A stretch of 54,929 nt of DNA from a virus (lineage: Duplodnaviria > Caudoviricetes): positions 1 to 54,929 of the IMG/VR virus record IMGVR_UViG_3300029822_001021; one strand, written 5' to 3'. A program made the position numbers and the translations under genes. This document shows, piece by piece, positions 1 to 54,929 of this stretch. Positions within the stretch are counted from its first letter, which is position 1. Each line of letters starts with the position of its first letter. The notes beneath the pieces are model-generated. The model searched no databases. It had not been told where the DNA came from and was given only the letters and a program-made list of their open reading frames with translations.

Positions 1-27
1 GTCTTTTCCTTTCCCTAAGATATGGTC

Positions 28-56
28 ATTATATCTAGCAATTCTCGGTCAGGCAA
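28..56 (-). promoter_or_regulatory. sigmaA-like promoter for a gene starting just left of the window
   Basis: Minus strand TTGCCT-N17-TATAAT followed by GAAAGGA RBS at the window edge. Confidence 0.55.
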
Positions 57-96
57 TACCGTCAGCTTTTGGACGGTTTAAGTTGGCTGTAACACC

Positions 97-1416
97 TTAG
101 TCATCGGACGATTTAATTGCTCTCATTCTATCAAGTATATGATCAATTGGATTATATCTATCCGCATTTTCCCTTACTAATTGGATGTATCCTTGAAGCA
201 GTTGATTTGTTTCTTCTTCTCCAAGAGTAATTAGGTAATTCTCCAGTTCATCAGCATATCGTAATAACTTTTCACGATTAAACCAGTCATCTGCATGTTT
301 AACAAGATCATTAATCAAAGCATCTCTTTGTACTTGTCTCTTTTCTTCTAAATTCCGCTGTCTTTCAATATTTTCCTTCTCGATCCGTTTTTTTCTTTCA
401 ATTTCAAATTGAATCGCCCGTTTTTTCTGCTCGACTCTGTTAATTATTTCATTATTGAAACATAGTTTGCATACCTCAAGAACCATGGAAGGAATCTGAT
501 TCTCCAGCCGCTTATCATCTGAATCGCTATATGACAAGACAGTAGAAGCAGATTTGTCGGTTGAATAATACCCAGCTTTACGAACTGTCCAATTGATTTG
601 AAGCTTTCCATCGTAAACTTCTTCATATATCGGCCTTAAGTCTTGTGGGGCACCCTGCTCACATAGGTATCGCCGCTTTGTTTTTTGCTCAAATAGTTCA
701 AAAGACAAGTCGGTACTTAACAGCGTAATGGTTATGTTATCCTTAGTACCACGTTCAACCGAAAACCTAGCTCGCAATTCCTGAAAGGACTTTATAATAG
801 TATCGGCAATTCTGCAGGCACGGTTGTATTGCCTGCTTGATACACTAATGAGGATTACGGCTTCATTGTCGCGGTACTTTACTTTTTCAACCGGACTCCA
901 TATTTTGATACCTTTATCTCTGAAAGGATGTTCCTTATCTCTTGCTTCCCGATATTCCATTTCTGATTGATGTTTTGAAACTAAAGCATGGTAGTCCTGT
1001 ATCCGGCCTGGCACCTTAATATTGCTGTACCAATTTGAGAAATCTTCAAACGAGCCGGGCAAAAGCAAGTCGAAATCCTGCATGTTACTTAACTGTTCAA
1101 GGGAAAGTTCTTCAGTATCGACGAAAAGTAAAATGCTATCCTTCTTTTGGTCCTGCGGCTTTGACCCCTCAGATTTGTCTGTTTTATTACTATTATATAT
1201 AGTAGGGGGCAAGGGAACCCGTTCCGGTACAGGCTTCCCGGCCTTTACTTTTGCCCAGTACCCCACTGGTGGCAACGGTATATTCAGTGCTTTACACCTT
1301 TTACGCAAGCCGTTATCTGAAATCCCATATCTTACAGCAACAGTTGTCATGGGCTCGGACCATACTTCTTCGTACAATTTTAGTCTCATCTGCTGAATAT
1401 CTTGTGGCTCATACAT
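97..1416 (-). CDS. Hypothetical protein with N-terminal HTH-like domain and C-terminal coiled coil
   Basis: LYEEVWSEP...GISDNGLRKRCKALNIPLPPVGYWAK HTH-like segment; ATG overlaps upstream stop (TAATG), so start placed at 1416. Confidence 0.7.
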   Translation of the reverse strand: MYEPQDIQQMRLKLYEEVWSEPMTTVAVRYGISDNGLRKRCKALNIPLPPVGYWAKVKAGKPVPERVPLPPTIYNSNKTDKSEGSKPQDQKKDSILLFVDTEELSLEQLSNMQDFDLLLPGSFEDFSNWYSNIKVPGRIQDYHALVSKHQSEMEYREARDKEHPFRDKGIKIWSPVEKVKYRDNEAVILISVSSRQYNRACRIADTIIKSFQELRARFSVERGTKDNITITLLSTDLSFELFEQKTKRRYLCEQGAPQDLRPIYEEVYDGKLQINWTVRKAGYYSTDKSASTVLSYSDSDDKRLENQIPSMVLEVCKLCFNNEIINRVEQKKRAIQFEIERKKRIEKENIERQRNLEEKRQVQRDALINDLVKHADDWFNREKLLRYADELENYLITLGEEETNQLLQGYIQLVRENADRYNPIDHILDRMRAIKSSDD

Positions 1417-3077
1417 TACTGATTCCCCCCACAACAAAACGCAAATCCTGCGCGCAGCAAATTGTCAACCAATTCTTCCAGTTGGGCATCATTAGCGACG
1501 TTTTTAGGAATCATGTACCGCCGCTGATTGTCGTTAAAAACTGTTCTGAGCATAGTATAGAAATCGTCATAGGATGGATATTTGAATTTATGCAGGTACT
1601 CAGCGGTCGAATCATCGCCGATTTTTCTAAGTTTTGAGTGGAAAGAAGGCTGATTTTGGGTATTGGTGATATGTATGCTCACGATTGAATTTTTCATTTT
1701 TGTAAGCGCCCCTAATATCTCGCCTTGGCTATAGCTGTTCCTTTTACCTGCCAATAGAGCGGGAAAATCAATTGAGAATTGCAGACGCATCTTCCTTTCC
1801 CGCAGCTGAACCTTCAATTTCATTATGTCTTCAATTGTTGAGATGTAGCTGTTCGGCCTTGACCTCTGATTACCCGGCCCATTTACAATCGCTACTTTCA
1901 TACCCGTATGCTTTTTCATCTTCTTTTCAATAATGCTGCAACAGGTAAGAAACAGTTCTTCGTCAAATGAATTCGTTTTCATCGGAGCAGCTAATTCTAG
2001 TACCTTCGGTGTACCATATATTTTAAATATTTCGTTTAAACTTTTTGTCAATGATGTTATTGCTTCCGTATCTTGCCACACACTAGAATTATTTAAGGTT
2101 TCATCTGCTCTTAGAATATAAGCTCCCTTAGGCGGATTCTTTAGTTCGCCATTCATTAACACAATGTATTCAGTCTCACATTTTACATCATCAGGGTATT
2201 TTAGCCCGGCCTGTGTAACTGGCAATAGGGCGTTTATGTGCTGGACTATTTTCACTCTCCCTCTATCCACGCATAGGTTAACGTATTCAGGCCAGTAATC
2301 ATCATCATACACCATGCCAAACAGCCATTCGTGCATGACCAGCATTTCCAGTTCCCCCCGCTTGTCTTGCAGGAACGGCCGGTGTTTGTTATCTTCATAG
2401 ATCCGGTCAAGATCAAAGGGATTGTTATTATAGCGGTGATTATAATTGTTCACATAATAAGATCCTTCACCCCACTGGCCGCGTTCATATTTCACATATC
2501 GCTGATAATAAGAATAGGCATGATCATACGCAAAAGAAAATAAGTTAACGCCATACTGTCGGTAAGTGTCCCGAACCCATGCAACCAGGCTGCTGTCCAG
2601 GTGAATCATCTCCGAAGGCCCAGGTTCTTCAGTATCACATTGTTTAATCTCCGCCATTAATACTTGTATGTTACTGCGGTATTCATTCATATTTCCATTC
2701 TTGAGCTTATAGCCTGAACAGAAGTCCACGGCTGCCGACGAAAAATCGTCTTCTGAATAGAAAAACGGGTAGTAGGACAGATCTTCAAGCCACTTTTTTA
2801 CCTCTTTGTGAATGCCAATCCTCTGCTGCATATAAAAATCAAGTATGAACTCCTTGCTCTTTGGGTATTTGTTTTCGATCTCTTGCTCCAGCTTGTCCCT
2901 CTTGTGCTTCATTTTGATAGCTTCCGCGTCACAAGTCTCCAGGGTCAGGTATTCATTAAAGTAGGTCATAACATATTTAATAACTGCGGCCATATTCTCG
3001 GACTGCTTTAAATAATCGAATTCATCCATTTTGTCGGCTTTCTTCATTTTGGCAATATACTCATCGATGGTTAGCAT
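1416..3077 (-). CDS. Hypothetical protein; C-terminal half resembles a degenerate AP-endonuclease/xylose-isomerase TIM barrel
   Basis: Long ORF with GGAGGA RBS 7 nt before ATG at 3077; alternating beta/alpha pattern (VLELAAP, VAIVNG, FSIDFP, VSIHIT); fold call is tentative. Confidence 0.55.
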   Translation of the reverse strand: MLTIDEYIAKMKKADKMDEFDYLKQSENMAAVIKYVMTYFNEYLTLETCDAEAIKMKHKRDKLEQEIENKYPKSKEFILDFYMQQRIGIHKEVKKWLEDLSYYPFFYSEDDFSSAAVDFCSGYKLKNGNMNEYRSNIQVLMAEIKQCDTEEPGPSEMIHLDSSLVAWVRDTYRQYGVNLFSFAYDHAYSYYQRYVKYERGQWGEGSYYVNNYNHRYNNNPFDLDRIYEDNKHRPFLQDKRGELEMLVMHEWLFGMVYDDDYWPEYVNLCVDRGRVKIVQHINALLPVTQAGLKYPDDVKCETEYIVLMNGELKNPPKGAYILRADETLNNSSVWQDTEAITSLTKSLNEIFKIYGTPKVLELAAPMKTNSFDEELFLTCCSIIEKKMKKHTGMKVAIVNGPGNQRSRPNSYISTIEDIMKLKVQLRERKMRLQFSIDFPALLAGKRNSYSQGEILGALTKMKNSIVSIHITNTQNQPSFHSKLRKIGDDSTAEYLHKFKYPSYDDFYTMLRTVFNDNQRRYMIPKNVANDAQLEELVDNLLRAGFAFCCGGNQ

Positions 3078-3150
3078 GTTCATTCCTCCTCTGGAAATAA
3101 AATGAATTCTACTCCATGCCAATATTATAGATTATTTATCCTGCCCAAAA

Positions 3151-3188
3151 TAAAAAACCGCAGGACCGGAATTGCAGCCAGCCTGCGG
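3151..3188 (-). terminator. Intrinsic terminator after recombinase cassette
   Basis: CCGCAGG/CCTGCGG stem followed by TTTTTT on the minus strand. Confidence 0.7.
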
Positions 3189-3204
3189 ATAGTTGTTTAT
3201 ATTA

Positions 3205-4788
3205 TTAAACTTTAATTACCGTACCGTCTCTGAACGTAAAATGGATGGCATTAGCATCATGGATTATGACTTTATCAATGACTGCCAACCACAGCTTCTC
3301 GTCATACTCATCGATCGCAAGCGGGCGGGTCTCGATTTCCCGTATAAACCCATCCAGTATCAATAATTTGTTTTGGCGGTTTCGCCGCTGATCCTCTAAT
3401 TCGGCAATCCGCTCTGTTGCAATCCGGTGCCGCTCCATGTATCCCTGGTGCCGTTCGTTAAATTCATCTTGATTAATAGTAAAGCGGGCATTTTCATAAA
3501 TGGATTTTCTCGTGAGCTCGGAAACAACCTCAATTTCGCGGTGCAGTTCCGCAAGTTCCGTTTTAATTGCCGAGCAATCGCATAAGACTTCTTGGGCTAG
3601 GCGGCAGTTGGCGAGCAGCTCATCCCGGCTGCCCATCAGTATATTAAATGCTTCCAGAAACCGTTGCTTAATTTCATCTTCTGTAAGATGAGGCGTGGAA
3701 CAAGGTTTATCGTTTTTGTACTTCTCATTGCACCGCCATACCGTGCGCCGGTATTTTGTATTTGAACCCCAGACCTTGGAACCGTAAAAACCGCCGCACT
3801 CACCGCAAACGATTTTAGCCGAAAATGGGCTGTGGCAACTGACTGGCCTACCAAGTTTTTTACGCCGTTCCATTTCCAGCTGCACCGCATCAAATTCGTC
3901 CGGCTCAATAATGGCAGGATGGCTATTCTGCACATAGTATTGGGGAACTTCACCCTCGTTGACTTTGGTGGTTTTGGTGAGAAAATCCACCGTGAAGCTT
4001 TTTTGCAGCAGAGCATCACCCTTGTATTTCTCGTTAGTCAGAATGCTTATCACTGTCGCCACTTGCCAGGTTTTTTTCCCGGCTGGAGATGGGATATCCA
4101 GATTGCCAAGATGCTTAGCTATGGCTGAAGGCGTTTTACCCTCAAGAAACATTCTGTAAATCAGCCGCACTGTTTCCGCTTCCTTTTCAACGATTTTAGG
4201 TAAACCATCCTCACCCTTTTCGTAGCCAAGGAAATGACGATAAGGCATGCTTACTTTCCCATCAGCCATACGTTTGCGTTGGCCCCAGGTTACATTTTCA
4301 GAAATTGAACGGCTTTCTTCCTGCGCCAGGCTGGACATAATGGTGATTAAAAGCTCCCCCTTACTGTCCAGCGTGTAAATGTTCTCCTTTTCGAAATAAA
4401 CCTCAACGCCTTTTTCTTTTAGCTGGCGAACCGTAACCAGAGAGTCAACTGTATTTCTCGCAAAGCGGCTGACTGATTTAGTAACAATCAGATCGATTTT
4501 ACCGTCCAGTGCGTCGGCAACCATCTGCTTAAACCCATCGCGCTTTTTGGTATTAGTGGCACTGATACCTTCATCGGTGTAGATTCCGGCAAATATCCAA
4601 TCAGCACGTTCGTTGATGTATTTGGTGTAGTAGTCTACCTGGGCTTCGTAGCTGGTAAGCTGTTCCTCAGAATCTGTTGAAACACGAGCATATGCAGCTA
4701 CTTTTTTTCTTGCAGCCACACCAGTCGTTTCCGGTGTAAAGCGGTTTATGGTTGGTGGTATGACAGTAACGGCTCGAGCGGGTTTCAT
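3205..4788 (-). CDS. Large serine recombinase (resolvase, recombinase and Zn-ribbon domains)
   Basis: AAYARVST catalytic Ser, KSVSRFARN, CGECG...WRC...C zinc ribbon, coiled coil. Confidence 0.95.
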   Translation of the reverse strand: MKPARAVTVIPPTINRFTPETTGVAARKKVAAYARVSTDSEEQLTSYEAQVDYYTKYINERADWIFAGIYTDEGISATNTKKRDGFKQMVADALDGKIDLIVTKSVSRFARNTVDSLVTVRQLKEKGVEVYFEKENIYTLDSKGELLITIMSSLAQEESRSISENVTWGQRKRMADGKVSMPYRHFLGYEKGEDGLPKIVEKEAETVRLIYRMFLEGKTPSAIAKHLGNLDIPSPAGKKTWQVATVISILTNEKYKGDALLQKSFTVDFLTKTTKVNEGEVPQYYVQNSHPAIIEPDEFDAVQLEMERRKKLGRPVSCHSPFSAKIVCGECGGFYGSKVWGSNTKYRRTVWRCNEKYKNDKPCSTPHLTEDEIKQRFLEAFNILMGSRDELLANCRLAQEVLCDCSAIKTELAELHREIEVVSELTRKSIYENARFTINQDEFNERHQGYMERHRIATERIAELEDQRRNRQNKLLILDGFIREIETRPLAIDEYDEKLWLAVIDKVIIHDANAIHFTFRDGTVIKV

Positions 4789-6095
4789 TTCAAATCTCCC
4801 CTTTGATATGCAAGCGTCCTTTCCCGCGCCTGCTGTTTCTTTTTGTCGTCCCAGCTAGATTTGCGTGACCGGTCTTGCCAGGCGGCTTCAACTTTATGAC
4901 CGTCTTGAAAAATATAAATTACCTTGTTTGCTTGCGGCACCTGCAGCTGCTTAATCTGGGATCGGAAAACCACCTCATCAAATTCCGCCAGGCCCAACAC
5001 TTCAGCGGTCAGCGACAATAAGATTGGTTCTGGAATCTGTTTGGCTGGGCAGGCGTCCTTGCCGTAGTGGACGAATGTGGAACAATTCCAGGCTGCATGC
5101 CCCTTGTAGGTTACCCGCCGGTAGTTCTTGCCGCAGTGGGGGCAGAAGATTAAGCCTGAAAATGGGTAACGGTTGGCCGGGTTTTTTTTCACATTTCTAT
5201 TCTCCCGGCGAAGAGCCATAATTTCCTGCGCCTTTTGAAAGGTGAGAGGGTCTATAATCGGCGGATGGGTTCCTTCGGCATAGTACTTTGGCAAGGTTCC
5301 CCGGTTATAAATCAGCTTCTTTGACAAGTGGTCGGCTACATACTTTTTCTGAAGCAGCGCGTTGCCAGAATATTTCTCGTTATTTAGGATGGCCAGGACC
5401 CGCTTTGCTGTCCACTGTCTGCCGCTGAACGTTCGAGCACCCATTTCCCGCAGCCTGGCAGCAATCCGATCGCAACCCAGGCCTTTTATGTAATCTGCGT
5501 AGATTATTCGAACGATTTCGGCCTGTTCCTGATCGATTTCAATTTGACCATGGTTGATTCGATACCCGTACATGAAACGCAGGTTTACAATTTCACCTTG
5601 CTGGAACCGCTTGCGAATCCTCCACTTGCAGTTCTCACTAACCGAACGGCTTTCCTCCTGAGCATAGGATGCCAGGATGGTTAGCATAAGTTCGCCATCC
5701 CCGCTCATGGAATGAATATTCTGCTCCTCAAAATAAACGTCAACACCGAGCAGTTTTAGTTCCCGCACCGTTTCAAGAAGTGTTACCGTGTTGCGGGCAA
5801 AGCGTGATATCGATTTTGTAATGATCAGGTCAATCTTACCATCTTTGCAGTCAGCAATTAGACGCTGAAACTCCGGACGAGTATCTTTGGTTCCTGTCAG
5901 TGCCTCGTCGGCGTATACACCAGCATATTCCCAATCCATGCGCTGCTGAATATGGTTGCTGTAATAGCTGACTTGAGCTGCCAGAGAATGTAACATCGCA
6001 TCTTTTCCGGATGATACGCGGGCATAAGCGGCAACCCGTAATCTAGCCGGGATTGGTGGCACCGAAGGGGATATTTTCGTAACTATCTTTTCCAT
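4785..6095 (-). CDS. Large serine recombinase
   Basis: AAYARVSS, KSISRFARN, CPHCG...WNC...C zinc ribbon; 4-nt overlap with partner gene. Confidence 0.95.
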   Translation of the reverse strand: MEKIVTKISPSVPPIPARLRVAAYARVSSGKDAMLHSLAAQVSYYSNHIQQRMDWEYAGVYADEALTGTKDTRPEFQRLIADCKDGKIDLIITKSISRFARNTVTLLETVRELKLLGVDVYFEEQNIHSMSGDGELMLTILASYAQEESRSVSENCKWRIRKRFQQGEIVNLRFMYGYRINHGQIEIDQEQAEIVRIIYADYIKGLGCDRIAARLREMGARTFSGRQWTAKRVLAILNNEKYSGNALLQKKYVADHLSKKLIYNRGTLPKYYAEGTHPPIIDPLTFQKAQEIMALRRENRNVKKNPANRYPFSGLIFCPHCGKNYRRVTYKGHAAWNCSTFVHYGKDACPAKQIPEPILLSLTAEVLGLAEFDEVVFRSQIKQLQVPQANKVIYIFQDGHKVEAAWQDRSRKSSWDDKKKQQARERTLAYQRGDLK

Positions 6096-6121
6096 AATGA
6101 CCTCCTTTCGCTATGACATAT

Positions 6122-6147
6122 TCGCTCCAAAAGCCCATATTATCAAG
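6122..6147 (-). promoter_or_regulatory. Promoter-like motif CTTGA-N15-GAGCGA upstream of recombinases
   Basis: Same spacing and near-identical boxes as the copy at 26015-26040. Confidence 0.5.
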
Positions 6148-6310
6148 CGTTTTGGCGATATATGCTGCGCTCGGAAAGCCCATATTTTTGAGCGATAGTT
6201 GCCTCAATTTTCATCAATTCATCTTCTCGGATAATGCCTGCTGCAAGCCATCTATTGAAGACTGCCATGGTAGCCGTATAGTAGATGACTGCTAATGTCT
6301 TACTACTCAT
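6143..6310 (-). CDS. Small SHOCT-like protein of the recombinase cassette
   Basis: MSSKTLAVIYYTATM...GIIREDELMKIE; GGAGG-like RBS (GAAGGCGGTG); typical position before twin recombinases. Confidence 0.65.
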   Translation of the reverse strand: MSSKTLAVIYYTATMAVFNRWLAAGIIREDELMKIEATIAQKYGLSERSIYRQNA

Positions 6311-6710
6311 GCCGCACCGCCTTCGACCTGCCGTAGCAAGCGCGGGAGCAGTATTTGCGCTTCTTGTTTCCATAGCTTTCAAAATCACGGCCACATATAG
6401 GGCAGGTAAAAGTATAAATGGCTTTACGGTTGACGGCTTCCGGGTGATCGTTCCACCAGGCCATGCGGCATTTATCCGAGCAGAACCGTTTCTGCTTCAC
6501 TCCAGCGGTCTGGATAAGGGGGGTTCTGCACTGTCGGCAAAGAATTCCGTCCCTCTGAAAGAAGATTTCTTTATTAGCACTACCAAGATTGTTCCTACGG
6601 CAGAAAGACTTCACCGTATTTTCCGAAATACCAAGAGCTGTCGATATTTTTGAATAGCTTAAACCGTCCCGTCGCATTAAAATGATTTTCTCTTTTTGCT
6701 GTTGATTCAT
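6303..6710 (-). CDS. HTH plus Cys-rich zinc-finger protein (possible recombination directionality/regulatory factor)
   Basis: SYSKISTALGISENTVKSFCRR HTH; CRQC, FCSDKC, CPIC, YCSRAC motifs; GGAGG RBS before ATG at 6710. Confidence 0.75.
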   Translation of the reverse strand: MNQQQKEKIILMRRDGLSYSKISTALGISENTVKSFCRRNNLGSANKEIFFQRDGILCRQCRTPLIQTAGVKQKRFCSDKCRMAWWNDHPEAVNRKAIYTFTCPICGRDFESYGNKKRKYCSRACYGRSKAVRHE

Positions 6711-6720
6711 TACAATACCT

Positions 6721-6783
6721 CCTCCGAAGGCAAACCTTAAAAGCCTTCGGTATAAGCCGCAGGAGGAGCAAGAATCGGACGGT
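6721..6783 (-). promoter_or_regulatory. Repeated promoter+hairpin element, copy A
   Basis: ACCGTCCGATT-N14-GGC-N7-GAAGGC-loop-GCCTTCGG; matches copies at 34615 and 38862. Confidence 0.7.
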
Positions 6784-6851
6784 ATCAAAAATATTTCACC
6801 GTCATTACCTCCCACCGATATACGAAAAATTTGCGGGAGTCGAACCCCAGC

Positions 6852-6894
6852 AAAAAGAAAAAGCCCGCAGAGCAGGATGATTTGCTCCACGGGC
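6852..6894 (-). terminator. Intrinsic terminator ending the late/lysis operon
   Basis: GCCCGTGGAGCA/TGCTCTGCGGGC stem then TTTTTCTTTTT. Confidence 0.8.
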
Positions 6895-6925
6895 GATTGC
6901 TTCAGAATAATAGTATTCAATGTTG

Positions 6926-7624
6926 TTAAGAAGAAATATATTCAGCCATTCGTTCAATAAGTAGTCCGGCATATTCTCCCTTAATGGTTTTACCCGGCCG
7001 GGCATTTTCCAGCCAATATTCGGGGGATTTAAGTATACCGTTTCTTACCAACACCTCCAAAGCTCCTTCCAGACCATTCTGGCTCTCTTCTATGTATGCT
7101 AACCCCAGTTGGGAAAGGATAGCGCCAGCAACTGCTTTGACAATTTCATCTCTCTTGGCATCAAACAGTGCATTGTCCTGGCTGTTATCAATAAAGCCGA
7201 TTTCAATTAAAACTGCAGGAGCCTTGGTTTCTCTTAAGACTTGATAATTAGCAGTTTTCACCCCCCGGTTTGCAAAACCGACCCCCACCAGGGAGCTTTG
7301 AATTTTTTCAGCCAGCCCCTTTGACTTGGCTCCCGGATTCAAATAAGTGTAAGTTTCCACACCGGCAGCCGCCTCCGGTTTAAAAGCATTACGGTGAAAG
7401 GATATGAAGTAATCAAAGCTGCCCTTGTTTTCAAAATCACATCTAGCTTTCAGGCTTACACTAACATCAGCCGTCCTGGTCTCATCGATGATTACTCCAT
7501 GGCGTCTCAACACTGCTGCTACGGCCCGACCTAGGCTCAGCACATCATCGGCTTCTTTTCTTCCTTTATATACTGCACCCGGGTCATTGCCGCCATGACC
7601 GTAGTCGAAACATAATCTAGCCAT
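6926..7624 (-). CDS. Endolysin, N-acetylmuramoyl-L-alanine amidase (Amidase_3)
   Basis: DYGHGG, E, SFHRNA and LIEIGF zinc-amidase motifs. Confidence 0.92.
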   Translation of the reverse strand: MARLCFDYGHGGNDPGAVYKGRKEADDVLSLGRAVAAVLRRHGVIIDETRTADVSVSLKARCDFENKGSFDYFISFHRNAFKPEAAAGVETYTYLNPGAKSKGLAEKIQSSLVGVGFANRGVKTANYQVLRETKAPAVLIEIGFIDNSQDNALFDAKRDEIVKAVAGAILSQLGLAYIEESQNGLEGALEVLVRNGILKSPEYWLENARPGKTIKGEYAGLLIERMAEYISS

Positions 7625-8018
7625 TAATCTTTTCCTCCTTATTCAGCTGGTCCAAAACCAGTTTGAGTTTCTCCGGAATAGGCAGGCCGATCTTGGCTGC
7701 GTTTTCCAGAATACTGATCCCTTCGTTAGATAAATAGAAGAAGATGACCGCGGTACGGACAGCACTACCGTTTGTTATTACCTGGGCGTCGATAATGTGT
7801 CCCACTGCCACCAGGGAAAAAATCAGCACCTTCTTAAAGATGCCCCTGGCACCGACCTCGCTGGAAAGGCGTTTTTCCAGTATGGCCAACATGACGCCGG
7901 TCAGGTAATCGATAACCACAAAGGTAATCAGTGCGTATAAAAAGCCGTCCCAGCCTCCCAAAACCCAGCCCAGCCAGCCGCCAAAGGCTGTTAAGGCGAT
8001 TTGAAATGAGCTTTTCAT
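7617..8018 (-). CDS. Phage holin
   Basis: Hydrophobic helices; IDYLTG and NEGISILEN motifs of the toxin-secretion/phage lysis holin family. Confidence 0.9.
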   Translation of the reverse strand: MKSSFQIALTAFGGWLGWVLGGWDGFLYALITFVVIDYLTGVMLAILEKRLSSEVGARGIFKKVLIFSLVAVGHIIDAQVITNGSAVRTAVIFFYLSNEGISILENAAKIGLPIPEKLKLVLDQLNKEEKING

Positions 8019-8083
8019 TGTTAGTCCTCCTTAAAATTGGCAATAAAAAAGAGCCCTATGGCCCATTCTGAAAAAGCTGCCGA

Positions 8084-8503
8084 TTATTCGATAGCTGATG
8101 CAATCCTGCCTGACACTTCCTTTTGTATATCAGTTGGCACCTGATCAATGGTTCTCCTTCCTGCCAGCACCAATTCAGCCATCAATTCAGTGCTGACCGT
8201 GCCGGGATTTGCCTCCGAAAGTTTAGCTACAGCCTCCATCAGTACTAAACTATACTTTTCAAGCTTGGCTACTTTTTCGTCCAGCGTTATATTTCTGCCG
8301 CCGCTTACTTTGTTATTCCATTCAGCAGTCGGTATCAGTTCCAGATGGCATCCTTCTTTATTTACAACCTTTATAGACTCGTAATTGGACAAATTGAGTT
8401 CAGGATCATTGGCAAAGACATAGTCCTGTCCTGGAGCCAGCACCGGTTCAGTCTCAGATGCTTGCACTACTAAACCGTCGTTCTTGTTATATACTAAAAA
8501 CAA
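8084..8503 (-). CDS. Hypothetical phage protein, possible tail-fibre assembly factor
   Basis: Position after the last tail gene; C-terminal LVLAGRRTIDQVP motif. Confidence 0.55.
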   Translation of the reverse strand: MFLVYNKNDGLVVQASETEPVLAPGQDYVFANDPELNLSNYESIKVVNKEGCHLELIPTAEWNNKVSGGRNITLDEKVAKLEKYSLVLMEAVAKLSEANPGTVSTELMAELVLAGRRTIDQVPTDIQKEVSGRIASAIE

Positions 8504-8521
8504 TAAGTCTGCCTCCCTTCG

Positions 8522-9049
8522 TTAATACCTGTAGATTTCCAGCTTGCCAACCATAGACCCGCCGCCCCCACTGGAAACAGAAAAATATATGGTGACAGAT
8601 AGGGAAGAGCGAAAAGGGATAGATAAATTGGCTCTGCTGTCAATTACGTTGAGTTTTCCCGTTGAATCAGCAAACAAAATAACATCAGATGCTCCCCAGG
8701 CTACACTACCATTCACAGAACCAAAGGCAGGTAGGGCCATTCCGTCAACTGTTACGGTAGCCCGGCATCTACTGGTCCATGAGGATGAACCACTGGCTTG
8801 TATATATATGTTTTGCAATATACCTGCGCCATTGTAGGAAATGGTTACACTTTGTTCAGTACTGTTCCAGCCGCTAGTGTTTGATGATATAGTGCTTAAT
8901 TGCATGATGGTGTAGTTCTTTATATAATTTTGCATAACATCTTTCAGGTTGCCGATTTTGGCATGTAGACTACCCGCCGGATCAGCAGCATCGTTCCTTA
9001 CTCCGACCTGTCTGCGGATAAAAGCCAGAATTTCTTCTGAGCCAAACAT
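8522..9049 (-). CDS. Putative receptor-binding/tail fibre protein
   Basis: Short helical N-terminus then Ser/Gly/Thr-rich beta domain; TAATG coupling to upstream gene. Confidence 0.5.
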   Translation of the reverse strand: MFGSEEILAFIRRQVGVRNDAADPAGSLHAKIGNLKDVMQNYIKNYTIMQLSTISSNTSGWNSTEQSVTISYNGAGILQNIYIQASGSSSWTSRCRATVTVDGMALPAFGSVNGSVAWGASDVILFADSTGKLNVIDSRANLSIPFRSSLSVTIYFSVSSGGGGSMVGKLEIYRY

Positions 9050-9780
9050 TACACCACCCCCCGTTTTAATATTTCGCCTGACCATTGATAGGTCTTGATC
9101 TGTCTGACCCCGCCTATAAAACCGGAAGCAGGGGGCAGGTACCGGTAGGCTTTGGAGATTAGATCACCGTCCCATATAAGCCACGTAACGGCGTTGTAGC
9201 CATAAATGCCATGTAAAAGGTTGCCCGTTTCCCCGTTATATACGCTGAAGTGGATGGCGTTCTCCGCTGTCCAGGCTCCGCTGTTTCCCGCTCTTTTGTA
9301 AGTTGGGTATAAAGAGTCTTGAATGGTTTCCCCATGCAGGTGGAAATGGTTATCAGCATCCCCGGCTTTTTTAATAATCAGCCAGTAGTAAGCGCCGCTC
9401 ACCAGGTCAGATATATCTATAGGGATGCTGAAATATCCCTTGCTGGTGGGAATAAACTCTTTGGGCAGCACCATGAATCTGAGCAACGAACCCGCCGTTG
9501 AACCGTCCGGATTAAAGCCGTCCCGCAGTTCGACCAAGAGATCAGCACCCTGACCATGCCTGATAATTTCAAAGGTCACTCTCGCGATAGCGGCAGCGGC
9601 ATCGGCTTTAAACCGCACCGCATGGTCATAACCGGCACAGTCAAATTCAGCTATGCCCGCGCCGGTTTTGCCACCAAAAGCGGTGCCTTCATAAATATGC
9701 GAGAATTCCTGCATCATCATAGCAGCATTAGCCAGGTTCTCATCGATTACGGTTCGGCCGCTTTCAGCTGCAAACAACAC
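9049..9780 (-). CDS. Tail/baseplate-associated hypothetical protein
   Basis: ORF in tail module, beta-rich; GGGGTG RBS before GTG at 9780. Confidence 0.55.
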   Translation of the reverse strand: MLFAAESGRTVIDENLANAAMMMQEFSHIYEGTAFGGKTGAGIAEFDCAGYDHAVRFKADAAAAIARVTFEIIRHGQGADLLVELRDGFNPDGSTAGSLLRFMVLPKEFIPTSKGYFSIPIDISDLVSGAYYWLIIKKAGDADNHFHLHGETIQDSLYPTYKRAGNSGAWTAENAIHFSVYNGETGNLLHGIYGYNAVTWLIWDGDLISKAYRYLPPASGFIGGVRQIKTYQWSGEILKRGVV

Positions 9781-9792
9781 AAAAATCACCCC

Positions 9793-10203
9793 CTACTGCA
9801 GAGTAAGCCTGCATTCCACTGTCAAAATCATCTGGTTTTCCTTGCCCCAGGGCACTTTTAAGAGGTTAAACATAATGCCTGAACCGGGTGCATCACTGGC
9901 GTCAGTAAAGATACAGGTCTTTTGGTGCTGCCCATTGCCTTCTCCAGACAAGAGCACCGTCCTGAAGCGGATTATGTTGCCGGATTGGGTCACCACCGAT
10001 ACCGCCTTGCGGTAAACTTCGGATATGGTATCCCCTTCGGTCGTATCATCACCAATAACGAGATAGGGGCTGGAGAGTCCGGCCAGCTTCTGGGCGGCAA
10101 TATTTAAACCTGCGCTGGTAACATAGTTTCTTAAAGGGCCGAAAACTTTGCCGTCCCCATATTCCAAGTACCATTCTGATTTAAGGCTGATAGTATCTTT
10201 CAT
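9793..10203 (-). CDS. Tail-associated protein (fibre-anchor-like)
   Basis: NYVTSAGLN...YLVIGD...EVYRKAV pattern typical of phage fibre N-terminal modules. Confidence 0.55.
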   Translation of the reverse strand: MKDTISLKSEWYLEYGDGKVFGPLRNYVTSAGLNIAAQKLAGLSSPYLVIGDDTTEGDTISEVYRKAVSVVTQSGNIIRFRTVLLSGEGNGQHQKTCIFTDASDAPGSGIMFNLLKVPWGKENQMILTVECRLTLQ

Positions 10204-10204
10204 G

Positions 10205-10546
10205 TCACACCACCCCGTATTGGCCCAGAACCACCGTCAGGCCAACCAGCGAGTCGGCTTCATCTGGCGATTTGTAGTTAAAGACCTGCACGTTGGCTTT
10301 TTGATAGGTCCTGAATTTGATAAAGCCCGGGAAAGGTACTGTTACAGCTTCGGAAAAGTCCACATCCGCCCATGGGCTCCACTGGCTGCCATCAATACTT
10401 GTTGATATCTGCAACCCCCTAGGCAATGACTTAGCTTGGGTCTGGGGATAGATGCGGGCCAGGCTGCCAATAGTGGGGACAGCTTGGCTCTCCGGTTGCG
10501 GGATGTGTTCAAGCCCCCACTTATGCATTTCCCATATCATAGCCAT
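10205..10546 (-). CDS. Hypothetical tail protein
   Basis: Tightly packed ORF with AGGAG RBS. Confidence 0.6.
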   Translation of the reverse strand: MAMIWEMHKWGLEHIPQPESQAVPTIGSLARIYPQTQAKSLPRGLQISTSIDGSQWSPWADVDFSEAVTVPFPGFIKFRTYQKANVQVFNYKSPDEADSLVGLTVVLGQYGVV

Positions 10547-10557
10547 AGCCTAACCTC

Positions 10558-11169
10558 CTATGTGATATCCTCAGCTGTAATCACCGCCAGTATTGACCAT
10601 AGGCCGACACTGGTGTTGGTTATCTGTTTGATACTGAAACCTTCTCCTGGCCGTATACATAAAGGCTTAACGTCCATTCCCCGGGGGATCATATTGAAAT
10701 CCAGCAAAGGAGTGGCATTAAGGGTCAGAGGTATTTCATCGTTATTAAGAGTTACCGGCCACAGCAAGGCACCTTCAGCAATGGTGGCTCCGGTAGCAAT
10801 ATGAATTGTCGCTGTCAAGTTAACATCGGCAGTGTCAGCTTTTTGCGGGGTTATAACCGTACCGCCGCTCTGACTGGTGGTACGCATAAAATCCAGTTCC
10901 ACCCCTACCCCGGAAACCGATGTCAGTGACATGTTGACAATGGATAGCCTAGGGACCCGAATTAAATACCCGCTGCCCGCATCGTTATATATGGAAAACA
11001 AGTGCTTGTTTTGCGCCAAAGAAACGCTGCGCGCTAAACAATAAAAGGTAGGAAGCCCTTGCAGGGCCACATACTGCTCATAGCCAGCTGTGCCTTCAAT
11101 CGCCCGATAGCGCGCGTTTAACTTTTTCCCGGTGCTGTCGGGTGGGACTTGAATATATCCGCCAGCCAT
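10558..11169 (-). CDS. Hypothetical tail protein
   Basis: Tightly packed ORF with AGGAGG RBS. Confidence 0.6.
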   Translation of the reverse strand: MAGGYIQVPPDSTGKKLNARYRAIEGTAGYEQYVALQGLPTFYCLARSVSLAQNKHLFSIYNDAGSGYLIRVPRLSIVNMSLTSVSGVGVELDFMRTTSQSGGTVITPQKADTADVNLTATIHIATGATIAEGALLWPVTLNNDEIPLTLNATPLLDFNMIPRGMDVKPLCIRPGEGFSIKQITNTSVGLWSILAVITAEDIT

Positions 11170-11173
11170 TACA

Positions 11174-12586
11174 TCAACCTCCTATCATTACTGCGCTGCT
11201 TGCACAGCTTTCGACCAACCAGGGCCGGTTTCTGCCTGCTGTAAGCAGCGCATCTTTTATCACTATGGCTTCGGTTCCATAAACGAACTTATGGATCAGT
11301 TTGGTGTCGTTCATTTTTTTCTTCTGCTGGGCGGAGACCAGGGCTTTAAGAAAATCGGCTATCCCTAAGAGACGTCCGCCGTATTCTATGGTGTATATCC
11401 AAAGACCGGCTTCACTTAAGGAGATTCCCACCTTTTGTACCAGGAAAACTGCGTTCACACCTCGTTCGGGAAGCTCAATGCTTACTAACTGTCCCGGTTC
11501 CCATCCCGGCACTGTGGTGATGAAACTGCCGCTGGTCTTAGGATTAGCCCATTCCCTAAGGTCGGCATTTCCGGCCGCTTCAGCTGCTTCAATGGTGATC
11601 AGGGTATCGTCTTTGATATAGTGCTCATACACCCCATCGCCGCCTTCCAGGGCGGCAATCGAAGCCTGGCTGGCCAAATCATCTACTACGGTAATGACAT
11701 CAATGCTTTGCCGGGCGGTAAGCGAAATGGTCACGCCACTCTCGGGCGTATCAGTATCAACTGAACAGCGCAGGTAGCCGTCGCCGAGGTTTACCAGATA
11801 ATCCTTGGCATCTTCTTCATCCACACCCTCAACACCGACGCTTTTCACAGTACCGCCCACCTGCAAGCTACATTCATTAGGAACCCAGGGGAGCACCCAG
11901 ATACGAGCCGCACCGTCTGCCTTCCATTCGATGGTCTGCGGATCGGACAGCATGCTGCCGCCCAAAACATATACGCGGTTGCGCAGTCCCTGGTGGTCGA
12001 TACTTACCTTGAAATTGCTAAACCGGCCCCCAGGCTGCAAGGTCATGGGAGCGGAAGTTCCCATTTGGGCAGGATCAAAAAAATGGACCACCTTGTAGTA
12101 GTCCACATACCACTGCCAGCCGATATAGTCGCACAGCCACTTCATACATTCCGACGGCATTTTGTAGTTGAATTCGGTGCCGGTAGACTCGATTACCGGT
12201 GCACCGCTGGCTATCCCCGCCGCCGAAAAACTGGGACAATACTTAAGCAGGATGTCGCGTACAATAGCGTCAGCACTTAAGCCCAGATAAGTTTCCACCA
12301 CCAGCTTTTTATCCATCTGCAAGGTATAGTCCTGGCAGTCAACTTTCCACACCAGAGGAGCCTTATAATTCATCAGTTCCACCCGGTCGATGGTCCCGGC
12401 AAAGAGCCGAGGCTCTGTAAGACCGCTATCCTCGATGATGACTTCACTGCCCTGCAGGGGTTTTGATCCCTTAACCAAAAACGAGCAGCTGTCTACCTGA
12501 CTGGTAAGGATTTGGCTGATATTAAGGCTCCCCCGGCGATAGTCCGGCCAGCGCTCCATCCCGGCAATCTTAAGGCTTTTAGCCAC
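11174..12586 (-). CDS. Tail tip/hub protein
   Basis: Directly after TMP; LFAGTID, WQWYVD, NRVYVLGG, EPGQLV motifs of hub-like tail proteins; GTG start overlaps TMP end. Confidence 0.7.
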   Translation of the reverse strand: MAKSLKIAGMERWPDYRRGSLNISQILTSQVDSCSFLVKGSKPLQGSEVIIEDSGLTEPRLFAGTIDRVELMNYKAPLVWKVDCQDYTLQMDKKLVVETYLGLSADAIVRDILLKYCPSFSAAGIASGAPVIESTGTEFNYKMPSECMKWLCDYIGWQWYVDYYKVVHFFDPAQMGTSAPMTLQPGGRFSNFKVSIDHQGLRNRVYVLGGSMLSDPQTIEWKADGAARIWVLPWVPNECSLQVGGTVKSVGVEGVDEEDAKDYLVNLGDGYLRCSVDTDTPESGVTISLTARQSIDVITVVDDLASQASIAALEGGDGVYEHYIKDDTLITIEAAEAAGNADLREWANPKTSGSFITTVPGWEPGQLVSIELPERGVNAVFLVQKVGISLSEAGLWIYTIEYGGRLLGIADFLKALVSAQQKKKMNDTKLIHKFVYGTEAIVIKDALLTAGRNRPWLVESCASSAVMIGG

Positions 12587-15500
12587 TGAAACGCACCCCC
12601 TTGGCCAAGAGCGTCCGGTAAATCTGTTCGCCCACATCGGCGGTGCCGCCATTGAACGTTATATTGATTTTGTTGATGGTGGTCGAGCTGTTACTTGTTG
12701 AATTAGCGGCAACCGTACCCAAGGCTAAAGGGGCAACTCCTGCTAAAGCACTCTGCAAGTCAAGACCTCTTAAATTATTTTTTAAGCTGCTATAGGCGGC
12801 CGTTATATCAACCACCCCGATTTTTATCTTGTCTACTAAAGAGGGGGAATTGCGCTGATTGGGGTCCATGCCTGAGCCCATGATGCTTCGCACTTCATCC
12901 ATGACACTTTGCAAGGCGCTCATCCTCGACTTTATGCCCCGGATTAACTCACTCATAGCCTGGATGCCATACCCGGCCGATTTTTTGACTATTTCCTCAT
13001 ACTTCTTTTCGATGGTGGCGATAGTCTCAGCGGCGTTCTTTTTAATTTCGCCGTTCTTTTCCTCCCAGGCCTTTTTGTATCTGGCCAGCTCCTCATCGGC
13101 CTTGGCTTTCATTTCCATGAGTTTGTTCTGCATTTCGATAGTCTGCTGGGTAAGTTGGTTCTGGGTTTCCAGCCTGATCTCACTTAAGCGCTGGCTTAGC
13201 TCAACCCGGGCCTGACGCATCTCGATATTGGCTTCCGCCCGGGCCTGAGCGTTTTTGGTTTTCCAAAGGCTTACATATTGATTAAGCTCATCAGTTGTCA
13301 AGGTATTTAACGCCGCGACCTGAGGAGCCGCCTTGACCCCCATCTGCCGAAGCTCGTCAATCAGTCCTTCGTCGACTCCCTTGGCGGCCAGTGACTTTAA
13401 GTTGGCCTGCCAGCTATCAAACTGACTAACCTGGTCCTCCAGATTACCAAGCAAGGACTTGCCTGATACTTTTTGTGGCTTCACTTCATCAAAAAGCCCG
13501 ATCTGGTTTTTGATGGACTCCACCTTGGCTGCATAGCTCTGCTCAAAAGCTTCGATGGCCTGGGTTTCTTTCTCTAAACCTGCTGCCGTAATAGCGGCTA
13601 ATTTATCGGACAGTTCCTGCTGCAAGGCGATTTCATCCTGGGCCAGTTTGCTTTTGACTTCCCGGCACTGGTCGGCGTACTCTTTTTCCGCTTCCAGCAG
13701 CTTGGCATTGGTTTCAGCCGTTATTTTTTCCAGGCTGTTCTTCATATCGACCAAGGTGGCAATAATGTCGGATACCGATCCTTCTATAAAGGACATTCCT
13801 TCTTGCATGCCGGTACTCAAGCCTTCGCTGATATTAAGGCCATATTCGCGCATGACCTGGGAGGGGGAGCGGATGGATAGGGCTTCTTTGATTTTGTTTT
13901 TTACCGTCTCGGCAATTTCCCCGGCGATTTCCCTGACTTTCTCAATCCGGCCTTTAATCCCGTCAATAAGGCCCTGAATAATATGAGTACCTATTTCCAG
14001 CAGCGTGTTGTGCAGGGTTCTTAGACCCTCGAAAGCGTTGACCACCACTGTCTTAATCCCATTCCACAGGGTGATGAAAATGTTTTTGATATGCTCCCAG
14101 GCCCCTTGCCAGTCTCCCTGCAAGACATCCAGGAAAAAGCCGAAGGCGTTTACAATCACTTCCGCCGCAGTCTGAAATACCGCCTTGATAATGTTCCAGA
14201 TATTGGTAAATACCACAGTGATATCTTTACCCCATTTGTCCCAGAACACTTTAATGGCGGTTCCGGCTTTGGCGATAATGTTCCCAATATCCGCCCAGAT
14301 TTCCTTGACCATGTTACGAAAGTCTTCATTGTTCTGCCAAAGCTCCTTGATAGCTAAGATTATCCCGGCAATAACGGCTGCGGCGATACCAATAGGACCG
14401 GTTAAGGCGGTAAAAGCCGCCCCCAAAGCTGCGGTAACCCCACCGGCGCTGGCGATAGCGGCTGCAGCTGTACCAACTACCCCGGAGATGGCCCCGGCGG
14501 CGGTGACCAGCTGACCGATAATGAGGACAACCGGGCCTATGGCGGCAGCCAACCCTGCCACAACCAGAATGGTTTTTTGAACGCTGGGACTTAAAGCACC
14601 AAATCTTTGCACCAGTTCATTTAATCTCTGGATTAATGGGGTTATAACCGGCAGGATATGCTGTCCCATGGTAGCCCCTAGCTCTTTTATGCTTTCGGAG
14701 AAAACCCGCATCTGGTTAGCCGTTCCCGCCCCGGTTCTCTCGAAATCCCCCTGGGCGTTCTTGGTCATGGCCAGGACATAGTTGTACCTGAGTTGGGTCT
14801 GCTCCGCCTGATTCATATCCTGGATCTTCTTTTTAATCCCCTGGCTGTAGGCGTATTCCTGCAGGTTGGCCTGGGTCATAACAATGCCTAATTCTTTTAA
14901 AGATTCGGTCTCGCCGGTAAATACCGACTTTAAAGCGGTATCCGCTATGTCGATGCTGATATTCTTAAAACTGGACAGATCTCCGGCCAAACCCACCAGG
15001 GTCTTGCTCATTTCTTCCGCCTGCGCGGTGTTAAGCCCCAAGCTGGTGGCCATATCCCCATAGGTAGCAGCCATATCCAGGGCAGTGCCCCTGGCGATGC
15101 CATAGCGTTCCAGGGTGGTATCGCTCCAGTTCTTAACGCCTTCAGCGTTATCCTGAAAGGCTACTTCCACCTTGTTTAGAGCTTCATTGGTATCTGAGGC
15201 TAGTTTCACCGCTGCGGTTCCGGCGGCTGCAAGCGGTGCGGTAACCGCTAGGGACATTCCCTGACCGGCACTGGTGATGCTGCTGCCCGCTGCTTTTAAT
15301 TTCTGGCTTGCTTCTTCGGCCTTTTTAGAGAGCTTGGTCCAGGCGGAAGCTTGCAGTTCCAGTTCCTTGGCCGTATTTTTTAGGGAGTGTTCCATATTGG
15401 CCAGAACCTTTTCGGCCTGCAGCATTTTGATCCGCAGTTTTTCCACCGCCACCGCATCCTGCTCAGTGCTGCCCGCCGCTTTGTCATAAGCATCTTTTAA

Positions 15501-15722
15501 AGCGGCAACTTTCTGCCTTTGCACCTCAGCCTGCTTGTTTAAGTATTCAACTTTTAATTTAAGTTGGTCGGCGGCGCTACCCATATCACCCATCTTGGCG
15601 GCCGCTGCCTGAAATTCAGCCCTAGCCAGCTTAAGCGACTGATCCAATTCTTTCATGCCCTGATTAAAGCCGGTGTTGTCCAGGCCGACTTTGACCAGCA
15701 GTTCACCGATGGTTTCTGCCAA
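12579..15722 (-). CDS. Tail tape measure protein
   Basis: 1047 aa, helical Ala-rich, hydrophobic stretch and W/F-spaced repeats (LQGDWQGAWEHIKNIF). Confidence 0.92.
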   Translation of the reverse strand: MAETIGELLVKVGLDNTGFNQGMKELDQSLKLARAEFQAAAAKMGDMGSAADQLKLKVEYLNKQAEVQRQKVAALKDAYDKAAGSTEQDAVAVEKLRIKMLQAEKVLANMEHSLKNTAKELELQASAWTKLSKKAEEASQKLKAAGSSITSAGQGMSLAVTAPLAAAGTAAVKLASDTNEALNKVEVAFQDNAEGVKNWSDTTLERYGIARGTALDMAATYGDMATSLGLNTAQAEEMSKTLVGLAGDLSSFKNISIDIADTALKSVFTGETESLKELGIVMTQANLQEYAYSQGIKKKIQDMNQAEQTQLRYNYVLAMTKNAQGDFERTGAGTANQMRVFSESIKELGATMGQHILPVITPLIQRLNELVQRFGALSPSVQKTILVVAGLAAAIGPVVLIIGQLVTAAGAISGVVGTAAAAIASAGGVTAALGAAFTALTGPIGIAAAVIAGIILAIKELWQNNEDFRNMVKEIWADIGNIIAKAGTAIKVFWDKWGKDITVVFTNIWNIIKAVFQTAAEVIVNAFGFFLDVLQGDWQGAWEHIKNIFITLWNGIKTVVVNAFEGLRTLHNTLLEIGTHIIQGLIDGIKGRIEKVREIAGEIAETVKNKIKEALSIRSPSQVMREYGLNISEGLSTGMQEGMSFIEGSVSDIIATLVDMKNSLEKITAETNAKLLEAEKEYADQCREVKSKLAQDEIALQQELSDKLAAITAAGLEKETQAIEAFEQSYAAKVESIKNQIGLFDEVKPQKVSGKSLLGNLEDQVSQFDSWQANLKSLAAKGVDEGLIDELRQMGVKAAPQVAALNTLTTDELNQYVSLWKTKNAQARAEANIEMRQARVELSQRLSEIRLETQNQLTQQTIEMQNKLMEMKAKADEELARYKKAWEEKNGEIKKNAAETIATIEKKYEEIVKKSAGYGIQAMSELIRGIKSRMSALQSVMDEVRSIMGSGMDPNQRNSPSLVDKIKIGVVDITAAYSSLKNNLRGLDLQSALAGVAPLALGTVAANSTSNSSTTINKINITFNGGTADVGEQIYRTLLAKGVRFSG

Positions 15723-15736
15723 TTGTTCTCACCCCC

Positions 15737-16239
15737 TTACCAAATATCATCAATGTACCCGCTAGGATTGTTTTCAGCTTCGTTAACTACAGAGCCAACA
15801 ATGAGCAGATCCCAGAACATATCGAGCGTCATGGCGTCAATCTGGTTCGGGAGCCAGTGGTAGCTTTGGGCCAGGCTTAAATAGAAATACACCACCATTT
15901 GATAAGCCGACAGATGGCTTAGGTCAGGTCCGTCGGCGGGATTTACTTTGGGAGTTCTGCCATCTTGCGGCTGACTGCCTCGGCCACCCAGCTGGCAATC
16001 TGGTAAAAGAGAGGGACAAACTCATCCAGGTCCAGTTCTTCTTCAATAACCTCAGCGCTTATTTCCGGGTGATTAAAGGCAGCGGCGATCAAGCGTTCCA
16101 TCTCGCTTAGAGCTTCCTCATCGCCTTGCTCTTTATCGCCGAATTTATCCTTGAATTTGGTCACTTCGCGCCAGAGCTTGACCTTGGGCGGCGGCGCGGT
16201 GTATGTCTTTCCTTTAAGGGTAATCTTGGGGTTCTCCAT
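15737..16239 (-). CDS. Tail assembly chaperone G-T (-1 frameshift product)
   Basis: C CCA AAG slippery heptamer at 15946-15952; the -1 frame stays open to TAA at 15737 (...HWLPNQIDAM...YIDDIW). Confidence 0.8.
15943..16239 (-). CDS. Tail assembly chaperone G
   Basis: Small acidic ORF between major tail and TMP. Confidence 0.8.
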   Translation of the reverse strand: MENPKITLKGKTYTAPPPKVKLWREVTKFKDKFGDKEQGDEEALSEMERLIAAAFNHPEISAEVIEEELDLDEFVPLFYQIASWVAEAVSRKMAELPK

Positions 16240-16267
16240 CGATATCCCTCCCTGTGTGATAGCGGTA

Positions 16268-16299
16268 CAAAAACCGCCCTGATTGGCTTAAACGGCGGT
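16268..16299 (-). terminator. Terminator-like hairpin after major tail gene
   Basis: ACCGCC/GGCGGT stem then TTTTG. Confidence 0.5.
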
Positions 16300-17172
16300 G
16301 GTGAAGCTGCCGATTGAGGCCGTGGCCAGGTTTTGGCCATAAATATCCCTGACACCCTGCGTGCATACCATGATGTAATCCGCGCCAGGGGCTAAATTGC
16401 TGGCCGGATTAAAAGTCACCACCTTGTGTTCCGTATCAATACTAAGGACTCCAGCAGCCAAAGACCCATCATCAGCCTTCAGTAAGATAAAATTGGCGGC
16501 GGTTACATCGGTAGCCTGGATGGCGTTGGCAAAGGTCCAGGTCAAGTTTGCGTCTGCCGCCACTCCGCTGGCCCCATCCACCGGACTTATTGTCACCGTC
16601 AAAGGGCCGGGGGCCGCTCCGTCCACCGCCGTAAACCAATTAATGCCGGTTGAAACTGCCCAATCGGGATGATCCTCATCGCCGATCTTCTGCCAGGCGT
16701 TGTCAAAGGTGCGTTTAATAAATGTCCCCTTGATTTTGGGGGTCTGAAATTTGGGCTTATCCTCCGCAGTCTGGTACTCCTGCTCTTGCAGGGCGAATTT
16801 CCCTTTATACAGCCATACATAGCGGTAGCTGCCGTTGCTCTTTTTGGACTTGAATCCTAAAGCCACATAGGGCGCGGTGTCGGTTGACTTTTTGATCAGC
16901 ACCCCGCCAGTGACGCTGTGCCCCAAAAGGGCCGCCTGGGTGTTGAGGTCAATGTCTTTAGCCTCAAACTCCACATCGATTTCCCCCAGCGAGGTGACGG
17001 TTTCATCAGGCCCGTCGTCGCAGTACAGGGTTTCTGTATTGCTCTTGGGACTTATTTTGGCGTTGATAGCCCCGGCTATGGCCACCGGGCTGTTATATGT
17101 CGCTCCCAAAGGCGTATCGCTGGTAAGAACCGCGTAATACAGGCTGTTTAAGCCTACTTGTACCCCTGCCAT
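16288..17172 (-). CDS. Major tail protein (phi13-like) with C-terminal Ig-like domain
   Basis: GLNSLYYA, APYVALGF, YVWLYKGKF; C-terminal SPVDGASGV...VTFNPASNL Big-like domain. Confidence 0.88.
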   Translation of the reverse strand: MAGVQVGLNSLYYAVLTSDTPLGATYNSPVAIAGAINAKISPKSNTETLYCDDGPDETVTSLGEIDVEFEAKDIDLNTQAALLGHSVTGGVLIKKSTDTAPYVALGFKSKKSNGSYRYVWLYKGKFALQEQEYQTAEDKPKFQTPKIKGTFIKRTFDNAWQKIGDEDHPDWAVSTGINWFTAVDGAAPGPLTVTISPVDGASGVAADANLTWTFANAIQATDVTAANFILLKADDGSLAAGVLSIDTEHKVVTFNPASNLAPGADYIMVCTQGVRDIYGQNLATASIGSFTTAV

Positions 17173-17175
17173 TTT

Positions 17176-17544
17176 TTAACCTCCTTCAACTTCCCGCTCA
17201 GTCACATACCTGAGCGCTTTGTGATATATTCCGGTATCGTCTTCATAAAGATCGGCGCTGCTAGTTCTTTTAAAGCCTAATGATTTCATGGTTTTGTCCA
17301 CCTCGGCAGCAATAGGGGAGGTGCTGGCTGCTTTTACCCACACATCCACTTGCAGGTGCACCTCAGCCATAAAAGCAGTGCCGTCTGCCCAGGCGGAATC
17401 GAAATTGGTTAACTCAAACAAAGTAATGTATTTACCTAAACCCTCCGGTGCTTTCAGCTGGTAGATATAAGGCCCGCCCAATAAAGCCAGCAGATCGGTG
17501 TTTCCCTCCAAAGCCGCCAGGACTTCCGGTTTGACATTGATCAT
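17176..17544 (-). CDS. Tail completion/terminator protein
   Basis: Position; LQVDVW and YHKALRY motifs. Confidence 0.7.
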   Translation of the reverse strand: MINVKPEVLAALEGNTDLLALLGGPYIYQLKAPEGLGKYITLFELTNFDSAWADGTAFMAEVHLQVDVWVKAASTSPIAAEVDKTMKSLGFKRTSSADLYEDDTGIYHKALRYVTEREVEGG

Positions 17545-17924
17545 AGGTCAAGCCCCGCTTTCAAGGTCTGCCTGATGGTTTCCAGCACCTGTTTTCTACT
17601 TTCGGCTTGAGCCGGACCCATAAAAGGGCGGGCGGTCATCTTGGAGGTGCCGTACTCCAGAAATTTGCCATAAAAAAAGGGAGCCGTTGGCCCCACCTCC
17701 ACGTATTTGCCGTTTTCATCCTGCTTTGGTTCGCAAATCACGATATTGTCGGCCAGATGCTCCTTAGCCTTTAAACTGCGCGGCGCTTTTTGGCTGGCGT
17801 TTTCCTGAACGATCTTGGCCCCGGCATAAAGGGCCTGGTTCTCTGCCGGAGCGGCTCTTTGCCCCAGTTCCTTTAGCCTATCTAAAATCTCATCCATACC
17901 TTCCAGGGTCAGATTACCCGCCAC
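17541..17924 (-). CDS. HK97 gp10-like morphogenesis protein
   Basis: FLEYGTSKMTARPFM motif. Confidence 0.88.
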   Translation of the reverse strand: MAGNLTLEGMDEILDRLKELGQRAAPAENQALYAGAKIVQENASQKAPRSLKAKEHLADNIVICEPKQDENGKYVEVGPTAPFFYGKFLEYGTSKMTARPFMGPAQAESRKQVLETIRQTLKAGLDL

Positions 17925-18252
17925 CGGGGATCACCTCCTTGCACATCAGTTCGATTACGTGGTGCCGCTCGTCCTTATCGATTACCGACAGAATTTGAAA
18001 TACCCGGGAGCCATATAATACCCGCATGGAAGTAGTTAGCCCGGTTCGGTAGCGGATTTTAATCCGGGTGGTGACTTCCGACTGCAAGGCCCCCGCCTGG
18101 AAATATTCTTTACCCGATATGTCCGAAACTGCTGCCCACACTATGGCTACTGTAGTCCAGTTTTCTAGGGGGATGCCTTCTGATTTTGTGATAGTCTTGG
18201 CCTGCAAGGCAATACGCTGCCGCATCTGACCCATTAAATCGCGCTTCTTCAT
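17914..18252 (-). CDS. Head closure protein (SPP1 gp16-like)
   Basis: RQRIALQ...VWAAV...GKEYF...IRYR motifs. Confidence 0.85.
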   Translation of the reverse strand: MKKRDLMGQMRQRIALQAKTITKSEGIPLENWTTVAIVWAAVSDISGKEYFQAGALQSEVTTRIKIRYRTGLTTSMRVLYGSRVFQILSVIDKDERHHVIELMCKEVIPGGG

Positions 18253-18254
18253 AA

Positions 18255-18539
18255 TTACCACCCTTCTCGGCGGTAGGCGAATAAGAGCCTGGTCATAAAC
18301 TCAATTAATGCTTTCATGTCGACTGCTTCCCGTAGTTCATAAAGATTGCCGATAGCATAGAGTAGGGCTTGTTTAACTGTTTCCGGCACCTCGGTAAATT
18401 CGGTCAGGGGAAAGCGCAGAATGTCCTGGCATAGCTCCTCGGCGGCACCTATGAGATCGGTGATGAGCGTATTGTCTTCATCACCGTCTACTTTTAGATA
18501 CAGTTTTACTTCCTCCAAAGAAAGCACCAATACGCCCAC
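18255..18539 (-). CDS. Head-tail connector (HK97 gp6-like)
   Basis: LEEVKLYLKVDGDED...YELRE motif. Confidence 0.85.
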   Translation of the reverse strand: MGVLVLSLEEVKLYLKVDGDEDNTLITDLIGAAEELCQDILRFPLTEFTEVPETVKQALLYAIGNLYELREAVDMKALIEFMTRLLFAYRREGW

Positions 18540-18548
18540 CGCCTTTCA

Positions 18549-18878
18549 TTACTCGGCTGCCATAAGTCCCGCGGCTTTAAGCTTAGCGAGGAGGGCATTG
18601 AAGTCGGTCACCACTTCGGCCACTTCGGTTGCAATACTGTCGGCCTGATTGGCAGCGGTCTTGGCAGCTATAGCATCATTTAAAACCTTGCCCTGCTTAG
18701 CCGACAGGGCACTGGTAGCTGAGGTTGAGTCAAGGGCATCAACCACCGGGACGGATAAGATCCCTTCAATTGTTGCACCTTCCGCAATTGTCAGCTTACC
18801 GCTGGCCGCAATCTCAAGCGATCCGCCAATGACGGTTTTCTCGCCGCCTTGCTCAGTGTAGTTTTTTACATTGCTCAT
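18549..18878 (-). CDS. Head fibre/decoration-like protein
   Basis: NYTEQGGEKTVIGG and DFNALLAKLKAAGLM motifs after capsid gene. Confidence 0.7.
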   Translation of the reverse strand: MSNVKNYTEQGGEKTVIGGSLEIAASGKLTIAEGATIEGILSVPVVDALDSTSATSALSAKQGKVLNDAIAAKTAANQADSIATEVAEVVTDFNALLAKLKAAGLMAAE

Positions 18879-18887
18879 AACTCACAC

Positions 18888-20087
18888 CTACGCTTTCATC
18901 TTAAGTACCTTGATGGCTTCAGAGAGAATCAGCTTGCCGTCCACCCGCTGGGTTGCCTTAAATCCTACCTGACCTGTTGCCGCATAAAGCTCGTTCAGCC
19001 TTTGGAAGGAACGGCCTTGCCGATCAGCAATCCAGTAGTAGCCGAAATCACCGAAAGCGATAGTTTTAGCCCCAGCTGCGATTGCCGGTACATAGGCTGA
19101 GGTCTTGACCGGACGGTTCAAAATCGTATCCGGCTGTCCGGCAGTAATGGAGGGCTGCCACAGATACTGGCCGTTGCCGTCCTTTAACTTTCTGATGGCT
19201 TTGACAGTGGAATCGTTCATCACGAATACGGCGTTTTTGCGGTAAGGGGACTTGAGGCTGTAGAACAGATCCATGATCTCATCCACCGTAATAGCCGTTG
19301 CCGAAGCAGCAGTTACACCCAGTTCCGCTCCGCCGGTAGCATTGAAAATCCCGGTCGGCTTGCCGGTTCCGTTACCGATGAAGAAGGATTCCTCTTCCTT
19401 GGCACCGATTCTGCGGGCAAATTCCCGGGCGATATATGACTCCAGATTAAAGATGCTATCATTTAACAATTCCTCGGATACCTTGATCATGGTCGCAAGT
19501 TTGTAGGCCCCTATGGAAACCTGCCCAAAGGCATCGTCTGATTCCTGAATGGCGCCTTCTTCATCTACCCAGGAAGCAGTTCCTTTGGATGCTACGACCG
19601 GTATTTTACGATCACCGCTGGCGGTTTGGATGATCTTGGCCATGGTGCGGAAGATGTTTTCTTCTTGCAGGGCTTCGACCAGGGTACGCTCGAACTCGTC
19701 CGGCACCAGGTAGCCTCCCTCGGAATCGGTTCCCACCTGCAGCGCGTTTAATACTTCGTATCCCGCTGCCTTGCTGCGCATGGCATTCCAGAAGGCTCGT
19801 TTGTACTCGTCACTGGCCCGGCCGGTTTTATTCTCAGGGTTGGGCTGGCCGGGCTTGCCGGTAATGGGTGTATTGACGGGCTTGTTAAGCTCCGCGTCCA
19901 ATGCCTGCTGACGCTCCAGCCGATCGATTTCTTTGCCGAGATTCACCACATCGGCTTCCATCTTTTCATAGGTGGCAACGTCTTCGGCGGAAAGGAGCCC
20001 GTCAGCGCCGCGTTTGCTGTCCAGAAAGGCTTTTGCGGCATCCCAGGCTTTGGCTCTTTTCTCACGCAGTTCTAAGATTTTGCTCAT
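18888..20087 (-). CDS. Major capsid protein, HK97 family
   Basis: Delta-domain N-terminus, GGYLVP, GNGTGKPTGI, LKDGNGQYLW, FGDF. Confidence 0.95.
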   Translation of the reverse strand: MSKILELREKRAKAWDAAKAFLDSKRGADGLLSAEDVATYEKMEADVVNLGKEIDRLERQQALDAELNKPVNTPITGKPGQPNPENKTGRASDEYKRAFWNAMRSKAAGYEVLNALQVGTDSEGGYLVPDEFERTLVEALQEENIFRTMAKIIQTASGDRKIPVVASKGTASWVDEEGAIQESDDAFGQVSIGAYKLATMIKVSEELLNDSIFNLESYIAREFARRIGAKEEESFFIGNGTGKPTGIFNATGGAELGVTAASATAITVDEIMDLFYSLKSPYRKNAVFVMNDSTVKAIRKLKDGNGQYLWQPSITAGQPDTILNRPVKTSAYVPAIAAGAKTIAFGDFGYYWIADRQGRSFQRLNELYAATGQVGFKATQRVDGKLILSEAIKVLKMKA

Positions 20088-20103
20088 GGTTATTCCTCCC
20101 ATT

Positions 20104-20811
20104 CTAATGTTTTAATAGGCTGAGCCGCTTTTCCAGGTAGCTAAGCGGGGTGCCGGTCGGCGGTTTAGGGTTATTAACCTGGGGCAGCGGAAACTTTTTT
20201 ACCAGCGCGTTGGTGACCGTCATTTTGTCAAAAAGATAAGCCGCACTGGGCGGCTCGTTTAGGTGTTCTTCGGTTGTGTATAAGACTTTGTCGGCAAAGC
20301 CCAGCTCCACTGCTTTCCAGGCATTAAACCAGCTTTCGGCATCCATCATGTGCGATATTTTGGCTCTTGATAAACCGGTTTTCTGCTCGTAGGCATTGAT
20401 GATGCTTTCTTTAACCTCGGACAGCATGGCAATACCGCTTTTAAGGTCAGATATTTCCCCGAATATGACGGTGGCGGGGTTATGGATCATCATCATGGCT
20501 ACCGGAGACATGTGAACCTCGTCTGCCGCCATGGCGATTACCGAAGCCGCACTGGCAGCAAGCCCTTCGATTTTGACGGTGATATGTCCAGGATATTCTT
20601 TTAACATGGTGTAGATTTGACTGGCGGCAAATACATCTCCGCCTGGAGAGTTGAGCATCACCACCACATCCCCATCCTCAGCATAGAGCTCGTTTTTAAA
20701 CTGCTTGGGGGTAATATCGTCCTCGAACCAGCTGTCCTCAGCGATATACCCATCTAAAAAAAGGGTTCGCTCCTGCTCGTTTTTGAGCCAGTTCCAAAAC
20801 TTTCTGCTCAT
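20104..20811 (-). CDS. ClpP-type prohead protease
   Basis: LNSPGG, AASAAS, MMIHNP motifs. Confidence 0.92.
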   Translation of the reverse strand: MSRKFWNWLKNEQERTLFLDGYIAEDSWFEDDITPKQFKNELYAEDGDVVVMLNSPGGDVFAASQIYTMLKEYPGHITVKIEGLAASAASVIAMAADEVHMSPVAMMMIHNPATVIFGEISDLKSGIAMLSEVKESIINAYEQKTGLSRAKISHMMDAESWFNAWKAVELGFADKVLYTTEEHLNEPPSAAYLFDKMTVTNALVKKFPLPQVNNPKPPTGTPLSYLEKRLSLLKH

Positions 20812-22031
20812 TGGCTGACCTCCTTTCTGTTGGTATTGGCATACGCGCCCACATCTTCAAGCTTCAGCATGTTGCCGTTCATGGCATAAATATCGCCATG
20901 CTCGATGGTGTTCATGTTTTCTAAGGTTCTTACATCGTTGGGGCTTAAGAAGCCGTTTTGAATACCTATGGCGTAACCTTGCATCCTCGAGGCATAGTCG
21001 CCCCGCAGTAGTCCGTCCACTACAAAACCCACAAAATACTGGCCTTTTTCGGATGGGCTGAGCAGAGCTTTATTCATTCCTTGCTCGAGCCTTACCAGCC
21101 AGGGCCGGATGGTATGGACTACAAAACTGATAGATTGATGCTCGATGTTGCTGAAAGTGGCTTTGTCCAAATTAGCCACCAGATGGGGCGGTACCCGAAA
21201 GATTCTACATATCTCCTCGGTCTGAAACTTCCTGGTTTCAAGAAACTGTGCCTGTTCCGGCGGTATACCGATGGCTTGGAACTTCATACCTTCTTCCAGA
21301 ACCGCTATCCGATGGGCGTTGCCGCTGCCCTGGTAGACCGCGTTCCAGCTTTCCCGGATTCGGGCCGGGTCTTTGACTACCCCGGGATGCTCTAAAACTC
21401 CGCCTGGACTGGCTCCATTGGCAAAGAATTTACCCCCGTATTCTTCGGTGGCGATTGCCATGCCGATGGCGTTCTTGGCCATAGCGATAGGAGAGTAGCC
21501 CACCAATCCGTCAAAACCAAGCCCGGGAATGTGCAGGATATCTTCTGGCCTTAAGATTACATACCCACTGTCCTTGCGGTATTCGTAATAGAGATGTCCC
21601 TCAGTTGTCCGATCCACTGTCATGCGGTCGGGCAGCAGGGGATAGAGGGCCAGTACCTTGCCCCGCCCGTCTCGGATAATTTGAGCATAGGCGTTGCCCC
21701 ATAATAAAAGATGACTCATCAGTGTTTCCCGAAACACAAATGAAGTCATCTCCGGATTAGGCTCATCATGGAGCAGATAATATAGCTGGTGGTCTATGGC
21801 TTTCTCCTTGCCGTTGTCTGTAGACCGGTAAACATTGAGCGGCAAGCTGGCTATGGTTTCCGCCAGGATGCGAACGCAGGCATATACCGCGGTGGTCTGC
21901 ATGGCAGTTCTTTCATTGACGGTTTTGCCGCTGGCGGTTCCGCCGAAGAAAAAGCTATATGTGCTGCCATACAGACGATTTTTAGGACTGGCTCGGGGCT
22001 TTAATAATCTTGATAATACGGGTATTTTCAT
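20808..22031 (-). CDS. Portal protein, HK97 family
   Basis: VYACVRILAETIASLP, LWGNAY, FRVPPHLV, FSNIEHQ. Confidence 0.95.
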   Translation of the reverse strand: MKIPVLSRLLKPRASPKNRLYGSTYSFFFGGTASGKTVNERTAMQTTAVYACVRILAETIASLPLNVYRSTDNGKEKAIDHQLYYLLHDEPNPEMTSFVFRETLMSHLLLWGNAYAQIIRDGRGKVLALYPLLPDRMTVDRTTEGHLYYEYRKDSGYVILRPEDILHIPGLGFDGLVGYSPIAMAKNAIGMAIATEEYGGKFFANGASPGGVLEHPGVVKDPARIRESWNAVYQGSGNAHRIAVLEEGMKFQAIGIPPEQAQFLETRKFQTEEICRIFRVPPHLVANLDKATFSNIEHQSISFVVHTIRPWLVRLEQGMNKALLSPSEKGQYFVGFVVDGLLRGDYASRMQGYAIGIQNGFLSPNDVRTLENMNTIEHGDIYAMNGNMLKLEDVGAYANTNRKEVSQ

Positions 22032-22057
22032 AAAACGCCCTCCTTAAAATGGGCATG

Positions 22058-22086
22058 AAAAAAGACAACTCCGAAGAATTGCCTTT
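22058..22086 (-). terminator. Terminator of the moron gene
   Basis: AAGGCAATT/AGTTGTCTT stem then T run. Confidence 0.6.
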
Positions 22087-22113
22087 GTAAGTATTGTTTT
22101 AGCAGTTGTTTTA

Positions 22114-23085
22114 TTACCGGGAATAGATTCCCTTGGCTTTCAAATCAGCATAATTAAAAAACAAAGTCCCGCTTTCTTTTTTCATACGAATACCATTGAA
22201 AGTGCCTGTTGCATCAGTTGCATTAATAAATTTATCGGTCATTTCATCAACACAGTATATGATTTTATCTCCAGATATTCCTTGCTCATAAAAAGCATAA
22301 ATATATGAATATCCTGGAATATCACTCCGCTTTCCTGCAATGCCAAACTCTGCTAACTGGCTATCTTGAACTAAAATATAGTCAAAAGTAATTCCTGAAA
22401 CCCATTCGATCTGACTCTCATCAAATTCAGCTAAGTCATATCGGCTTGCTTGAGGATATATTGCCGTGTTGAGATCGTTACCGTAATAATGAACCTGTAC
22501 ATTTGTCATCATTTTCACATAGTCTGGGGTAGCATAATACTGACCTTGATAATAGATAACATTACCTTTCAATATATTTTCAAGAAGCGTTGAAAGGCTG
22601 GATGTGCTATATGGTACAAATTCGTTTGCGTCGTAGTTAAAAGTATATGCGTTAACCGTATTGGTGTCGCCTGCCCATTCAACCGTATAACCTGCATTTT
22701 CCAAGACCGCCCGGATAGGAAGGTAAGTTCGGCCATTTTTAACAACAGCTACTGTATCGTTTTCTGTAAGCTGATTGTTTGTATAAATTTTATTTGTTCC
22801 AATCGGCACTTCTATTCGGTTATGCTCGGTTATCACAATAGCAGTACGTGCATTCGTATCATAACCGACAACGAATCCAGCAGACTCCATTGTTACACGA
22901 AGCGGAACCATCGTTCTGTTATTCTCATCCACAAACGGGTAACCGGAATCATTTGTAAATTTAACTGCTTTACCATTAAGTAAAATATTAATGCCGCTAT
23001 TACTTGCTGCGCTAGCCGGGACAGTAAATATAAAGAAGCAACATCCAATGAATACCAACGTAGTTATTAATAAGCTTTTTCTCAT
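22114..23085 (-). CDS. Secreted copper-amine-oxidase N-terminal (stalk) domain protein; moron
   Basis: Signal peptide ending ASA; RTMVPLR and GRTYLPIRAV repeats; AT-richer than flanks. Confidence 0.8.
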   Translation of the reverse strand: MRKSLLITTLVFIGCCFFIFTVPASAASNSGINILLNGKAVKFTNDSGYPFVDENNRTMVPLRVTMESAGFVVGYDTNARTAIVITEHNRIEVPIGTNKIYTNNQLTENDTVAVVKNGRTYLPIRAVLENAGYTVEWAGDTNTVNAYTFNYDANEFVPYSTSSLSTLLENILKGNVIYYQGQYYATPDYVKMMTNVQVHYYGNDLNTAIYPQASRYDLAEFDESQIEWVSGITFDYILVQDSQLAEFGIAGKRSDIPGYSYIYAFYEQGISGDKIIYCVDEMTDKFINATDATGTFNGIRMKKESGTLFFNYADLKAKGIYSR

Positions 23086-23176
23086 ATCATCACCCTCCTT
23101 ATGACACTAGAGTAACAGAAATTTATTACAAAAGCTAAACAATGTTGGATTTATGGCATAGATATAGATCAGGTAA

Positions 23177-24778
23177 CTATAAGAATAAAAGTCCTCTGAC
23201 ATCATAAACCGAAGAACCGGCATTTCCTCCACATCGTATTGCTCTATCCAGTGCCATAATAGTTGCCACTGCACCGTCAATCCTCTCTGTAGACTTTTCC
23301 TTGTCCGGTTTAATGTTTCCGGCCGGGTCTGTGCGGATAAAAATGTTATCCATCATCCAGCGCAGAACCGGATGGCCGCTATGGGCGATCTTTTCTTCCA
23401 GGGTCAGTTTCATTAGTTCCTTGGTAGGAGGGGACATATCCTTAAAACCCTGGCCAAACGGCACCACTGTAAAACCAAGCCCTTCCAAGTTCTGTGTCAT
23501 TTGGACCGCGCCCCAGCGGTCAAAGGCAATCTCACGGATGTTATACTGGGTCCCAAGTTCCTCGATGAAGCTTTCGATGAATCCGTAATGTACCACATTG
23601 CCTTCGGTGGTTTTAAGATACTCCTGCTTTTGCCACAGGTCATAGTTTACGTGATCGCGCCGAACACGCAGGTCGAGGTTTTCTTCCGGTATCCAGAAGT
23701 AGGGGAGAATATGAAATTTATCGTCCTCATCAACCGGCGGAAAAACCAGCACAAAAGCTGTTATATCGGTAGTGCTGGACAAGTCCAACCCGCCATAGCA
23801 CACCCGGCCTTTTAGTTCTTCCGTGTCAACCTTGAAAGCGCATTTGTCCCATTTCTCCATGGGCATCCAGCGTACTGCCTGTTTGACCCATTGGTTGAGC
23901 CTAAGCTGCCGGAAGCTGTTTTCTTCAGCAGGGTTTTGTTTTGCGCTTTCACAGGCAGCTTTAATCTTGTCGATACTTACGGTTATACCCAGCGACGGAT
24001 TAACTTTTTTCCACACTTTAGGGTCAGTCCAGTCGTCATCTTCCTCCGCTCCATAGATTACAGGATAAAACGTCGCATCATGCTTACGACCAGCCAGCAG
24101 GTCTTTGGCTTTTTGATGCACCTCATAGCAAATACTGTTGACGTTATCGCCCGCTGTCGTGATGAGGAAGTAAAGCGGCTGCATCCTTGCATCTCCGGAG
24201 CCTTTGGTCATGACGTCAAACAATTTCCGATTAGGCTGGGTATGCAGCTCGTCAAACACCACGCCGTGGATGTTGAAACCATGCTTCGAATAGGCTTCAG
24301 CCGACAGCACTTGATAAAAGCTATTGGTCGGCAGGTAAATAAGCCGCTTGGTGGAGGCCAGGATCTTAACACGTTTGTTCAGTGCGGGACACATCCGCAC
24401 CATGTCGGCGGCGACCTCGAACACAATAGATGCCTGCTGGCGGTCGGCAGCACAGCCATAAACCTCAGCACGCTCCTCGTTGTCCCCGCAGGTAAGAAGC
24501 AGAGCGATGGCGGCTGCCAATTCAGACTTGCCCATTTTCTTTGGAATTTCCACATAAGCCGTATTGAATTGCCTATAGCCATTGGGTTTCAGTATCCCAA
24601 AAATATCGCGTATAATCTGTTCCTGCCAGTCGATAAGTTCAAAGGGCTTGCCAGCCCAGGAGCCTTTGGTGTGGCACAGGGCTTGGATGAACGCCACAGC
24701 ATAGTCGGCGGCGTCTTTACTGTATTTTGAATCCGGTGCCATAAACTGTGTTGGTTTATATTTCTTGAGTCTACGTAT
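23177..24778 (-). CDS. terL: Terminase large subunit
   Basis: PKKMGKS Walker A, VFDELH Walker B, GLDLSST and IDGAVA nuclease motifs; start uncertain (ATA at 24778 has the RBS). Confidence 0.95.
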   Translation of the reverse strand: MRRLKKYKPTQFMAPDSKYSKDAADYAVAFIQALCHTKGSWAGKPFELIDWQEQIIRDIFGILKPNGYRQFNTAYVEIPKKMGKSELAAAIALLLTCGDNEERAEVYGCAADRQQASIVFEVAADMVRMCPALNKRVKILASTKRLIYLPTNSFYQVLSAEAYSKHGFNIHGVVFDELHTQPNRKLFDVMTKGSGDARMQPLYFLITTAGDNVNSICYEVHQKAKDLLAGRKHDATFYPVIYGAEEDDDWTDPKVWKKVNPSLGITVSIDKIKAACESAKQNPAEENSFRQLRLNQWVKQAVRWMPMEKWDKCAFKVDTEELKGRVCYGGLDLSSTTDITAFVLVFPPVDEDDKFHILPYFWIPEENLDLRVRRDHVNYDLWQKQEYLKTTEGNVVHYGFIESFIEELGTQYNIREIAFDRWGAVQMTQNLEGLGFTVVPFGQGFKDMSPPTKELMKLTLEEKIAHSGHPVLRWMMDNIFIRTDPAGNIKPDKEKSTERIDGAVATIMALDRAIRCGGNAGSSVYDVRGLLFL

Positions 24779-24806
24779 GATTGCCGCCTCCTTTCTTAAA
24801 GCGAAC

Positions 24807-24835
24807 AAAAGAAAAGAGCCTCATAAGAAGCTCTG
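24807..24835 (-). terminator. Terminator-like hairpin upstream of terL
   Basis: AGAGCTT/AGGCTCT stem then TTTCTTTT. Confidence 0.55.
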
Positions 24836-24861
24836 TTAACCGTATATTTATTAGTCTTCAG

Positions 24862-25050
24862 TTATTTGTTCTCATCTTCTTCACCCGTCAAGATAAAGCG
24901 AACGTACTCGGTCTTATAGTCATTAAGATAGTTAACCAGTTCGTGAAAGCCTCGGATGTTTGCTTCCTGACTAACGCGGGGGATGTCGAACATATTCGTG
25001 ACGCCGCTTTCCCTGATGGCCAAAATCTGCATCCGTATGGTCTCATTCAT
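24862..25050 (-). CDS. DUF5049-like small protein
   Basis: QILAIRESGVTNMFD...YVRFILTG motif. Confidence 0.75.
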   Translation of the reverse strand: MNETIRMQILAIRESGVTNMFDIPRVSQEANIRGFHELVNYLNDYKTEYVRFILTGEEDENK

Positions 25051-25322
25051 TTTGCTTTCTCCATTTCTGCTGACTTAGAGGCTGCCCGGCGCAGAGTATC
25101 ATCGAGTTTTCTTATCTCATCCTCGCCAAATACTACCCCCAGCCCGCTACCGGAGTCCCAGTTGACAAATACGGTGCCGGTATCGTCTATAAATGATACT
25201 GTGCCTTGGTCGCCAGGTTTCAGCCTGGTGTACGGGTCCTCCATACGGACCAATTCGACCCGCGTACCCGGGGAAAAATATGACCTTAGCGCCTTTAACA
25301 TTTCAGGATGAATCTGCTTCAT
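25047..25322 (-). CDS. DUF4314-like small protein
   Basis: GTRVELVRMEDPY...IDDTG...WDSGSGL motif. Confidence 0.8.
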   Translation of the reverse strand: MKQIHPEMLKALRSYFSPGTRVELVRMEDPYTRLKPGDQGTVSFIDDTGTVFVNWDSGSGLGVVFGEDEIRKLDDTLRRAASKSAEMEKAK

Positions 25323-25978
25323 GCTTTAGTATCCTCCTCCGAATTGCGCTGGCCATTTTTGAAAGCAGCGCTGCCGGTTAACCTGGAGAGCAGAATTTTT
25401 CGTTCCGTTTTGTATTCCGGCCCGATAAATCCTAGGCGCAGCAGGAAGCAGCGAAAAGCGTATTTTTCGTTATCATAAGCCTTTTCAGTGGCGGTTACCC
25501 GATGCTGGTTCTTGGCTATGGCGCAGAGCGCACCGATGAAGCGGGCATAGGCGTTGACTTCTTCCGCCGCAAGGCTTCTGGAGAACCAAGGGAAACGCAG
25601 CCTGTCCTCGGTCAGTTCAATTGGCAACCTGTCTGTGTCCAGGGCTTTCTTAATAAGAGTTTCCTTGCTCTTAACCAGCCGCTCCAGATTGGCAATGGCG
25701 GCTTCGGTAAAACCTTCCCTGGGCATCTCAATAACCAGTTCGCTCGGCGCTTCAAATTGAAATCCGCGTTGGTCAAGCTCGTCTAATAGTTGCTCAAGAT
25801 CTTCCTCACTGTTGTTTTCACTGGCGCTGAGGGTGCCTTCTTTGTTGACGGTAAATCCGCCGATGACATAAGCAAATGTGGGAACGCCTTTGTATTCCGG
25901 TGCAGTATTCAGGATTTCGCTGATCACCTGAACCAGTTCTTTACGCCTAGCGCCGGTAACGTTAAACTTAAATTCCAT
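25319..25978 (-). CDS. Conserved prophage protein (commonly annotated virulence-related protein)
   Basis: RKELV...YKGVPTFAY and NEKYAFRCFLLRLGFIG motifs. Confidence 0.75.
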   Translation of the reverse strand: MEFKFNVTGARRKELVQVISEILNTAPEYKGVPTFAYVIGGFTVNKEGTLSASENNSEEDLEQLLDELDQRGFQFEAPSELVIEMPREGFTEAAIANLERLVKSKETLIKKALDTDRLPIELTEDRLRFPWFSRSLAAEEVNAYARFIGALCAIAKNQHRVTATEKAYDNEKYAFRCFLLRLGFIGPEYKTERKILLSRLTGSAAFKNGQRNSEEDTKA

Positions 25979-26014
25979 GAGATCGACCACCTTTCGTTTT
26001 GGTAGTCATATACA

Positions 26015-26040
26015 TCACTCTTAAGCTGTGGAATAGCAAG
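26015..26040 (-). promoter_or_regulatory. Promoter-like motif CTTGC-N15-GAGTGA
   Basis: Matches 6122-6147; followed by CGAAAGGTGGTC RBS. Confidence 0.5.
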
Positions 26041-26043
26041 CCT

Positions 26044-27279
26044 TTATACCAGTTTTGGTACACTGTTAAAGGGTATTTTCTGACCATCGCGCATAAGAAA
26101 AACATCAATGTCGGAACCCTTAAACTCAATGTACCTATTCACAATAACATCGCAGAACTTCTCGTCCAGTTCCACAGTGTGACAAATCCGGCCAGTTTGC
26201 TCACAGGCGATCAGGGTACTGCCCGAACCGCCGAACGGATCAAGAACGATACAGCCCATCATGCTGGAGTTGAGTATCGGGTAAGCTACCAGCGGCACGG
26301 GCTTCATGGTCGGGTGGTCAGTATTCTTCCTGGGCTTGTCAAACTCCCAGATAGTAGACTGTTTACGATCGGAGTACCAGGCGTGTTTTCCCGCTTTCTT
26401 CCAGCCAAACAGGATCGGCTCGTGCTGCCACTGATAAGGCGAGCGCCCCAGTACCAGCGACTGCTTTTTCCAGATACACGTTCCCGAGAGATAGAATCCC
26501 GCTTCTAAAAAAGCTTTGCGGAAATTTAGTCCCTCGGTATCGGCGTGGAACACATAGATACTTGCGTCCTGGGCCATCGCCTTTTCGGTCAGTGTGAAAG
26601 CTTCCAGCAGAAACTGATAGAACTTTTGGTCTGCCATGTTGTCGTTTTTAATTTTGCCCGCTGTACCCTCATAGTTGACGTTATAGGGAGGGTCTGTCAC
26701 CACCAGGTTGGCAAGTTTACCGTCCATAAGCAGGGAAAAGGTCTCCGCTTTGGTACTGTCACCGCAGGCCAAGCGGTGCGGTCCCAGCAACCAGAGGTCA
26801 CCCGCCTTAGTTATGGCGGGCTTGGCCAGTTCGCCTTCTACATCAAAGTCATCTTCTTTAACGTCCTCGGCAACGCTCAGTAGTTTGTTCAGTTCCGCAT
26901 CGTTAAAGCCGAGAAGAGATACGTCAAAATCGGCCGCCTGCAAATCAGCAAGCTCTACCGAGAGCATCTCCGCGTCCCAGCCAGCGTTCAGGGCGAGACG
27001 GTTGTCAGCTATAATGTAGGCCCGCTTCTGGGGTTCGGTCAGGTGTTCCGCAAATACGCAAGGTACTTCAGTAATACCTTCCTCCTTGGCAGCGAGGATG
27101 CGCCCGTGTCCCGCAATGACGTTGAGGTCTTTGTCTACGATGACCGGGTTGACGAAGCCAAACTCCCTTAGTGATGCTCGAAGCTGAAGTATTTGCTCCT
27201 TGCTATGGGTGCGGGCATTACGAACATAAGGTACTAACCGGTCAATATTTACTTTTTCAAAACGCTCGGTTGTGTTCAT
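26044..27279 (-). CDS. ParB-like domain fused to N4/N6 DNA methyltransferase
   Basis: NARTH and IAGHGR ParB motifs; TDPPY, HPTMKP, DPFGGSG MTase motifs. Confidence 0.92.
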   Translation of the reverse strand: MNTTERFEKVNIDRLVPYVRNARTHSKEQILQLRASLREFGFVNPVIVDKDLNVIAGHGRILAAKEEGITEVPCVFAEHLTEPQKRAYIIADNRLALNAGWDAEMLSVELADLQAADFDVSLLGFNDAELNKLLSVAEDVKEDDFDVEGELAKPAITKAGDLWLLGPHRLACGDSTKAETFSLLMDGKLANLVVTDPPYNVNYEGTAGKIKNDNMADQKFYQFLLEAFTLTEKAMAQDASIYVFHADTEGLNFRKAFLEAGFYLSGTCIWKKQSLVLGRSPYQWQHEPILFGWKKAGKHAWYSDRKQSTIWEFDKPRKNTDHPTMKPVPLVAYPILNSSMMGCIVLDPFGGSGSTLIACEQTGRICHTVELDEKFCDVIVNRYIEFKGSDIDVFLMRDGQKIPFNSVPKLV

Positions 27280-27285
27280 CTATTC

Positions 27286-27864
27286 CTACCGTCCTTTCCT
27301 GCCTGACAGCAGGGCTTCCATAATATCATCCTGCGGGTTGCCGACGAAGGCTGTAATGCAATTCTGTTTTACAATGTCAAAAATCTCGTACCAGATGAGG
27401 TTGGCCTGCTTCTGAAAGGATTGGCTCATCTGTACGAAGGGGCTGGCTATAGCGCCGCCCGTGGTCGGATGTTTGCCCAAAAGCCCATAGGTGCTGATGG
27501 CTTCCTCACACTGGATGTAGCGAGTGAAAGCCTGGGCATAGGCTTCAATCAATCTTGGGTTAACGAATTTCTCACACCCGCGCTCTTTAAGCCATTTCCA
27601 AGTTTCTCTGAACAGATCGTCAGCGCCCAGCGGCTTACCATCTCTCTGTCTCGCGCTGAGGTAATCGCTGGGCGTTGGCATATCTTCTCCGTATAAATCG
27701 GTCGCATCGTCAAGGTCTTCCGCTTCAAGCATCGACTCGGGATGCAGTTCCGGGGCTGCTAAAACTTTTGCGGCCTTTCCGGCCGAGATTTTGTCAGCCA
27801 GGGGCTGCGGCTTGTCACCGGCGCGAACCCGACGGCCGCCCCTATTGGTTCCGTCTTTTGCCAC
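27286..27864 (-). CDS. terS: Terminase small subunit (P27-like)
   Basis: GTNRGGRR N-terminus; KHPTTG...ASPFV; position after HNH gene. Confidence 0.8.
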   Translation of the reverse strand: MAKDGTNRGGRRVRAGDKPQPLADKISAGKAAKVLAAPELHPESMLEAEDLDDATDLYGEDMPTPSDYLSARQRDGKPLGADDLFRETWKWLKERGCEKFVNPRLIEAYAQAFTRYIQCEEAISTYGLLGKHPTTGGAIASPFVQMSQSFQKQANLIWYEIFDIVKQNCITAFVGNPQDDIMEALLSGRKGR

Positions 27865-27995
27865 AAGCCTTCACCTCCTTGCTGTGGCAGGGTTTAATCC
27901 CCCGTTTGAACCGTGATTTTTACGCGCGAAGGGGGCCGCCCGTTCTCCGGGGTAGAGTTGTAGAGATTTAGATCCCCCTGGGGTTGACATGAAAC

Positions 27996-28352
27996 TCATT
28001 TCCTCCAACGACCGCCTTCGCGGGCAGTGATCTCGGAGTGACAAGACGTACACAAACTCATGAGGTTATCCACATCATTGGTGCCTCCCTGGGACAGCGG
28101 CTTGATGTGGTGTACCTCCTGGGCCGGGGTGACCCGCCCGAGACTTGCGCACTTCTCGCAGAGAGGGTGTGCGGCAATGTACCGGTCGCGGATTCGTTTC
28201 CAAGTCCTGTTGTAGCGTTTCTTTACGATCGGGTCACGCTGGTACTTTTCATATTGTTTGTCGGTTAGCTTTTGATGTTCTTCGCAAAACCTGTCGTGTG
28301 TCAGTTTTGGACAGCCAGGGTAAGAACACGGCCGTTTGGGTTTAAAGGGCAT
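27996..28352 (-). CDS. Terminase-associated HNH endonuclease
   Basis: CEKC...VHHIKP...NLMSLCTSCH. Confidence 0.92.
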   Translation of the reverse strand: MPFKPKRPCSYPGCPKLTHDRFCEEHQKLTDKQYEKYQRDPIVKKRYNRTWKRIRDRYIAAHPLCEKCASLGRVTPAQEVHHIKPLSQGGTNDVDNLMSLCTSCHSEITAREGGRWRK

Positions 28353-28378
28353 TAAACTTCACCTCGTTAAAGGCATAC

Positions 28379-28410
28379 AAAAAGCCCCCGCAAAGCAACC
28401 TGCGGAGGCC
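28379..28410 (-). terminator. Terminator-like hairpin at the start of the late operon
   Basis: GGCCTCCGCA/TGCGGGGGC stem then TTTTTG. Confidence 0.65.
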
Positions 28411-28451
28411 TAATGATTTAAGCAATTTTCTATTTTAATTATGGAACAGAC

Positions 28452-28886
28452 TCATACTCTCTTTTTATCACATTTACTCTCATCTTTTTGAGTTACCTTA
28501 TTCAAAGCCCTTTTATGCATCCTAAAAACGTGCTGCAGGCTATATCCCATTTCAACAGCGATCTGTTCCCAACTTTTAAAGCCCAGGTATCTAAGTTCAA
28601 GCAAAGTTTGGTATACTGGGTTTTCAATTTTTTTGATAATGGTTACGATCTCCCGCTTCAAATCCACCAGGTCATCAATGTCCTGGTTGATTTCATTTTC
28701 CAGATCAACGATCTTTACGATGATGTCTTCCATGGAATGAATATTATTGCTGGGGTTACGGGGCATGTCCGACAGCGTTGCAGTAGCTTTCCTGGCTAAA
28801 TCCCTGAGTGACGCCACCAGTTCCAGCTTACTGTTTATGCGCTGGTCAATTCGGTAAGCCCGGGATAAATATTCTTTAACCGTCAT
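28452..28886 (-). CDS. Late transcription regulator (DUF1492/ArpU/RinA-like)
   Basis: MTVKEYLS...LLELRYL..KSWEQIAVEMGYS C-terminal HTH. Confidence 0.85.
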   Translation of the reverse strand: MTVKEYLSRAYRIDQRINSKLELVASLRDLARKATATLSDMPRNPSNNIHSMEDIIVKIVDLENEINQDIDDLVDLKREIVTIIKKIENPVYQTLLELRYLGFKSWEQIAVEMGYSLQHVFRMHKRALNKVTQKDESKCDKKRV

Positions 28887-29112
28887 AGCCATCATCACCT
28901 TCCAGCCAGGGCATATTGCCGCGGTAATAGGTAGCTGCAATATGCTTCTGGTATGCTTCGTCCAGACTGGCCAATCTGCCATTGGCTTTTCTGCGTGACT
29001 CAGCTGCCTGCTCCGGGGTTTTATAGAACGAACAACTAGTGCCTGGGCACTTAACAACGGTTAGCACCTTGCAACGATTATTTTCACTTAAAGCAAAACA
29101 CCTGTTACTCAT
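28876..29112 (-). CDS. Small Cys-rich hypothetical protein
   Basis: CFAL...CKVL...CPG..CSFYKT; overlaps both neighbours. Confidence 0.65.
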   Translation of the reverse strand: MSNRCFALSENNRCKVLTVVKCPGTSCSFYKTPEQAAESRRKANGRLASLDEAYQKHIAATYYRGNMPWLEGDDGYDG

Positions 29113-30466
29113 AAAGGCTTACACCTCCAATCCTGGCTTTTACCGCTTCAATCAAAGCGGTCTGGGTCTTGTCCTTTCTTTCCAGGGCGCGCATCACATC
29201 TTCATCAATGGTGCCCTTGGTAATGATGTGGTGGATAACCACAGTATCTTTTTGACCTTGCCGCCACAGCCTGGCGTTGGTCTGCTGGTAGAGTTCAAGG
29301 CTCCAGGTAAGCCCGAACCACACCAGGGTCGAGCCACCCGCCTGCAAATTCAATCCGTGTCCGGCCGATGCCGGATGAATCACGGCCAGTGGTATTTTTC
29401 CGTCATTCCAGCGTCTAATGGAAGCAGTGCTGTCCAGCTTCTCAGCGGGGAAACGATTAAGTATCCGTTCAAGATCATGCTTAAACCAGTAAGCCACCAG
29501 AACCGGCTTGCCGTTGGCGGCTTCGATAATATCCTCTAACGCATCCAGCTTGCGGTCATGAATCTTAGCTACTGAGCCATCATCGGCATAGACTGCACCG
29601 TTTGCCATCTGCAGCAGCTTGTTCGACAGGCTGGCGGCATTTAAAGCGTCAATTTCCTGTCCTTCCAGTGAAAGCACCAGATCCCGCTTTATGGTGTCAT
29701 AGGCTTTTTGCTCTTTGTCCGACAGCCAAACAGGGATCTCGTTCATCACCAATTCTGGCAGCTTCAAATAGTCGGTATTTTTCATGCTGATGGTGATGTC
29801 GGATATCAGCCGGTAAATAGCTTCCTCGGCATCGGGCCGGGGTTTGTATGAAAACACCATCTGCTGGTTACGCTTGTCCGGCATAAAATAATTATTGCGG
29901 AAATGGGTGATGTACCGGCCAAGGCGTTGTCCCATATCAAGAATGCCTATTTCAGCCCACAGGTCCATCAATCCATTGGCTGAAGGTGTTCCTGTAAGGC
30001 CGACTATCCTCCTGACACCGGGCCGAACCTTGCGCAGGGCCTTGAACCGTTTGGAGCCGTTATCCTTGAAAGAACTCAACTCGTCGATTACCACCATATC
30101 GAAGTCGAAGGGAAGACCGCTCTTGTTAATCAACCAGTTCACGTTCTCCCGGTTAATGATGTAGACTTGAGCTCTTTTCTTAAGTGCCGCTTTCCGCTGT
30201 GCTTCAGTTCCAATGGCTACCGAGCAGGTAAGTCCCCTAAGATGATCCCATTTTTCAATTTCCGCTGGCCATGTATCCCGTGCCACCCTAAGTGGAGCAA
30301 TGACCAGAACCTTGCGGATCTCGAAACTGTCCAAAGTAAGGTCGAAAATGGCTGTCAGCGTAATGACGCTTTTGCCCAGACCCATTTCAAGCAGAACAGC
30401 CGCGATCGGATGCTCAAGGATGAATCTTGTGGCATAATCCTGGTATTCATGAGGATTGTATATCAT
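29105..30466 (-). CDS. SNF2-like DEAD/DEAH helicase
   Basis: MGLGKS, VIDELS, LTGTP, GHGLNLQ, QTNARLWRQG. Confidence 0.93.
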   Translation of the reverse strand: MIYNPHEYQDYATRFILEHPIAAVLLEMGLGKSVITLTAIFDLTLDSFEIRKVLVIAPLRVARDTWPAEIEKWDHLRGLTCSVAIGTEAQRKAALKKRAQVYIINRENVNWLINKSGLPFDFDMVVIDELSSFKDNGSKRFKALRKVRPGVRRIVGLTGTPSANGLMDLWAEIGILDMGQRLGRYITHFRNNYFMPDKRNQQMVFSYKPRPDAEEAIYRLISDITISMKNTDYLKLPELVMNEIPVWLSDKEQKAYDTIKRDLVLSLEGQEIDALNAASLSNKLLQMANGAVYADDGSVAKIHDRKLDALEDIIEAANGKPVLVAYWFKHDLERILNRFPAEKLDSTASIRRWNDGKIPLAVIHPASAGHGLNLQAGGSTLVWFGLTWSLELYQQTNARLWRQGQKDTVVIHHIITKGTIDEDVMRALERKDKTQTALIEAVKARIGGVSLYE

Positions 30467-30728
30467 TCAGCATCCCTCCAATCTGCTCCTCACCGTCAAT
30501 GACGTACACCGAAAACCCTAATGCTTCCAGTTGTCTTTTTCGTCTTACCTGCATAGGCCGTAATTTACACCCCATCGATTTAATTTCTGCAAAGGCCATC
30601 CGTCCATGGGGCAATAATATTAAGCGGTCAGGCACTCCATCGAACCCTGGTGACACAAACTTCAGCGCTAAACCATCCATGCCACGTACTGCCTTGACCA
30701 GTTTTTGTTCTATCTTTTTTTCTCGCAT
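30447..30728 (-). CDS. VRR-NUC domain nuclease
   Basis: GVPDR...FAEIK PD-(D/E)XK motif. Confidence 0.88.
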   Translation of the reverse strand: MREKKIEQKLVKAVRGMDGLALKFVSPGFDGVPDRLILLPHGRMAFAEIKSMGCKLRPMQVRRKRQLEALGFSVYVIDGEEQIGGMLNDIQSS

Positions 30729-30783
30729 AGGACTCCCCATAGCATTTCTATTCCTTTCATCCTGTTGCTGTTTGATAATTTAC

Positions 30784-31061
30784 TGGAACGGAACACACCT
30801 TGGAACAACAACCTGGAACAGCTTTGAACCCTGAATTTACAAGGCATTCCGCTTAATTGTGTTCCAGCCGTACCGAAAAATTCCTTATAGACCCTTACGC
30901 GTGTATATAGTTCCATATAGGTATAGGAAGTAATAATACAAATAACTCATATATAATTCTTGGAACACTTGGAACAGAACCTAGCAAGTACCCTATTTTT
31001 CTAGGCTAACGCCTGTTCCCGCTGTTCAGTTTTCCTGGAACAAACACGGAACGCCTGGAAC
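30784..31061. repeat. TGGAAC iteron-like repeat cluster; candidate replication origin
   Basis: 7 direct TGGAAC (30784, 30801, 30814, 30961, 30970, 31036, 31056), 2 inverted GTTCCA (30861, 30910), AT-rich core. Confidence 0.7.
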
Positions 31062-31070
31062 ACCTCTGAC

Positions 31071-33422
31071 TTAATTCCGCTTTCTAATCCATACATTTTG
31101 CGGGCCGTAGCCGATGATCCGGATCTTTTTATCCCCGCGTCGCCAGTCGGTCATCTTCTGCATGATGGCGGTAATTTCATAGCTATCGCGGGTTCTAATG
31201 TCCTCGCGGTTCTTGTTCAGGCACTCGCACCAGATCTCAATATTGCTAACAATATCGCGCCGTTTAACACCTGGCGACCTGGTTGGGTCATTCTGATCCC
31301 GGAAATAGTCACGCCTGCGATACACATCAAGCGTATCCCAGTTCTCCGGCAGGAGCATATCCAGATACTCGCGCACCAAGCCTTCACGTTCATCGGATTC
31401 CATGGCATCTGCCTGCTCGCTGACCGCCGCTTCCGCATCGGCTCCTTCAAGGTAGAGCTTCTCACCGTTGTTCCATATCAGCTTTGCTTCGGCCCAGATT
31501 TGAAGAACATCCTCATCTGTAATATCCCAACCACGCCGGGCATTTTTGCCACTGACACGGACTGGCCAGAAGCGGCGGTTGCCGGTCACATCACGCAGAA
31601 ACCCAGCACTTTCACTGTTGGTACTGCCCACGATAATACATTGCCGGGGATGACTTTCTGTTGTATGGCCGTAGCTGGCACGGTAGTTATCGTCGCTGCG
31701 GGATAAAAATGCTTTTACGTTGTTGACATCGGTTTTTCTGATACCAGCAAGTTCTGGGATTTCAATGATCCAGAACCCTTGTATCTTTTCAGGAGCGTCT
31801 TTGCCTTTGCCCATGTCGGCAAAGGTCAGGCTGTCCGAGAACCACTCTCCGGCCAGCTTGCCAAAAAACGTAGATTTCCCTAGTCCGGTCGCACCATTTA
31901 TGACCAGCATGTAGTCAAACTTAATCCCCGGCTGATAAATGCGGGCGACTGCCGCCGCAAAAGTCTTTCTGGTAACAGCCCTAGTGTACGGAGTATCTTC
32001 TGCACCAAAGTAATCAATCAGAAGCGTTTCGACTCTTTTAACACCGTCCCAGGCAGGAAGTGTATTAAGATACTCACGTATCGGATGGAATTGTCGGGCA
32101 GCAGCTGCCGCCATAACTGCGTTATTCGTCTTAGTCGGTGAGTAGATGCCATAATGATTCTGCAGATATTCATAAAGTTTAGCCGCGTCTGTTTCGCTCC
32201 AGCCAGGTTTGAACCTTTGCCAGGGTATTTCCCCACGAACATCCACACCGTCCCGCAGTTGGTTAAAAACGATACCGCTCAAATTAGGGTCATTGTTTAA
32301 TATCAAAAGATAGTTTCCGAAACTGTCTTTAACAGCACCGGTCTTTTCAAGTTCCAGGGCTTTCTGCCAATCCGTATCCCTAAACTCCTTCTCCGCCTGG
32401 GCTTTGCGTTCTTCAGCCAACTGCTCCTTGACCCGTTCATCCTTTATGGCTAGTTCCGTCATAGCCCTAAAGGAGGGCAGCTTTCCAGGAGGGGTATCCA
32501 TAGCGGTCTTGTCGTCGAGGTCGCGGAAGCGGTGTATTCGCACCAAATCAAAGGCATTCAGCAGCCTGCCGCAGGCCGGATCGGTAGCGTGATGGCTGTA
32601 GGCGAATTTGCCATCGTATATTACCAGTCCCGCTGAAGAATCAGCAGGGATATAGTCGTAACGCCCATTCATGGCGCTGGGTTCATAGACTTCGGATAGA
32701 AAAGTGGCAATTGCGTCCTCAATGGAATAAGCCCGGCAGAACGCACCGACTGCGCCTTCCTTAGTAAGGGGATCTGCCTGCTGGGTAATCTGGCTACGAA
32801 CCACTTCTGACTGACGCGAGGATACCGGCCACATGGAAGTATCCCGCCAGTCAGCGTATTTTCCGAGATATGTATCGGGGTTGAGCAGTTCGCCTTCTTT
32901 TTCTTGGAACACAAACTCACCGTCAGATGGCGTAGACGGCCAATACATGAGCCGCGAGGGTTCATAAGTCGTATCGTCAAATAAGTCGATACCGATTTCC
33001 TTGGCTACCATGCGAGCAAGAGCGGGGTACTCGTCTTCGCTGACCTCGCGGGACAAAGGGATAACAAGCCGGAGGCGCGGTGCATCCGGGGTATGTTTGT
33101 GAGTAGAGTAAACACAGCATTTGAAATCGTGGAGCATATTAATTTCATCCCAAATTCCTGGCCTGGCGTAGTCCATATCCAAGGTGAGCAGGGAGCGGCA
33201 GAGGACATAACCGTTCCTGCGTTTACCTTCACGTAGAGCGCCGCCCACGAAGCCACCTACATCTTTGATGGAATCCTGCTGCGCGCGGCTCATCTTACGG
33301 AATTCTGATACCGTTTCGGTGGTGCGGATCGTCGTGCTAACCCGGGTGAGGAAATTTTCCCATGAGATGTCCCTGTTTTTCCATTTCTTATCCATGCGGC
33401 TGTTGCCGACCGCTATCTTCAC
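31071..33422 (-). CDS. Primase-helicase, VapE (virulence-associated E) family
   Basis: N-terminal LDMD/STHKH AEP-like motifs; GATGLGKST Walker A; GNRRFWPV. Confidence 0.9.
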   Translation of the reverse strand: MKIAVGNSRMDKKWKNRDISWENFLTRVSTTIRTTETVSEFRKMSRAQQDSIKDVGGFVGGALREGKRRNGYVLCRSLLTLDMDYARPGIWDEINMLHDFKCCVYSTHKHTPDAPRLRLVIPLSREVSEDEYPALARMVAKEIGIDLFDDTTYEPSRLMYWPSTPSDGEFVFQEKEGELLNPDTYLGKYADWRDTSMWPVSSRQSEVVRSQITQQADPLTKEGAVGAFCRAYSIEDAIATFLSEVYEPSAMNGRYDYIPADSSAGLVIYDGKFAYSHHATDPACGRLLNAFDLVRIHRFRDLDDKTAMDTPPGKLPSFRAMTELAIKDERVKEQLAEERKAQAEKEFRDTDWQKALELEKTGAVKDSFGNYLLILNNDPNLSGIVFNQLRDGVDVRGEIPWQRFKPGWSETDAAKLYEYLQNHYGIYSPTKTNNAVMAAAAARQFHPIREYLNTLPAWDGVKRVETLLIDYFGAEDTPYTRAVTRKTFAAAVARIYQPGIKFDYMLVINGATGLGKSTFFGKLAGEWFSDSLTFADMGKGKDAPEKIQGFWIIEIPELAGIRKTDVNNVKAFLSRSDDNYRASYGHTTESHPRQCIIVGSTNSESAGFLRDVTGNRRFWPVRVSGKNARRGWDITDEDVLQIWAEAKLIWNNGEKLYLEGADAEAAVSEQADAMESDEREGLVREYLDMLLPENWDTLDVYRRRDYFRDQNDPTRSPGVKRRDIVSNIEIWCECLNKNREDIRTRDSYEITAIMQKMTDWRRGDKKIRIIGYGPQNVWIRKRN

Positions 33423-33832
33423 GTTACCTGCACCTCCTCACACTTCTCGGTAAAGTGCCGAATGGGTATGCCCTCCTTTTTCGCTTGGCTGATTTCCTGG
33501 GCCATACCATCTGACACCCGGTGTCCGAACACCCATAGCTCGTCGCATTTGCTAAGTAGAACCAGGGCAAAATATAGTCCGAGTTCGCGCTCTTTTTGGT
33601 CACTATCATCCATAAACTGTGGGTAGTGAAGATGAGGCGCGAGGGGGATATATCCCTTGCTAACTGCAAACCGACAATAGCCCAGCACACGGATGATGTT
33701 GTGTTTCGTGTCACCGGCAAAAGGAGAGCATATGTAAACCAGCGAACGGTGCCTTATTTCCTTTTGCGCCGCACAGTCCAAAGAAAGAGTGGCTATATGT
33801 TCCGGGCAGCCCTCGCTGTTATGCTCGTCCAT
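33419..33832 (-). CDS. DUF4406/nucleoside deoxyribosyltransferase-like protein
   Basis: VYICSPFAG, APHL, CDELWVFG, SDGMAQEI. Confidence 0.75.
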   Translation of the reverse strand: MDEHNSEGCPEHIATLSLDCAAQKEIRHRSLVYICSPFAGDTKHNIIRVLGYCRFAVSKGYIPLAPHLHYPQFMDDSDQKERELGLYFALVLLSKCDELWVFGHRVSDGMAQEISQAKKEGIPIRHFTEKCEEVQVT

Positions 33833-34604
33833 CCCTATCCACCCCTCCCCCGAGGAAGTAGTTGACAAAATACTGCTGCCCTTTGCCAGTAACTTTGGTG
33901 GTTTTACTGATGGTGACATGACCATCCGAATGAGTAATGGCGGTTTCTTTAACTTTGAAAAGACCAAGTTCCATGGCCTTCTGAGTTGGCGCGTTGTAGT
34001 CGGTGCCTTTGCGCTTGATAAGGAAACCGTCCTGGCGGAGCCTTTCAAACAGGCGGTTTTGCCCGATTTCAATACCGTTGCCTTTGAGAATTTTAGCCAG
34101 TTCGCCGATTAAAATGGTCCCGTCCGATGCGGATACAGCATCGGCAAATACCACCTTAGGCTTATCTTGGGTAGCCTGTAGCTGAAGCCGCTCTTTTTCC
34201 TGGCGTTCCTCCTTGAGGGCGGTCAAGAGCCTAATCCAGGAGTCAGGGTCATTCATGATTTCTTCCAGCTTAGAGGTTGTGATGTAAGCTCCGTGCCTGC
34301 GAATCTGAGGAAGAACCTCGTGGGTAACCCAGCGTTTAAACTTCTTGGCTTCAGGCTTGTCAGAGCGCAAGATAACATTGTAAAGCCCGCTCTCATTAAC
34401 GATGTTGGTTTGCTGCCGCCTGTCCATGCTGTCGGTGACGTAAGCCAGACTTACATCATCCTCATCAAGCCGGTCGGCAATCATGCGAGCATTGCTGAGT
34501 CCCAGCACTCCGCACACATCCTTTAGTACCCACCATGTTTCGCCGTTCCTCTGGATGGTTCTGATCTCTTTTCCCTCGTAGGAGAATACCTGTAGTTCGT
34601 TCAT
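33819..34604 (-). CDS. Phage antirepressor (Bro-N + ANT/KilA-C)
   Basis: NESGLY...FKRWVTHEVLPQIR; PKVVFADAV...KVTGKGQQYF. Confidence 0.92.
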   Translation of the reverse strand: MNELQVFSYEGKEIRTIQRNGETWWVLKDVCGVLGLSNARMIADRLDEDDVSLAYVTDSMDRRQQTNIVNESGLYNVILRSDKPEAKKFKRWVTHEVLPQIRRHGAYITTSKLEEIMNDPDSWIRLLTALKEERQEKERLQLQATQDKPKVVFADAVSASDGTILIGELAKILKGNGIEIGQNRLFERLRQDGFLIKRKGTDYNAPTQKAMELGLFKVKETAITHSDGHVTISKTTKVTGKGQQYFVNYFLGGGVDRDGRA

Positions 34605-34614
34605 ATGGATTCGT

Positions 34615-34685
34615 CCTTTCCGAAGGCTTGGATTTTGTTTGTGGCCTTCGCTATATCGCCACCACAAGGAGCGGAATCGGACGGT
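34615..34685 (-). promoter_or_regulatory. Repeated promoter+hairpin element, copy B
   Basis: ACCGTCCGATT-N14-GGC-N8-GAAGGC-loop-GCCTTCGGAAAGG. Confidence 0.7.
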
Positions 34686-34699
34686 CCATGAACTTTTTT

Positions 34700-36634
34700 C
34701 TAATCTTTTTTATAGAACTGGCACTCAAAGCCATCGGCGCGAAGCAAAAGTCCCTTTGCCCAGGGAGGAGTCTCGCCCATAACTTGGCAGATATCATCAA
34801 CCGATGCCCGAGCCGGGGCTTCAATCACAACCTCGTCATGAACATGCATCACTATGTTGTAGCCCAAGACATCCAAACGGCGCATGGCATAACAAAGGAT
34901 ATCCCTGGATGCTGCCTGTACAATGTTCTCAACAAACTTAGGCCCGTAGCTTTCGATGCGTTCCCATTTTTTTGCGGCACCAACACCTTCATATGTCACC
35001 GATTCGCTGCCGAAGCGGTTTAATTCTATTCGGGGCTTTACATAGTAAAGGTTCCTGCCGGATGGCAAGGTGATGAATAGCATTCCGCTACGGTACCCAA
35101 TACGGATTCCGTGTGTTTCCGTAGTGACGCGATCCTTGACCGCCCTTTTCGCAGCCCGGTCAACGTCCCACCAGAACCGGACGATATTGGGATTAGCCTT
35201 TCGCCAGGAGGTTACCAGCGGATGAAGTTCATCCTCAGTAAGCCCCATATCAAGAGCACCCATAGCGATTAAAGCACCCACTGATCCGCCGTAGCCAAGC
35301 GCTAATTCAGCTATTTTCCCTTTCTGGCGCAGCGGGCTGCCTTTGGTGACCTCTTCAATGGGGACATGGAACATCTGCGCCGCCGATGCTTCATAAATCT
35401 TGCCATGAGTGGCAAATACCTCATTACGCCATGTCTCACCCGCCAACCAGGCTATTACTCTAGCCTCAATGGCGGAAAAGTCAGCAACAATAAATTTAAA
35501 TCCAGATTGGGGAATGAATGCGGTACGGATAAGTTCGGATAAAACGGAGGGCACAGAATCATAGAGCATCTCTGCTGCATCAAATTGCCCGGAACGAATT
35601 AGATTGCGCGCTTCCTCCAAATCCGATAGATGGTTTTGCGGAAGGTTTTGTACTTGAATCAACCGTCCAGCAAAGCGGCCGGTACGATTAGCTCCGTAGA
35701 ACTGCAGCAACCCGCGCGCCCTGCCGTCGGAGCAGACTGCGTTTTCCATGGCTGTGTATTTCTTTATACTGGACTTGGCTAGTTTCTGCCGCAATTCTAA
35801 AACGCATCCCAGATTTCCGGGTGCGGTCTTAAGCAGTTCCCTAACCGCGGTCTTGTCCAACGTATCTGTTTTAAGGCCATGTTCAGCAAGCCAGGACTTC
35901 ATCTGCGCGACCGAGTTGGGATTATCCAGTGCAGTCAGTTCTTGCATAACTCGCGTCAGTTCCGACCGGGATTGCTCATCGCAGCTGATCGCCTGCCTGA
36001 CCAGGGTCATGTCCAGCAGGATACCTCGGTCATTGATTTCCTGGTCAAGGATATAGTTTTTCCACTCATCCTCCGGTACGGGATAGTTCGCCAGCTTTGC
36101 CTGTATTGCCATTTCCGTTTCCACATCGCGGGCGTTATAGGCTTTGAAGCGTTCCCATCTTTCAATGTCGTGCTCGGGAAGATTACGTGTTCGCTGGCCG
36201 TTTGTTTTTGTAGGCTTGCAGGGCATGGAGAAGTAGCGGATTAGATCTTTCCCCTCGATCAGCTTTTGCTTTTCTGCGCCGGTGACCAACGCAGCACCCT
36301 CCAGCGATAAAGGTAGACCAAGATAGGCGGACCAGACCATGGTGCAGCGCCAGGAATTTGGTTTCAGCCACTGGTTAAGATAGCGGGACAGACATACCCG
36401 TTCAAACTGCGCATTATGTGCCCATTTGATAATGGATTCATCTATTAGGGCGCTGCAAATCTCATCCGGCAAATGTTCACCTCTGGCCAGATCAATAACC
36501 TGAACACCTCCGCCGTCAACACTGTAGCCGAACAACAGAATTTCAAAATCCGGGGATTCAGTATAGCGATAGACCCCGCTTTTCGCGAGGTCTACCGTGC
36601 TGAAAGTCTCTAAATCAATACTAAGCATTCTCAT
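34700..36634 (-). CDS. Phage family A DNA polymerase with 3'-5' exonuclease
   Basis: IDLET, AHNAQFE, YNARD exonuclease motifs; ADFSAIEAR, RQKGKIAELALGYG, HVHDE polymerase motifs. Confidence 0.93.
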   Translation of the reverse strand: MRMLSIDLETFSTVDLAKSGVYRYTESPDFEILLFGYSVDGGGVQVIDLARGEHLPDEICSALIDESIIKWAHNAQFERVCLSRYLNQWLKPNSWRCTMVWSAYLGLPLSLEGAALVTGAEKQKLIEGKDLIRYFSMPCKPTKTNGQRTRNLPEHDIERWERFKAYNARDVETEMAIQAKLANYPVPEDEWKNYILDQEINDRGILLDMTLVRQAISCDEQSRSELTRVMQELTALDNPNSVAQMKSWLAEHGLKTDTLDKTAVRELLKTAPGNLGCVLELRQKLAKSSIKKYTAMENAVCSDGRARGLLQFYGANRTGRFAGRLIQVQNLPQNHLSDLEEARNLIRSGQFDAAEMLYDSVPSVLSELIRTAFIPQSGFKFIVADFSAIEARVIAWLAGETWRNEVFATHGKIYEASAAQMFHVPIEEVTKGSPLRQKGKIAELALGYGGSVGALIAMGALDMGLTEDELHPLVTSWRKANPNIVRFWWDVDRAAKRAVKDRVTTETHGIRIGYRSGMLFITLPSGRNLYYVKPRIELNRFGSESVTYEGVGAAKKWERIESYGPKFVENIVQAASRDILCYAMRRLDVLGYNIVMHVHDEVVIEAPARASVDDICQVMGETPPWAKGLLLRADGFECQFYKKD

Positions 36635-37209
36635 GACAGAAAATCATCGTCCACATCAGTGGCAAAATCATCAGCAGCACTTGATTTGCTGCCTAGCGGT
36701 TCACCGTCACGAATTTTCTGGATGTTACCCAAACCACAGGCAATTCCTTTGTTGCCATTGGAGTTGAAGGCATAAAAGTTTATGCTGACTCTCGCGTAAA
36801 CACCAGAATAGATTTCTGAACGTTCAAGGATAGGGTTGACTTGTCTGTCCACGATTTGTGGAGCGGTATTGCTATTGGCGTTTACAAAATAGCTGTTGGA
36901 GTAGGCTTCGTCATCAGGGCGGTCGACATCGCCATCACGAAGCGGAAGTTTTAACTGCGCTTTAGAAGGAATCCTGCCGCCAAATTTGCCTTTGCCTTCC
37001 TCAATCGCTGCATCCACAGCTGCATTGATGGCCGCGATGGTCTTAGTGTCTGACTTGGGGATAATCAGGCTGACACTGTATTTTTCCGCACCGCCGTTGA
37101 TGGACTTGGGTTCCCATACGTTCGCATAGGATAGGCGTACAATGCCGGTGATAACCTTGGTAGGATTTTTCCCAGGACTACGATTAACTCTGTTTGCTGT
37201 ATTTGACAT
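36631..37209 (-). CDS. DUF2815 single-stranded DNA-binding protein
   Basis: RLSYANVWEP, YSGVYAR, GLGNIQK, acidic tail. Confidence 0.88.
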   Translation of the reverse strand: MSNTANRVNRSPGKNPTKVITGIVRLSYANVWEPKSINGGAEKYSVSLIIPKSDTKTIAAINAAVDAAIEEGKGKFGGRIPSKAQLKLPLRDGDVDRPDDEAYSNSYFVNANSNTAPQIVDRQVNPILERSEIYSGVYARVSINFYAFNSNGNKGIACGLGNIQKIRDGEPLGSKSSAADDFATDVDDDFLS

Positions 37210-37213
37210 AGTA

Positions 37214-38341
37214 TTAAACCTCCATAAATTCGTTTTTTGCGTTTGATATACTCATCGCCGGTCGCTTGTCCGTAACCGGAACTAGGGTCGGTTTGCCGGG
37301 CGGCTTTATAACCAGTCCGCCGAGAATTTCATTGAACCTTGATTTGCCCATCAGCTTTTCCATCTCAGTAATGCTGATAAGGCTCTCTCTATAGATGTCG
37401 CGGTATCCAGCAGCTTTTGCTGCTTCGGCGACGGCCTTCTCATCGCTATATTTCCGAACGGAGCGCCCCTCGACCACCTTGAAACCGGGCCACTCCTTGC
37501 CATGGTTCACAGCGGCGTCTGTGGCATAGGATATAATCTCATTTGCCCAACTGGTCAGGTCGCCGATCAAATTAAGAACCTCACCAATTTCCTCATCAGA
37601 AAGCAAGGGAGGAAGTGCAAACTCAAAGGCCGCCAGTTTAAGCTTGGCTTCGGCTCTGGCTCGACACTTTACCGCAGCCCGGCAGAACTGACAGTGTTCA
37701 CCCGGGACGTAGTCGCCCTCACCTTTAAAAGCCAACTCAGCCGTGGGTATCAGTGTTTCCTCCGCCCATTGATAAAGCGATTCCTTAAATACCGTGAAGG
37801 TGCTGACATTCTCCCGGCGTGGCTGAAAAATGGTCATGGCTACTGTACTGACGTCATATATCCCGTCAAACAGTTCCAGGGCACCAAGTGCATACAGCTT
37901 CATCTGGGGATTGTCCTTGGCATTCACCAGAACGCCCTGCCCATACTTAAAATCAATAACATGGAGTGTACCATCGCAGATAATAACGCAGTCGCCGGTT
38001 CCGAAACCATCCGGTACATACCTGGAAAAATCCAACCTCTGCTCAATCAGCACCAACGGGTCGTTGCATGTCAACTTTATCTGGGCGATGGTTTCAAGCA
38101 CAAAATCCACGTAAGCGCCGGTGTGGGCGTCCATTTCGTCGCAGTCGTACTTGGAGATTGGCTTCTTCGAGCGCATTTTTAGTGCTCGGCGCAGTTTGTG
38201 TTCAGCGAGGGCATGAGCTGCGGTACCCTCAGCAGCGGCTTCGCTTTCACTCTCATCAAACTCCAGTTCCAGCCTGGCTGATGGAGTACAGTTCATCCAG
38301 CGGTGCGCTCCAGAAGCGGAGAGTATAGCGTGTTTACTCAT
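37214..38341 (-). CDS. DUF2800 Cas4/RecB-like nuclease
   Basis: HAILSASG..RW..C, GFGTGD, IDFKYG, QMKLYA, CQFC...C. Confidence 0.88.
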   Translation of the reverse strand: MSKHAILSASGAHRWMNCTPSARLELEFDESESEAAAEGTAAHALAEHKLRRALKMRSKKPISKYDCDEMDAHTGAYVDFVLETIAQIKLTCNDPLVLIEQRLDFSRYVPDGFGTGDCVIICDGTLHVIDFKYGQGVLVNAKDNPQMKLYALGALELFDGIYDVSTVAMTIFQPRRENVSTFTVFKESLYQWAEETLIPTAELAFKGEGDYVPGEHCQFCRAAVKCRARAEAKLKLAAFEFALPPLLSDEEIGEVLNLIGDLTSWANEIISYATDAAVNHGKEWPGFKVVEGRSVRKYSDEKAVAEAAKAAGYRDIYRESLISITEMEKLMGKSRFNEILGGLVIKPPGKPTLVPVTDKRPAMSISNAKNEFMEV

Positions 38342-38661
38342 TTCAGCCCCTCCGCATCCGTGAGAAGTGCGGGATAATTCGCCGGGTCAATCTCACTGAG
38401 CCTTGATGCACCGTGCTTCTCCAACAGTGCTCGGACCTCAGCGGTAAAGCCATCATGGCTTTTCGCAGCCAGCACAGCCCGGACTTGCTCAAGCGTGACC
38501 GCTTTGGTTTCAGGTTTTTCTTCCTTTTTGACAGTTGGTGCTTCCGGCTTCAAAGCCCCGCTAGGCTCACCATCCGCCATTGTCTCTGCTACAGCCCAAA
38601 TGCTGTCTGCCAGATTTTTTAGGTTAGCCGCTACATCCAGCAATAGCTTGGTTTTGCTCAT
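38338..38661 (-). CDS. Conserved small phage replication-module protein
   Basis: TLEQVRAVLA...LSEIDP motif; GGAGG RBS. Confidence 0.75.
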   Translation of the reverse strand: MSKTKLLLDVAANLKNLADSIWAVAETMADGEPSGALKPEAPTVKKEEKPETKAVTLEQVRAVLAAKSHDGFTAEVRALLEKHGASRLSEIDPANYPALLTDAEGLK

Positions 38662-38848
38662 GGCTATCACCCCCCTCCTCAATAATTGAAAGCGCTCTCA
38701 CACTGTCGCCTGGGACAATGACCGTCAGCCTTTGCTTGTCACCAAGCAGGAGACGCAGCAGTCTCTCGCGCACGGTGACACGGCGACAGCCAACTATTCC
38801 GCCGCCCTGTGGTTCCTTTGAAACACTAATTCTAAGCGTGTGCTTCAT
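38624..38848 (-). CDS. Conserved small phage protein
   Basis: MKHTLRISVSK...LTVIVPGDSV; AAGGTG RBS. Confidence 0.7.
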   Translation of the reverse strand: MKHTLRISVSKEPQGGGIVGCRRVTVRERLLRLLLGDKQRLTVIVPGDSVRALSIIEEGGDSHEQNQAIAGCSG

Positions 38849-38861
38849 TCGGATCACCTTG

Positions 38862-38927
38862 CCTTTCCGAAGGCTGATTTCTTGTGCCTTCTGCCTTATG
38901 CCACCTGCGGAAGATAAATCGGACGGT
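38862..38927 (-). promoter_or_regulatory. Repeated promoter+hairpin element, copy C
   Basis: ACCGTCCGATT-N14-GGC-N8-GAAGGC-loop-GCCTTCGGAAAGG immediately after the sigma gene stop. Confidence 0.7.
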
Positions 38928-38929
38928 TA

Positions 38930-39313
38930 CTATAACATTTTTTTGAGTTTGTTCTTTGCTCGGTTTACGGCGTGGCGTATAGCGGACTCGTCCACGCCTT
39001 CCAGGGCGGCAAGTTCTGTGTATTTCCAACCTTCCAGACAGGTTTTACGGATAAGGTACTGCTGTCGCTCGGTCAGGTGGGACATAGCGCGGCTAACAGT
39101 TTCTGAAGCTATAAGGTCGGCAAGCAAGTCCGTTCCATCGTCAAAGAACCGCTTGTCCTCATAGGTGAAACTCTCAAGGGAAGTGTGGCGGCGGGTTTCC
39201 CGCCGTTCATTTTTCTTTTCTTCTTCTACGGAACTGAGATAGAAGGTACCGACTTCGTCAGAAACCTCCAATTCGATGATTCTGCCATCGGCATCTTTGT
39301 AATTTATTAACAT
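38930..39313 (-). CDS. Sigma-70 region 4-type phage transcription factor
   Basis: LTERQQYLI...WKYTELAALEGVDESAIRHAVNRAKNKLKK HTH. Confidence 0.85.
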   Translation of the reverse strand: MLINYKDADGRIIELEVSDEVGTFYLSSVEEEKKNERRETRRHTSLESFTYEDKRFFDDGTDLLADLIASETVSRAMSHLTERQQYLIRKTCLEGWKYTELAALEGVDESAIRHAVNRAKNKLKKML

Positions 39314-39319
39314 CTTTTT

Positions 39320-39451
39320 CCTCCTGCGATTTTCAAAAGTTGGCTTGAAAATCCGCAGGGGGCCGATGTCTCAAATCCGTAGAAACAAAACGAGACGGGC
39401 GGCGACACCAGTGGTTGGTGTCATCCTGCCCGTCTCGCGGTTCTGCGGATT
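39320..39451 (-). ncRNA. Structured cis-regulatory leader (attenuator/switch candidate) of the sigma gene
   Basis: Nested stems 39404-10/39416-22, 39391-400/39428-37, 39374-84/39441-51 and an RBS-overlapping stem 39323-36/39345-59. Confidence 0.5.
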
Positions 39452-39475
39452 CTCGTTATTGACTTGTGTTTGCGG

Positions 39476-39625
39476 TTATGCTACTTCTGTATTTATGATT
39501 ACTGCTTTTCCATCTGGTTTAATAAAAATCAGCGTCTTGCAGCCTTTGTAGACAATTTCTACGACGCCAGCTTTCTCATCCAGGCGGCAGACCAGCTTGC
39601 CGCGAGCGTTTCGGATATCTCGCAT
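39476..39625 (-). CDS. 49-aa small protein missed by the ORF track
   Basis: MRDIRNARGKLVCRLDEKAGVVEIVYKGCKTLIFIKPDGKAVIINTEVA; GAAAGGAG RBS. Confidence 0.7.
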   Translation of the reverse strand: MRDIRNARGKLVCRLDEKAGVVEIVYKGCKTLIFIKPDGKAVIINTEVA

Positions 39626-39777
39626 CTCGACGCATCTCCTTTCCATGAAAAGTACGGCTTGTCTGACCGTCTATATTGATTTTATTGGCTCAAGCACGGT
39701 GAGTCCTCAGCTACAGCTCCGCTATCACTCCGCTATTACTCAGCAAATTTTCATTTGTTTTTATCGCAGAAAATTGG

Positions 39778-39850
39778 ACTAAGCATTTGCAAAGATTAAA
39801 TTAACATATTTAAATTTATGTTTTTTATTTGCTTAGTTATTTGCTATAAT
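39778..39850. promoter_or_regulatory. Divergent control region with operator-like inverted repeats and extended -10
   Basis: ACTAAGCA/TGCTTAGT and AACATA/TATGTT inverted repeats; TGCTATAAT at 39842-39850. Confidence 0.55.
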
Positions 39851-39899
39851 TAGGTAACAACTTATTTTAAGAGCGTCCAGAATGCTTGGAGGCGATATA

Positions 39900-40118
39900 A
39901 TGGCATTTAGTTATAACAAGCTTTGGAAACTATTAATTGATAAAAAGATGATGAAAAAAGACTTGATGGCAAAGACGAATCTGACATCAACTACGATAGC
40001 GAAGATGAGTAAGGACTTGCCGGTAAGCATGGACGTATTAGCCAGAATCTGTAAGGCTCTTGATGTGAACATTGGTGATATTGTTGACTATGTCGATGAT
40101 GATGCATCGAATTCTTAG
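39900..40118 (+). CDS. Cro/CI-type HTH repressor (HTH only)
   Basis: SYNKLWKLLIDK...VLARICKALDVNIGDIV; divergent from lytic genes. Confidence 0.88.
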   Translation: MAFSYNKLWKLLIDKKMMKKDLMAKTNLTSTTIAKMSKDLPVSMDVLARICKALDVNIGDIVDYVDDDASNS

Positions 40119-40141
40119 ATTTAATTAAGGGGGCGCAATTT

Positions 40142-41380
40142 ATGAAAAAGCTGTGCTTTGGTTCTTACGCAACGGTTTTAACGCTTTGTAAAGCAAAAAG
40201 CGTTACGCAAAAGCGGTTGTGTGGCACCATCTTGCTTTCTATTGCGCCAAATTATGATATTCGTGAAGATGATGGCACTACTTCAGATTTGGTTCGTGGT
40301 AAGAAAAATCTATCGCCTATCGTGACTGAAAATGCCCCAACAGTGGACTTGCGTACTGTTGCTGATTATTTCAAACATAATATCCTATCTCTCCTGGACA
40401 GCAACAAAAGGAGCCACATCGTTCTTGCGTTGAAGGATATCGTCGCTTCTGATGACACAATCGAGCCTGATACAATTGTGGAAAGAGTTAACGGAATGAC
40501 AAAAGCAACTATTGCAGGACGTAATGCTTTTGTATTAGAAGACTTTCTGGCCGGGCTTTTCCTATATACGGTGGTCAATGTAGAAAACCGCAACTGTCAA
40601 GAAAGCATAAGAGAGATAACCGGTGAGTACATACAGTCCTTTGACACACAAAAAACGAGCATAGACTTTCTTACGGCATACAGCAATTTCTCAATGGGGA
40701 TCGCCGATGAAATAGCGATTAACACTCGCGCTTTGGTTTTACTAACAGAGACAGGCGGCAAATGTCAAAAATGTGGGAGACCATTAGGCATAAAAAAAGA
40801 AGGTAACGACGTTAATTACGCTAAAGTCGTTCACCTTTCTGAAACTGATGATGTTATTCTATGTGTTGACTGTGAACGCGAAATGCAAAATGCCTCAGAA
40901 GACGATAAATTGGCTTTATTATCGGACAAACATTATTTAGAAAATCTTACGGCGGCAAGGAATGCAACGTCACTATATACATTGCAAAATCAAATTGAAG
41001 ATGTGCTTCGTGAAGTAAACTTAATGGATGTTACAGATGATACACGTCTCAAAATAGAACCTGTCAAGGTTGAAAAGAAAGTCACTGAAAAGCGGTTGAA
41101 AGAGCGTGTGCTTTTTGATGTTACGCAGTTGTATGAAGGCGTTAATAATGCGTTAGATCGATTGGCAGGAGAAAACAAGCTAAACGTTGATAAGTTTGCT
41201 AAAAGTATTAAGCGGATGTATGAAGATGCAAGCGAATCGCTTCCCTCCCAAAGTGCCATTTATAATCTGCTCGTTGAAACATTGTTTGAAAAGACTGGCC
41301 GCAAATACAAAGAAGCCTGTGAAATAATAATCTCCTACTTCGTGCAAAGGTGTGAGGTATTCGATGAGATTGCCGAATAA
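40142..41380 (+). CDS. ABC-three-component (Lamassu-like) effector with HNH-like Zn finger and C-terminal CTD
   Basis: CQKC...LCVDC; C-terminal IISYFVQRCEVF typical of ABC-3C CTDs; followed by middle component and ABC ATPase. Confidence 0.72.
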   Translation: MKKLCFGSYATVLTLCKAKSVTQKRLCGTILLSIAPNYDIREDDGTTSDLVRGKKNLSPIVTENAPTVDLRTVADYFKHNILSLLDSNKRSHIVLALKDIVASDDTIEPDTIVERVNGMTKATIAGRNAFVLEDFLAGLFLYTVVNVENRNCQESIREITGEYIQSFDTQKTSIDFLTAYSNFSMGIADEIAINTRALVLLTETGGKCQKCGRPLGIKKEGNDVNYAKVVHLSETDDVILCVDCEREMQNASEDDKLALLSDKHYLENLTAARNATSLYTLQNQIEDVLREVNLMDVTDDTRLKIEPVKVEKKVTEKRLKERVLFDVTQLYEGVNNALDRLAGENKLNVDKFAKSIKRMYEDASESLPSQSAIYNLLVETLFEKTGRKYKEACEIIISYFVQRCEVFDEIAE

Positions 41381-41603
41381 AGTTACATCTTATACAAACA
41401 GCGTTATCGCCCGTTTTCCAGATATCTTAGAAGTATTGACGCAGCGAGATATGTCTCCTAAAGAGCTGTTTGAACTAACCACATCAGGGCAGAAGGATAT
41501 GGGCGATTTTCTAAGTGCTTTAGACTGCTTGTTTGCATTGGGGAAAATTGAATTAATGGATGAAGGGAGGGTACTACGCTATGTTGACAGAAATTCGATG
41601 TGA
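41364..41603 (+). CDS. ABC-three-component middle component (LmuC-like)
   Basis: MRLPNKVTSY...LDCLFALGKI; overlaps both neighbours. Confidence 0.75.
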   Translation: MRLPNKVTSYTNSVIARFPDILEVLTQRDMSPKELFELTTSGQKDMGDFLSALDCLFALGKIELMDEGRVLRYVDRNSM

Positions 41604-43233
41604 TAAATTTGCACCTAAGCATCAAAACATCCAATTTAATTATGGACTTAATACGGTTTTAGGTAGTTCTGGCGGCAGTAATGCCATTGGCAAATCAACA
41701 TTTCTGTGGATTATCGACTATGCGTTCGGCGGTGAAGGCTACTACACCCTTTCTGGTGACATTAAAAAAGAGATCGGCCCTCATACCATTTATTTCACTT
41801 TTCAATTTGAAGGACAGCCACATTACTTTTACCGGAGAACCGATGAACCTAAAAATGTATATCGCTGTGATAAAGAAGGCCATTTCATTACAAAGTTGTC
41901 GCTTGATGAATTTCGGAGCTTTCTCTTTCAGGAATACAAGGTTGGACTTCCAGCCCTTACATTTTCGGAGATTACAGAGCGGTATTTTCGTATTTATGGC
42001 CGGGAAAATACACTGGAGAAGTACCCCCTGCTCGTAAAGCCTCGTGAACAGGATGAAAAAGCAGTTGATTTTCTGATGAAACTATTTGGTCACTACAATA
42101 TTCTTTCTGCCATTAAGAACATGGAGGAAGAACTTGGTGTCAAATACTCGCAGCTTAAATCGCGTAAGCGTCAGCAGGTTGACACCGCAAAAATTGAAAT
42201 GAATCAGAAGACTATAGAGTCACTGAAGAAAAGGCTCCAGAAGCTAATGAAAAACAGTGAAGAGGCCCAGTTAGCGCTGTTTGGGTTTGATACACAGACA
42301 TTTGAACGGATAAAAGCGGCTCAAAAAGAGTTGAACAAATTCATCCGCAAACGCAATCGTCTGCAATCTCAGCTTAATGCAATTTCGAGTAACATCGCTG
42401 ACACTAATCCTGAAACCGCCAGTGAATTTGATTCCCTGGTGCATTTTTTCCCAAATACTGATATAAAAGCCTTCGAGGAAATTGAGCACTTTCATAAGAG
42501 AATAAGGGAAATTCTGGGCGAAGAAATGGCTCAGGAAATAGCACGTTTGCAACCGCTCATTGATCATTGCGATAAAGAAATCAAACGTTTACATCAAAAG
42601 ATAGAGGAATCCGGCTTGGCAAAAGAGATGTCGGAACGAGTGCTCTCCCAATGTGTCAACGTGTCAAAAAGCATTGATAGACTAGAAGAGGAAACAGCCG
42701 AGTTGATTCACCAGAAAGAATTGCAGGAAATCCGCGCCGAAGCAGAGCACAAGCTAGAAAGACTAATGCTTCAACAAACCGAGAAGCTGGAAGAAATACA
42801 GGACAACATCAACCTACGTATGGCAACGATAAATGGTGTAGTGACTGAACACCAAGAAATAGCACCCATTCTGCAGATTACTCCCCAAAAGGAAATTACC
42901 TTTGAGACTCCTGGAAACACCAGTGAGGGTACTGCGTTTAAGAGCCTGGTGGTTTACGATTTAAGTGTGCTTGAGTTACGACCAATCCCTGTACTCATTC
43001 ATGATTCTAATATTCTCAAACGCATTGAGGACATACACCTAGAACACATATTGGAACTTTATCAGGCCAGTGGACGACAGATCTTTATTGCGTTTGACAA
43101 GGCTGATTCTACAACCACAAAGGCACACAAGATTTTAGAAGCTACAACGATTTTGCGGTTGTCGGATGGAAATGAGCTTTTTGGTCGTTCGTGGAGTAAG
43201 CACGAAACGAATGATATTAATGGGGGGATCTAA
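41581..43233 (+). CDS. SMC/Rad50-like ABC ATPase (DUF2326; LmuB-like)
   Basis: GSNAIGKST Walker A, long coiled coil, SEGTA signature, LIHDS Walker B, QIFIA. Confidence 0.82.
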   Translation: MLTEIRCDKFAPKHQNIQFNYGLNTVLGSSGGSNAIGKSTFLWIIDYAFGGEGYYTLSGDIKKEIGPHTIYFTFQFEGQPHYFYRRTDEPKNVYRCDKEGHFITKLSLDEFRSFLFQEYKVGLPALTFSEITERYFRIYGRENTLEKYPLLVKPREQDEKAVDFLMKLFGHYNILSAIKNMEEELGVKYSQLKSRKRQQVDTAKIEMNQKTIESLKKRLQKLMKNSEEAQLALFGFDTQTFERIKAAQKELNKFIRKRNRLQSQLNAISSNIADTNPETASEFDSLVHFFPNTDIKAFEEIEHFHKRIREILGEEMAQEIARLQPLIDHCDKEIKRLHQKIEESGLAKEMSERVLSQCVNVSKSIDRLEEETAELIHQKELQEIRAEAEHKLERLMLQQTEKLEEIQDNINLRMATINGVVTEHQEIAPILQITPQKEITFETPGNTSEGTAFKSLVVYDLSVLELRPIPVLIHDSNILKRIEDIHLEHILELYQASGRQIFIAFDKADSTTTKAHKILEATTILRLSDGNELFGRSWSKHETNDINGGI

Positions 43234-43236
43234 AAT

Positions 43237-45687
43237 ATGGCTGCAATAAACGATTTAATAAGGCAAATACCTGATACGTCTTTACGTATTCGTTTGGAAC
43301 AGGAAGTTGCTCGCCTATCTAAGAATAAAAAATTTGGACTAGTTTTCGAGGAACACATCCCTGAATGTACTCCGCTTTATGATGTTGCTATCAAACTTGG
43401 CTCGACAGTTGCACGAAAAACGGGACACATCAATGATTTCTATACAGTGGTGAAATTAAATGGCGATACTGCCCTTTGCCGTAAAAAGATAACAGGCGAT
43501 GCTGTGGCAATCCCACTTACGGAACTCGTTTCGGTTGCCCAATTTGGCGAGCCGATATTTCCTATGCTCCAACCGATTGAATCTGTAGAGAATGCGCCTG
43601 GTAGTAATCTATGGCACACACTCATTGAAGCAGACAACTACCACGCTCTCCAATTGCTGGAATACCTATACCCCAAACAGGTAGATTGCATCTACATCGA
43701 CCCGCCATACAACACAGGGGCAAAAGATTGGAAATACAACAATGACTATGTGGATTCCTCTGATAGCTGGCGTCATAGCAAGTGGCTGTCAATGATGCAG
43801 AAGCGGCTGAGGATTGCGAAGAGGATTTTGAACCCAGACACAGGTGTTCTCATCGTCACCATTGACGAACACGAAGTGCATCACCTTCGAATTCTGTTAG
43901 AACAACTTTTTCCAGAGTTTTATATCCAAATGGTAACAGTTGTGATAAACCCTAAAGGGGTTACTCAGGGACGCTTTTCGCGGGTAGAGGAATATATAGT
44001 GTATTGCTTTGCTCCTAACGCATTTGTTGCTGACAACGATGATAATTTGCTAAACCCACCTATCCCCAACAGAAAACCACGTTGGAAGGGTTTGCTACGT
44101 TCAGGAACAGATGCAAATAGAAGCGACCGGGAAAGTATGTTTTATCCTGTGCTGGTTGATAGTGAGCGACAAGCTGTTGTAAAGGCGGGTAATTACTTAC
44201 CTTTATCGCAATCACCGGTTCTTGGTGAAAAGATTGAAGGCTATGAAGTCGCGTGGCCTATTAGAAAAGATGGTTCATTTGGAAGATGGAGTGTTGGTAG
44301 CGACACGTTAAACAACCTGATTTCCAAAGGATACGTAGCTTGTGGAAAATATGATTCACAACGTAGAACTTGGGGAATTTCGTACATAAGTCAACCAAAT
44401 CAACAACAAATTGAGCGTGGCGGTATCCGAATTGTCGGTCGTGACCCGATTACTAATGTTGTTACCATTGAATATGCTAGGGATGATACTCGTGTAATTA
44501 AAACGGTATGGCACCGCTCTTATCATGACGCTGGGGCTTATGGTTCTGACATGGTTTCAAGTATTGTAGGTCAGTCAAGAGCATTTTCTTTCCCGAAATC
44601 ACTTTATTCTACTAAAGATGCAATTATGGCAGTTGTTCGAAATAATAAAAAAGCCCTTATCGTTGATTTCTTTGCCGGAAGTGGTACAACTCTCCATGCC
44701 GTGAATCTGTTGAACGTTGAGGATAACGGCCAAAGACGGTGCATATTGGTCACAAATAATGAGGTTTCAGTTGACGAGGCACGGGATTTGCAAAGAAACG
44801 GCTACCAACCAGGTGACCTCGAATGGGAAAAACATGGAATTTGCCGCGCGGTAACTTGGCCGAGGACAAAATATAGCATTCTTGGCAAACGTGACGATGG
44901 CACAGTTCTAACAGGAGAGTACTTTACGAACCAGACCGTAACAAAGGAAGTTGATCGTTCATTCTATCAGCTCGGCTTTGTAGAGAACCCCACAGAACTA
45001 ACAACCAGCGCTAAAAAGCAGCTTGTTTCCTTGCTTCGTGGCAAGGATGGAAAGGCACAACTGCCGCAAACGTTGGTAAAAGCGGGCAGTAAATTTATTG
45101 TTTCGGATAAACATTCAGCGTCGGTTTTATTTGATATAAACGCTGTTGATGAATGGCTTGAAGCGTTGGAAGATCAAGACCACATCACCGACTTTTACAT
45201 ATTGGTCAAAGAGCCCGCGAAATTCAAAGCTATTAAAGCACTGGTTACTGATTTGCTTGGTCCCATTAGCGAGACAACGCAAGTGAAACGCCCCATGAGT
45301 GATGGCTTCCCTGCCAATGTCGAATATTTTAAACTTGGTTTTTTGGATAAAAACAGCGTGTCGTTGGGACAGCAGTTTCATGAAATACTACCACTGCTGT
45401 GGCTGAAATCTGGTGCACTTGGTAAGCGACCTGAACTAAGCAGCGATGAAGAACCAAAAATGTTAATTCTTCCACAGAACGGCTTTGCTGTTCTGGTTGA
45501 TGAAACAAAGTTTGCTGAGTTTGCCGAAAAGCTCTCGGAAGAAGATAGAATCAAGGTGGTCTATTTCGTAACAAACTCCGAGGACGCATTCCGTGAAATG
45601 ACCGCTGGCATAAAAGTAAATAAAACATACCAGCTATACCGCGATTACATCGACAACTTTGTGTTGGGGAGCAGGAGGGATTCATAA
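43237..45687 (+). CDS. Type III-like restriction-modification methyltransferase (Mod)
   Basis: KKFGLVFE, YIDPPYNTG, FPKS, DFFAGSGTT in beta-class order. Confidence 0.88.
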   Translation: MAAINDLIRQIPDTSLRIRLEQEVARLSKNKKFGLVFEEHIPECTPLYDVAIKLGSTVARKTGHINDFYTVVKLNGDTALCRKKITGDAVAIPLTELVSVAQFGEPIFPMLQPIESVENAPGSNLWHTLIEADNYHALQLLEYLYPKQVDCIYIDPPYNTGAKDWKYNNDYVDSSDSWRHSKWLSMMQKRLRIAKRILNPDTGVLIVTIDEHEVHHLRILLEQLFPEFYIQMVTVVINPKGVTQGRFSRVEEYIVYCFAPNAFVADNDDNLLNPPIPNRKPRWKGLLRSGTDANRSDRESMFYPVLVDSERQAVVKAGNYLPLSQSPVLGEKIEGYEVAWPIRKDGSFGRWSVGSDTLNNLISKGYVACGKYDSQRRTWGISYISQPNQQQIERGGIRIVGRDPITNVVTIEYARDDTRVIKTVWHRSYHDAGAYGSDMVSSIVGQSRAFSFPKSLYSTKDAIMAVVRNNKKALIVDFFAGSGTTLHAVNLLNVEDNGQRRCILVTNNEVSVDEARDLQRNGYQPGDLEWEKHGICRAVTWPRTKYSILGKRDDGTVLTGEYFTNQTVTKEVDRSFYQLGFVENPTELTTSAKKQLVSLLRGKDGKAQLPQTLVKAGSKFIVSDKHSASVLFDINAVDEWLEALEDQDHITDFYILVKEPAKFKAIKALVTDLLGPISETTQVKRPMSDGFPANVEYFKLGFLDKNSVSLGQQFHEILPLLWLKSGALGKRPELSSDEEPKMLILPQNGFAVLVDETKFAEFAEKLSEEDRIKVVYFVTNSEDAFREMTAGIKVNKTYQLYRDYIDNFVLGSRRDS

Positions 45688-48195
45688 ATGAGAGATACAT
45701 TATTTCCGTTTCAGGAAACAGCTCTTGCTGAATTGCATGAAAAGATCAATAAAGCACACTTGATGTGGAGCGAACGTGACCCACAAGTAATTTCCTTTTC
45801 CGCACCTACAGGTTCGGGAAAAACAATCATCATGACCACACTCTTTGAAGAAATTCTATTTGGGAGTGCAGATAACATTGGCGAGCCGAAGTCAGTGTTT
45901 GTTTGGCTTTCCGATTCACCGGAACTTAATGAGCAAACGCGGCTAAAAATTGAAAGCAAGTCTGATAAAATCCGTGTGCGGGATTTAGTTACTATTGATG
46001 CAACCTTTAGCGCCGAGTATCTTGAAGGTGGCCGCATCTATTTTCTGAACACACAAAAACTAGGTTCTGACAAACTATTGACGGCAAAATCCGATACACG
46101 GCAATATTCAATTTGGGAAACACTTACTAACACTACTAAACGTAATCCAAAGCAGTTTTATGTGGTGATTGATGAAGCGCATAGAGGCACCTATACCTCC
46201 GTTCAAGCGGAGAACAAAGCGCAGTCCATCATGCAGAAATTCATTAAAGGCAGCAAGGATGACGGGCTCTGTATTATGCCTCTTGTCATCGGTGTAACTG
46301 CAACCCCTCAGAGATTTGATAATTTAATTGCTGGAACTACATCGACAGTTCAGAAAGTCATCGTTCCTCCTGAGCATGTGCGTGATTCCGGACTTTTAAA
46401 GGACAGAATCATCATTCATTTCCCGGATATTCAACTAAGTGCCGAAATGACCATGTTCAAGGGTGCAGTAGAAAATTGGCTTAAAAAGTGCTCTCACTGG
46501 AAAGCTTACTGTGAACGCGAAAACGAGAAAATGGTAAATCCTATTCTCGTTGTTCAAGTCGAAGATGGCAACGAACGCGAAGTAACCCATACTGATATTG
46601 GGGCTTGTATTGATTTACTTGAGGAATCACTGGGGCGCAAATTACTGCCTGGTGAAGTGGTACATACCTTTAATGACCGTGGCACGATTAAAGTACGTGA
46701 CGTCGAAATTCAGCAAATCGAGGCCTCTCGAATTGAAGACGAAGAAAATGTGAAGGTAGTATTCTTCAAAATGAACCTTTCCACAGGCTGGGACTGTCCA
46801 CGTGCTGAAACGATGATGTCGTTCCGCAGTGCACAAGACTATACTTTTATTGCGCAGCTTTTAGGTCGTATGATTCGCACTCCTTTAGCGAGAAGAATTG
46901 CCTCCGATGCTGAACTTAATAGCGTGAGCCTTTTTCTTCCGTACTTTGACGAAGAAACAGTGAAAAATGTGGTTAATGCTCTACGCGATAGTGAGTCGGC
47001 TATGCCCGCCGAAACAGGTACTAACAAAGAACTTGTTACACTTGGTCGCAATCTTGCCTATGCCGATGTGTTTGATGCAATGGATAACCTCGTCACTTAC
47101 CGGGTAGATTCATCTCGCAAACAGGCACCTCTTAAGTTACTAATACAGCTTTCCCGAGCACTGACGATGGACGGCATTGATTTAGGAGCGCAGAAAACAG
47201 TTAAACATGCAGTTCTATCAAAAATGGATGAGGAAATTGCGCGGATAAAAGAAAGCGGAGAATTTAACAGCCGAGCTGCTGCGATCACCGGATTTGCTCT
47301 GGGTACACTCATATTTGAGTACGGAGACAATGCCTATTCCTTTGACGAAGCAACACAGACCATGACAGTATCGGATTTCGATATTTCACGACATTTTGAA
47401 CAGGCCGGAAAGCTGTTGGGCGAAGGCCTGCACAAAGAATATTGGATTCGGCACAGTAGCCGTGACCATATCGATATAAAAAAGGAGATCATCGTTCTTA
47501 CAAACGACACGGACGCAATGGAACGAATAGAAGCCTTTGCAGAGGAAAAATTCATTAATCTCTACGAAGACAATAAGCGCTCCATTGCAAAATTAAACGA
47601 GGCACGAAAAAATTTTTATGAAAGGTTAATAAATTCTTCTGTACAACCGATAGCTGTGCCATGGGTATTACCCGATTCAATCGATTTCTCTGTGCCAGAT
47701 GATAGCATTAAGTTTGAACAGCACCTATATTGTTCCGAGGACGATACATTCCAAACATCACTAAACCAATGGGAGAGCGGAGTTATTAAAGAAGAACTTA
47801 AAAACGGTGCCGTCTGCTGGTTACGTAATCTCGACCGTAAAAAGTGGTCACTTGAAATACCGTATGAAGTTAGCGGTATTACCACTTCTATGTTCCCGGA
47901 TTTAGTGGTTGTTAGAGCAGATGCACAGGGTTACGTTTTCGATATTCTGGAACCACATGACCCCAGTCGTAAGGATAATTACCCCAAGGCTGTAGGCTTG
48001 GCGAAATTTGCCGAGAAACACTGGGATAAATTTGGCAGAATTCAGCTCATTCGTCTAAAAAAAGGTGTAGATGGTCACGAACATTTCTATCGATTGGATA
48101 TGGGAAAAACAACAGTCAGAAATAAGGTTCGCGGTATTACGTCAAACGAGGAGCTTGATAGAATTTTCGACGCAGATGCTATACGTGAAGACTAG
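45688..48195 (+). CDS. Type III-like restriction subunit (Res helicase-nuclease)
   Basis: APTGSGKT, IDEAH, TATP, GWDCP, QLLGRMIR; C-terminal FPDL...LEPH nuclease-like motif. Confidence 0.85.
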   Translation: MRDTLFPFQETALAELHEKINKAHLMWSERDPQVISFSAPTGSGKTIIMTTLFEEILFGSADNIGEPKSVFVWLSDSPELNEQTRLKIESKSDKIRVRDLVTIDATFSAEYLEGGRIYFLNTQKLGSDKLLTAKSDTRQYSIWETLTNTTKRNPKQFYVVIDEAHRGTYTSVQAENKAQSIMQKFIKGSKDDGLCIMPLVIGVTATPQRFDNLIAGTTSTVQKVIVPPEHVRDSGLLKDRIIIHFPDIQLSAEMTMFKGAVENWLKKCSHWKAYCERENEKMVNPILVVQVEDGNEREVTHTDIGACIDLLEESLGRKLLPGEVVHTFNDRGTIKVRDVEIQQIEASRIEDEENVKVVFFKMNLSTGWDCPRAETMMSFRSAQDYTFIAQLLGRMIRTPLARRIASDAELNSVSLFLPYFDEETVKNVVNALRDSESAMPAETGTNKELVTLGRNLAYADVFDAMDNLVTYRVDSSRKQAPLKLLIQLSRALTMDGIDLGAQKTVKHAVLSKMDEEIARIKESGEFNSRAAAITGFALGTLIFEYGDNAYSFDEATQTMTVSDFDISRHFEQAGKLLGEGLHKEYWIRHSSRDHIDIKKEIIVLTNDTDAMERIEAFAEEKFINLYEDNKRSIAKLNEARKNFYERLINSSVQPIAVPWVLPDSIDFSVPDDSIKFEQHLYCSEDDTFQTSLNQWESGVIKEELKNGAVCWLRNLDRKKWSLEIPYEVSGITTSMFPDLVVVRADAQGYVFDILEPHDPSRKDNYPKAVGLAKFAEKHWDKFGRIQLIRLKKGVDGHEHFYRLDMGKTTVRNKVRGITSNEELDRIFDADAIRED

Positions 48196-48348
48196 ATCTC
48201 TAGTATGGCGGTCAGAGCATCTGGAAATGTAAAGGCAGGAAAATATCTATTTACGGACGGCAAAGCTTTCGGCTTTCGATATCTTCGCTTCATTGAGATA
48301 ACCGGGTTTTTCTGTACATTTAGCCATGATTAGGAGGCTATTAAAGAG

Positions 48349-51300
48349 ATGCAAACGCTGAAATTTGACGAGTTTTTGCGATCGCTAAAACAGAATAAGT
48401 ATATGCCGCATTCATTGCTATTGGGTGCAGGTGCTTCTGTGGAGTCGGGAATCCCCTGTGCATCGAATTGTGTGTGGGATTGGAAACACGAGATTTTTTT
48501 GTCCAAAAACCCGGGACTGATCGAAGTTTACAGAAATATTAAAGTGGATAATGTTCGCCTAGCTATCCAAAAATGGCTAGATAGCGAGAAAGTTTACCCT
48601 GTGCTGAACTCAGATGATGAATATTCCTTTTATGCAGAAAAAACATTCCCAATTGCCGATGACCGTAGGAAGTATTTTCAACATCTGGTTTCTGGGAAGA
48701 ATCCGAGTTTGGGTTATCACATCATTTCTATGCTGGCTGAAACAGGGATGATTAAGAGCGTTTGGACGACCAATTTTGATGGACTTATGCTGAAATGTGC
48801 CCATCAGTACGACGTCAATCCTATTGAAATTACATCAGAGACTGCTGACCGTATTTATCGGGGTGATGTACAAGGTGAGTTACTTTGCATCGCTTTACAC
48901 GGCGACTATAAGTATGGGGATTTGAAGAATACGTCTGAAGAATTAGACTCTCAAGACGATATTTTTATTAGTGCATTAAGCCATGAACTGGCGAATCGAG
49001 ACTTGATTGTGTTGGGATACAGCGGTCGAGACAAATCGCTAATGTCTGCACTCAATAAAGCATATTTAACTAAAGGGGCAGGTAAACTGTTTTGGTGTGG
49101 GTATGGCATAAATACGTCTGAGACAGTCAGCAATCTAATCCAGGCAGTAAATGACTCAGGTCATGCCGCTTATTACGTTCCAACTGATGGCTTCGATAAA
49201 ACTGTATATAGTCTGGCTCGCCATTGCATGAGTGAAGATAAAGCTTTCCTTCAGAAGATTGAGACCGTAAAGAAGAAATTAGGCGCAAAAACCAACGTGG
49301 TGACAAGCCGGTTTGACGCACTAAATCGTACGGTTAATAAAATTACCGACACAAACGTCTATCCTGTTGCATTTCCCAAGAATTGCTTCCAGTTTGAAGT
49401 TGAGTACGCCAAGGAAGAGTCTCCGTGGGCGTTTTGTAAAACGCTCTATGACAACAGCATTATGGCGGTACCCCTGAAAGGATTTATATATGCTTGGGGT
49501 GAAAAATCCCAAATACAAGTCATCTGCGCAGGCAAGCTAAAAAGTGAAATCTCGGTAACACCATTCACCCGAGATGCTCTTATACATAAAAGTGAGTTCA
49601 AAGAACTTCTATTAAAGACAGTCACGGCTTTGTTGGGACAGATTAATTCGCTCGAATATTCCAAAGACAAAATTTGGGATAGTTCTCAGCGTATATCAAA
49701 AAATATCGGTAGCAGAACTATTACTGCCTACAAAGGAATTCGCCTTGCTTTGATCTTCGATAATAAATACACATACATTACTGTAAGTCCAGCGTTTGCG
49801 TACGATAATGATATTATTTTGTCCCGCGATGAAAGAAAGCAGTTCGCTGATGCTTTCAGCCTTGACATAAATTCTGATAAGCCCAATTACAACATCCACA
49901 GCTACGTAGAAACATGGATTCGAAAACTACTTGGCAGAAATGGCATCCGATGTTCCTATCCTCAGAATACTTATACCGGATTCGATTTTATAGTCCGTCA
50001 TAATAGTGCTATTTTAGGGGTAAATTATGGAAGTAGCAGACCTATCCAACTACCACAAACAATCAATAGTAACAGAGTAATCTTCAATGGTGTAGAATGC
50101 CGCGACCCGGAATTGGAATTCTACAATCCGCATCAAAAACGTATGGTAACCGACTTCCATCCGATGCGTGGGTTGTTAAACAACACACCTTTTGATTATT
50201 CCCTAAACGAAAAAGTGCTAAGATCCTCAATATCATTGGGCGTGATATGTCCTGATAGCCACAAAAAACGGTTGCACGATTTTCTTAATCAGTTTAATTG
50301 TAGACAGAGTGTTAAATACAATGTTGATTTTGTCATTCCATTCCCTGGCTTTTATCAAGCTTTCAAAACGCAACTAGATATTCCATCGCCTGAATCCAAT
50401 GAATGGACAAACCTTCAACCCCCCAAGATTACAGACGTCCAAAGAGCATCTGTGGAATTAGGTAACTTAATCACTCGAAGACTTGACCAGTTAAGTGCCT
50501 CGGCGATTGATGTGGCGTTAATCTACATCCCCAAAGATTATGATTTTCTTACTGGATATGCAGAAAACAATGAAAAATATGATTTGCATGATTTTGTTAA
50601 AGCATATGCGGCTCAAAAAAATATAGCAACGCAATTTGTGAGGGAAAAGACTATTGAAAGCGAAATGTACTGTCAAATCATGTGGGCACTTTCCTTAGCG
50701 ATATATGTTAAGTCCAGTCGAATTCCGTGGGTTATTTCTGGACTCCAATATGATACTGCTTTTGCTGGCATCGGATACAGCGTAAACCATACACCAAAAG
50801 GAGCAAATATCATAGTTGGTTGCAGCCACATCTATTCATCCGATGGTCAGGGGATGAAGTATAAACTCTCCAAAATTGATGAGGTTACCTTTGACCGTAA
50901 GAAGAATCCATTCCTTTCCGAGGATGAAGCATACCGCCTTGGGCTGAATATAAAGGAACTGTTTTACAAATCCTTCACCGAGTTGCCCAAAAGGGTGGTT
51001 GTCCATAAAAGGACACCATTTAGAAAAGAGGAGGTTAAGGGGCTTGTTGAGAGCCTAGCAAGCGCAGGTGTTCGAGACATTGAGTTGTTGGAAATAACGT
51101 ATGAGGATGATATCAAGTGCTTCGAGTTCAATAAGAATGTGACCGGTATCGACGGTTTCCCAGTGCGACGCGGATTATGCTTCCCGCTTAACGAAAACAC
51201 CATGTACCTATATACTCACGGGATCGCTCCATCTGTTCGCGACCCAAACCGAAAGTATATACAGGGCGGCAAGACGATTCCGCTTCCGCTAAAAATCGTG

Positions 51301-51492
51301 AAGCATTATGGCAACGGCACAATGGCGCAGATTGCGACAGAAATATTGGGACTATCAAAGATGAACTGGAATAGCTTTGGCTTATATTCCAAGCTGCCCT
51401 GCACCATTGAGTCTTCAAATGAAATCGCGAGGATTGGTTGGCTACTATCGCAATATGAGGGCGCAATCTACGATTACCGTTATTTTATGTGA
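48349..51492 (+). CDS. Single-chain Sir2-APAZ-short Argonaute (SPARSA-type anti-invader NADase)
   Basis: Sir2: LLGAGAS, TTNFD, LHGD, LGYSG; MID: HDFVK, TQF, YVK; PIWI with lost tetrad: AGIGYS, VVHKRTP, LSKMNWNS, LPCTI. Confidence 0.88.
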   Translation: MQTLKFDEFLRSLKQNKYMPHSLLLGAGASVESGIPCASNCVWDWKHEIFLSKNPGLIEVYRNIKVDNVRLAIQKWLDSEKVYPVLNSDDEYSFYAEKTFPIADDRRKYFQHLVSGKNPSLGYHIISMLAETGMIKSVWTTNFDGLMLKCAHQYDVNPIEITSETADRIYRGDVQGELLCIALHGDYKYGDLKNTSEELDSQDDIFISALSHELANRDLIVLGYSGRDKSLMSALNKAYLTKGAGKLFWCGYGINTSETVSNLIQAVNDSGHAAYYVPTDGFDKTVYSLARHCMSEDKAFLQKIETVKKKLGAKTNVVTSRFDALNRTVNKITDTNVYPVAFPKNCFQFEVEYAKEESPWAFCKTLYDNSIMAVPLKGFIYAWGEKSQIQVICAGKLKSEISVTPFTRDALIHKSEFKELLLKTVTALLGQINSLEYSKDKIWDSSQRISKNIGSRTITAYKGIRLALIFDNKYTYITVSPAFAYDNDIILSRDERKQFADAFSLDINSDKPNYNIHSYVETWIRKLLGRNGIRCSYPQNTYTGFDFIVRHNSAILGVNYGSSRPIQLPQTINSNRVIFNGVECRDPELEFYNPHQKRMVTDFHPMRGLLNNTPFDYSLNEKVLRSSISLGVICPDSHKKRLHDFLNQFNCRQSVKYNVDFVIPFPGFYQAFKTQLDIPSPESNEWTNLQPPKITDVQRASVELGNLITRRLDQLSASAIDVALIYIPKDYDFLTGYAENNEKYDLHDFVKAYAAQKNIATQFVREKTIESEMYCQIMWALSLAIYVKSSRIPWVISGLQYDTAFAGIGYSVNHTPKGANIIVGCSHIYSSDGQGMKYKLSKIDEVTFDRKKNPFLSEDEAYRLGLNIKELFYKSFTELPKRVVVHKRTPFRKEEVKGLVESLASAGVRDIELLEITYEDDIKCFEFNKNVTGIDGFPVRRGLCFPLNENTMYLYTHGIAPSVRDPNRKYIQGGKTIPLPLKIVKHYGNGTMAQIATEILGLSKMNWNSFGLYSKLPCTIESSNEIARIGWLLSQYEGAIYDYRYFM

Positions 51493-51628
51493 ATGTAAGA
51501 ATTTGTGCTTGAGTTTGATAGTGAGTACGATTGACTAAATCATAAAAAAAACAATATGCATAAGATCTATTGTACCCTTAAGAAGCGGAGAATGATCTGA
51601 TTATTGGGACTGTATTGGTTCGGTATAT

Positions 51629-51700
51629 TTTCAACGATTCATCCCAATCTTTCAACGATTGCCTGTTGGCGATGCACACCCCTGCTAAATTTCAACGATT
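51629..51700 (+). repeat. Three TTTCAACGATT direct repeats around TGCACACCCC; candidate element end
   Basis: Copies at 51629-39, 51650-60, 51690-700. Confidence 0.65.
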
Positions 51701-51829
51701 ATCCCTGCCAACCCCACCGGAAAACGGTAAGATTTCCTCTTGCCAACGGCAAAATAACCCGCCCAAATAGATAAAAGCCGTCCCGCAAAAACGCAGGAAC
51801 GGTTTAGATACCGGCTTTCCATGCAAAAC

Positions 51830-51875
51830 AAAAACCACCCACCGATAAAATTTATTTTATCAATAGATGGTAGAT
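51830..51875 (-). terminator. ssrA terminator
   Basis: ACCATCTATTGATAAAA/TTTTATCGGTGGGTGGT stem (with G-U pairs) then TTTTG. Confidence 0.7.
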
Positions 51876-51879
51876 AATC

Positions 51880-52231
51880 TGGTGGAGGCGGGGGGAGTCG
51901 AACCCCCGTCCGCAAGAAAGACCAGCTGAGTATCTCCGAGCACAGTCCGTGTTTTGAGCTTCGCCATCCGGGCGCCCGCGGACAGGCTCCTTTCAAGCTA
52001 TCCCCGATTGTTTTCCCCATAAAGCCCCTCGAGAAAGAAGGCTTCAGGGTACCCTAACTAAGTGACGCCCTGCACCAGGCCGTTAGGAAACCTGGCCGGA
52101 CGAGCCGCTTAAGCGGCTAGTGCAAAATTATCTTCTGCAGTTAATTTAAGTTTTCACCTTTTTAACGAGCTGGCGACAACTCGGCTCGCTGCTCAACCCA
52201 TCTTATCCCCCGTCGAAACCAGTACGCCCCC
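51880..52231 (-). ncRNA. ssrA: tmRNA; tag reading frame AEDNFALAA
   Basis: GGGGGCG/CGCCTCC-ACCA acceptor stem with G3-U, GTTCGA T-loop, tag frame 52138-52109; adjacent to smpB. Confidence 0.96.
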
Positions 52232-52259
52232 ATATTAATTAATACTGACTGCAAAAGCC

Positions 52260-52288
52260 ATAATAAACCCTGTCGTTTATATTGTCAA
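52260..52288 (-). promoter_or_regulatory. sigmaA promoter of ssrA
   Basis: TTGACA-N17-TATTAT. Confidence 0.75.
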
Positions 52289-52361
52289 CGGTGATAAACA
52301 TTTAAGTTGTAAGTTTTGAACTTGCGCCCTGCGGGTGCTATTTCTTTTCCCCAGCTTAACC

Positions 52362-52835
52362 CTAAGCACGGTTCCTCTCTTTTAGGCTGCGTTCCATATC
52401 GCGCCGGGCATCGCGGCTGGCTATATCCTCGCGCTTGTCATAGAGTTTTTTCCCTACTGCTACCGCCAGATCCATTTTAGCCCGGCCTTCTTTGAAGTAA
52501 ATCTTCAAGGGAATCAGGGTCAGGCCTTTTTCCCTCTGTAAAGCATGCAGGCGGTTTATTTCCCGCCGGTGCAAAAGGAGCTTTTTGGGCCGCAGAGGAT
52601 CATGGTTGAACTGGTTGCCTTTGTCATAGGGACTGATGTGGAAATTGTTGACCCAGATCTCTCCATCTTTGACCACAGCATAGGCATCACGCAGGTTGGC
52701 CTTGCCCATGCGCAGTGATTTGACCTCGGTCCCCACCAGTACCAGACCGGCTTCCAGGTTTTCTTTGATATGATATTCGTAGCGGGCGCGGCGGTTATCT
52801 ACCACCGACTTAATCCCTTTGCCCTTCTTGCCCAT
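52362..52835 (-). CDS. smpB: SsrA-binding protein
   Basis: NRRARYEY, EAGLVLVGTEVKSLR, KLLLHRREI, GKKLYDKR. Confidence 0.97.
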   Translation of the reverse strand: MGKKGKGIKSVVDNRRARYEYHIKENLEAGLVLVGTEVKSLRMGKANLRDAYAVVKDGEIWVNNFHISPYDKGNQFNHDPLRPKKLLLHRREINRLHALQREKGLTLIPLKIYFKEGRAKMDLAVAVGKKLYDKREDIASRDARRDMERSLKERNRA

Positions 52836-53103
52836 CTTTCACACCTCAAGCTATTATAGATGAAACAAACCCTCGTCTCGGGCCAAAAGCTGTTGCTGAG
52901 ACCAGGGTTTTTCTATTGCCTACGCTCTTATTATAGCTCAGATTCATCGCTACGTCAATGTTACCCGAGTCTGAATGACAGGGGGACGGACTTGTGGACA
53001 CACTCCCTGGCACTCAGCCAAACCTCGATATGTCTATTAAGCATTATCGTTTCTGAGTGCCGGGAGGAAAAGCGAGTTAGTAGCTATGGGAGGTGAAACG
53101 CTT

Positions 53104-54929
53104 TTACTCATCCTGGAGCAATTCAAAATCGATCTTGCCTTCATCCACATCCACTCTAACCAGTTGCACCCGAACGCTATCGCCGATAGCAAATTTTCTC
53201 CCGCTATGCCGGCCACGCAGGGTGTAAGTACGATCGCTGAACAAATAGTAATCATCAGCTATGCTGGAGATATGCACCAGGCCCTCAACCGTGTTTTCCA
53301 GGGCTACGAAAAAACCAAAGGCTTGCACGGAAGAGATGCGAGCTGAGAATTCATCACCAACAAACTGGGACATATACTGGGCCTTTTTCACATCCAGGAG
53401 CTCTCTTTCCGCCTCCTCGGCTTTCATCTCCTGCAGGCTGGATTGTTCTCCGTAAATTGTCATCTTCTTTTCCAGGCTGCTCTTCTTACGGGCAGTCATA
53501 CCCCCATCCAAAAGGCTGCTGAGCACCCGGTGAACTATAAGGTCGGGATAACGCCGGATAGGACTGGTAAAATGGCAGTAGTAGGGGGAAGCCAGACCAA
53601 AATGACCCCGGGGCTCAGGCAGATAGGAAGCATGTTTCATGGAGCGTAAAATCATCAAGGAAATCATTTGCTCCTCCGGCCGGCCCTTAATGTCGGCCAG
53701 TATCTCTTGAAAAAGCATGGGGCTGACTTTATGTCCTTTTATCTTATGCCCAAATACCGCCAACACCTTGTTTAACTCGCCAATAGCTTCTTCATCCGGT
53801 TTTTCATGGACCCGATACAAGGCGGGAAGTCCCAGATTATGCAGGTGTTCCGCTACCACTTCATTGGCTTTTATCATAAAATCTTCTATCAGCATTTCAC
53901 CCGGACCGCGCTCGGCTCTTTTGACTTCTAGGGGAAAACCCTCTTCGTCAACTATTACCTTGCTTTCGGGGAAATCAAAATCCAGCATCCCCCGATTTAA
54001 GCGGGAACGGCGCAGGATATCAGATAGTTCTTTCATCAGGAAGAAATCCTCTACCAGTTCCCCGTATCGCTCCTTTAAGGGCGGGGGATTATCGGCCAGA
54101 ATACGGTTTACATCACGGTAAGTCATCCGTTCATTTATCTGGATTACCGACTTTACGATCTCGTAATCCACTACCTGTCCCCAGGAATCAATATCCATTA
54201 TACAGCTTATAGCCAAGCGCTCGACCTGAGGATTGAGGCTGCAGATATTATTGGATAATTCCACCGGCAGCATGGGCAGAACTTTATCTATCAGGTAAAC
54301 ACTGGTGCCGCGCTTAAAGGCTTCCCGGTCCAACTTGCAGTCTTCTTTAACATAATGGGAGACATCAGCAATATGCACCCCTAGCTTGTAGCCTTTCGAA
54401 GTTTTTTCAATGGAAACAGCATCATCCAGGTCTTTGGCATCTTCACCGTCAATGGTTACCATGCGCCAGTCCCGCAAGTCCCGGCGCCGGGATATCTCTT
54501 CCGCCGCGACCGCCACAGCCACGGACCGGGCTTCTTCAAGCACATTATCAGGAAATTCCAGGCGCAGGCCATGTTTTTTGGCCAAAACTTTAAGATCAAC
54601 ACCCGCCTCTCCCTTGCGTCCCAACACTTCCACGATTTTACCCTCGGCCACCTTGTCCCGTTCAGGCCAGGAGCTGATCCTGACCAATACCTTGTCTCCT
54701 TCTTTGGCTTTCCATTTACGCGAGGCTTTAACATAGATAGGGTAAATCTGCCGGGAATCATCCGGAACCACCTGCAGCAGGTGCCGGCCTTTGGTAAAGG
54801 TCCCTACCAGTTCCCGGGTGTTGCGGGCCAGGATTCTGATAACCGTGCCCTCCGGCCGCTGGCCGTTATATCCCTTTTCCTGTATCCTTACCATCACCCG
54901 GTCATTATGCATAGCCCCGTTGAGTTTCT
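53104..54929 (-). CDS. rnr: Ribonuclease R (5' end outside window)
   Basis: TIDGEDAKDLDDA, HFTSPIRRYPDL, C-terminal S1 domain; rnr-smpB-ssrA synteny. Confidence 0.95.
   Translation of the reverse strand, partial: KLNGAMHNDRVMVRIQEKGYNGQRPEGTVIRILARNTRELVGTFTKGRHLLQVVPDDSRQIYPIYVKASRKWKAKEGDKVLVRISSWPERDKVAEGKIVEVLGRKGEAGVDLKVLAKKHGLRLEFPDNVLEEARSVAVAVAAEEISRRRDLRDWRMVTIDGEDAKDLDDAVSIEKTSKGYKLGVHIADVSHYVKEDCKLDREAFKRGTSVYLIDKVLPMLPVELSNNICSLNPQVERLAISCIMDIDSWGQVVDYEIVKSVIQINERMTYRDVNRILADNPPPLKERYGELVEDFFLMKELSDILRRSRLNRGMLDFDFPESKVIVDEEGFPLEVKRAERGPGEMLIEDFMIKANEVVAEHLHNLGLPALYRVHEKPDEEAIGELNKVLAVFGHKIKGHKVSPMLFQEILADIKGRPEEQMISLMILRSMKHASYLPEPRGHFGLASPYYCHFTSPIRRYPDLIVHRVLSSLLDGGMTARKKSSLEKKMTIYGEQSSLQEMKAEEAERELLDVKKAQYMSQFVGDEFSARISSVQAFGFFVALENTVEGLVHISSIADDYYLFSDRTYTLRGRHSGRKFAIGDSVRVQLVRVDVDEGKIDFELLQDE

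Follow-up and report, generated by a model that had tools for sequence, protein, structure and literature searches.

A horizontally mobile two-gene cassette with a degenerate TIM-barrel protein is a candidate anti-phage defence complex

We analysed a 54,929-nt stretch of DNA deposited as a viral record (IMGVR_UViG_3300029822_001021, here called the window), in which positions 97-3129 are filled by two open reading frames, genes A and B. With moderate confidence we propose that A-B is an autonomous, horizontally mobile two-gene cassette that lies outside the core genome of the neighbouring phage and whose most probable product is a defence complex against phages (or mobile elements) that has not been described before. 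The two genes belong together: among loci with at least 900 nt downstream of A, a match to the B profile lies directly 3' of A in 51 out of 52, and in the one locus that departs from this, L038, A is truncated. The two genes also move together as a unit. In Paenibacillus, the identity between two paralogous A-B copies is 90% and spans precisely the cassette; in P. mellifer and in P. provencensis the two copies can be aligned over the cassette alone. The distribution is patchy and covers Clostridia, Negativicutes and Paenibacillus. At E <= 1e-3 the A family comprises 151 clusters at 90% identity and the B family 106, while a search of 1.84 billion representatives with the A profile returned 395 at the same threshold. 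A 363-aa gene (c3) that follows B in 13 of 53 loci was considered as a further core part and is treated as accessory; it shows no relationship to either A or B (hhalign probability 0.2%) and has no Pfam match.

All features of the cassette are on the minus strand. Gene A (1416-3077; ATG at 3077, stop codon TAA at 1418-1416) encodes 553 aa, with a Tyr-rich helical N-terminal domain followed by a degenerate TIM barrel, and is preceded by the ribosome-binding site AGGAGG (3085-3090) at a spacing of 7 nt from the ATG; GGAGG is kept in relatives. Gene B (97-1416; ATG at 1416-1414, stop at 97-99) encodes 439 aa. These sizes are atypical for a type II toxin-antitoxin pair. The stop/start overlap TAATG (1414-1418) couples B to A, and overlaps of 4-5 nt (TAATG, ATGA, TAGTG) are found repeatedly among relatives. 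The serine recombinase gene upstream ends in an intrinsic terminator (3147-3188) that marks the start of a separate cassette; its hairpin (3188-3158; -18.7 kcal/mol, z -3.3, equalled by 1 of 200 shuffles) is followed by the U-tract at 3157-3147, UUUUUUAUUUU. In an alignment of five sequences this terminator is kept in L008, L004 and L005. Directly past it, 47 nt 5' of the ATG of gene A, stands a TATAAT (3124-3129), which in the same alignment is exact in L008 and L004, has one mismatch in L005 and is absent from L010. Because of its position and conservation we regard it as a candidate -10 box of the cassette promoter; the hexamer frequency does not contribute, with 22 occurrences in the window against 30.7 +/- 5.3 expected by chance, and our promoter scan neither listed the site nor gave it an acceptable -35. 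A second promoter-like site, TTGCCT-17-TATAAT (28-56), lies 3' of gene B and is directed off the contig end; it is a consensus match only, at 10 of 12 positions. The GC content is 0.38-0.425 over positions 1-3000 and 0.45-0.54 over 3001-39000. The first-pass annotation had described the pair as translationally coupled, AT-richer than the phage core and equipped with its own TATAAT just past the recombinase terminator. The first two points agree with our data, and for the third the terminator is real and the hexamer is where it was placed, backed by position and conservation. Four metatranscriptome runs, whose contigs are mostly 90-95% alike and thus stem from related phages, cover 3.4-20 kb and leave 668-3335 without cover, which is uninformative on expression or absence of the cassette.

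The N-domain of A (aa 1-280; 2238-3077) is modelled as mostly helical with one beta-hairpin (195-210). It had been called rich in both Tyr and Asn, of which the former stands (10.0% in the N-half, 13.2% in residues 160-280) and the latter does not (5.7%, unremarkable). The C-domain (aa 283-546; 1440-2231) is modelled as a xylose-isomerase/Endo IV-like (beta/alpha)8 barrel whose polar site has degenerated. Fold comparison identifies it as a TIM barrel of the xylose-isomerase/AP-endonuclease-2 type, superposable on members of that family, which bears out the earlier impression of an AP-endonuclease pattern. Matches to the barrel fill the hit lists, with sugar epimerases and isomerases among the top-ranking folds. 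The fold is common to Endonuclease IV, AP endonuclease family 2 and sugar epimerases (PF01261), whereas the sequence profiles give no match: A hit no Pfam family at E <= 1, PF01261 included, and its profile found nothing among PDB sequences at E <= 10. For the N-domain, the ESM Atlas returned no usable match.

Both domains of A have stand-alone relatives. A family of single barrels of about 290 aa (alignment A4) is homologous to the C-domain (hhalign probability 99.8%, E 1e-29, 266 columns), and a family of about 275 aa (alignment A5) consists of the N-domain alone. PDB sequence searches with the profiles A1, A2, A4 and A5 gave nothing credible, and 0 of 31 A4 barrels matched PF01261, so that this family, too, is without a Pfam model. 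Six polar residues occupy matching positions in the A4 barrels and in A, where they are E361, N399, D437, H469, D516 and R520. The A4 motifs EIHPP, IENRxG, LDxPQ, GIHxWGK, HxGDLN and RYFVPE are intact, however, whereas in A they are partly lost: EIHPP, IENR, LDxPQ and HxGDLN correspond to ELxxP, xVNG, IDxxx and nothing. At the A4 positions H100, E136, Q178 and H225, A has A/L, V, K/A and no aligned residue, respectively; the equivalent of E262 is Lys in the A protein of the window and E in 32 of 55 sequences. A complete His/Glu/Asp metal-ligand set at the C-terminal strand ends is therefore missing in A, as mapped on the stand-alone barrels. This agrees with the first-pass suspicion that several metal ligands had gone. 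Endo IV binds its metals with several His ligands, while the barrel of A has one conserved His column (H469, 82%); A additionally has an N-domain of 280 aa and, as an obligate partner, a second protein. The A4 barrels in viral loci have neither the N-domain nor a B neighbour (9 of 9).

The fold matches to sugar epimerases and isomerases, together with the HTH-like head of B described below, would also be expected if A-B were a metabolic pair of a sugar-phosphate isomerase/epimerase-type enzyme and a transcriptional regulator. We consider this very improbable. The lack of a PF01261 match and the loss of Glu and His positions that are conserved in the sister family speak against such an enzyme, half of the B proteins have no HTH-like head, and the pair is mobile and patchily distributed, in islands and flanking prophages, where the neighbour tallies list no genes for sugar transport or catabolism.

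Protein B begins with an HTH-like head (aa 1-60; 1237-1416), three helices in the model with an invariant PLPPxGYWAK-type motif; 26 of 51 B homologues have no such head. The central alpha/beta domain (aa 100-300; 517-1119), of unassigned fold, contains the invariant R199 and E243 and the near-invariant D226, K247, R249 and P262. The C-terminal part (aa 304-436; 109-507) is modelled as long helices or a coiled-coil hairpin; together with the HTH-like head, this would fit the earlier designation of B as an HTH/coiled-coil protein. A PD-(D/E)xK nuclease in the core (D226 ... E243-x-K) was considered and dropped, since just 24 of 55 sequences conserve K245 and the idea gains no support from fold matches. 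In the ESM Atlas, B matched only unnamed 'hypothetical' clusters. For A and B alike, Pfam, PHROGs, PADLOC and NCBIfam gave sub-threshold noise with 0 significant matches, profile searches of PDB sequences gave none, and no familiar effector domain (nuclease, NTPase, TIR, SIR2 or other) was found. The first-pass annotation had failed to assign the pair to any known system and had left room for a match to housekeeping families or for genes that do not recur together; these searches and the pairing counts support the former and go against the latter two.

A and B are predicted to bind each other. The complex model scored 0.75 in 3 of 3 runs, and the best of 3 controls 0.35. This value was attained by 58 of 80 solved complexes and by 2 of 110 mismatched pairs, a calibration that is only rough given the unpaired alignments used. 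At least 90% of the contacts agree between runs, with a partner pLDDT of at least 78. In the models, the tip of a long beta-hairpin of B (257-265) and residues 164-173 dock into the groove between the N-domain and the barrel of A, and the predicted interface, formed on the A side by 198-218, 264-274 and 537-542, comprises the invariant A residues R215/Y216, E264/Y265, D538 and R542 and the near-invariant P262 of B.

The surroundings of the cassette suggest defence. It occupies prophage ends and has recombinases and known defence genes as neighbours. Wadjet JetC/JetD are the genes immediately 5' of it in L007, L019, L022 and L025, type I R-M genes occur in L017, L033 and L073, and in L008, whose A is 85% identical, DarT+HD and Macro genes directly follow B. 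Among the closest relatives, GmrSD stands after the cassette in L005 and HD/HD_assoc in L006. The window itself carries ABC-3C, type III R-M and SIR2 genes at 40-51.5 kb, and the PADLOC tally, in which 136 is the number of neighbours scanned and not of defence matches, includes REase_I, MkoA/C, LmuB, JetD, DarG, mad2 and PbeA. Across contexts that are unrelated to each other, the cassette thus recurs beside defence genes (Wadjet, type I and III R-M, DarT/Macro, GmrSD, SLFN, Mokosh-like), according to a qualitative tally without a null model, and the typical defence-cargo site that had been claimed for the pair is borne out by these neighbours. A and B themselves hit 0 families at E <= 1 in PADLOC-DB v2.0.0, a 2023 release that does not cover newer systems.

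Defence islands and prophage ends also gather anti-defence genes, addiction modules and junk. A-B could be an accessory of mobile elements that, for example, controls integration or excision by the neighbouring recombinases, acts as a maintenance/addiction module or serves superinfection exclusion or anti-defence to the benefit of the element, a reading that we find rather unlikely. Of 53 loci, 18 contain a serine recombinase gene, which in 9 (7 of 36 non-redundant groups) immediately precedes A; the neighbours also include tyrosine-recombinase trios and TnsD/TniQ genes, and in L013 a serine recombinase is followed by a stand-alone N-domain protein. The junction of recombinase stop, terminator and A is moreover common to the window, L004 and L005 at 73-77% DNA identity. 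Yet in 35 of these loci no serine recombinase lies within about 10 kb, duplication and movement of the cassette do without one, and known directionality factors are each a small single protein. In addition, of 80 viral contigs that encode relatives of the adjacent recombinase, 0 have A or B; 37 of these contigs extend at least 1 kb and 13 at least 3 kb beyond the recombinase.

The same count bears on the idea that A-B is a moron or lysogenic-conversion operon of this prophage, expressed from the lysogen. The pair adjoins the recombinase end of the phage behind its own terminator and promoter-like signals, similar holin-amidase-recombinase-A-B orders are seen in five loci (L030, L036, L070, L071, L073), A is found on 10 IMG/VR contigs, and the deposited phage record PV036453 carries the pair. 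This record is, however, the only one of 50,697 deposited phage records with A. DNA similarity to the closest phages ends at about window position 3200-3290, and A-B is absent from L085 (94.5-95.5% DNA-identical phage, one of the 80 contigs) and from L088 (about 90-94%, 39.5-kb contig). The GC content of A-B matches the defence island and not the phage. The record also holds tmRNA, SmpB and RNase R besides the defence island, and is thus not purely viral: it is a tmRNA-linked composite of host DNA, defence island, prophage and cassette. Since host DNA forms its other side, the record ends are not phage ends, which matters for anyone who treats them as such. A search of the window gave no direct repeats of the att type, and serine integrases are not expected to have any. 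We judge the operon reading improbable. Of the earlier proposal of an anti-phage or lysogenic-conversion module, the defence siting holds, while cargo of this phage finds no support in the 80 contigs; with this count and a record that is not purely viral, 'flanking island gene' is as likely a label as 'lysogenic-conversion gene'.

Compared with two-gene defence cassettes such as Hachiman, Gabija and DarTG, our preferred candidate, a defence complex, is likewise compact, coupled, low in GC, patchy and mobile, sits at prophage ends beside defence systems and is predicted to form a heteromeric complex. Unlike them, A-B has no homology to a component in PADLOC-DB v2.0.0, no ATPase, helicase, nuclease or NADase effector could be recognised in it, and its activity is putative. 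Recruitment of a TIM-barrel protein into a defence operon is reported for QatABCD (PMC13434339, PMC13376578). The QatD/TatD-type nuclease is a catalytically intact, TatD amidohydrolase-like barrel with an HxH motif in a four-gene system, whereas A belongs to a different barrel superfamily and had no match in the PADLOC scan. In the portions of the literature accessible to us, we found no defence system with a xylose-isomerase-like, sugar phosphate isomerase or endonuclease IV protein; supplementary candidate tables could contain these families.

How would such a defence complex work? The barrel of A may have descended from stand-alone barrels with a complete polar/metal-type motif set. With about half of this set lost, we infer that A more likely binds a DNA or sugar-phosphate ligand than cleaves it, which would suit a sensor; the barrel may also be a pure scaffold. 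The coiled coil of B would multimerise the complex, and the HTH-like head, in the half of the B family that has it, could tether the complex to DNA or autoregulate. One may speculate that the output is growth arrest or an attack on invading DNA, perhaps via the acidic/basic cluster of B (D226, E243, K247, R249) or the invariant Tyr/Trp-rich N-domain of A. A bolder version, which we find rather unlikely, would make A-B an immune system of a new class, with a pseudo-enzyme at its centre. An Endo IV-like barrel devoid of its metal site would read abnormal DNA (abasic, modified or ADP-ribosylated sites, phage replication intermediates), held by a Tyr-rich domain that also occurs free-standing at prophage ends, and would signal to a coiled-coil partner with an unclassified effector core; the intact A4 barrels would then be a separate, equally unnamed nuclease family in similar conflict contexts.

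In summary, three protein families that no database models emerge from the analysis, namely A in its full length and the two families in which its N-domain or its barrel stands alone. Should the cassette give protection against phages, it would be a defence system without any recognisable component. It would then also illustrate how a TIM barrel of the repair type can become a sensor without catalysis. The taxa in which it is found, Clostridia, Negativicutes and Paenibacillus, have immune repertoires that have been little explored.

Genes A and B lie head to tail on the minus strand, beyond two serine recombinases. Gene A (3077 to 1416, 553 aa) starts at an ATG 7 nt downstream of AGGAGG (3090-3085), and its stop codon overlaps the start of gene B (1416 to 97, 439 aa) in a TAATG at 1418-1414. 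The second recombinase gene, which ends at 3205, is followed by a terminator whose hairpin spans 3188-3158 (-18.7 kcal/mol, z -3.3; 1 of 200 shuffles was equally good) ahead of a U-tract. Next comes a TATAAT at 3129-3124, a hexamer found 22 times in the window against 30.7 expected and hence not above chance, for which a promoter scan found no -35. Terminator and TATAAT are kept among the closest relatives: the related loci L008 and L004 carry the identical hexamer, L005 differs from it at one position, and L010 lacks it. The GC content is 0.38-0.425 over 1-3000, lower than the 0.45-0.54 of the phage core. The contig's left end cuts off anything beyond B; a promoter-like site at 56-28 faces outward there. 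All elements described by the first-pass annotation (two genes, TAATG, TATAAT, terminator, low GC and the Tyr-rich N-half of A, with 10% Tyr) are indeed present.

Although deposited as an IMG/VR record, the window is not purely viral. Its right end is host DNA with the tmRNA gene (51880-52231, Rfam 181.5 bits), SmpB (52362-52835) and RNase R (53104-54912), showing that the record is a tmRNA-linked composite rather than a clean phage genome. A defence island fills 40142-51492 (about 40-51.5 kb) on the plus strand with a GC content of about 0.40-0.43; it encodes an ABC-3C CTD11 protein (40142-41380), an ABC-3C DUF2326 protein (41560-43233), a type III methylase (N6/N4 DNA methylase, 43237-45687), a type III restriction subunit with a ResIII helicase (45688-48195) and a SIR2-like protein (SIR2_2, 1047 aa, 48349-51492). 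The phage block covers about 3.2-39 kb and contains the two tandem large serine recombinases (3205-4788 and 4785-6095, each with Resolvase, Recombinase and Zn_ribbon_recom domains), with a 205-aa HTH/zinc-ribbon protein (6303-6920) before them; L008 has this trio in the same order. At the far end of the block, a DUF2800 / PD-(D/E)xK protein (37214-38341, E 1.6e-162) probably belongs to the phage replication/recombination module.

The pair and this phage do not move together. By tblastn, A and B were found in 0 of 80 viral contigs encoding relatives of the adjacent recombinase, 37 of which reach at least 1 kb and 13 at least 3 kb past that gene. The DNA beyond the recombinase stop codon differs in every phage relative: L085 is 94.5-95.5% identical over window 3260-14573 and then continues into different DNA, while in L088 the recombinase end is directly joined to a tmRNA-flank copy (window 51673-52081, 83%). 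The first-pass annotation had taken the pair for cargo at an element end; it does sit among conflict genes, but the 80 contigs speak against carriage by this phage, and we regard true phage cargo or lysogenic conversion as quite improbable. Because L088 joins the recombinase end to that same flank, the sequences suggest an integration hot spot there. Some 200 bp past the 3' end of the tmRNA are three TTTCAACGATT repeats (window 51600-51720; L088:11580-11720); the phage in the window is about 12 kb away from this flank and runs the other way. L008, the closest relative, has further tmRNA-flank copies at 15810-15878 and 19629-19750, about 2.9 and 6.7 kb past B and after DarT/Macro genes; the copied segment corresponds to window 51804-51872 (94% over 69 bp). 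These copies possibly mark where a composite tmRNA island ends distally.

Across relatives, the two genes are almost inseparable, as the proposal of a two-gene operon had implied. We gathered loci with A relatives (61 genomic, 11 viral and two annotated records); A reaches 480 aa or more in 53 of them. Of the 52 loci that extend 900 nt or further past A, 51 have a gene matching the B profile next on that strand, and the remaining one, L038, has a truncated A; L025 stops 49 nt past A. Across the loci, A and B repeatedly meet in a stop/start overlap (TAATG, ATGA or TAGTG). Additionally, Paenibacillus mellifer (L014/L015) and P. provencensis (L016/L051) each hold two A-B copies about 21 kb apart with 89-90% DNA identity, alike over the cassette alone, from about 55 bp upstream of A through the end of B; in L015 an insertion of about 1.6 kb splits B. 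A Cohnella plasmid (L003) and the P. mellifer chromosome share a 15.4-kb island with the pair at 99.99% identity. The island contains RES, AAA ATPase, helicase and DUF4062 genes, A-B and three tyrosine recombinases, neighbours that are found in L003, L014 and L051.

The surroundings are otherwise varied. The junction of recombinase end, terminator and A is common to the window, L004 and L005. Among the 53 loci, a serine recombinase directly precedes A in 9, or in 7 of 36 groups once the A proteins are clustered at 90% identity, and 18 have one anywhere in the locus. Wadjet JetC/JetD lie directly upstream in L007, L019, L022 and L025. Type I R-M genes are nearby in L017, L033 and L073, Macro, DUF429 and ADP-ribosylglycohydrolase genes in L020, L021, L046 and L075, and holin and amidase genes in L030, L036, L070, L071 and L073; a Schlafen/AlbA_2 protein is also among the neighbours. 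Immediately after B, the closest relatives have DarT+HD and Macro (L008), GmrSD (L005) or an HD/HD_assoc protein (L006). A qualitative tally used, for each of 50 loci, the two closest neighbours on either side that encode 100 aa or more; deduplication at 80% identity gave 156 proteins, from which 11 serine recombinases and 9 members of a neighbour cluster, c3, were left out. The 136 scanned proteins gave PADLOC matches to REase_I, MTase_I, MkoA/C, LmuB, JetD, DarG, mad2, PbeA and PDC-M22B (two members each), and Pfam matches including GmrSD_N, SLFN_AlbA_2, TnsD/TniQ and Phage_integrase. Another mobile-element function of the pair appears unlikely. The c3 proteins (about 363 aa, e.g. L030:12635-13729, no Pfam match) follow B in 13 of 53 loci, precede A in L002/L066 and adjoin a stand-alone A N-domain gene in L062; hhalign found them unrelated to A or B, and c3 may be an optional third component. 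The pair is thus shown to be an autonomous cassette: its genes are translationally coupled and strictly paired, it is horizontally mobile, and it lies in conflict-gene neighbourhoods.

At E <= 1, neither protein has a significant match in Pfam, PHROGs, PADLOC-DB v2.0.0 or NCBIfam, in agreement with the initial view that the pair could not be assigned to a known system, and family-profile searches of PDB sequences gave nothing significant. At E <= 1e-3 the families comprise 151 (A) and 106 (B) clusters, all labelled 'hypothetical', from Clostridia, Negativicutes, Paenibacillus and a few others; we aligned 55 of the 120 A matches listed and 55 of 106 B matches. In confident AlphaFold2 models, A (pLDDT 87.3, pTM 0.80) combines a mainly helical N-domain (1-280, hairpin 195-210) with a complete (beta/alpha)8 barrel at 283-546. 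B (pLDDT 84.6, pTM 0.58) has a three-helix head (4-43) with an invariant P-L-P-P-x-G-Y-W-A-K, a disordered linker (74-92), an alpha/beta core (106-300) containing a pair of very long strands, and helices (304-436). The HTH-like head is present on 25 of 51 B proteins; since the other 26 (317-353 aa) begin at about profile position 87-117, it is dispensable for the core function.

The full-length A-B complex model scored 0.75 in each of three runs, compared with 0.35 for the best control; 58 of the 80 solved complexes attain this value, as do 2 of the 110 mismatched pairs. At least 90% of contacts are common to the runs, with partner pLDDT of at least 78, and the prediction supports, but does not prove, binding of A and B to each other. 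The predicted interface joins B 164-173, 247-249 and 257-265 with A 198-218, 264-274, 295-297, 479-499 and 537-542; it includes several invariant residues and leaves the barrel pocket E361, N399, D437 and H469 free.

An AP-endonuclease-like barrel lacking several ligands had been proposed for A, and structure and family comparison both bear this out. With Foldseek, AP endonucleases top the PDB (E 3e-6) and BFVD lists. An exhaustive A-profile search returned 395 representatives at E <= 1e-3, among them two single-domain kinds: N-domains of about 275 aa matching positions 1-266 only (45 aligned, A5) and barrels of about 290 aa matching positions about 325-545 only (31 aligned, A4). The A4 barrels are homologous to that of A (hhalign probability 99.8%, E 1e-29, 266 columns). 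None of the 31 matches PF01261, the group has no Pfam family, and single members hit DUF2797, NYN, SMEK_N or PRMT5. Their (near-)invariant motifs E-I-H-P-P, I-E-N-R-x-G, L-D-x-P-Q, G-I-H-x-W-G-K, H-x-G-D-L-N and R-Y-F-V-P-E presumably recall the ligand-bearing strand ends of Endo IV. A4 residues E98, N137, D175, H211, D253 and R257 correspond to E361, N399, D437, H469 (82%), D516 and R520 in the A family, whereas H100 is replaced by A/L/T and E136 by V (44 of 55), the Q178 position varies, and nothing in A corresponds to the H-x-G-D segment; E262 is E in 32 and K in 17 of 55, with K in the window's A. By fold, A belongs to the xylose-isomerase-like barrels, but neither its sequence profile nor its ligands qualify it for AP endonuclease family 2. 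The most likely reading of A is a pseudo-enzyme, or else an enzyme whose site is different and reduced. A metabolic function of the pair has little probability. A5 (P0241-P0368) and A4 (P0290-P0370) members form two further families with no Pfam or PDB relative; on plasmid pTBMP1 of Thermococcus barophilus (L165), one A4 gene follows a DUF2357 gene. The N-domain also occurs alone at prophage ends (L013, L058, L074). Divergent B-like genes lie near stand-alone N-domain genes (L052:8954-9844, profile E 2.8e-21; L074:1438-2736, 5.2e-11) and hint that the N-domain/B partnership predates fusion with the barrel.

In summary, A and B would form a heterocomplex, multimerised by the B coiled coil, with the optional B head binding DNA. 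The A barrel, its ancestral polar/metal site partly lost and a conserved, partner-free pocket kept, may serve as a sensor that binds DNA or a sugar-phosphate compound as its ligand. Neither protein has a familiar effector domain; candidates are the conserved D226/E243/K247/R249 cluster of B and the invariant aromatic-rich surface of the A N-domain. Our literature search, made at the level of titles and abstracts, found no description of such a system, and in the PADLOC set of 2023 no A or B component matches a known defence system. Given this, and barrel membership by fold only, we would group the cassette by kind with defence-island cassettes, its components unclassified, as a candidate system; that its function is defence we judge an even call.

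Follow-up and report, generated by a model that had tools for sequence, protein, structure and literature searches.

The window analysed here, a 54,929-nucleotide stretch of viral DNA, carries a leftward operon on its minus strand whose first gene is a small open reading frame and whose second gene encodes a sigma-like protein. The operon is divergent from a Cro/CI-type helix-turn-helix (HTH) gene, and replication and structural genes lie downstream on the same strand. Between the first two genes lies a leader RNA. The features of the locus, in the order of transcription, are:

39476..39625, minus strand: small upstream open reading frame, gene 1 of the operon, 49 aa plus stop (56 aa if started at 39646)
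39314..39475, minus strand: whole leader RNA, spanning the small reading frame to the sigma-like gene (fold z -8.76)
39440..39454, minus strand: element A, putative anti-anti-Shine-Dalgarno (anti-anti-SD) arm, core AAUCCGCAG (AATCCGCAG) at 39451-39443, with A' or A'' as partner
39390..39438, minus strand: T, a near-perfect 49-nt hairpin, lower stem GCGAGACGGGC with GCCCGUCUCGU
39383..39390, minus strand: U-tract UUUUGUUU, directly 3' of T, which renders T terminator-like
39373..39386, minus strand: element A', putative decoy, core CUACGGAUU (CTACGGATT) at 39382-39374, extending the T stem
39344..39362, minus strand: element A'', anti-SD arm and 5' arm of hairpin 2, core CUGCGGAUU (CTGCGGATT) at 39358-39350
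39320..39337, minus strand: element B, 3' arm of hairpin 2, containing the Shine-Dalgarno (SD) sequence AGGAGG at 39325-39320
38930..39313, minus strand: gene proposed to be regulated, 127-aa protein with the HTH of sigma-70 region 4 only, ATG at 39313-39311

A sequence check found all elements named in a first-pass annotation of this DNA in place on the minus strand. The upstream reading frame is likewise there; read from its ATG at 39625, the start that relatives conserve, it is 49 aa long (the alternative start at 39646 gives 56 aa). Its stop codon (39478-39476) lies 24 nt 5' of element A. A promoter scan of 38800-40200 returned no sites and is uninformative here.

The 127-aa product of the second gene matches Pfam PF08281 over residues 72-123 (E 3e-9) and phrog_11138 (E 3e-22), and some of its 402 homologous clusters are labelled 'sigma factor-like helix-turn-helix DNA-binding protein'. 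It scores under the cut-off of every NCBIfam sigma model (best TIGR02937, 40.1 vs 42.9 bits), and its PDB matches are to SigA region 4 only, at E 0.011 or weaker. A full sigma-70 factor, with regions 2 and 4, was rejected as an identity for this protein, region 4 alone being matched. The gene context is the whole basis for proposing that the leader may play a role in the lysis-lysogeny decision.

The 181-nt RNA 39480-39300 has a minimum free energy (MFE) of -75.5 kcal/mol, compared with -40.6 +/- 4.0 for dinucleotide shuffles (z -8.76; 0 of 200 as stable). Its predicted structure, fold 1, is a long hairpin in which A:A' encloses the terminator-like stem and UUUUGUUU, followed by hairpin 2, which buries AGGAGG. 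Within T, CGAGACGGGC (39437-39428) pairs with GCCCGTCTCG (39400-39391), and TTTTGTTT (39390-39383) follows. The terminator-like hairpin and the hairpin sequestering the ribosome binding site (RBS), both proposed earlier, are borne out by this z-score and by their presence in related leaders. Hairpin 2 (39362-39320) covers the whole of AGGAGG, with one C.A mismatch, rather than the part of it that was first described, and an extra helix of 39370-39365 with 39314-39309 covers the AUG. The mean unpaired probability of the SD in the window leader is 0.17. The A:A' pairing is imperfect, with a central C.A mismatch. A (39451-39443) is perfectly complementary to A'' (39358-39350), and the structure in which these two pair is called fold 2. 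GGA motifs of the CsrA type can also be seen by eye in the leader; they are common by chance and lie mainly within stems.

Several features suggest that T terminates transcription. The hairpin 39438-39390 contributes -37.0 kcal/mol alone and is followed by UUUGUUUC, as in an intrinsic terminator, and 47 of 49 non-redundant homologous leaders have a terminator-like hairpin with a U-rich octamer after it. A simple terminator scanner missed T because its stem has bulges. Metatranscriptome contigs from four runs, assembled so that ends and levels cannot be read from them, cover the leader and both genes piecewise. The small-ORF contigs from two runs of one study have a greater word depth than the leader contigs, a comparison that cannot show levels, and they break off at 39471, short of A; adapter letters stand at 39470 and 39444. 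The break can be accounted for by a 1-nt length polymorphism at 39468, so it is evidence neither way.

The leader had been described as an attenuator, and in the transcriptional sense this does not hold. The A:A'' pairing of fold 2 encloses T and leaves it unbroken, forcing either arm of T to be unpaired costs 28.0 or 30.0 kcal/mol, and no replacement helix appears. No RNA antiterminator was found, as no pairing in the leader is mutually exclusive with the T stem. Because the alternative fold leaves T intact, a gate built on it would act on ribosome access, and thus on translation, not on termination. The leader does contain an expression platform in the style of a riboswitch (SD / anti-SD / anti-anti-SD). 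A ligand aptamer was rejected because T is a plain, almost continuous helix; its upper stem is variable and covarying, and it belongs to no Rfam class. The first-pass annotation had recognised no Rfam family, and it was right: a scan of 38500-40500 at E<=10 gave chance miRNA and snoRNA matches only, and a gathering-score scan of the whole window gave tmRNA only, with nothing at the leader. A 33-aa leader peptide starting at GTG 39408 was rejected as well. Its start codon is found only in the window's own subgroup, and the frame is startless in leaders L011, L045 and L072 and interrupted by a stop in L012.

Leaders related to that of the window (type I) preserve both pairings of A. One of them, locus L014 of Pelotomaculum terephthalicicum JT, differs in its leader by two substitutions and encodes the identical protein. 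A covariance model (R1) scored the window leader at 159.7 bits and found 23 relatives at E<=1.5e-15; the resulting alignment, A5, replaced an earlier one (A4) whose 65 hits included reverse-strand and weak ones. On A5, fold 1 is paired in 86.0% of cells, compared with 76.9% after shuffling (0 of 500 shuffles reach the observed value) and 36-50% when the partners are slid. Two-sided changes occur in 25 of its 49 pairs, with 11 of 21 pairs changed on both sides in the T helices (2 and 3) and 9 of 16 in the hairpin 2 helix (4). Since A5 was fitted to fold 1, with A' one column off in five rows and hairpin 2 of L021 misplaced, A:A' and A:A'' were recounted by anchors in 24 leaders, 18 of them distinct. 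On that count A:A'' is paired in 205 of 252 cells (81%; slid, 29-50%; partners permuted, 183.4 +/- 3.7 cells, 0 of 1000 reaching 205), and A:A' in 187 of 252 (74%; slid, 28-53%; permuted, 170.6 +/- 3.5 cells, 0 of 1000 reaching 187). Cell counts of this kind overstate the number of independent events because the sequences are related. The claim that arm A has two partners, an imperfect one in A' and a perfect one in A'', is upheld: both pairings are kept with compensatory changes in the relatives, above slid and permuted controls.

The two pairings differ in detail. Four core positions of A:A'' form standard pairs in all 18 distinct leaders; at the central core position of A:A' the same leaders have C.A (9), C.U (1) or C-G (8). 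RNAalifold, run on a plain MAFFT alignment, picked A:A'' as the consensus, with one position appearing as AU 14, CG 4, GU 2 and GC 2 times. In 23 of 24 type I leaders, A is the upstream segment that forms the best duplex with the anti-SD arm. Comparison of the two duplexes in 14 leaders, the mis-anchored L012 left out, gives A:A'' a lead of more than 1 kcal/mol in 10, a difference within 0.2 in three and a deficit in one. The SD is closed across the 49 leaders, with an unpaired probability of <=0.25 in 46 and a median of 0.04; among the 23 other SD-bearing genes of the window, 5 fall at or below 0.25 and the median is 0.43. A blastn search of a phage database with the leader returned only a chance 44-nt match to a Salmonella phage.

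Leaders of unrelated sequence that lie 5' of homologous genes share the layout. The A element of type II, GGAGCC, resembles the SD, and the partner of the anti-SD arm is matched by no more than 5 of 200 shuffles in all six leaders. In type VI no shuffle of 200 is as good in any of the four leaders, including L126, which has a different 12-bp perfect pair. The upstream duplex of the anti-SD arm is no better than shuffles (>5 of 200) in 4 of 12 type I and 3 of 5 type III leaders, and no better-than-shuffle upstream partner was found in types IV, V and VII-IX or in leaders L104 and L106. The arrangement also varies, with A located within T in types III-V, and A and A' both 5' of T in type VI.

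The repeats in the leader, four direct and inverted copies of AATC(C)GCAG, could instead be DNA operator half-sites for a Cro/CI-type HTH or for the sigma-like protein, or the structure could be an RNase III site. The exact 9-mers occur within the 54,929-base window at the leader sites only, and hairpin 2 is a long DNA palindrome. However, A and A' are 60 nt apart, the helices stay paired as their sequences change, and the repeated element in types II, III and VI is the SD or its complement. G.U cells also greatly outnumber A.C cells in T (51 vs 7) and in P1 (29 vs 9), which is expected for RNA made from one strand and not for DNA half-sites, and points to minus-strand RNA; hairpin 2 has the opposite trend (A.C 26, G.U 13). 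RNase III processes phage early RNAs, and T plus A:A' makes a duplex of more than 30 bp, as in its substrates, but cleavage would leave the A:A'' complementarity unexplained. We regard both the DNA-level and the RNase III explanation as very improbable.

In the full-length RNA, fold 1 beats a forced fold 2 by 10.4 kcal/mol in the window and by 3.0-16.6 in 12 relatives, and fold 1 is the MFE structure in all type I leaders. Thus fold 2 is never populated at equilibrium, and whatever is said of it in vivo is inferred. The two-state switch of the first-pass annotation survives in part: its second pairing is conserved, but fold 1 dominates at equilibrium. One could conclude from the energies, with fold 1 favoured by 3-17 kcal/mol and T never challenged, that there is no switch at all and that the leader merely joins a terminator of the usual inter-cistronic kind to an RBS that structure keeps constitutively weak. 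A:A'' would then be a by-product of the similarity between A' and A'', or one helix motif reused. A' does resemble A'', so part of the A:A'' complementarity could stem from duplication. The motif GCGGAU / AUCCGC, read by eye, repeats inside T of many relatives, and types VII-IX have no significant anti-SD partner.

This simpler explanation nevertheless seems unlikely. A'' covaries with A while A' does not in L021 (G to A with C to U), in L084 (U to C with A to G) and, through matched insertions, in L012 and L061. The core of A'' keeps its complementarity in every distinct type I leader, but A' is mismatched in 10 of 18. In addition, types II and VI, which are unrelated in sequence, reinvent an upstream complement of the anti-SD arm.

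A possible use for fold 2 appears when the transcript is considered as it grows. Before B is made, A:A'' is the predicted optimal pairing over a window of 9-30 nt in 9 of 12 type I representatives; in the window leader it is the MFE structure at 20 transcript lengths in silico. This transient window is absent or 1-3 nt long in the other three representatives (L045, L061 and L084). Of the six type II leaders only 3-4 have it, and of the five type III leaders only 1-2. If the SD and the sequence downstream of it are blocked in silico, the MFE structure flips to A:A'' in 8 of 15 leaders. The combination expected of delayed folding, closed at equilibrium and transiently open, is thus found in silico.

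Our preferred reading, to which we assign a probability of about 0.5, is that the leader is a terminator combined with a delayed-folding or triggerable RBS gate in front of a gene for a sigma-region-4 protein. T and its U-tract would stop a share of early transcripts once they have passed the small first ORF. In transcripts that read through, A'' in hairpin 2 would bury the SD and the flanking helix would bury the AUG; with both buried, read-through transcripts would be translationally closed at equilibrium. Pairing of A to A'' would free the SD. Otherwise A would be held by the decoy A', deliberately weaker and stacked on the T stem's base. Such a design would most probably work kinetically. 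When A'' is out and B is not yet made, A:A'' would be the most stable pairing, so the SD would emerge unpaired and ribosomes would have a brief window. B would later displace A, A would go back to A', and the mRNA would be locked shut. The transient fold would then have to form in the cell and set the yield of translation.

A trans-acting RNA could open the same gate. RNAs that end at T carry A without A', so that A is single-stranded and resembles an sRNA seed beside a hairpin and U tail. Such RNAs could act in trans by pairing A with A'' on rare read-through mRNAs, opening the SD and creating a threshold on promoter activity; DsrA and RprA act on rpoS by the same logic. Across 12 type I leaders A is predicted to be unpaired with a probability of 0.24-0.76 if the RNA ends at the U-tract and of 0.00-0.25 if it reads through, and the A:A'' duplexes are worth -15 to -24 kcal/mol. 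In their order of seed, terminator hairpin and U tail, the terminated RNAs also match sRNAs derived from 3'UTRs. The terminated RNAs of types III-VI hide A, however, so the model fails to generalise. The contigs that end at 39471 stop 5' of A, although the polymorphism at 39468 can explain that. Taken together, we consider action in trans by terminated RNAs quite unlikely.

The last alternative invokes a protein. In phage Mu, according to PMC6483171, the start signals of mom become exposed once Com has bound a hairpin adjacent to the translation inhibition structure. By analogy, a small phage protein from the upstream gene could bind the leader at T, A' or the junction and open the fold. The candidates would be the 49-aa beta protein of the window and, in other leader types, a Cys4 zinc ribbon. 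A small ORF lies 5' of the leader in the loci examined, and a helper is plausible because the equilibrium fold is so strongly closed; a trans factor may stabilise the open state. The Cys4 ribbon of types II and V aligns with Mu Com in hhalign (probability 91.9%, E 6.9e-7, 36 columns), the top Pfam match of the L009 protein is Zn_ribbon_Com (E 4.9e-4) with 5 of 7 ribbon members matching, and type III and IV loci bear other CxxC...CxxC ribbons. On the other hand, the Pfam Com matches are under the gathering score (19.9 vs 22.9 bits), and generic zinc-ribbon models score similarly.

The window's own small protein fits this analogy poorly. Its amino-acid sequence is conserved among the type I relatives (alignment A7), and its AF2 model has five strands and a pLDDT of 95.3. 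It has no Pfam, PHROG or NCBIfam family match and no PDB or BFVD fold match at E<=0.001, and an atlas search returned hypothetical proteins only, all under 0.9. Kinship with Com was rejected: MAFFT places the protein in register with Mu Com, but it lacks the Cys4 ligands, and hhalign relates it neither to Com (probability 0.3%) nor to the ribbons (0.1-0.3% over these comparisons). A ribbon and a type I-like ORF occur together in L086 and are therefore distinct genes, and the small ORF of type VI is different again. Small ORFs are also frequent in phage early regions regardless of any leader. On this balance a protein switch at the window's leader is unlikely.

If the gate we prefer works as proposed, a temperate phage of strictly anaerobic Bacillota silences its lytic operon at the RNA level, beyond its repressor, and the terminator and self-closing RBS render stray transcripts harmless. 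It would be a natural case of protein-free co-transcriptional folding control in a DNA phage, a form of control so far found mainly in RNA phages and type I toxin mRNAs, with a compact and portable design (anti-anti-SD / decoy / anti-SD / SD). Since the layout recurs in unrelated leaders, it is a promising candidate for a new RNA family, and the proteins of the small upstream genes, Com-like zinc ribbons among them, are candidate translational activators outside Mu-like phages. More tentatively, and in our view less probably than not, prophages of anaerobic Bacillota could share a class of leader RNA, widespread but so far undescribed, that serves as a self-timed commitment checkpoint, with at least four sequence-unrelated versions having converged on, or kept, the order anti-anti-SD, decoy, anti-SD and SD together with a terminator. 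If so, only nascent RNA, or RNA met by a Com-like small protein, would yield the sigma-like regulator, and transcripts that leak past the terminator in a lysogen would close up permanently. A literature search for prophage SD/terminator leader RNAs found no description of this leader, which does not prove that none exists.

Parts of this design have precedents. Lambdoid early operons have the tL1 and tR1 terminators, alternative structures in the cIII mRNA and an RNase III site in the N leader. They share with the leader a terminator in the early operon before the lytic genes and the setting of early-regulator translation by RNA structure. Unlike in the lambdoid phages, no N, Q or nut-like element was identified here and there is no homology, and the hosts are anaerobic Bacillota, not enterobacteria. 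In the thiM TPP riboswitch of E. coli, a segment lying upstream sits in the P1 helix or pairs with the anti-SD. The leader shares this SD / anti-SD / anti-anti-SD logic, in which an upstream segment is locked (in P1 there, in A:A' here) or frees the SD. In contrast to thiM, the leader is without an aptamer or Rfam match, and its A:A' pairing closes a near-perfect terminator-like hairpin whose upper stem is freely variable. The term anti-anti-SD itself is used in PMC2018614.

A parallel to the kinetic use is the maturation gene of MS2, where an upstream complement buries the SD at equilibrium and translation is thought to be possible only on nascent RNA, for as long as closure is delayed by a transient structure, according to the account in PMC4615214. 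On that account, the Levivirus 5' UTR and our leader share a closed equilibrium state, and the leader has a predicted transient A:A'' optimum in 9 of 12 representatives. The leader differs from MS2 in being the mRNA of a DNA prophage, in that the holder A binds the anti-SD with no separate trap hairpin, and in adding the decoy A' and a terminator. The hok/sok system has metastable structures of the same kind as another type I toxin mRNA, aapA1 of Helicobacter pylori. In aapA1, successive and mutually exclusive pairings among the SD, the anti-SD and other complements located 5' or 3' of them block translation during and after transcription, as described in PMC6733600. Type I toxin mRNAs block translation of the nascent RNA and are activated after 3' processing, whereas the nascent state of the leader is predicted to be open, and the leader has no antisense RNA or toxin.

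Finally, the com-mom region of Mu, in the account cited above, has a small gene just 5' and a hairpin in which the next gene's start signals are buried, as does the leader. Type II and V loci share a further feature with it, in that they encode a Com-like Cys4 ribbon. The window's upstream protein, by comparison, is without zinc ligands and shows no detectable relationship to Com. The target in Mu is a DNA modification enzyme, whereas that of the leader would be a sigma-like HTH protein, and the leader adds to the Mu arrangement a terminator and an RNA anti-anti-SD.

The reading we favor is that the leader is a terminator followed by a translational gate, built from a Shine-Dalgarno sequence (SD), an anti-SD and an anti-anti-SD, without an aptamer. 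Its parts and the flanking genes are as follows.

39625-39476, minus strand: small upstream ORF, 49 aa if begun at the start that relatives conserve, 56 aa if begun at 39646
39475-39314, minus strand: leader RNA, 162 nt, between the small ORF and the sigma-like gene
39451-39443, minus strand: A, the anti-anti-SD arm, AAUCCGCAG
39437-39428 / 39400-39391, minus strand: stem of T, the terminator-like hairpin, CGAGACGGGC / GCCCGUCUCG
39390-39383, minus strand: tract after the T stem, UUUUGUUU
39382-39374, minus strand: A′, the decoy, CUACGGAUU
39358-39350, minus strand: A′′, the anti-SD arm, CUGCGGAUU
39325-39320, minus strand: SD, AGGAGG
39313-38930, minus strand: sigma-like gene, 127 aa (PF08281, E 3e-9; phrog_11138, E 3e-22)

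All of the named leader elements were found where the first-pass annotation had placed them. The second hairpin it described also exists (hairpin 2, 39362-39320), but covers the whole SD and not part of the ribosome-binding site as proposed. RNA from 39480-39300 folds at -75.5 kcal/mol; its dinucleotide shuffles give -40.6 +/- 4.0 (z -8.76; 0/200 as good). In the predicted fold (fold 1, closed), A pairs with A′ with one C.A mismatch, lengthening hairpin T, and the AUG lies within a flanking helix beside hairpin 2. Sigma-70 region 4 is the only match of the 127-aa product. A second small terminator-like hairpin (ACGGUCAGACAAGCCGU, then ACUUUUCAUG; 39670-39654, minus strand) sits in the small ORF's 5′ UTR, immediately 5′ of that ORF's SD; the sequence is identical in relatives L002-L005, and L013 has one loop base changed. 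An exact 18-nt direct repeat, CGCCTTCCAGGGCGGCAA, has one copy within the sigma-like gene (38995-39012) and the other within a 492-aa ORF 27 kb away (11641-11658).

Protein-guided searches of viral, genome and metagenome collections gave 73 loci besides the window, and up to 230 nt 5′ of each start yielded 53 non-redundant leaders. Same-contig repeats (L024-L033, L037, L044, L047), loci with little or no upstream DNA (L055, L058, L070, L071, L080, L087) and a weak partial hit (L023) were left out; whole-leader statistics (n=49) also omit L007, L038 and L075 (too short) and L069 (start misplaced). A hairpin with a directly abutting U-rich octamer occurs in 47/49 leaders, at -12.5 to -38.8 kcal/mol and 30-110 nt before the start, and is missing in L079 and L086. 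The mean unpaired probability of the SD is 0.25 or less in 46/49 leaders (median 0.04), compared with 5/23 other SD-bearing genes of the window (median 0.43). A buried ribosome-binding site downstream of a terminator-like hairpin is thus a leader trait of this gene family, whatever the sequence. Type I, the window's own sequence type, comprises 24 leaders in about a dozen sub-lineages, with L104 and L120 as later members; types II-VI have no sequence similarity to type I, yet lie 5′ of homologous genes.

A covariance model was built from 23 type I leaders, and 24 were re-aligned with it. On this alignment, which is fitted to fold 1 and whose rows are related, so that cells are not independent events, fold 1 has standard pairs in 86.0% of 1157 cells, versus 76.9 +/- 0.6% with shuffled partners (0/500 reach 86.0%) and 36-50% when slid. 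Both-side changes occur in 25/49 fold 1 pairs versus 15.2 +/- 2.1 shuffled, including 11/21 pairs of the terminator stems and 9/16 of hairpin 2. Five rows have A′ one column off, and L021 has hairpin 2 misplaced. In this leader (Oscillospiraceae), the model took for hairpin 2 an insert of some 50 nt lying between A′ and A′′ (~1395-1450), made of AT-rich UUAAG(G)AUUU repeats with a hairpin of its own. G.U is commoner than A.C in T (51 cells to 7) and in the A:A′ helix (29 to 9); hairpin 2 has 13 G.U and 26 A.C, mostly one conserved C.A. Judged from sequence, the asymmetry in T and A:A′ speaks for selection on the minus-strand RNA, not on a DNA palindrome. The idea that these repeats form a DNA operator instead of an RNA element is contradicted by that asymmetry, and by the involvement of the SD.

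The alternative pairing is A:A′′ (fold 2, open), which would free the SD. In a plain MAFFT alignment, not fitted to structure, RNAalifold returns A:A′′ as the consensus, with one position read as AU in 14 leaders, CG in 4, GU in 2 and GC in 2. In 23/24 type I leaders the anti-SD arm finds its strongest upstream duplex with A; in the exception, L045, that arm was defined short. In a fixed-register count anchored on the CCGC and GCGG cores (18 distinct of 24 leaders), A:A′′ is paired in 205/252 cells (81%; slid 29-50%; partner-permuted 183.4 +/- 3.7, 0/1000 reach 205) and A:A′ in 187/252 (74%; slid 28-53%; permuted 170.6 +/- 3.5, 0/1000). Both pairings stand above slid and permuted controls, which bears out covariation among related leaders. 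Four core positions of A:A′′ are standard-paired in 18/18 leaders, while A′ at one core position gives C.A in 9 and C.U in 1 (10/18). Of 14 leaders compared as duplexes, 10 favor A:A′′ over A:A′ by a margin above 1 kcal/mol, 3 have the two within 0.2 of each other and 1 favors A:A′; a fifteenth leader, L012, was anchored wrongly and is not counted. From the register counts and duplex strengths, the imperfect match of A to A′ and perfect match to A′′, first noted in the window, is a recurrent trait among relatives and not peculiar to the window. As far as base changes can tell, specific compensations tie A′′ to A independently of A′: CCG to CCA with GCGG to GUGG in L021, AAU to AAC with GGAU to GGGC in L084, and one-base insertions matched between A′′ and A in L012 and L061. 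RNase III may cut the long duplex, but this would leave A:A′′ unexplained.

The other leader types were compared with 200 dinucleotide shuffles of the upstream 150-170 nt, a leader passing if no more than 5/200 gave an anti-SD-arm duplex as good as the real one. Passes were 8/12 representatives for type I, 6/6 for type II, 2/5 for type III, 0/2 for types IV and V (8 and 12 of 200), 4/4 for type VI (all 0/200) and 0/3 for types VII-IX. Among later leaders, L104 and L106 fail (57 and 60 of 200) and L120 passes (0/200); L105 also scores 0/200, but the scored arm is T's own 3′ arm, making it uninformative on an anti-anti-SD. The type II A spells GGAGCC, as the true SD does, and sits immediately 5′ of the terminator hairpin. 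The complement lies within the 5′ arm or top of the terminator in types III-V. In type VI, A and a mismatched A′ bracket another hairpin and the terminator comes after; the type VI leader L126, very divergent at 33% protein identity, pairs A with A′′ through 12 perfect bp of different sequence. That unrelated leaders keep an upstream complement of the anti-SD arm is the strongest argument for its function. A leader with no switch at all is hard to square with this reinvention of A, or with A′′ tracking A. Action in trans, by terminated transcripts exposing A, fits types I and II but not types III-VI.

The attenuator of the first-pass annotation is not of the terminator/antiterminator type. A:A′′ surrounds T and leaves it undisturbed, unpairing either T arm costs 28.0 or 30.0 kcal/mol, no substitute helix arises, and no RNA antiterminator was found when the T arms were held unpaired. 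An ORF from GTG 39408 ends over the ATG; its start codon is limited to the window's subgroup, which leaves no conserved leader peptide. In the full-length RNA, forcing A:A′′ costs 10.4 kcal/mol relative to fold 1 in the window and 3.0-16.6 in 12 representatives, and fold 2 is therefore not an equilibrium state. If a bound ribosome is mimicked by blocking the SD and all sequence downstream, the minimum free energy (MFE) fold becomes A:A′′ in 8/15 leaders. For transcripts lengthened one nucleotide at a time, the MFE fold is A:A′′ from the completion of A′′ until the 3′ arm of hairpin 2 (B, which holds the SD) appears. This spans 20 transcript lengths in the window RNA and 9-30 in 9/12 type I representatives, and only 0-3 in L045, L061 and L084. 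A transient A:A′′ optimum also occurs in 3-4/6 type II and 1-2/5 type III leaders.

The gate is most likely used kinetically. While the leader's anatomy and conservation are shown by sequence, we infer that T terminates and that the transient fold forms and has its effect. A′ would capture A first, and A′′, the better complement, would oust A′ on emerging. The SD would next emerge unpaired, until B displaced A and retired it to A′. A read-through transcript could be translated for only a short time once made. Regulator yield would then depend on how fast new RNA is transcribed, with stray or aged transcripts inert.

Since the closed state is very stable and a small gene precedes the leader, as it does in the examined loci, it is plausible that a protein flips the gate. 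The small gene of types II and V encodes a Cys4 zinc ribbon that aligns with Mu Com (hhalign probability 91.9%, E 6.9e-7), although the Pfam Com model stays below cut-off for these ribbons. PMC6483171 presents Com as the classic activator that opens a start-burying hairpin. The window's 49-aa protein is unrelated to Com (probability 0.3%); it has a confident five-stranded beta prediction (pLDDT 95.3), and structure and family searches gave it no fold match and no family. In seven type II/III loci (L009, L020, L036, L040, L041, L042, L057), a same-strand ORF of 180-241 aa with an HExxH motif, seen by eye and reminiscent of ImmA/IrrE-type metallopeptidases, lies 5′ of the small ORFs. The HExxH ORF is followed by a Cys4 zinc-ribbon ORF, and type II also has a lysine-rich ORF of 48-67 aa.

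The window is a complete virus record, and from 39646 to 97 every gene is on the minus strand. These leftward genes encode the sigma-like protein, two PHROG families of unknown function, a DUF2800 exonuclease, an Enc34-type ssDNA-binding protein, DNA polymerase A, a VapE-like protein and an SNF2 helicase, and further on the large terminase, then larger ORFs. The genes to the right are these.

39882-40118, divergent from the leftward operon: Cro/CI-type HTH gene
40142-41380, plus strand: ABC-3C CTD11, opening a defense-type block (40142-51492)
41560-43233, plus strand: DUF2326, same block
43237-45687, plus strand: N6_N4 DNA methylase, same block
45688-48195, plus strand: ResIII/SNF2 helicase, same block
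48349-51492, plus strand: SIR2-like protein, same block
51880-52231, minus strand: tmRNA (Rfam 181.5 bits), right end
52362-52835, minus strand: 157-aa ORF, right end
53104-54912, minus strand: RNase R-type gene (RNB, CSD2 and S1 domains), right end

By gene order and strands, the leader looks to be at the entrance of an apparent lytic operon, and this position is the sole basis for linking it to the lysis-lysogeny decision. The tmRNA/RNase R stretch looks like host flank, so the prophage probably adjoins the tmRNA gene; the window yielded no clear att repeat. Two direct copies of ATAGCGGAG, noticed by eye 11 nt apart in the spacer that separates the HTH gene from the divergent leftward operon (39736-39728 and 39725-39717, minus strand), may be operator repeats.

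The public RNA runs containing this stretch are assembled contigs that cover the region in pieces, from which ends and levels cannot be read. In two metatranscriptome runs of one study, adapter letters abut 39470 and 39444 in the contigs, and the same runs carry a 1-nt insertion variant at 39468. The break at 39444 or 39468-39471 could be an RNA end or an assembly break.

No Rfam family matched the leader, as first thought, and the literature searched for this element gave no description of it, which does not prove that none exists. Its parts, an intrinsic terminator, SD sequestration and an anti-anti-SD, are all of known kinds. What appears undescribed is their combination with a built-in decoy, their conservation 5′ of a sigma-region-4 gene among anaerobic Bacillota prophages, and their recurrence in sequence-unrelated forms. 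The design is readily testable by reporter mutants. Translational riboswitches use a three-part logic of SD, anti-SD and anti-anti-SD. The leader shares this logic but differs in having no aptamer. The term anti-anti-SD comes from the thiM literature (PMC2018614). The closest documented parallel is the delayed folding at the MS2 maturation gene (PMC4615214).

Follow-up and report, generated by a model that had tools for sequence, protein, structure and literature searches.

A single-chain Sir2-Argonaute gene in a swappable defence-island cassette, located between a Syntrophomonas prophage and ssrA

The viral DNA analysed here (54,929 nucleotides, hereafter the window) derives from a Syntrophomonas wolfei-like host and consists of a prophage, a low-GC defence island and the host DNA that starts at the tmRNA gene ssrA (Table 1). 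The outermost cassette of the island, on the ssrA side, carries the gene for a single-chain short Argonaute, P0001. The late genes of the prophage are 92-94% identical in nucleotides to those of a prophage in G001, a conspecific sister strain. A record related to the prophage is filed under Ca. Heliusvirales, and megablast of window positions 28000-52000 against phage records gave short, distant matches only. The small regulator gene of the island is divergent from the phage early operon. At the opposite end, the contig stops at position 1 probably because a multicopy repeat ends there; the adjoining two ORFs possibly occupy a second cargo slot, relatives holding other DNA at this place (the flank differs in G004, L107 and G089).

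Table 1. Features of the window, with coordinates, strand and remarks
Feature	Position	Strand	Remarks
Multicopy repeat end	1..97		
Two ORFs past the recombinase terminator, 446 and 568 aa	97..3122	-	No Pfam, PADLOC or NCBIfam family
Prophage body, 36 kb	3205..39644	-	Tail, capsid, portal, TerL, VapE primase-helicase, PolA, DUF2800 nuclease, sigma-like early gene
Two large serine recombinases of the prophage	3205..4788, 4785..6095	-	
Low-GC defence island	39645..51628		GC 0.40-0.43 versus about 0.50 in the phage; phage early end on one side, att arm on the other
Small XRE/HTH regulator, 72 aa	39900..40118	+	VanU-like HTH model 58 bits, under the model cutoff; control protein match weak
Effector-like protein, HamA/DUF1837-like N-terminus and ABC-three-component CTD11	40142..41380	+	CTD11 1.9e-43; HamA1 4.5e-36
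83-aa ORF between effector and ATPase genes	41352..41603		Conserved in G004 and G008
DUF2326/LmuB-like SMC-type ATPase	41560..43233	+	ABC component of an ABC-3C-like system
Type III R-M methyltransferase (Mod)	43237..45687	+	
ResIII-type helicase, probable Type III Res subunit	45688..48195	+	REase_III match weak, 8e-11; start touches the Mod stop
pAgo cassette	48203..51628		Unit present, absent or swapped
Single-chain SIR2-APAZ-MID-PIWI short Argonaute P0001, SPARSA-A type	48349..51492	+	1047 aa; domain, profile and structure matches
att-arm-like spacer	51629..51752		Three TTCAACGATT boxes (51630, 51651, 51691), one GCACACCCC box (51674)
127 bp directly downstream of ssrA	51753..51879		Two terminator-like hairpins
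tmRNA gene ssrA	51880..52231	-	Host DNA starts here
smpB	52362..52835		Beyond ssrA, host side
RNase R gene	53104..54912		After smpB, host side

The comparison with G001 places the host boundary precisely. smpB is 100% identical between the two strains and ssrA 98.9%, against 77% for the next 207 nt, and the drop from 99-100% to 77% coincides exactly with the 3' end of the tmRNA gene. Everything left of 51880 is therefore accessory DNA. The 127 bp downstream of ssrA and the last 3 bases of the gene form a 130-bp unit, here called rep, and arms like the att-arm-like spacer adjoin the end cassettes in G021 (another species), G089 and G001. Two other species, with ssrA genes only 88-91% alike, have a flank of the G001 type at 93% likeness; flanks of this kind therefore travel with the phage.

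The P0001 frame begins with ATG and is open over its 1047 aa. Pfam places SIR2_2 at residues 137-249 (E 6e-9), while the PADLOC pAgo model PDLC02384 scores 1353 bits (residues 2-1047, aligned to positions 3-1030 of the 1030 in the model) and Aga_SIR2-PNTD1-PNTD2 (PDLC02420) scores 622 bits over residues 1-1047; NCBIfam returned no model for the protein. In the PDB sequence search, residues 4-307 matched the Geobacter Sir2-APAZ chain 8in8_B (E 5e-28) and residues 600-1047 the Geobacter SPARSA Ago chain 8in8_C (E 1.5e-52). AlphaFold modelled the full-length protein poorly (mean pLDDT 59, pTM 0.33), and the model served for coarse fold matching only. Foldseek still ranks the Sir2-APAZ chain 8jl0_A first, aligned over its full length (E 1.4e-22; 605 columns for the 573 residues of the chain), with SPARSA Ago chains after it, and this match covers the APAZ part in the middle of the protein. 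The order Sir2, APAZ, MID and PIWI on a single polypeptide is found by PADLOC, PDB search and Foldseek together, and such a set of matches over an open frame of 1047 aa is far beyond chance. The homologues of P0001 number more than 1000, many of them full-length and 61-80% identical; a scan of metagenome contigs found two relatives only, at 60-63%. Fused Sir2-Argonaute anti-phage sensors are a known family, and P0001 is an unremarkable representative of it.

N142, H184 and D228 of P0001 align with N142, H186 and D230 of GsSir2 (PDB-search alignment, checked in the sequence) and are invariant in 15 homologues. It has been reported that N142A and H186A abolish the NADase activity of GsSir2 (PMC10781750) and that D230A abolishes its defence (bioRxiv 10.1101/2021.12.14.472599). 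Judged by the alignment, the Sir2 NADase residues are kept in P0001. In an hhalign comparison with Thermus thermophilus Argonaute (TtAgo), which is a weak profile alignment (probability 34%, E 4e-4), D478 corresponds to S811 and D546 to R888, E512 falls in a loop missing from P0001 and D660 stands opposite a gap beside S1023/N1024. These four TtAgo positions are its tetrad, and the alignment does show D, E, D and D there. The PIWI domain of P0001 would accordingly lack the DEDX tetrad, with none of the four positions kept, and confidence in this loss is moderate because the alignment probability is so low. H747, K751, Q762 and K788, which form the MID 5'-phosphate pocket, have identical counterparts in the alignment with GsAgo, as does the C-terminal YDYRYFM; pocket and free C-terminus are both retained. 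The C-terminus is reported to be important (bioRxiv 10.1101/2021.12.14.472599). The first-pass annotation had described one 1047-aa ORF joining an intact-looking Sir2 domain, an APAZ-like region and a MID-PIWI half devoid of the tetrad; Pfam, PADLOC, PDB, Foldseek and the alignments bear this out. The HMM search confirms both the Sir2 part (SIR2_2) and the pAgo part, and the analogy drawn with SPARSA systems named the right family.

By homology with GsSir2/Ago and PgSir2-Ago, a mechanism can be proposed in which the MID-PIWI half would take up short 5'-phosphorylated guide RNAs from abundant transcripts. The guide would pair with single-stranded invader DNA that is complementary to it and replicates to high levels, changing the conformation and oligomeric state of the protein, and this change would activate the N-terminal Sir2 NADase. 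The resulting depletion of NAD+ would arrest or kill the infected cell (abortive infection), the PIWI domain being predicted as non-cutting.

The cassette that carries the gene is exchanged as a unit. Its breakpoints, 48202 and 51629, enclose pAgo, a Gabija-like pair or nothing: the Gabija-like pair replaces it in G021, where homology stops at 48202 and restarts at 51629, and it is missing from contigs of the metagenome runs X7 and X5 (joints 48202 to 51629 and 48202 to 51782). Inside the island, both G021 and an X8 contig have other DNA in place of the middle part of Mod (about 43821-44652); the X8 contig has a joint from 43817 to 44668 with 709 other letters between. The whole island is skipped in one X7 contig (joint 39644 to 51629; a single contig, 46 letters on the short side, 90% likeness), so that the early end of the phage abuts the same arm without the island, and a loose end and a contig end lie at 39644 in X2 and X8. 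Modular swapping of island parts is seen in metagenome contigs and in another species alike. A chimeric assembly at the pAgo/ssrA junction was ruled out because contigs of separate studies span it (X8 record 31, 46892-51884; X5 record 16, 48084-51691). The island probably moves horizontally, and pAgo is its outermost, independently swappable cassette.

The island lies between the end of the phage early genes and the att arm and is therefore most likely inside the att-bounded mobile unit. Carriage of the pAgo gene within this unit of the phage is likely, and the gene would be expected in the excised or packaged phage genome. Of the att boundaries, the proximal one is at the ssrA 3' end and the distal one outside the contig; the ssrA 3' end does not recur in the window, no long direct repeat there is a convincing att candidate, and no circle junction was seen for 38000-54000 in assembled contigs of public runs. 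Between island and phage, neither the ssrA 3' end nor the arm boxes are repeated. In IMG/VR, the exact 31-nt arm pattern had no match and the two-box pattern 39 loci; the four of these that were checked (L200, L235, L207 and L237) are unrelated to the window, L200 and L235 being simple tandem repeats. A separately integrated ssrA island was also considered and is unlikely because no rep or arm copy separates island from phage.

Related loci connect the island with the phage. In G001, the 130-bp rep unit occurs as direct repeats, 81% alike, on both sides of a phage 92-94% identical to that of the window together with a different island, which ends in SIR2 and pAgo_II beside Type III R-M (PADLOC pAgo_II 724 bits, Aga_SIR2 class II 440 bits). 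In the IMG/VR record G004, phage and island start are those of the window, with proteins 94-98% identical on either side of the junction, and the DNA beyond the recombinase differs. The orientation of the phage body relative to ssrA is inverted in the window, the recombinase end facing ssrA in G001, G007 and L043. The first-pass annotation had called the gene prophage-borne. This is plausible and is favoured by the accessory nature of the DNA from the tmRNA 3' end onwards, by the lack of an internal att-like repeat and by the joint phage and island of G004; it is weakened in that the distal att and the circle are absent from the data, the cassette is separable within a low-GC island, and most of that island stands beside ssrA in G021 with no such phage nearby.

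The last of these points belongs to a rather unlikely alternative, in which a resident, ssrA-linked chromosomal defence island exchanges cassettes between strains by recombination and the prophage is a mere neighbour, so that pAgo would remain in the chromosome on phage excision. The segments shared with G021 (window 41491-43820 and 44653-48202) are 98.6% identical in nucleotides, and that genome has one rep copy only, several IS elements and no close homologue of the recombinase anywhere (best 40% identity, on another contig); no ORF in the 40 kb examined convincingly matches the phage proteins of the window. The island can therefore reside, and probably move, without this phage. A resident island also agrees with the GC difference between island and phage, with metagenome contigs in which pAgo and the whole island come and go independently of the phage, and with the hypervariable, defence-gene-rich DNA found downstream of ssrA in the 15 related loci compared. 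However, it would require two right-hand junctions for the phage early end, 39645 and 51629, and it fits poorly with the repeats of G001, which enclose phage and island jointly, with the missing att-like repeat between the two, and with G004, where phage and island are retained at equal divergence while the far flank is different.

It is highly improbable that the P0001 gene is degenerating, has lost its function or acts in something other than defence by NAD+ depletion. Among 107 Syntrophomonadaceae genomes, the two that match P0001 carry broken remnants with stop codons, and in X7 the contigs of the cassette reach a depth of about 3 where those of the island reach 13-16, contig depth being a poor measure. 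Against decay, the frame is intact, all catalytic and guide-binding positions tested are kept and invariant in the family, and identity to many full-length homologues is as high as given above. The reading preferred here, held as reasonably probable, is that P0001 is a functional-looking SPARSA-A protein, namely a SIR2-APAZ-pAgo fusion of the clade S1A type (placed by architecture), encoded in the outermost swappable cassette of an ssrA-side island that most likely belongs to the att-bounded unit.

A wider reading is tentative and itself doubtful: ssrA-integrating Syntrophomonas phages, with their body in either orientation, may shuttle abortive-infection modules between species through att-adjacent slots, a self-triggerable RNA-guided NADase among them. 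The modules found at these slots are the SIR2-pAgo fusion, SIR2 with a long-type pAgo, a Gabija-like pair, Type III R-M and ABC-3C. If so, the phage's own induced genome, in high copy and highly transcribed, should trigger the carried NADase; some self-avoidance device would then exist, or a cost would lie behind the frequent absence of the pAgo cassette. The question of self-avoidance, raised in the first-pass annotation, is reasonable, and self-avoidance itself is speculation. P0001 as such adds nothing new to SPARSA biology: its type has been characterised, and its close relatives number more than 1000. Its modest value lies in the context, a clear natural case of a single slot at which defence genes turn over cassette by cassette; in the sister strain, the corresponding end of a related phage bears a different class of Argonaute. 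If the island is packaged, the lysogen would be a concrete system for studying how phages live with a copy-number-sensing abortive-infection module of their own.

Among known systems, PgSir2-Ago (Paraburkholderia graminis) and JomSIR2-APAZ-pAgo (Joostella marina) unite Sir2, APAZ, MID and inactive PIWI in one polypeptide, as P0001 does. It has been reported that single-chain PgSir2-Ago guards E. coli against lambda-vir and SECphi27, with a protection of about 400-500-fold (bioRxiv 10.1101/2021.12.14.472599), and JomSIR2-APAZ-pAgo is reported to lower NAD. Unlike these two, P0001 belongs to a syntrophic Firmicute and its gene adjoins a prophage. The nearest solved structure for both halves is GsSir2/Ago of Geobacter sulfurreducens (SPARSA-B, clade S1B; PDB 8in8, 8jkz, 8jl0, 8k87, 8y80), which has in common with P0001 the N142/H186 dyad, D230, the MID pocket residues and the C-terminal motif; it consists, however, of two operon-encoded proteins whereas P0001 is fused, and Foldseek identity to its structures is only 17-25%. 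The SIR2 and long-B-type pAgo of G001 occupy the same terminal island position at the same phage end, also beside Type III R-M, but this pair is of a different pAgo class (653 aa with a separate 355-aa SIR2) and has no DNA similarity to the cassette of the window. Temperate phages and satellites of the P2/P4 type have defence hotspots in which a fixed slot by the att site holds varied cassettes in related elements. The slot described here differs from them in lying at an ssrA-integrated phage with serine recombinases, and its island also exists without the phage.

The 1047-aa protein P0001, encoded beside the tmRNA gene ssrA, belongs securely to the SIR2-Argonaute family. The first-pass annotation had described it as one ORF joining Sir2, an APAZ-like middle and MID-PIWI, and this is borne out by PADLOC models, matches to SPARSA chains and Foldseek. 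SIR2_2 at residues 137-249 is the sole Pfam domain match. The PADLOC pAgo model PDLC02384 covers residues 2-1047 (1353 bits; model positions 3-1030 of 1030), and the fused model Aga_SIR2-PNTD1-PNTD2 also matches (622 bits). In a search of solved structures, residues 4-307 resemble the Sir2-APAZ chain of Geobacter sulfurreducens SPARSA (E 5e-28), and residues 600-1047 resemble its Ago chain, 8in8_C (E 1.5e-52). The AlphaFold model, built with 15 close homologues as input, is poor (mean pLDDT 59) and confident at residues 335-550 only; the best Foldseek match of this model is nevertheless the complete Sir2-APAZ chain 8jl0_A (E 1.4e-22; 605 columns over its 573 residues), and SPARSA Ago chains come next. 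Since the top match is a full Sir2-APAZ chain, the reading of the middle part as APAZ is supported.

The Sir2 domain looks intact, as had been proposed. Residues N142/H186/D230 of the G. sulfurreducens Sir2 chain (GsSir2) are aligned by phmmer to N142/H184/D228 of P0001, and these three P0001 residues show no variation among 15 aligned homologues that are 61-80% identical to it. NADase activity is reported to be abolished by N142A and by H186A in GsSir2 (PMC10781750), and defence by D230A and also by a bulky C-terminal Ago tag (bioRxiv 10.1101/2021.12.14.472599); the same preprint reports ~400-500-fold protection by the single-chain relative PgSir2-Ago. By homology, P0001 would act through NAD+ depletion. 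A PIWI domain devoid of the DEDX tetrad, also claimed earlier, agrees with a weak hhalign alignment (probability 34%, E 4e-4) of Thermus thermophilus Argonaute (gene on plasmid pTT27) with the P0001 family profile: D478 falls on S811, E512 on a loop missing from P0001, D546 on R888, and D660 on a gap beside S1023/N1024. These four residues are what we take to be the tetrad positions, and their numbering is reproduced by the alignment. At H747, K751, Q762 and K788 in MID, and throughout the C-terminal YDYRYFM, P0001 has the same residues as the G. sulfurreducens Ago chain aligned with it; these presumably bind the guide 5' phosphate.

Homologues of P0001 are abundant: of 7135 candidates from a large protein collection, 1037 pass E <= 0.001. 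The 120 listed span 1035-1063 aa in length and 61-100% in identity; those with a named source come from Firmicutes of gut and digesters, apart from one Bacteroides MAG. SIR2-APAZ-pAgo fusions (SPARSA-A) are defined as clade S1A by Koopal et al., who report NAD loss upon expression of one such fusion (PMC9097488). Judged by architecture rather than by a tree, P0001 would fall in S1A, and it can be regarded as a new representative of a known, tested kind because it has more than 1000 homologues and an S1A fusion has already been assayed. Among 107 Syntrophomonadaceae genomes two hold matches, both fragments with stop codons, and none of 3 close genomes has a match; such sparse, broken matches are consistent with a recently imported, unstable cassette. 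In literature judged mostly by titles and abstracts, no description of a prophage-borne SPARSA system was found, and one may exist. In IMG/VR a close relative, a fused SIR2-pAgo of 61% identity, occurs at just one further locus, L002 (IMGVR_UViG_3300027985_001934, 509-15929). Its direct neighbours there are a portal gene and a TerL that is broken into two frames; further along lie an HTH gene and a Type I R-M system with an FRG-domain protein. L002 is thus a second pAgo island next to a prophage, which is possibly decayed.

Coordinates of the features of the window and of related loci
Feature	Position	Strand	Remarks
Window record	54,929 bp		whole IMG/VR virus record, classed linear
Two ORFs, 446 and 568 aa	97-3122	-	directly beyond recombinase terminator
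Prophage	39644 down to 3205	-	complete-looking; sigma-like gene, DUF2800 nuclease, PolA, VapE, TerL, portal etc.; two large serine recombinases at end
Small HTH gene			in island, beyond ABC-3C-like system from ssrA
HamA/CTD11 effector	40142..41380		ABC-3C-like system
83-aa ORF	between HamA/CTD11 effector and DUF2326 ATPase		ABC-3C-like system
DUF2326 ATPase	41560..43233		ABC-3C-like system
Type III R-M Mod	43237..45687
ResIII helicase	45688..48195		Type III R-M pair
P0001 ORF	48349..51492	+	open over 1047 aa
Arm (spacer)	51629-51752		three TTCAACGATT boxes and one GCACACCCC box
ssrA-downstream sequence	127 bp		two terminator-like hairpins; with last 3 ssrA bases, the 130-bp rep unit
ssrA (tmRNA gene)	51880..52231	-	right of P0001 gene
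smpB, then truncated RNase R	right of ssrA
Box arrays	window 51629-51752; G001 C1:58466-58560 and 111300-111370; G089 C8:875-1230; L011
G001 SIR2 + pAgo_II	contig C1: 58767-61799 (L098:2767-5799)	-	PADLOC Aga_SIR2 class II 440 bits; pAgo_II 724 bits

The RNase R of the window shares 98% identity with its counterpart in Syntrophomonas wolfei subsp. methylbutyratica JCM 14075, the sister strain (G001). Identity to this genome is 100% in smpB and 98.9% in ssrA, and only 77% in the 207 nt directly downstream of ssrA; accessory DNA therefore begins at the ssrA 3' end, 51879/51880. The ssrA flank of G001-type lysogens shows 93% likeness in two other species, against only 88-91% for their ssrA; as the flank is the more alike between species, such flanks evidently come in with the element that integrates. 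Across 15 related loci compared (L005-L054; 13 Syntrophomonadaceae-like, 2 Hydrogenibacillus), the DNA after ssrA has no conserved host gene in common; four carry a serine recombinase gene with its 3' end facing ssrA, and R-M genes are found in others. All this suggests a hotspot of integration and defence. In several genomes, the ssrA-downstream repeat has TTCAACGATT-like boxes (~21 bp spacing) and GCACACCCC boxes on either side, and in the G001 element those at one end are inverted relative to those at the other; such arrays may be binding sites of a recombinase or a regulator.

GC is 0.40-0.43 in the island stretch versus about 0.50 in the phage. A distant relative of the prophage is filed under Ca. 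Heliusvirales, and a term search of the paper on that group (PMC11283538) found no mention of integrases or Argonautes. At the left end, the 446-aa and 568-aa ORFs have no Pfam, PADLOC or NCBIfam family, and their stretch may be a second cargo slot because relatives have different DNA at that place. Window 1-97 matches part of G001 contig C12 at 99% identity and further copies at 85-86%, one of them near a DUF6431/rve/TniB-like transposon in Syntrophomonas sp. DTU019 (G021). The contig stops at multicopy sequence before any distal att site, and its end is probably a repeat.

Both the island and the pAgo cassette behave as modules. Of the 24 runs listed, 20 contain window 42000-51900; they come from 12 digester and sludge studies, and three of them are possibly the source sample. 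Logan contigs of four runs (X2, X5, X7, X8) were compared with 38000-54000. One X7 contig joins 48202 to 51629, with exactly the pAgo cassette missing (85 letters on the short side), and one X5 contig joins 48202 to 51782. The whole island is missing from a single X7 contig joining 39644 to 51629 (short side 46 letters, likeness limit 90%); at 39644 an X2 contig departs from the reference and an X8 contig ends. The pAgo/arm/ssrA junction is no assembly artefact, because contigs from other studies (X8, 46892-51884; X5, 48084-51691) cross it unbroken. G021, whose RNase R is 68% identical to that of the window, contains 41491-43820 and 44653-48202 at 98.6% identity; after 48202 an OLD-TOPRIM ATPase and a UvrD helicase, a Gabija-like pair, replace the pAgo cassette, and arm, rep and ssrA resume from 51629 at 80% identity. 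The breakpoints 48202 and 51629 are thus common to metagenome contigs and G021. The upstream neighbour of P0001 is the Res helicase of the R-M pair; the pAgo cassette varies independently of it, and nothing points to an obligate partner. In G021 other sequence also takes the place of the middle of the Type III Mod, 43821-44652: the whole protein is 75% identical, whereas the flanks reach 98.6% at the nucleotide level. In an X8 contig, 43817 and 44668 are separated by 709 other letters. This looks like a swap of the target-recognition domain.

The gene had been called prophage-borne. Its linkage to phage and accessory DNA holds; carriage on the phage is likely, and it is rather probable that the gene lies inside the att-bounded unit. 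The accompanying idea of self-avoidance is speculative. Several observations speak against carriage. The distal att site lies off the contig. In G021 the island adjoins ssrA in the company of IS21 and other transposases, rep is in single copy, no ORF in the 40 kb examined convincingly matches phage proteins of the window, and no close recombinase homologue turned up in the genome, the best (40% identity) being on another contig. The phage body (3205-39644) is inverted relative to ssrA as compared with G001 (C1:76477-111037), G007 and L043, all three of which have the recombinase towards ssrA; the island is nonetheless at the early-gene end in both the window and G001. In a related record, the annotation of the second recombinase reads DNA invertase. 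Genome G089 shows a broken pAgo remnant, then arm, rep, X-arm, other ORFs and a decayed copy of the phage, an order that fits either a tandem array or successive integrations and so favours neither side on carriage.

Carriage on the phage is favoured by the related elements. The window itself has no copy of rep or arm between island and phage. The IMG/VR record G004 holds the phage and the island start, with proteins either side of the junction 94-98% identical and different DNA past the recombinase, and the genes past the early end of the phage are different again in G006, G007 and G008. The G001 prophage is 92-94% identical to that of the window over the late genes. It and a different island, which likewise lies at the early-gene end, are enclosed by two copies of the ssrA-downstream sequence, 130-bp direct repeats that are 81% alike; one is at ssrA and the second 53 kb away. 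That island also ends in an Argonaute system, with separate SIR2 (355 aa) and pAgo_II (653 aa) proteins, which adjoins a Type III R-M system and an HKD+Snf2 protein and is followed by box arrays resembling those of the window. Where the window has P0001, a single fused chain, the corresponding prophage end in the sister strain carries a different Argonaute system, made of two proteins and of the pAgo_II class.
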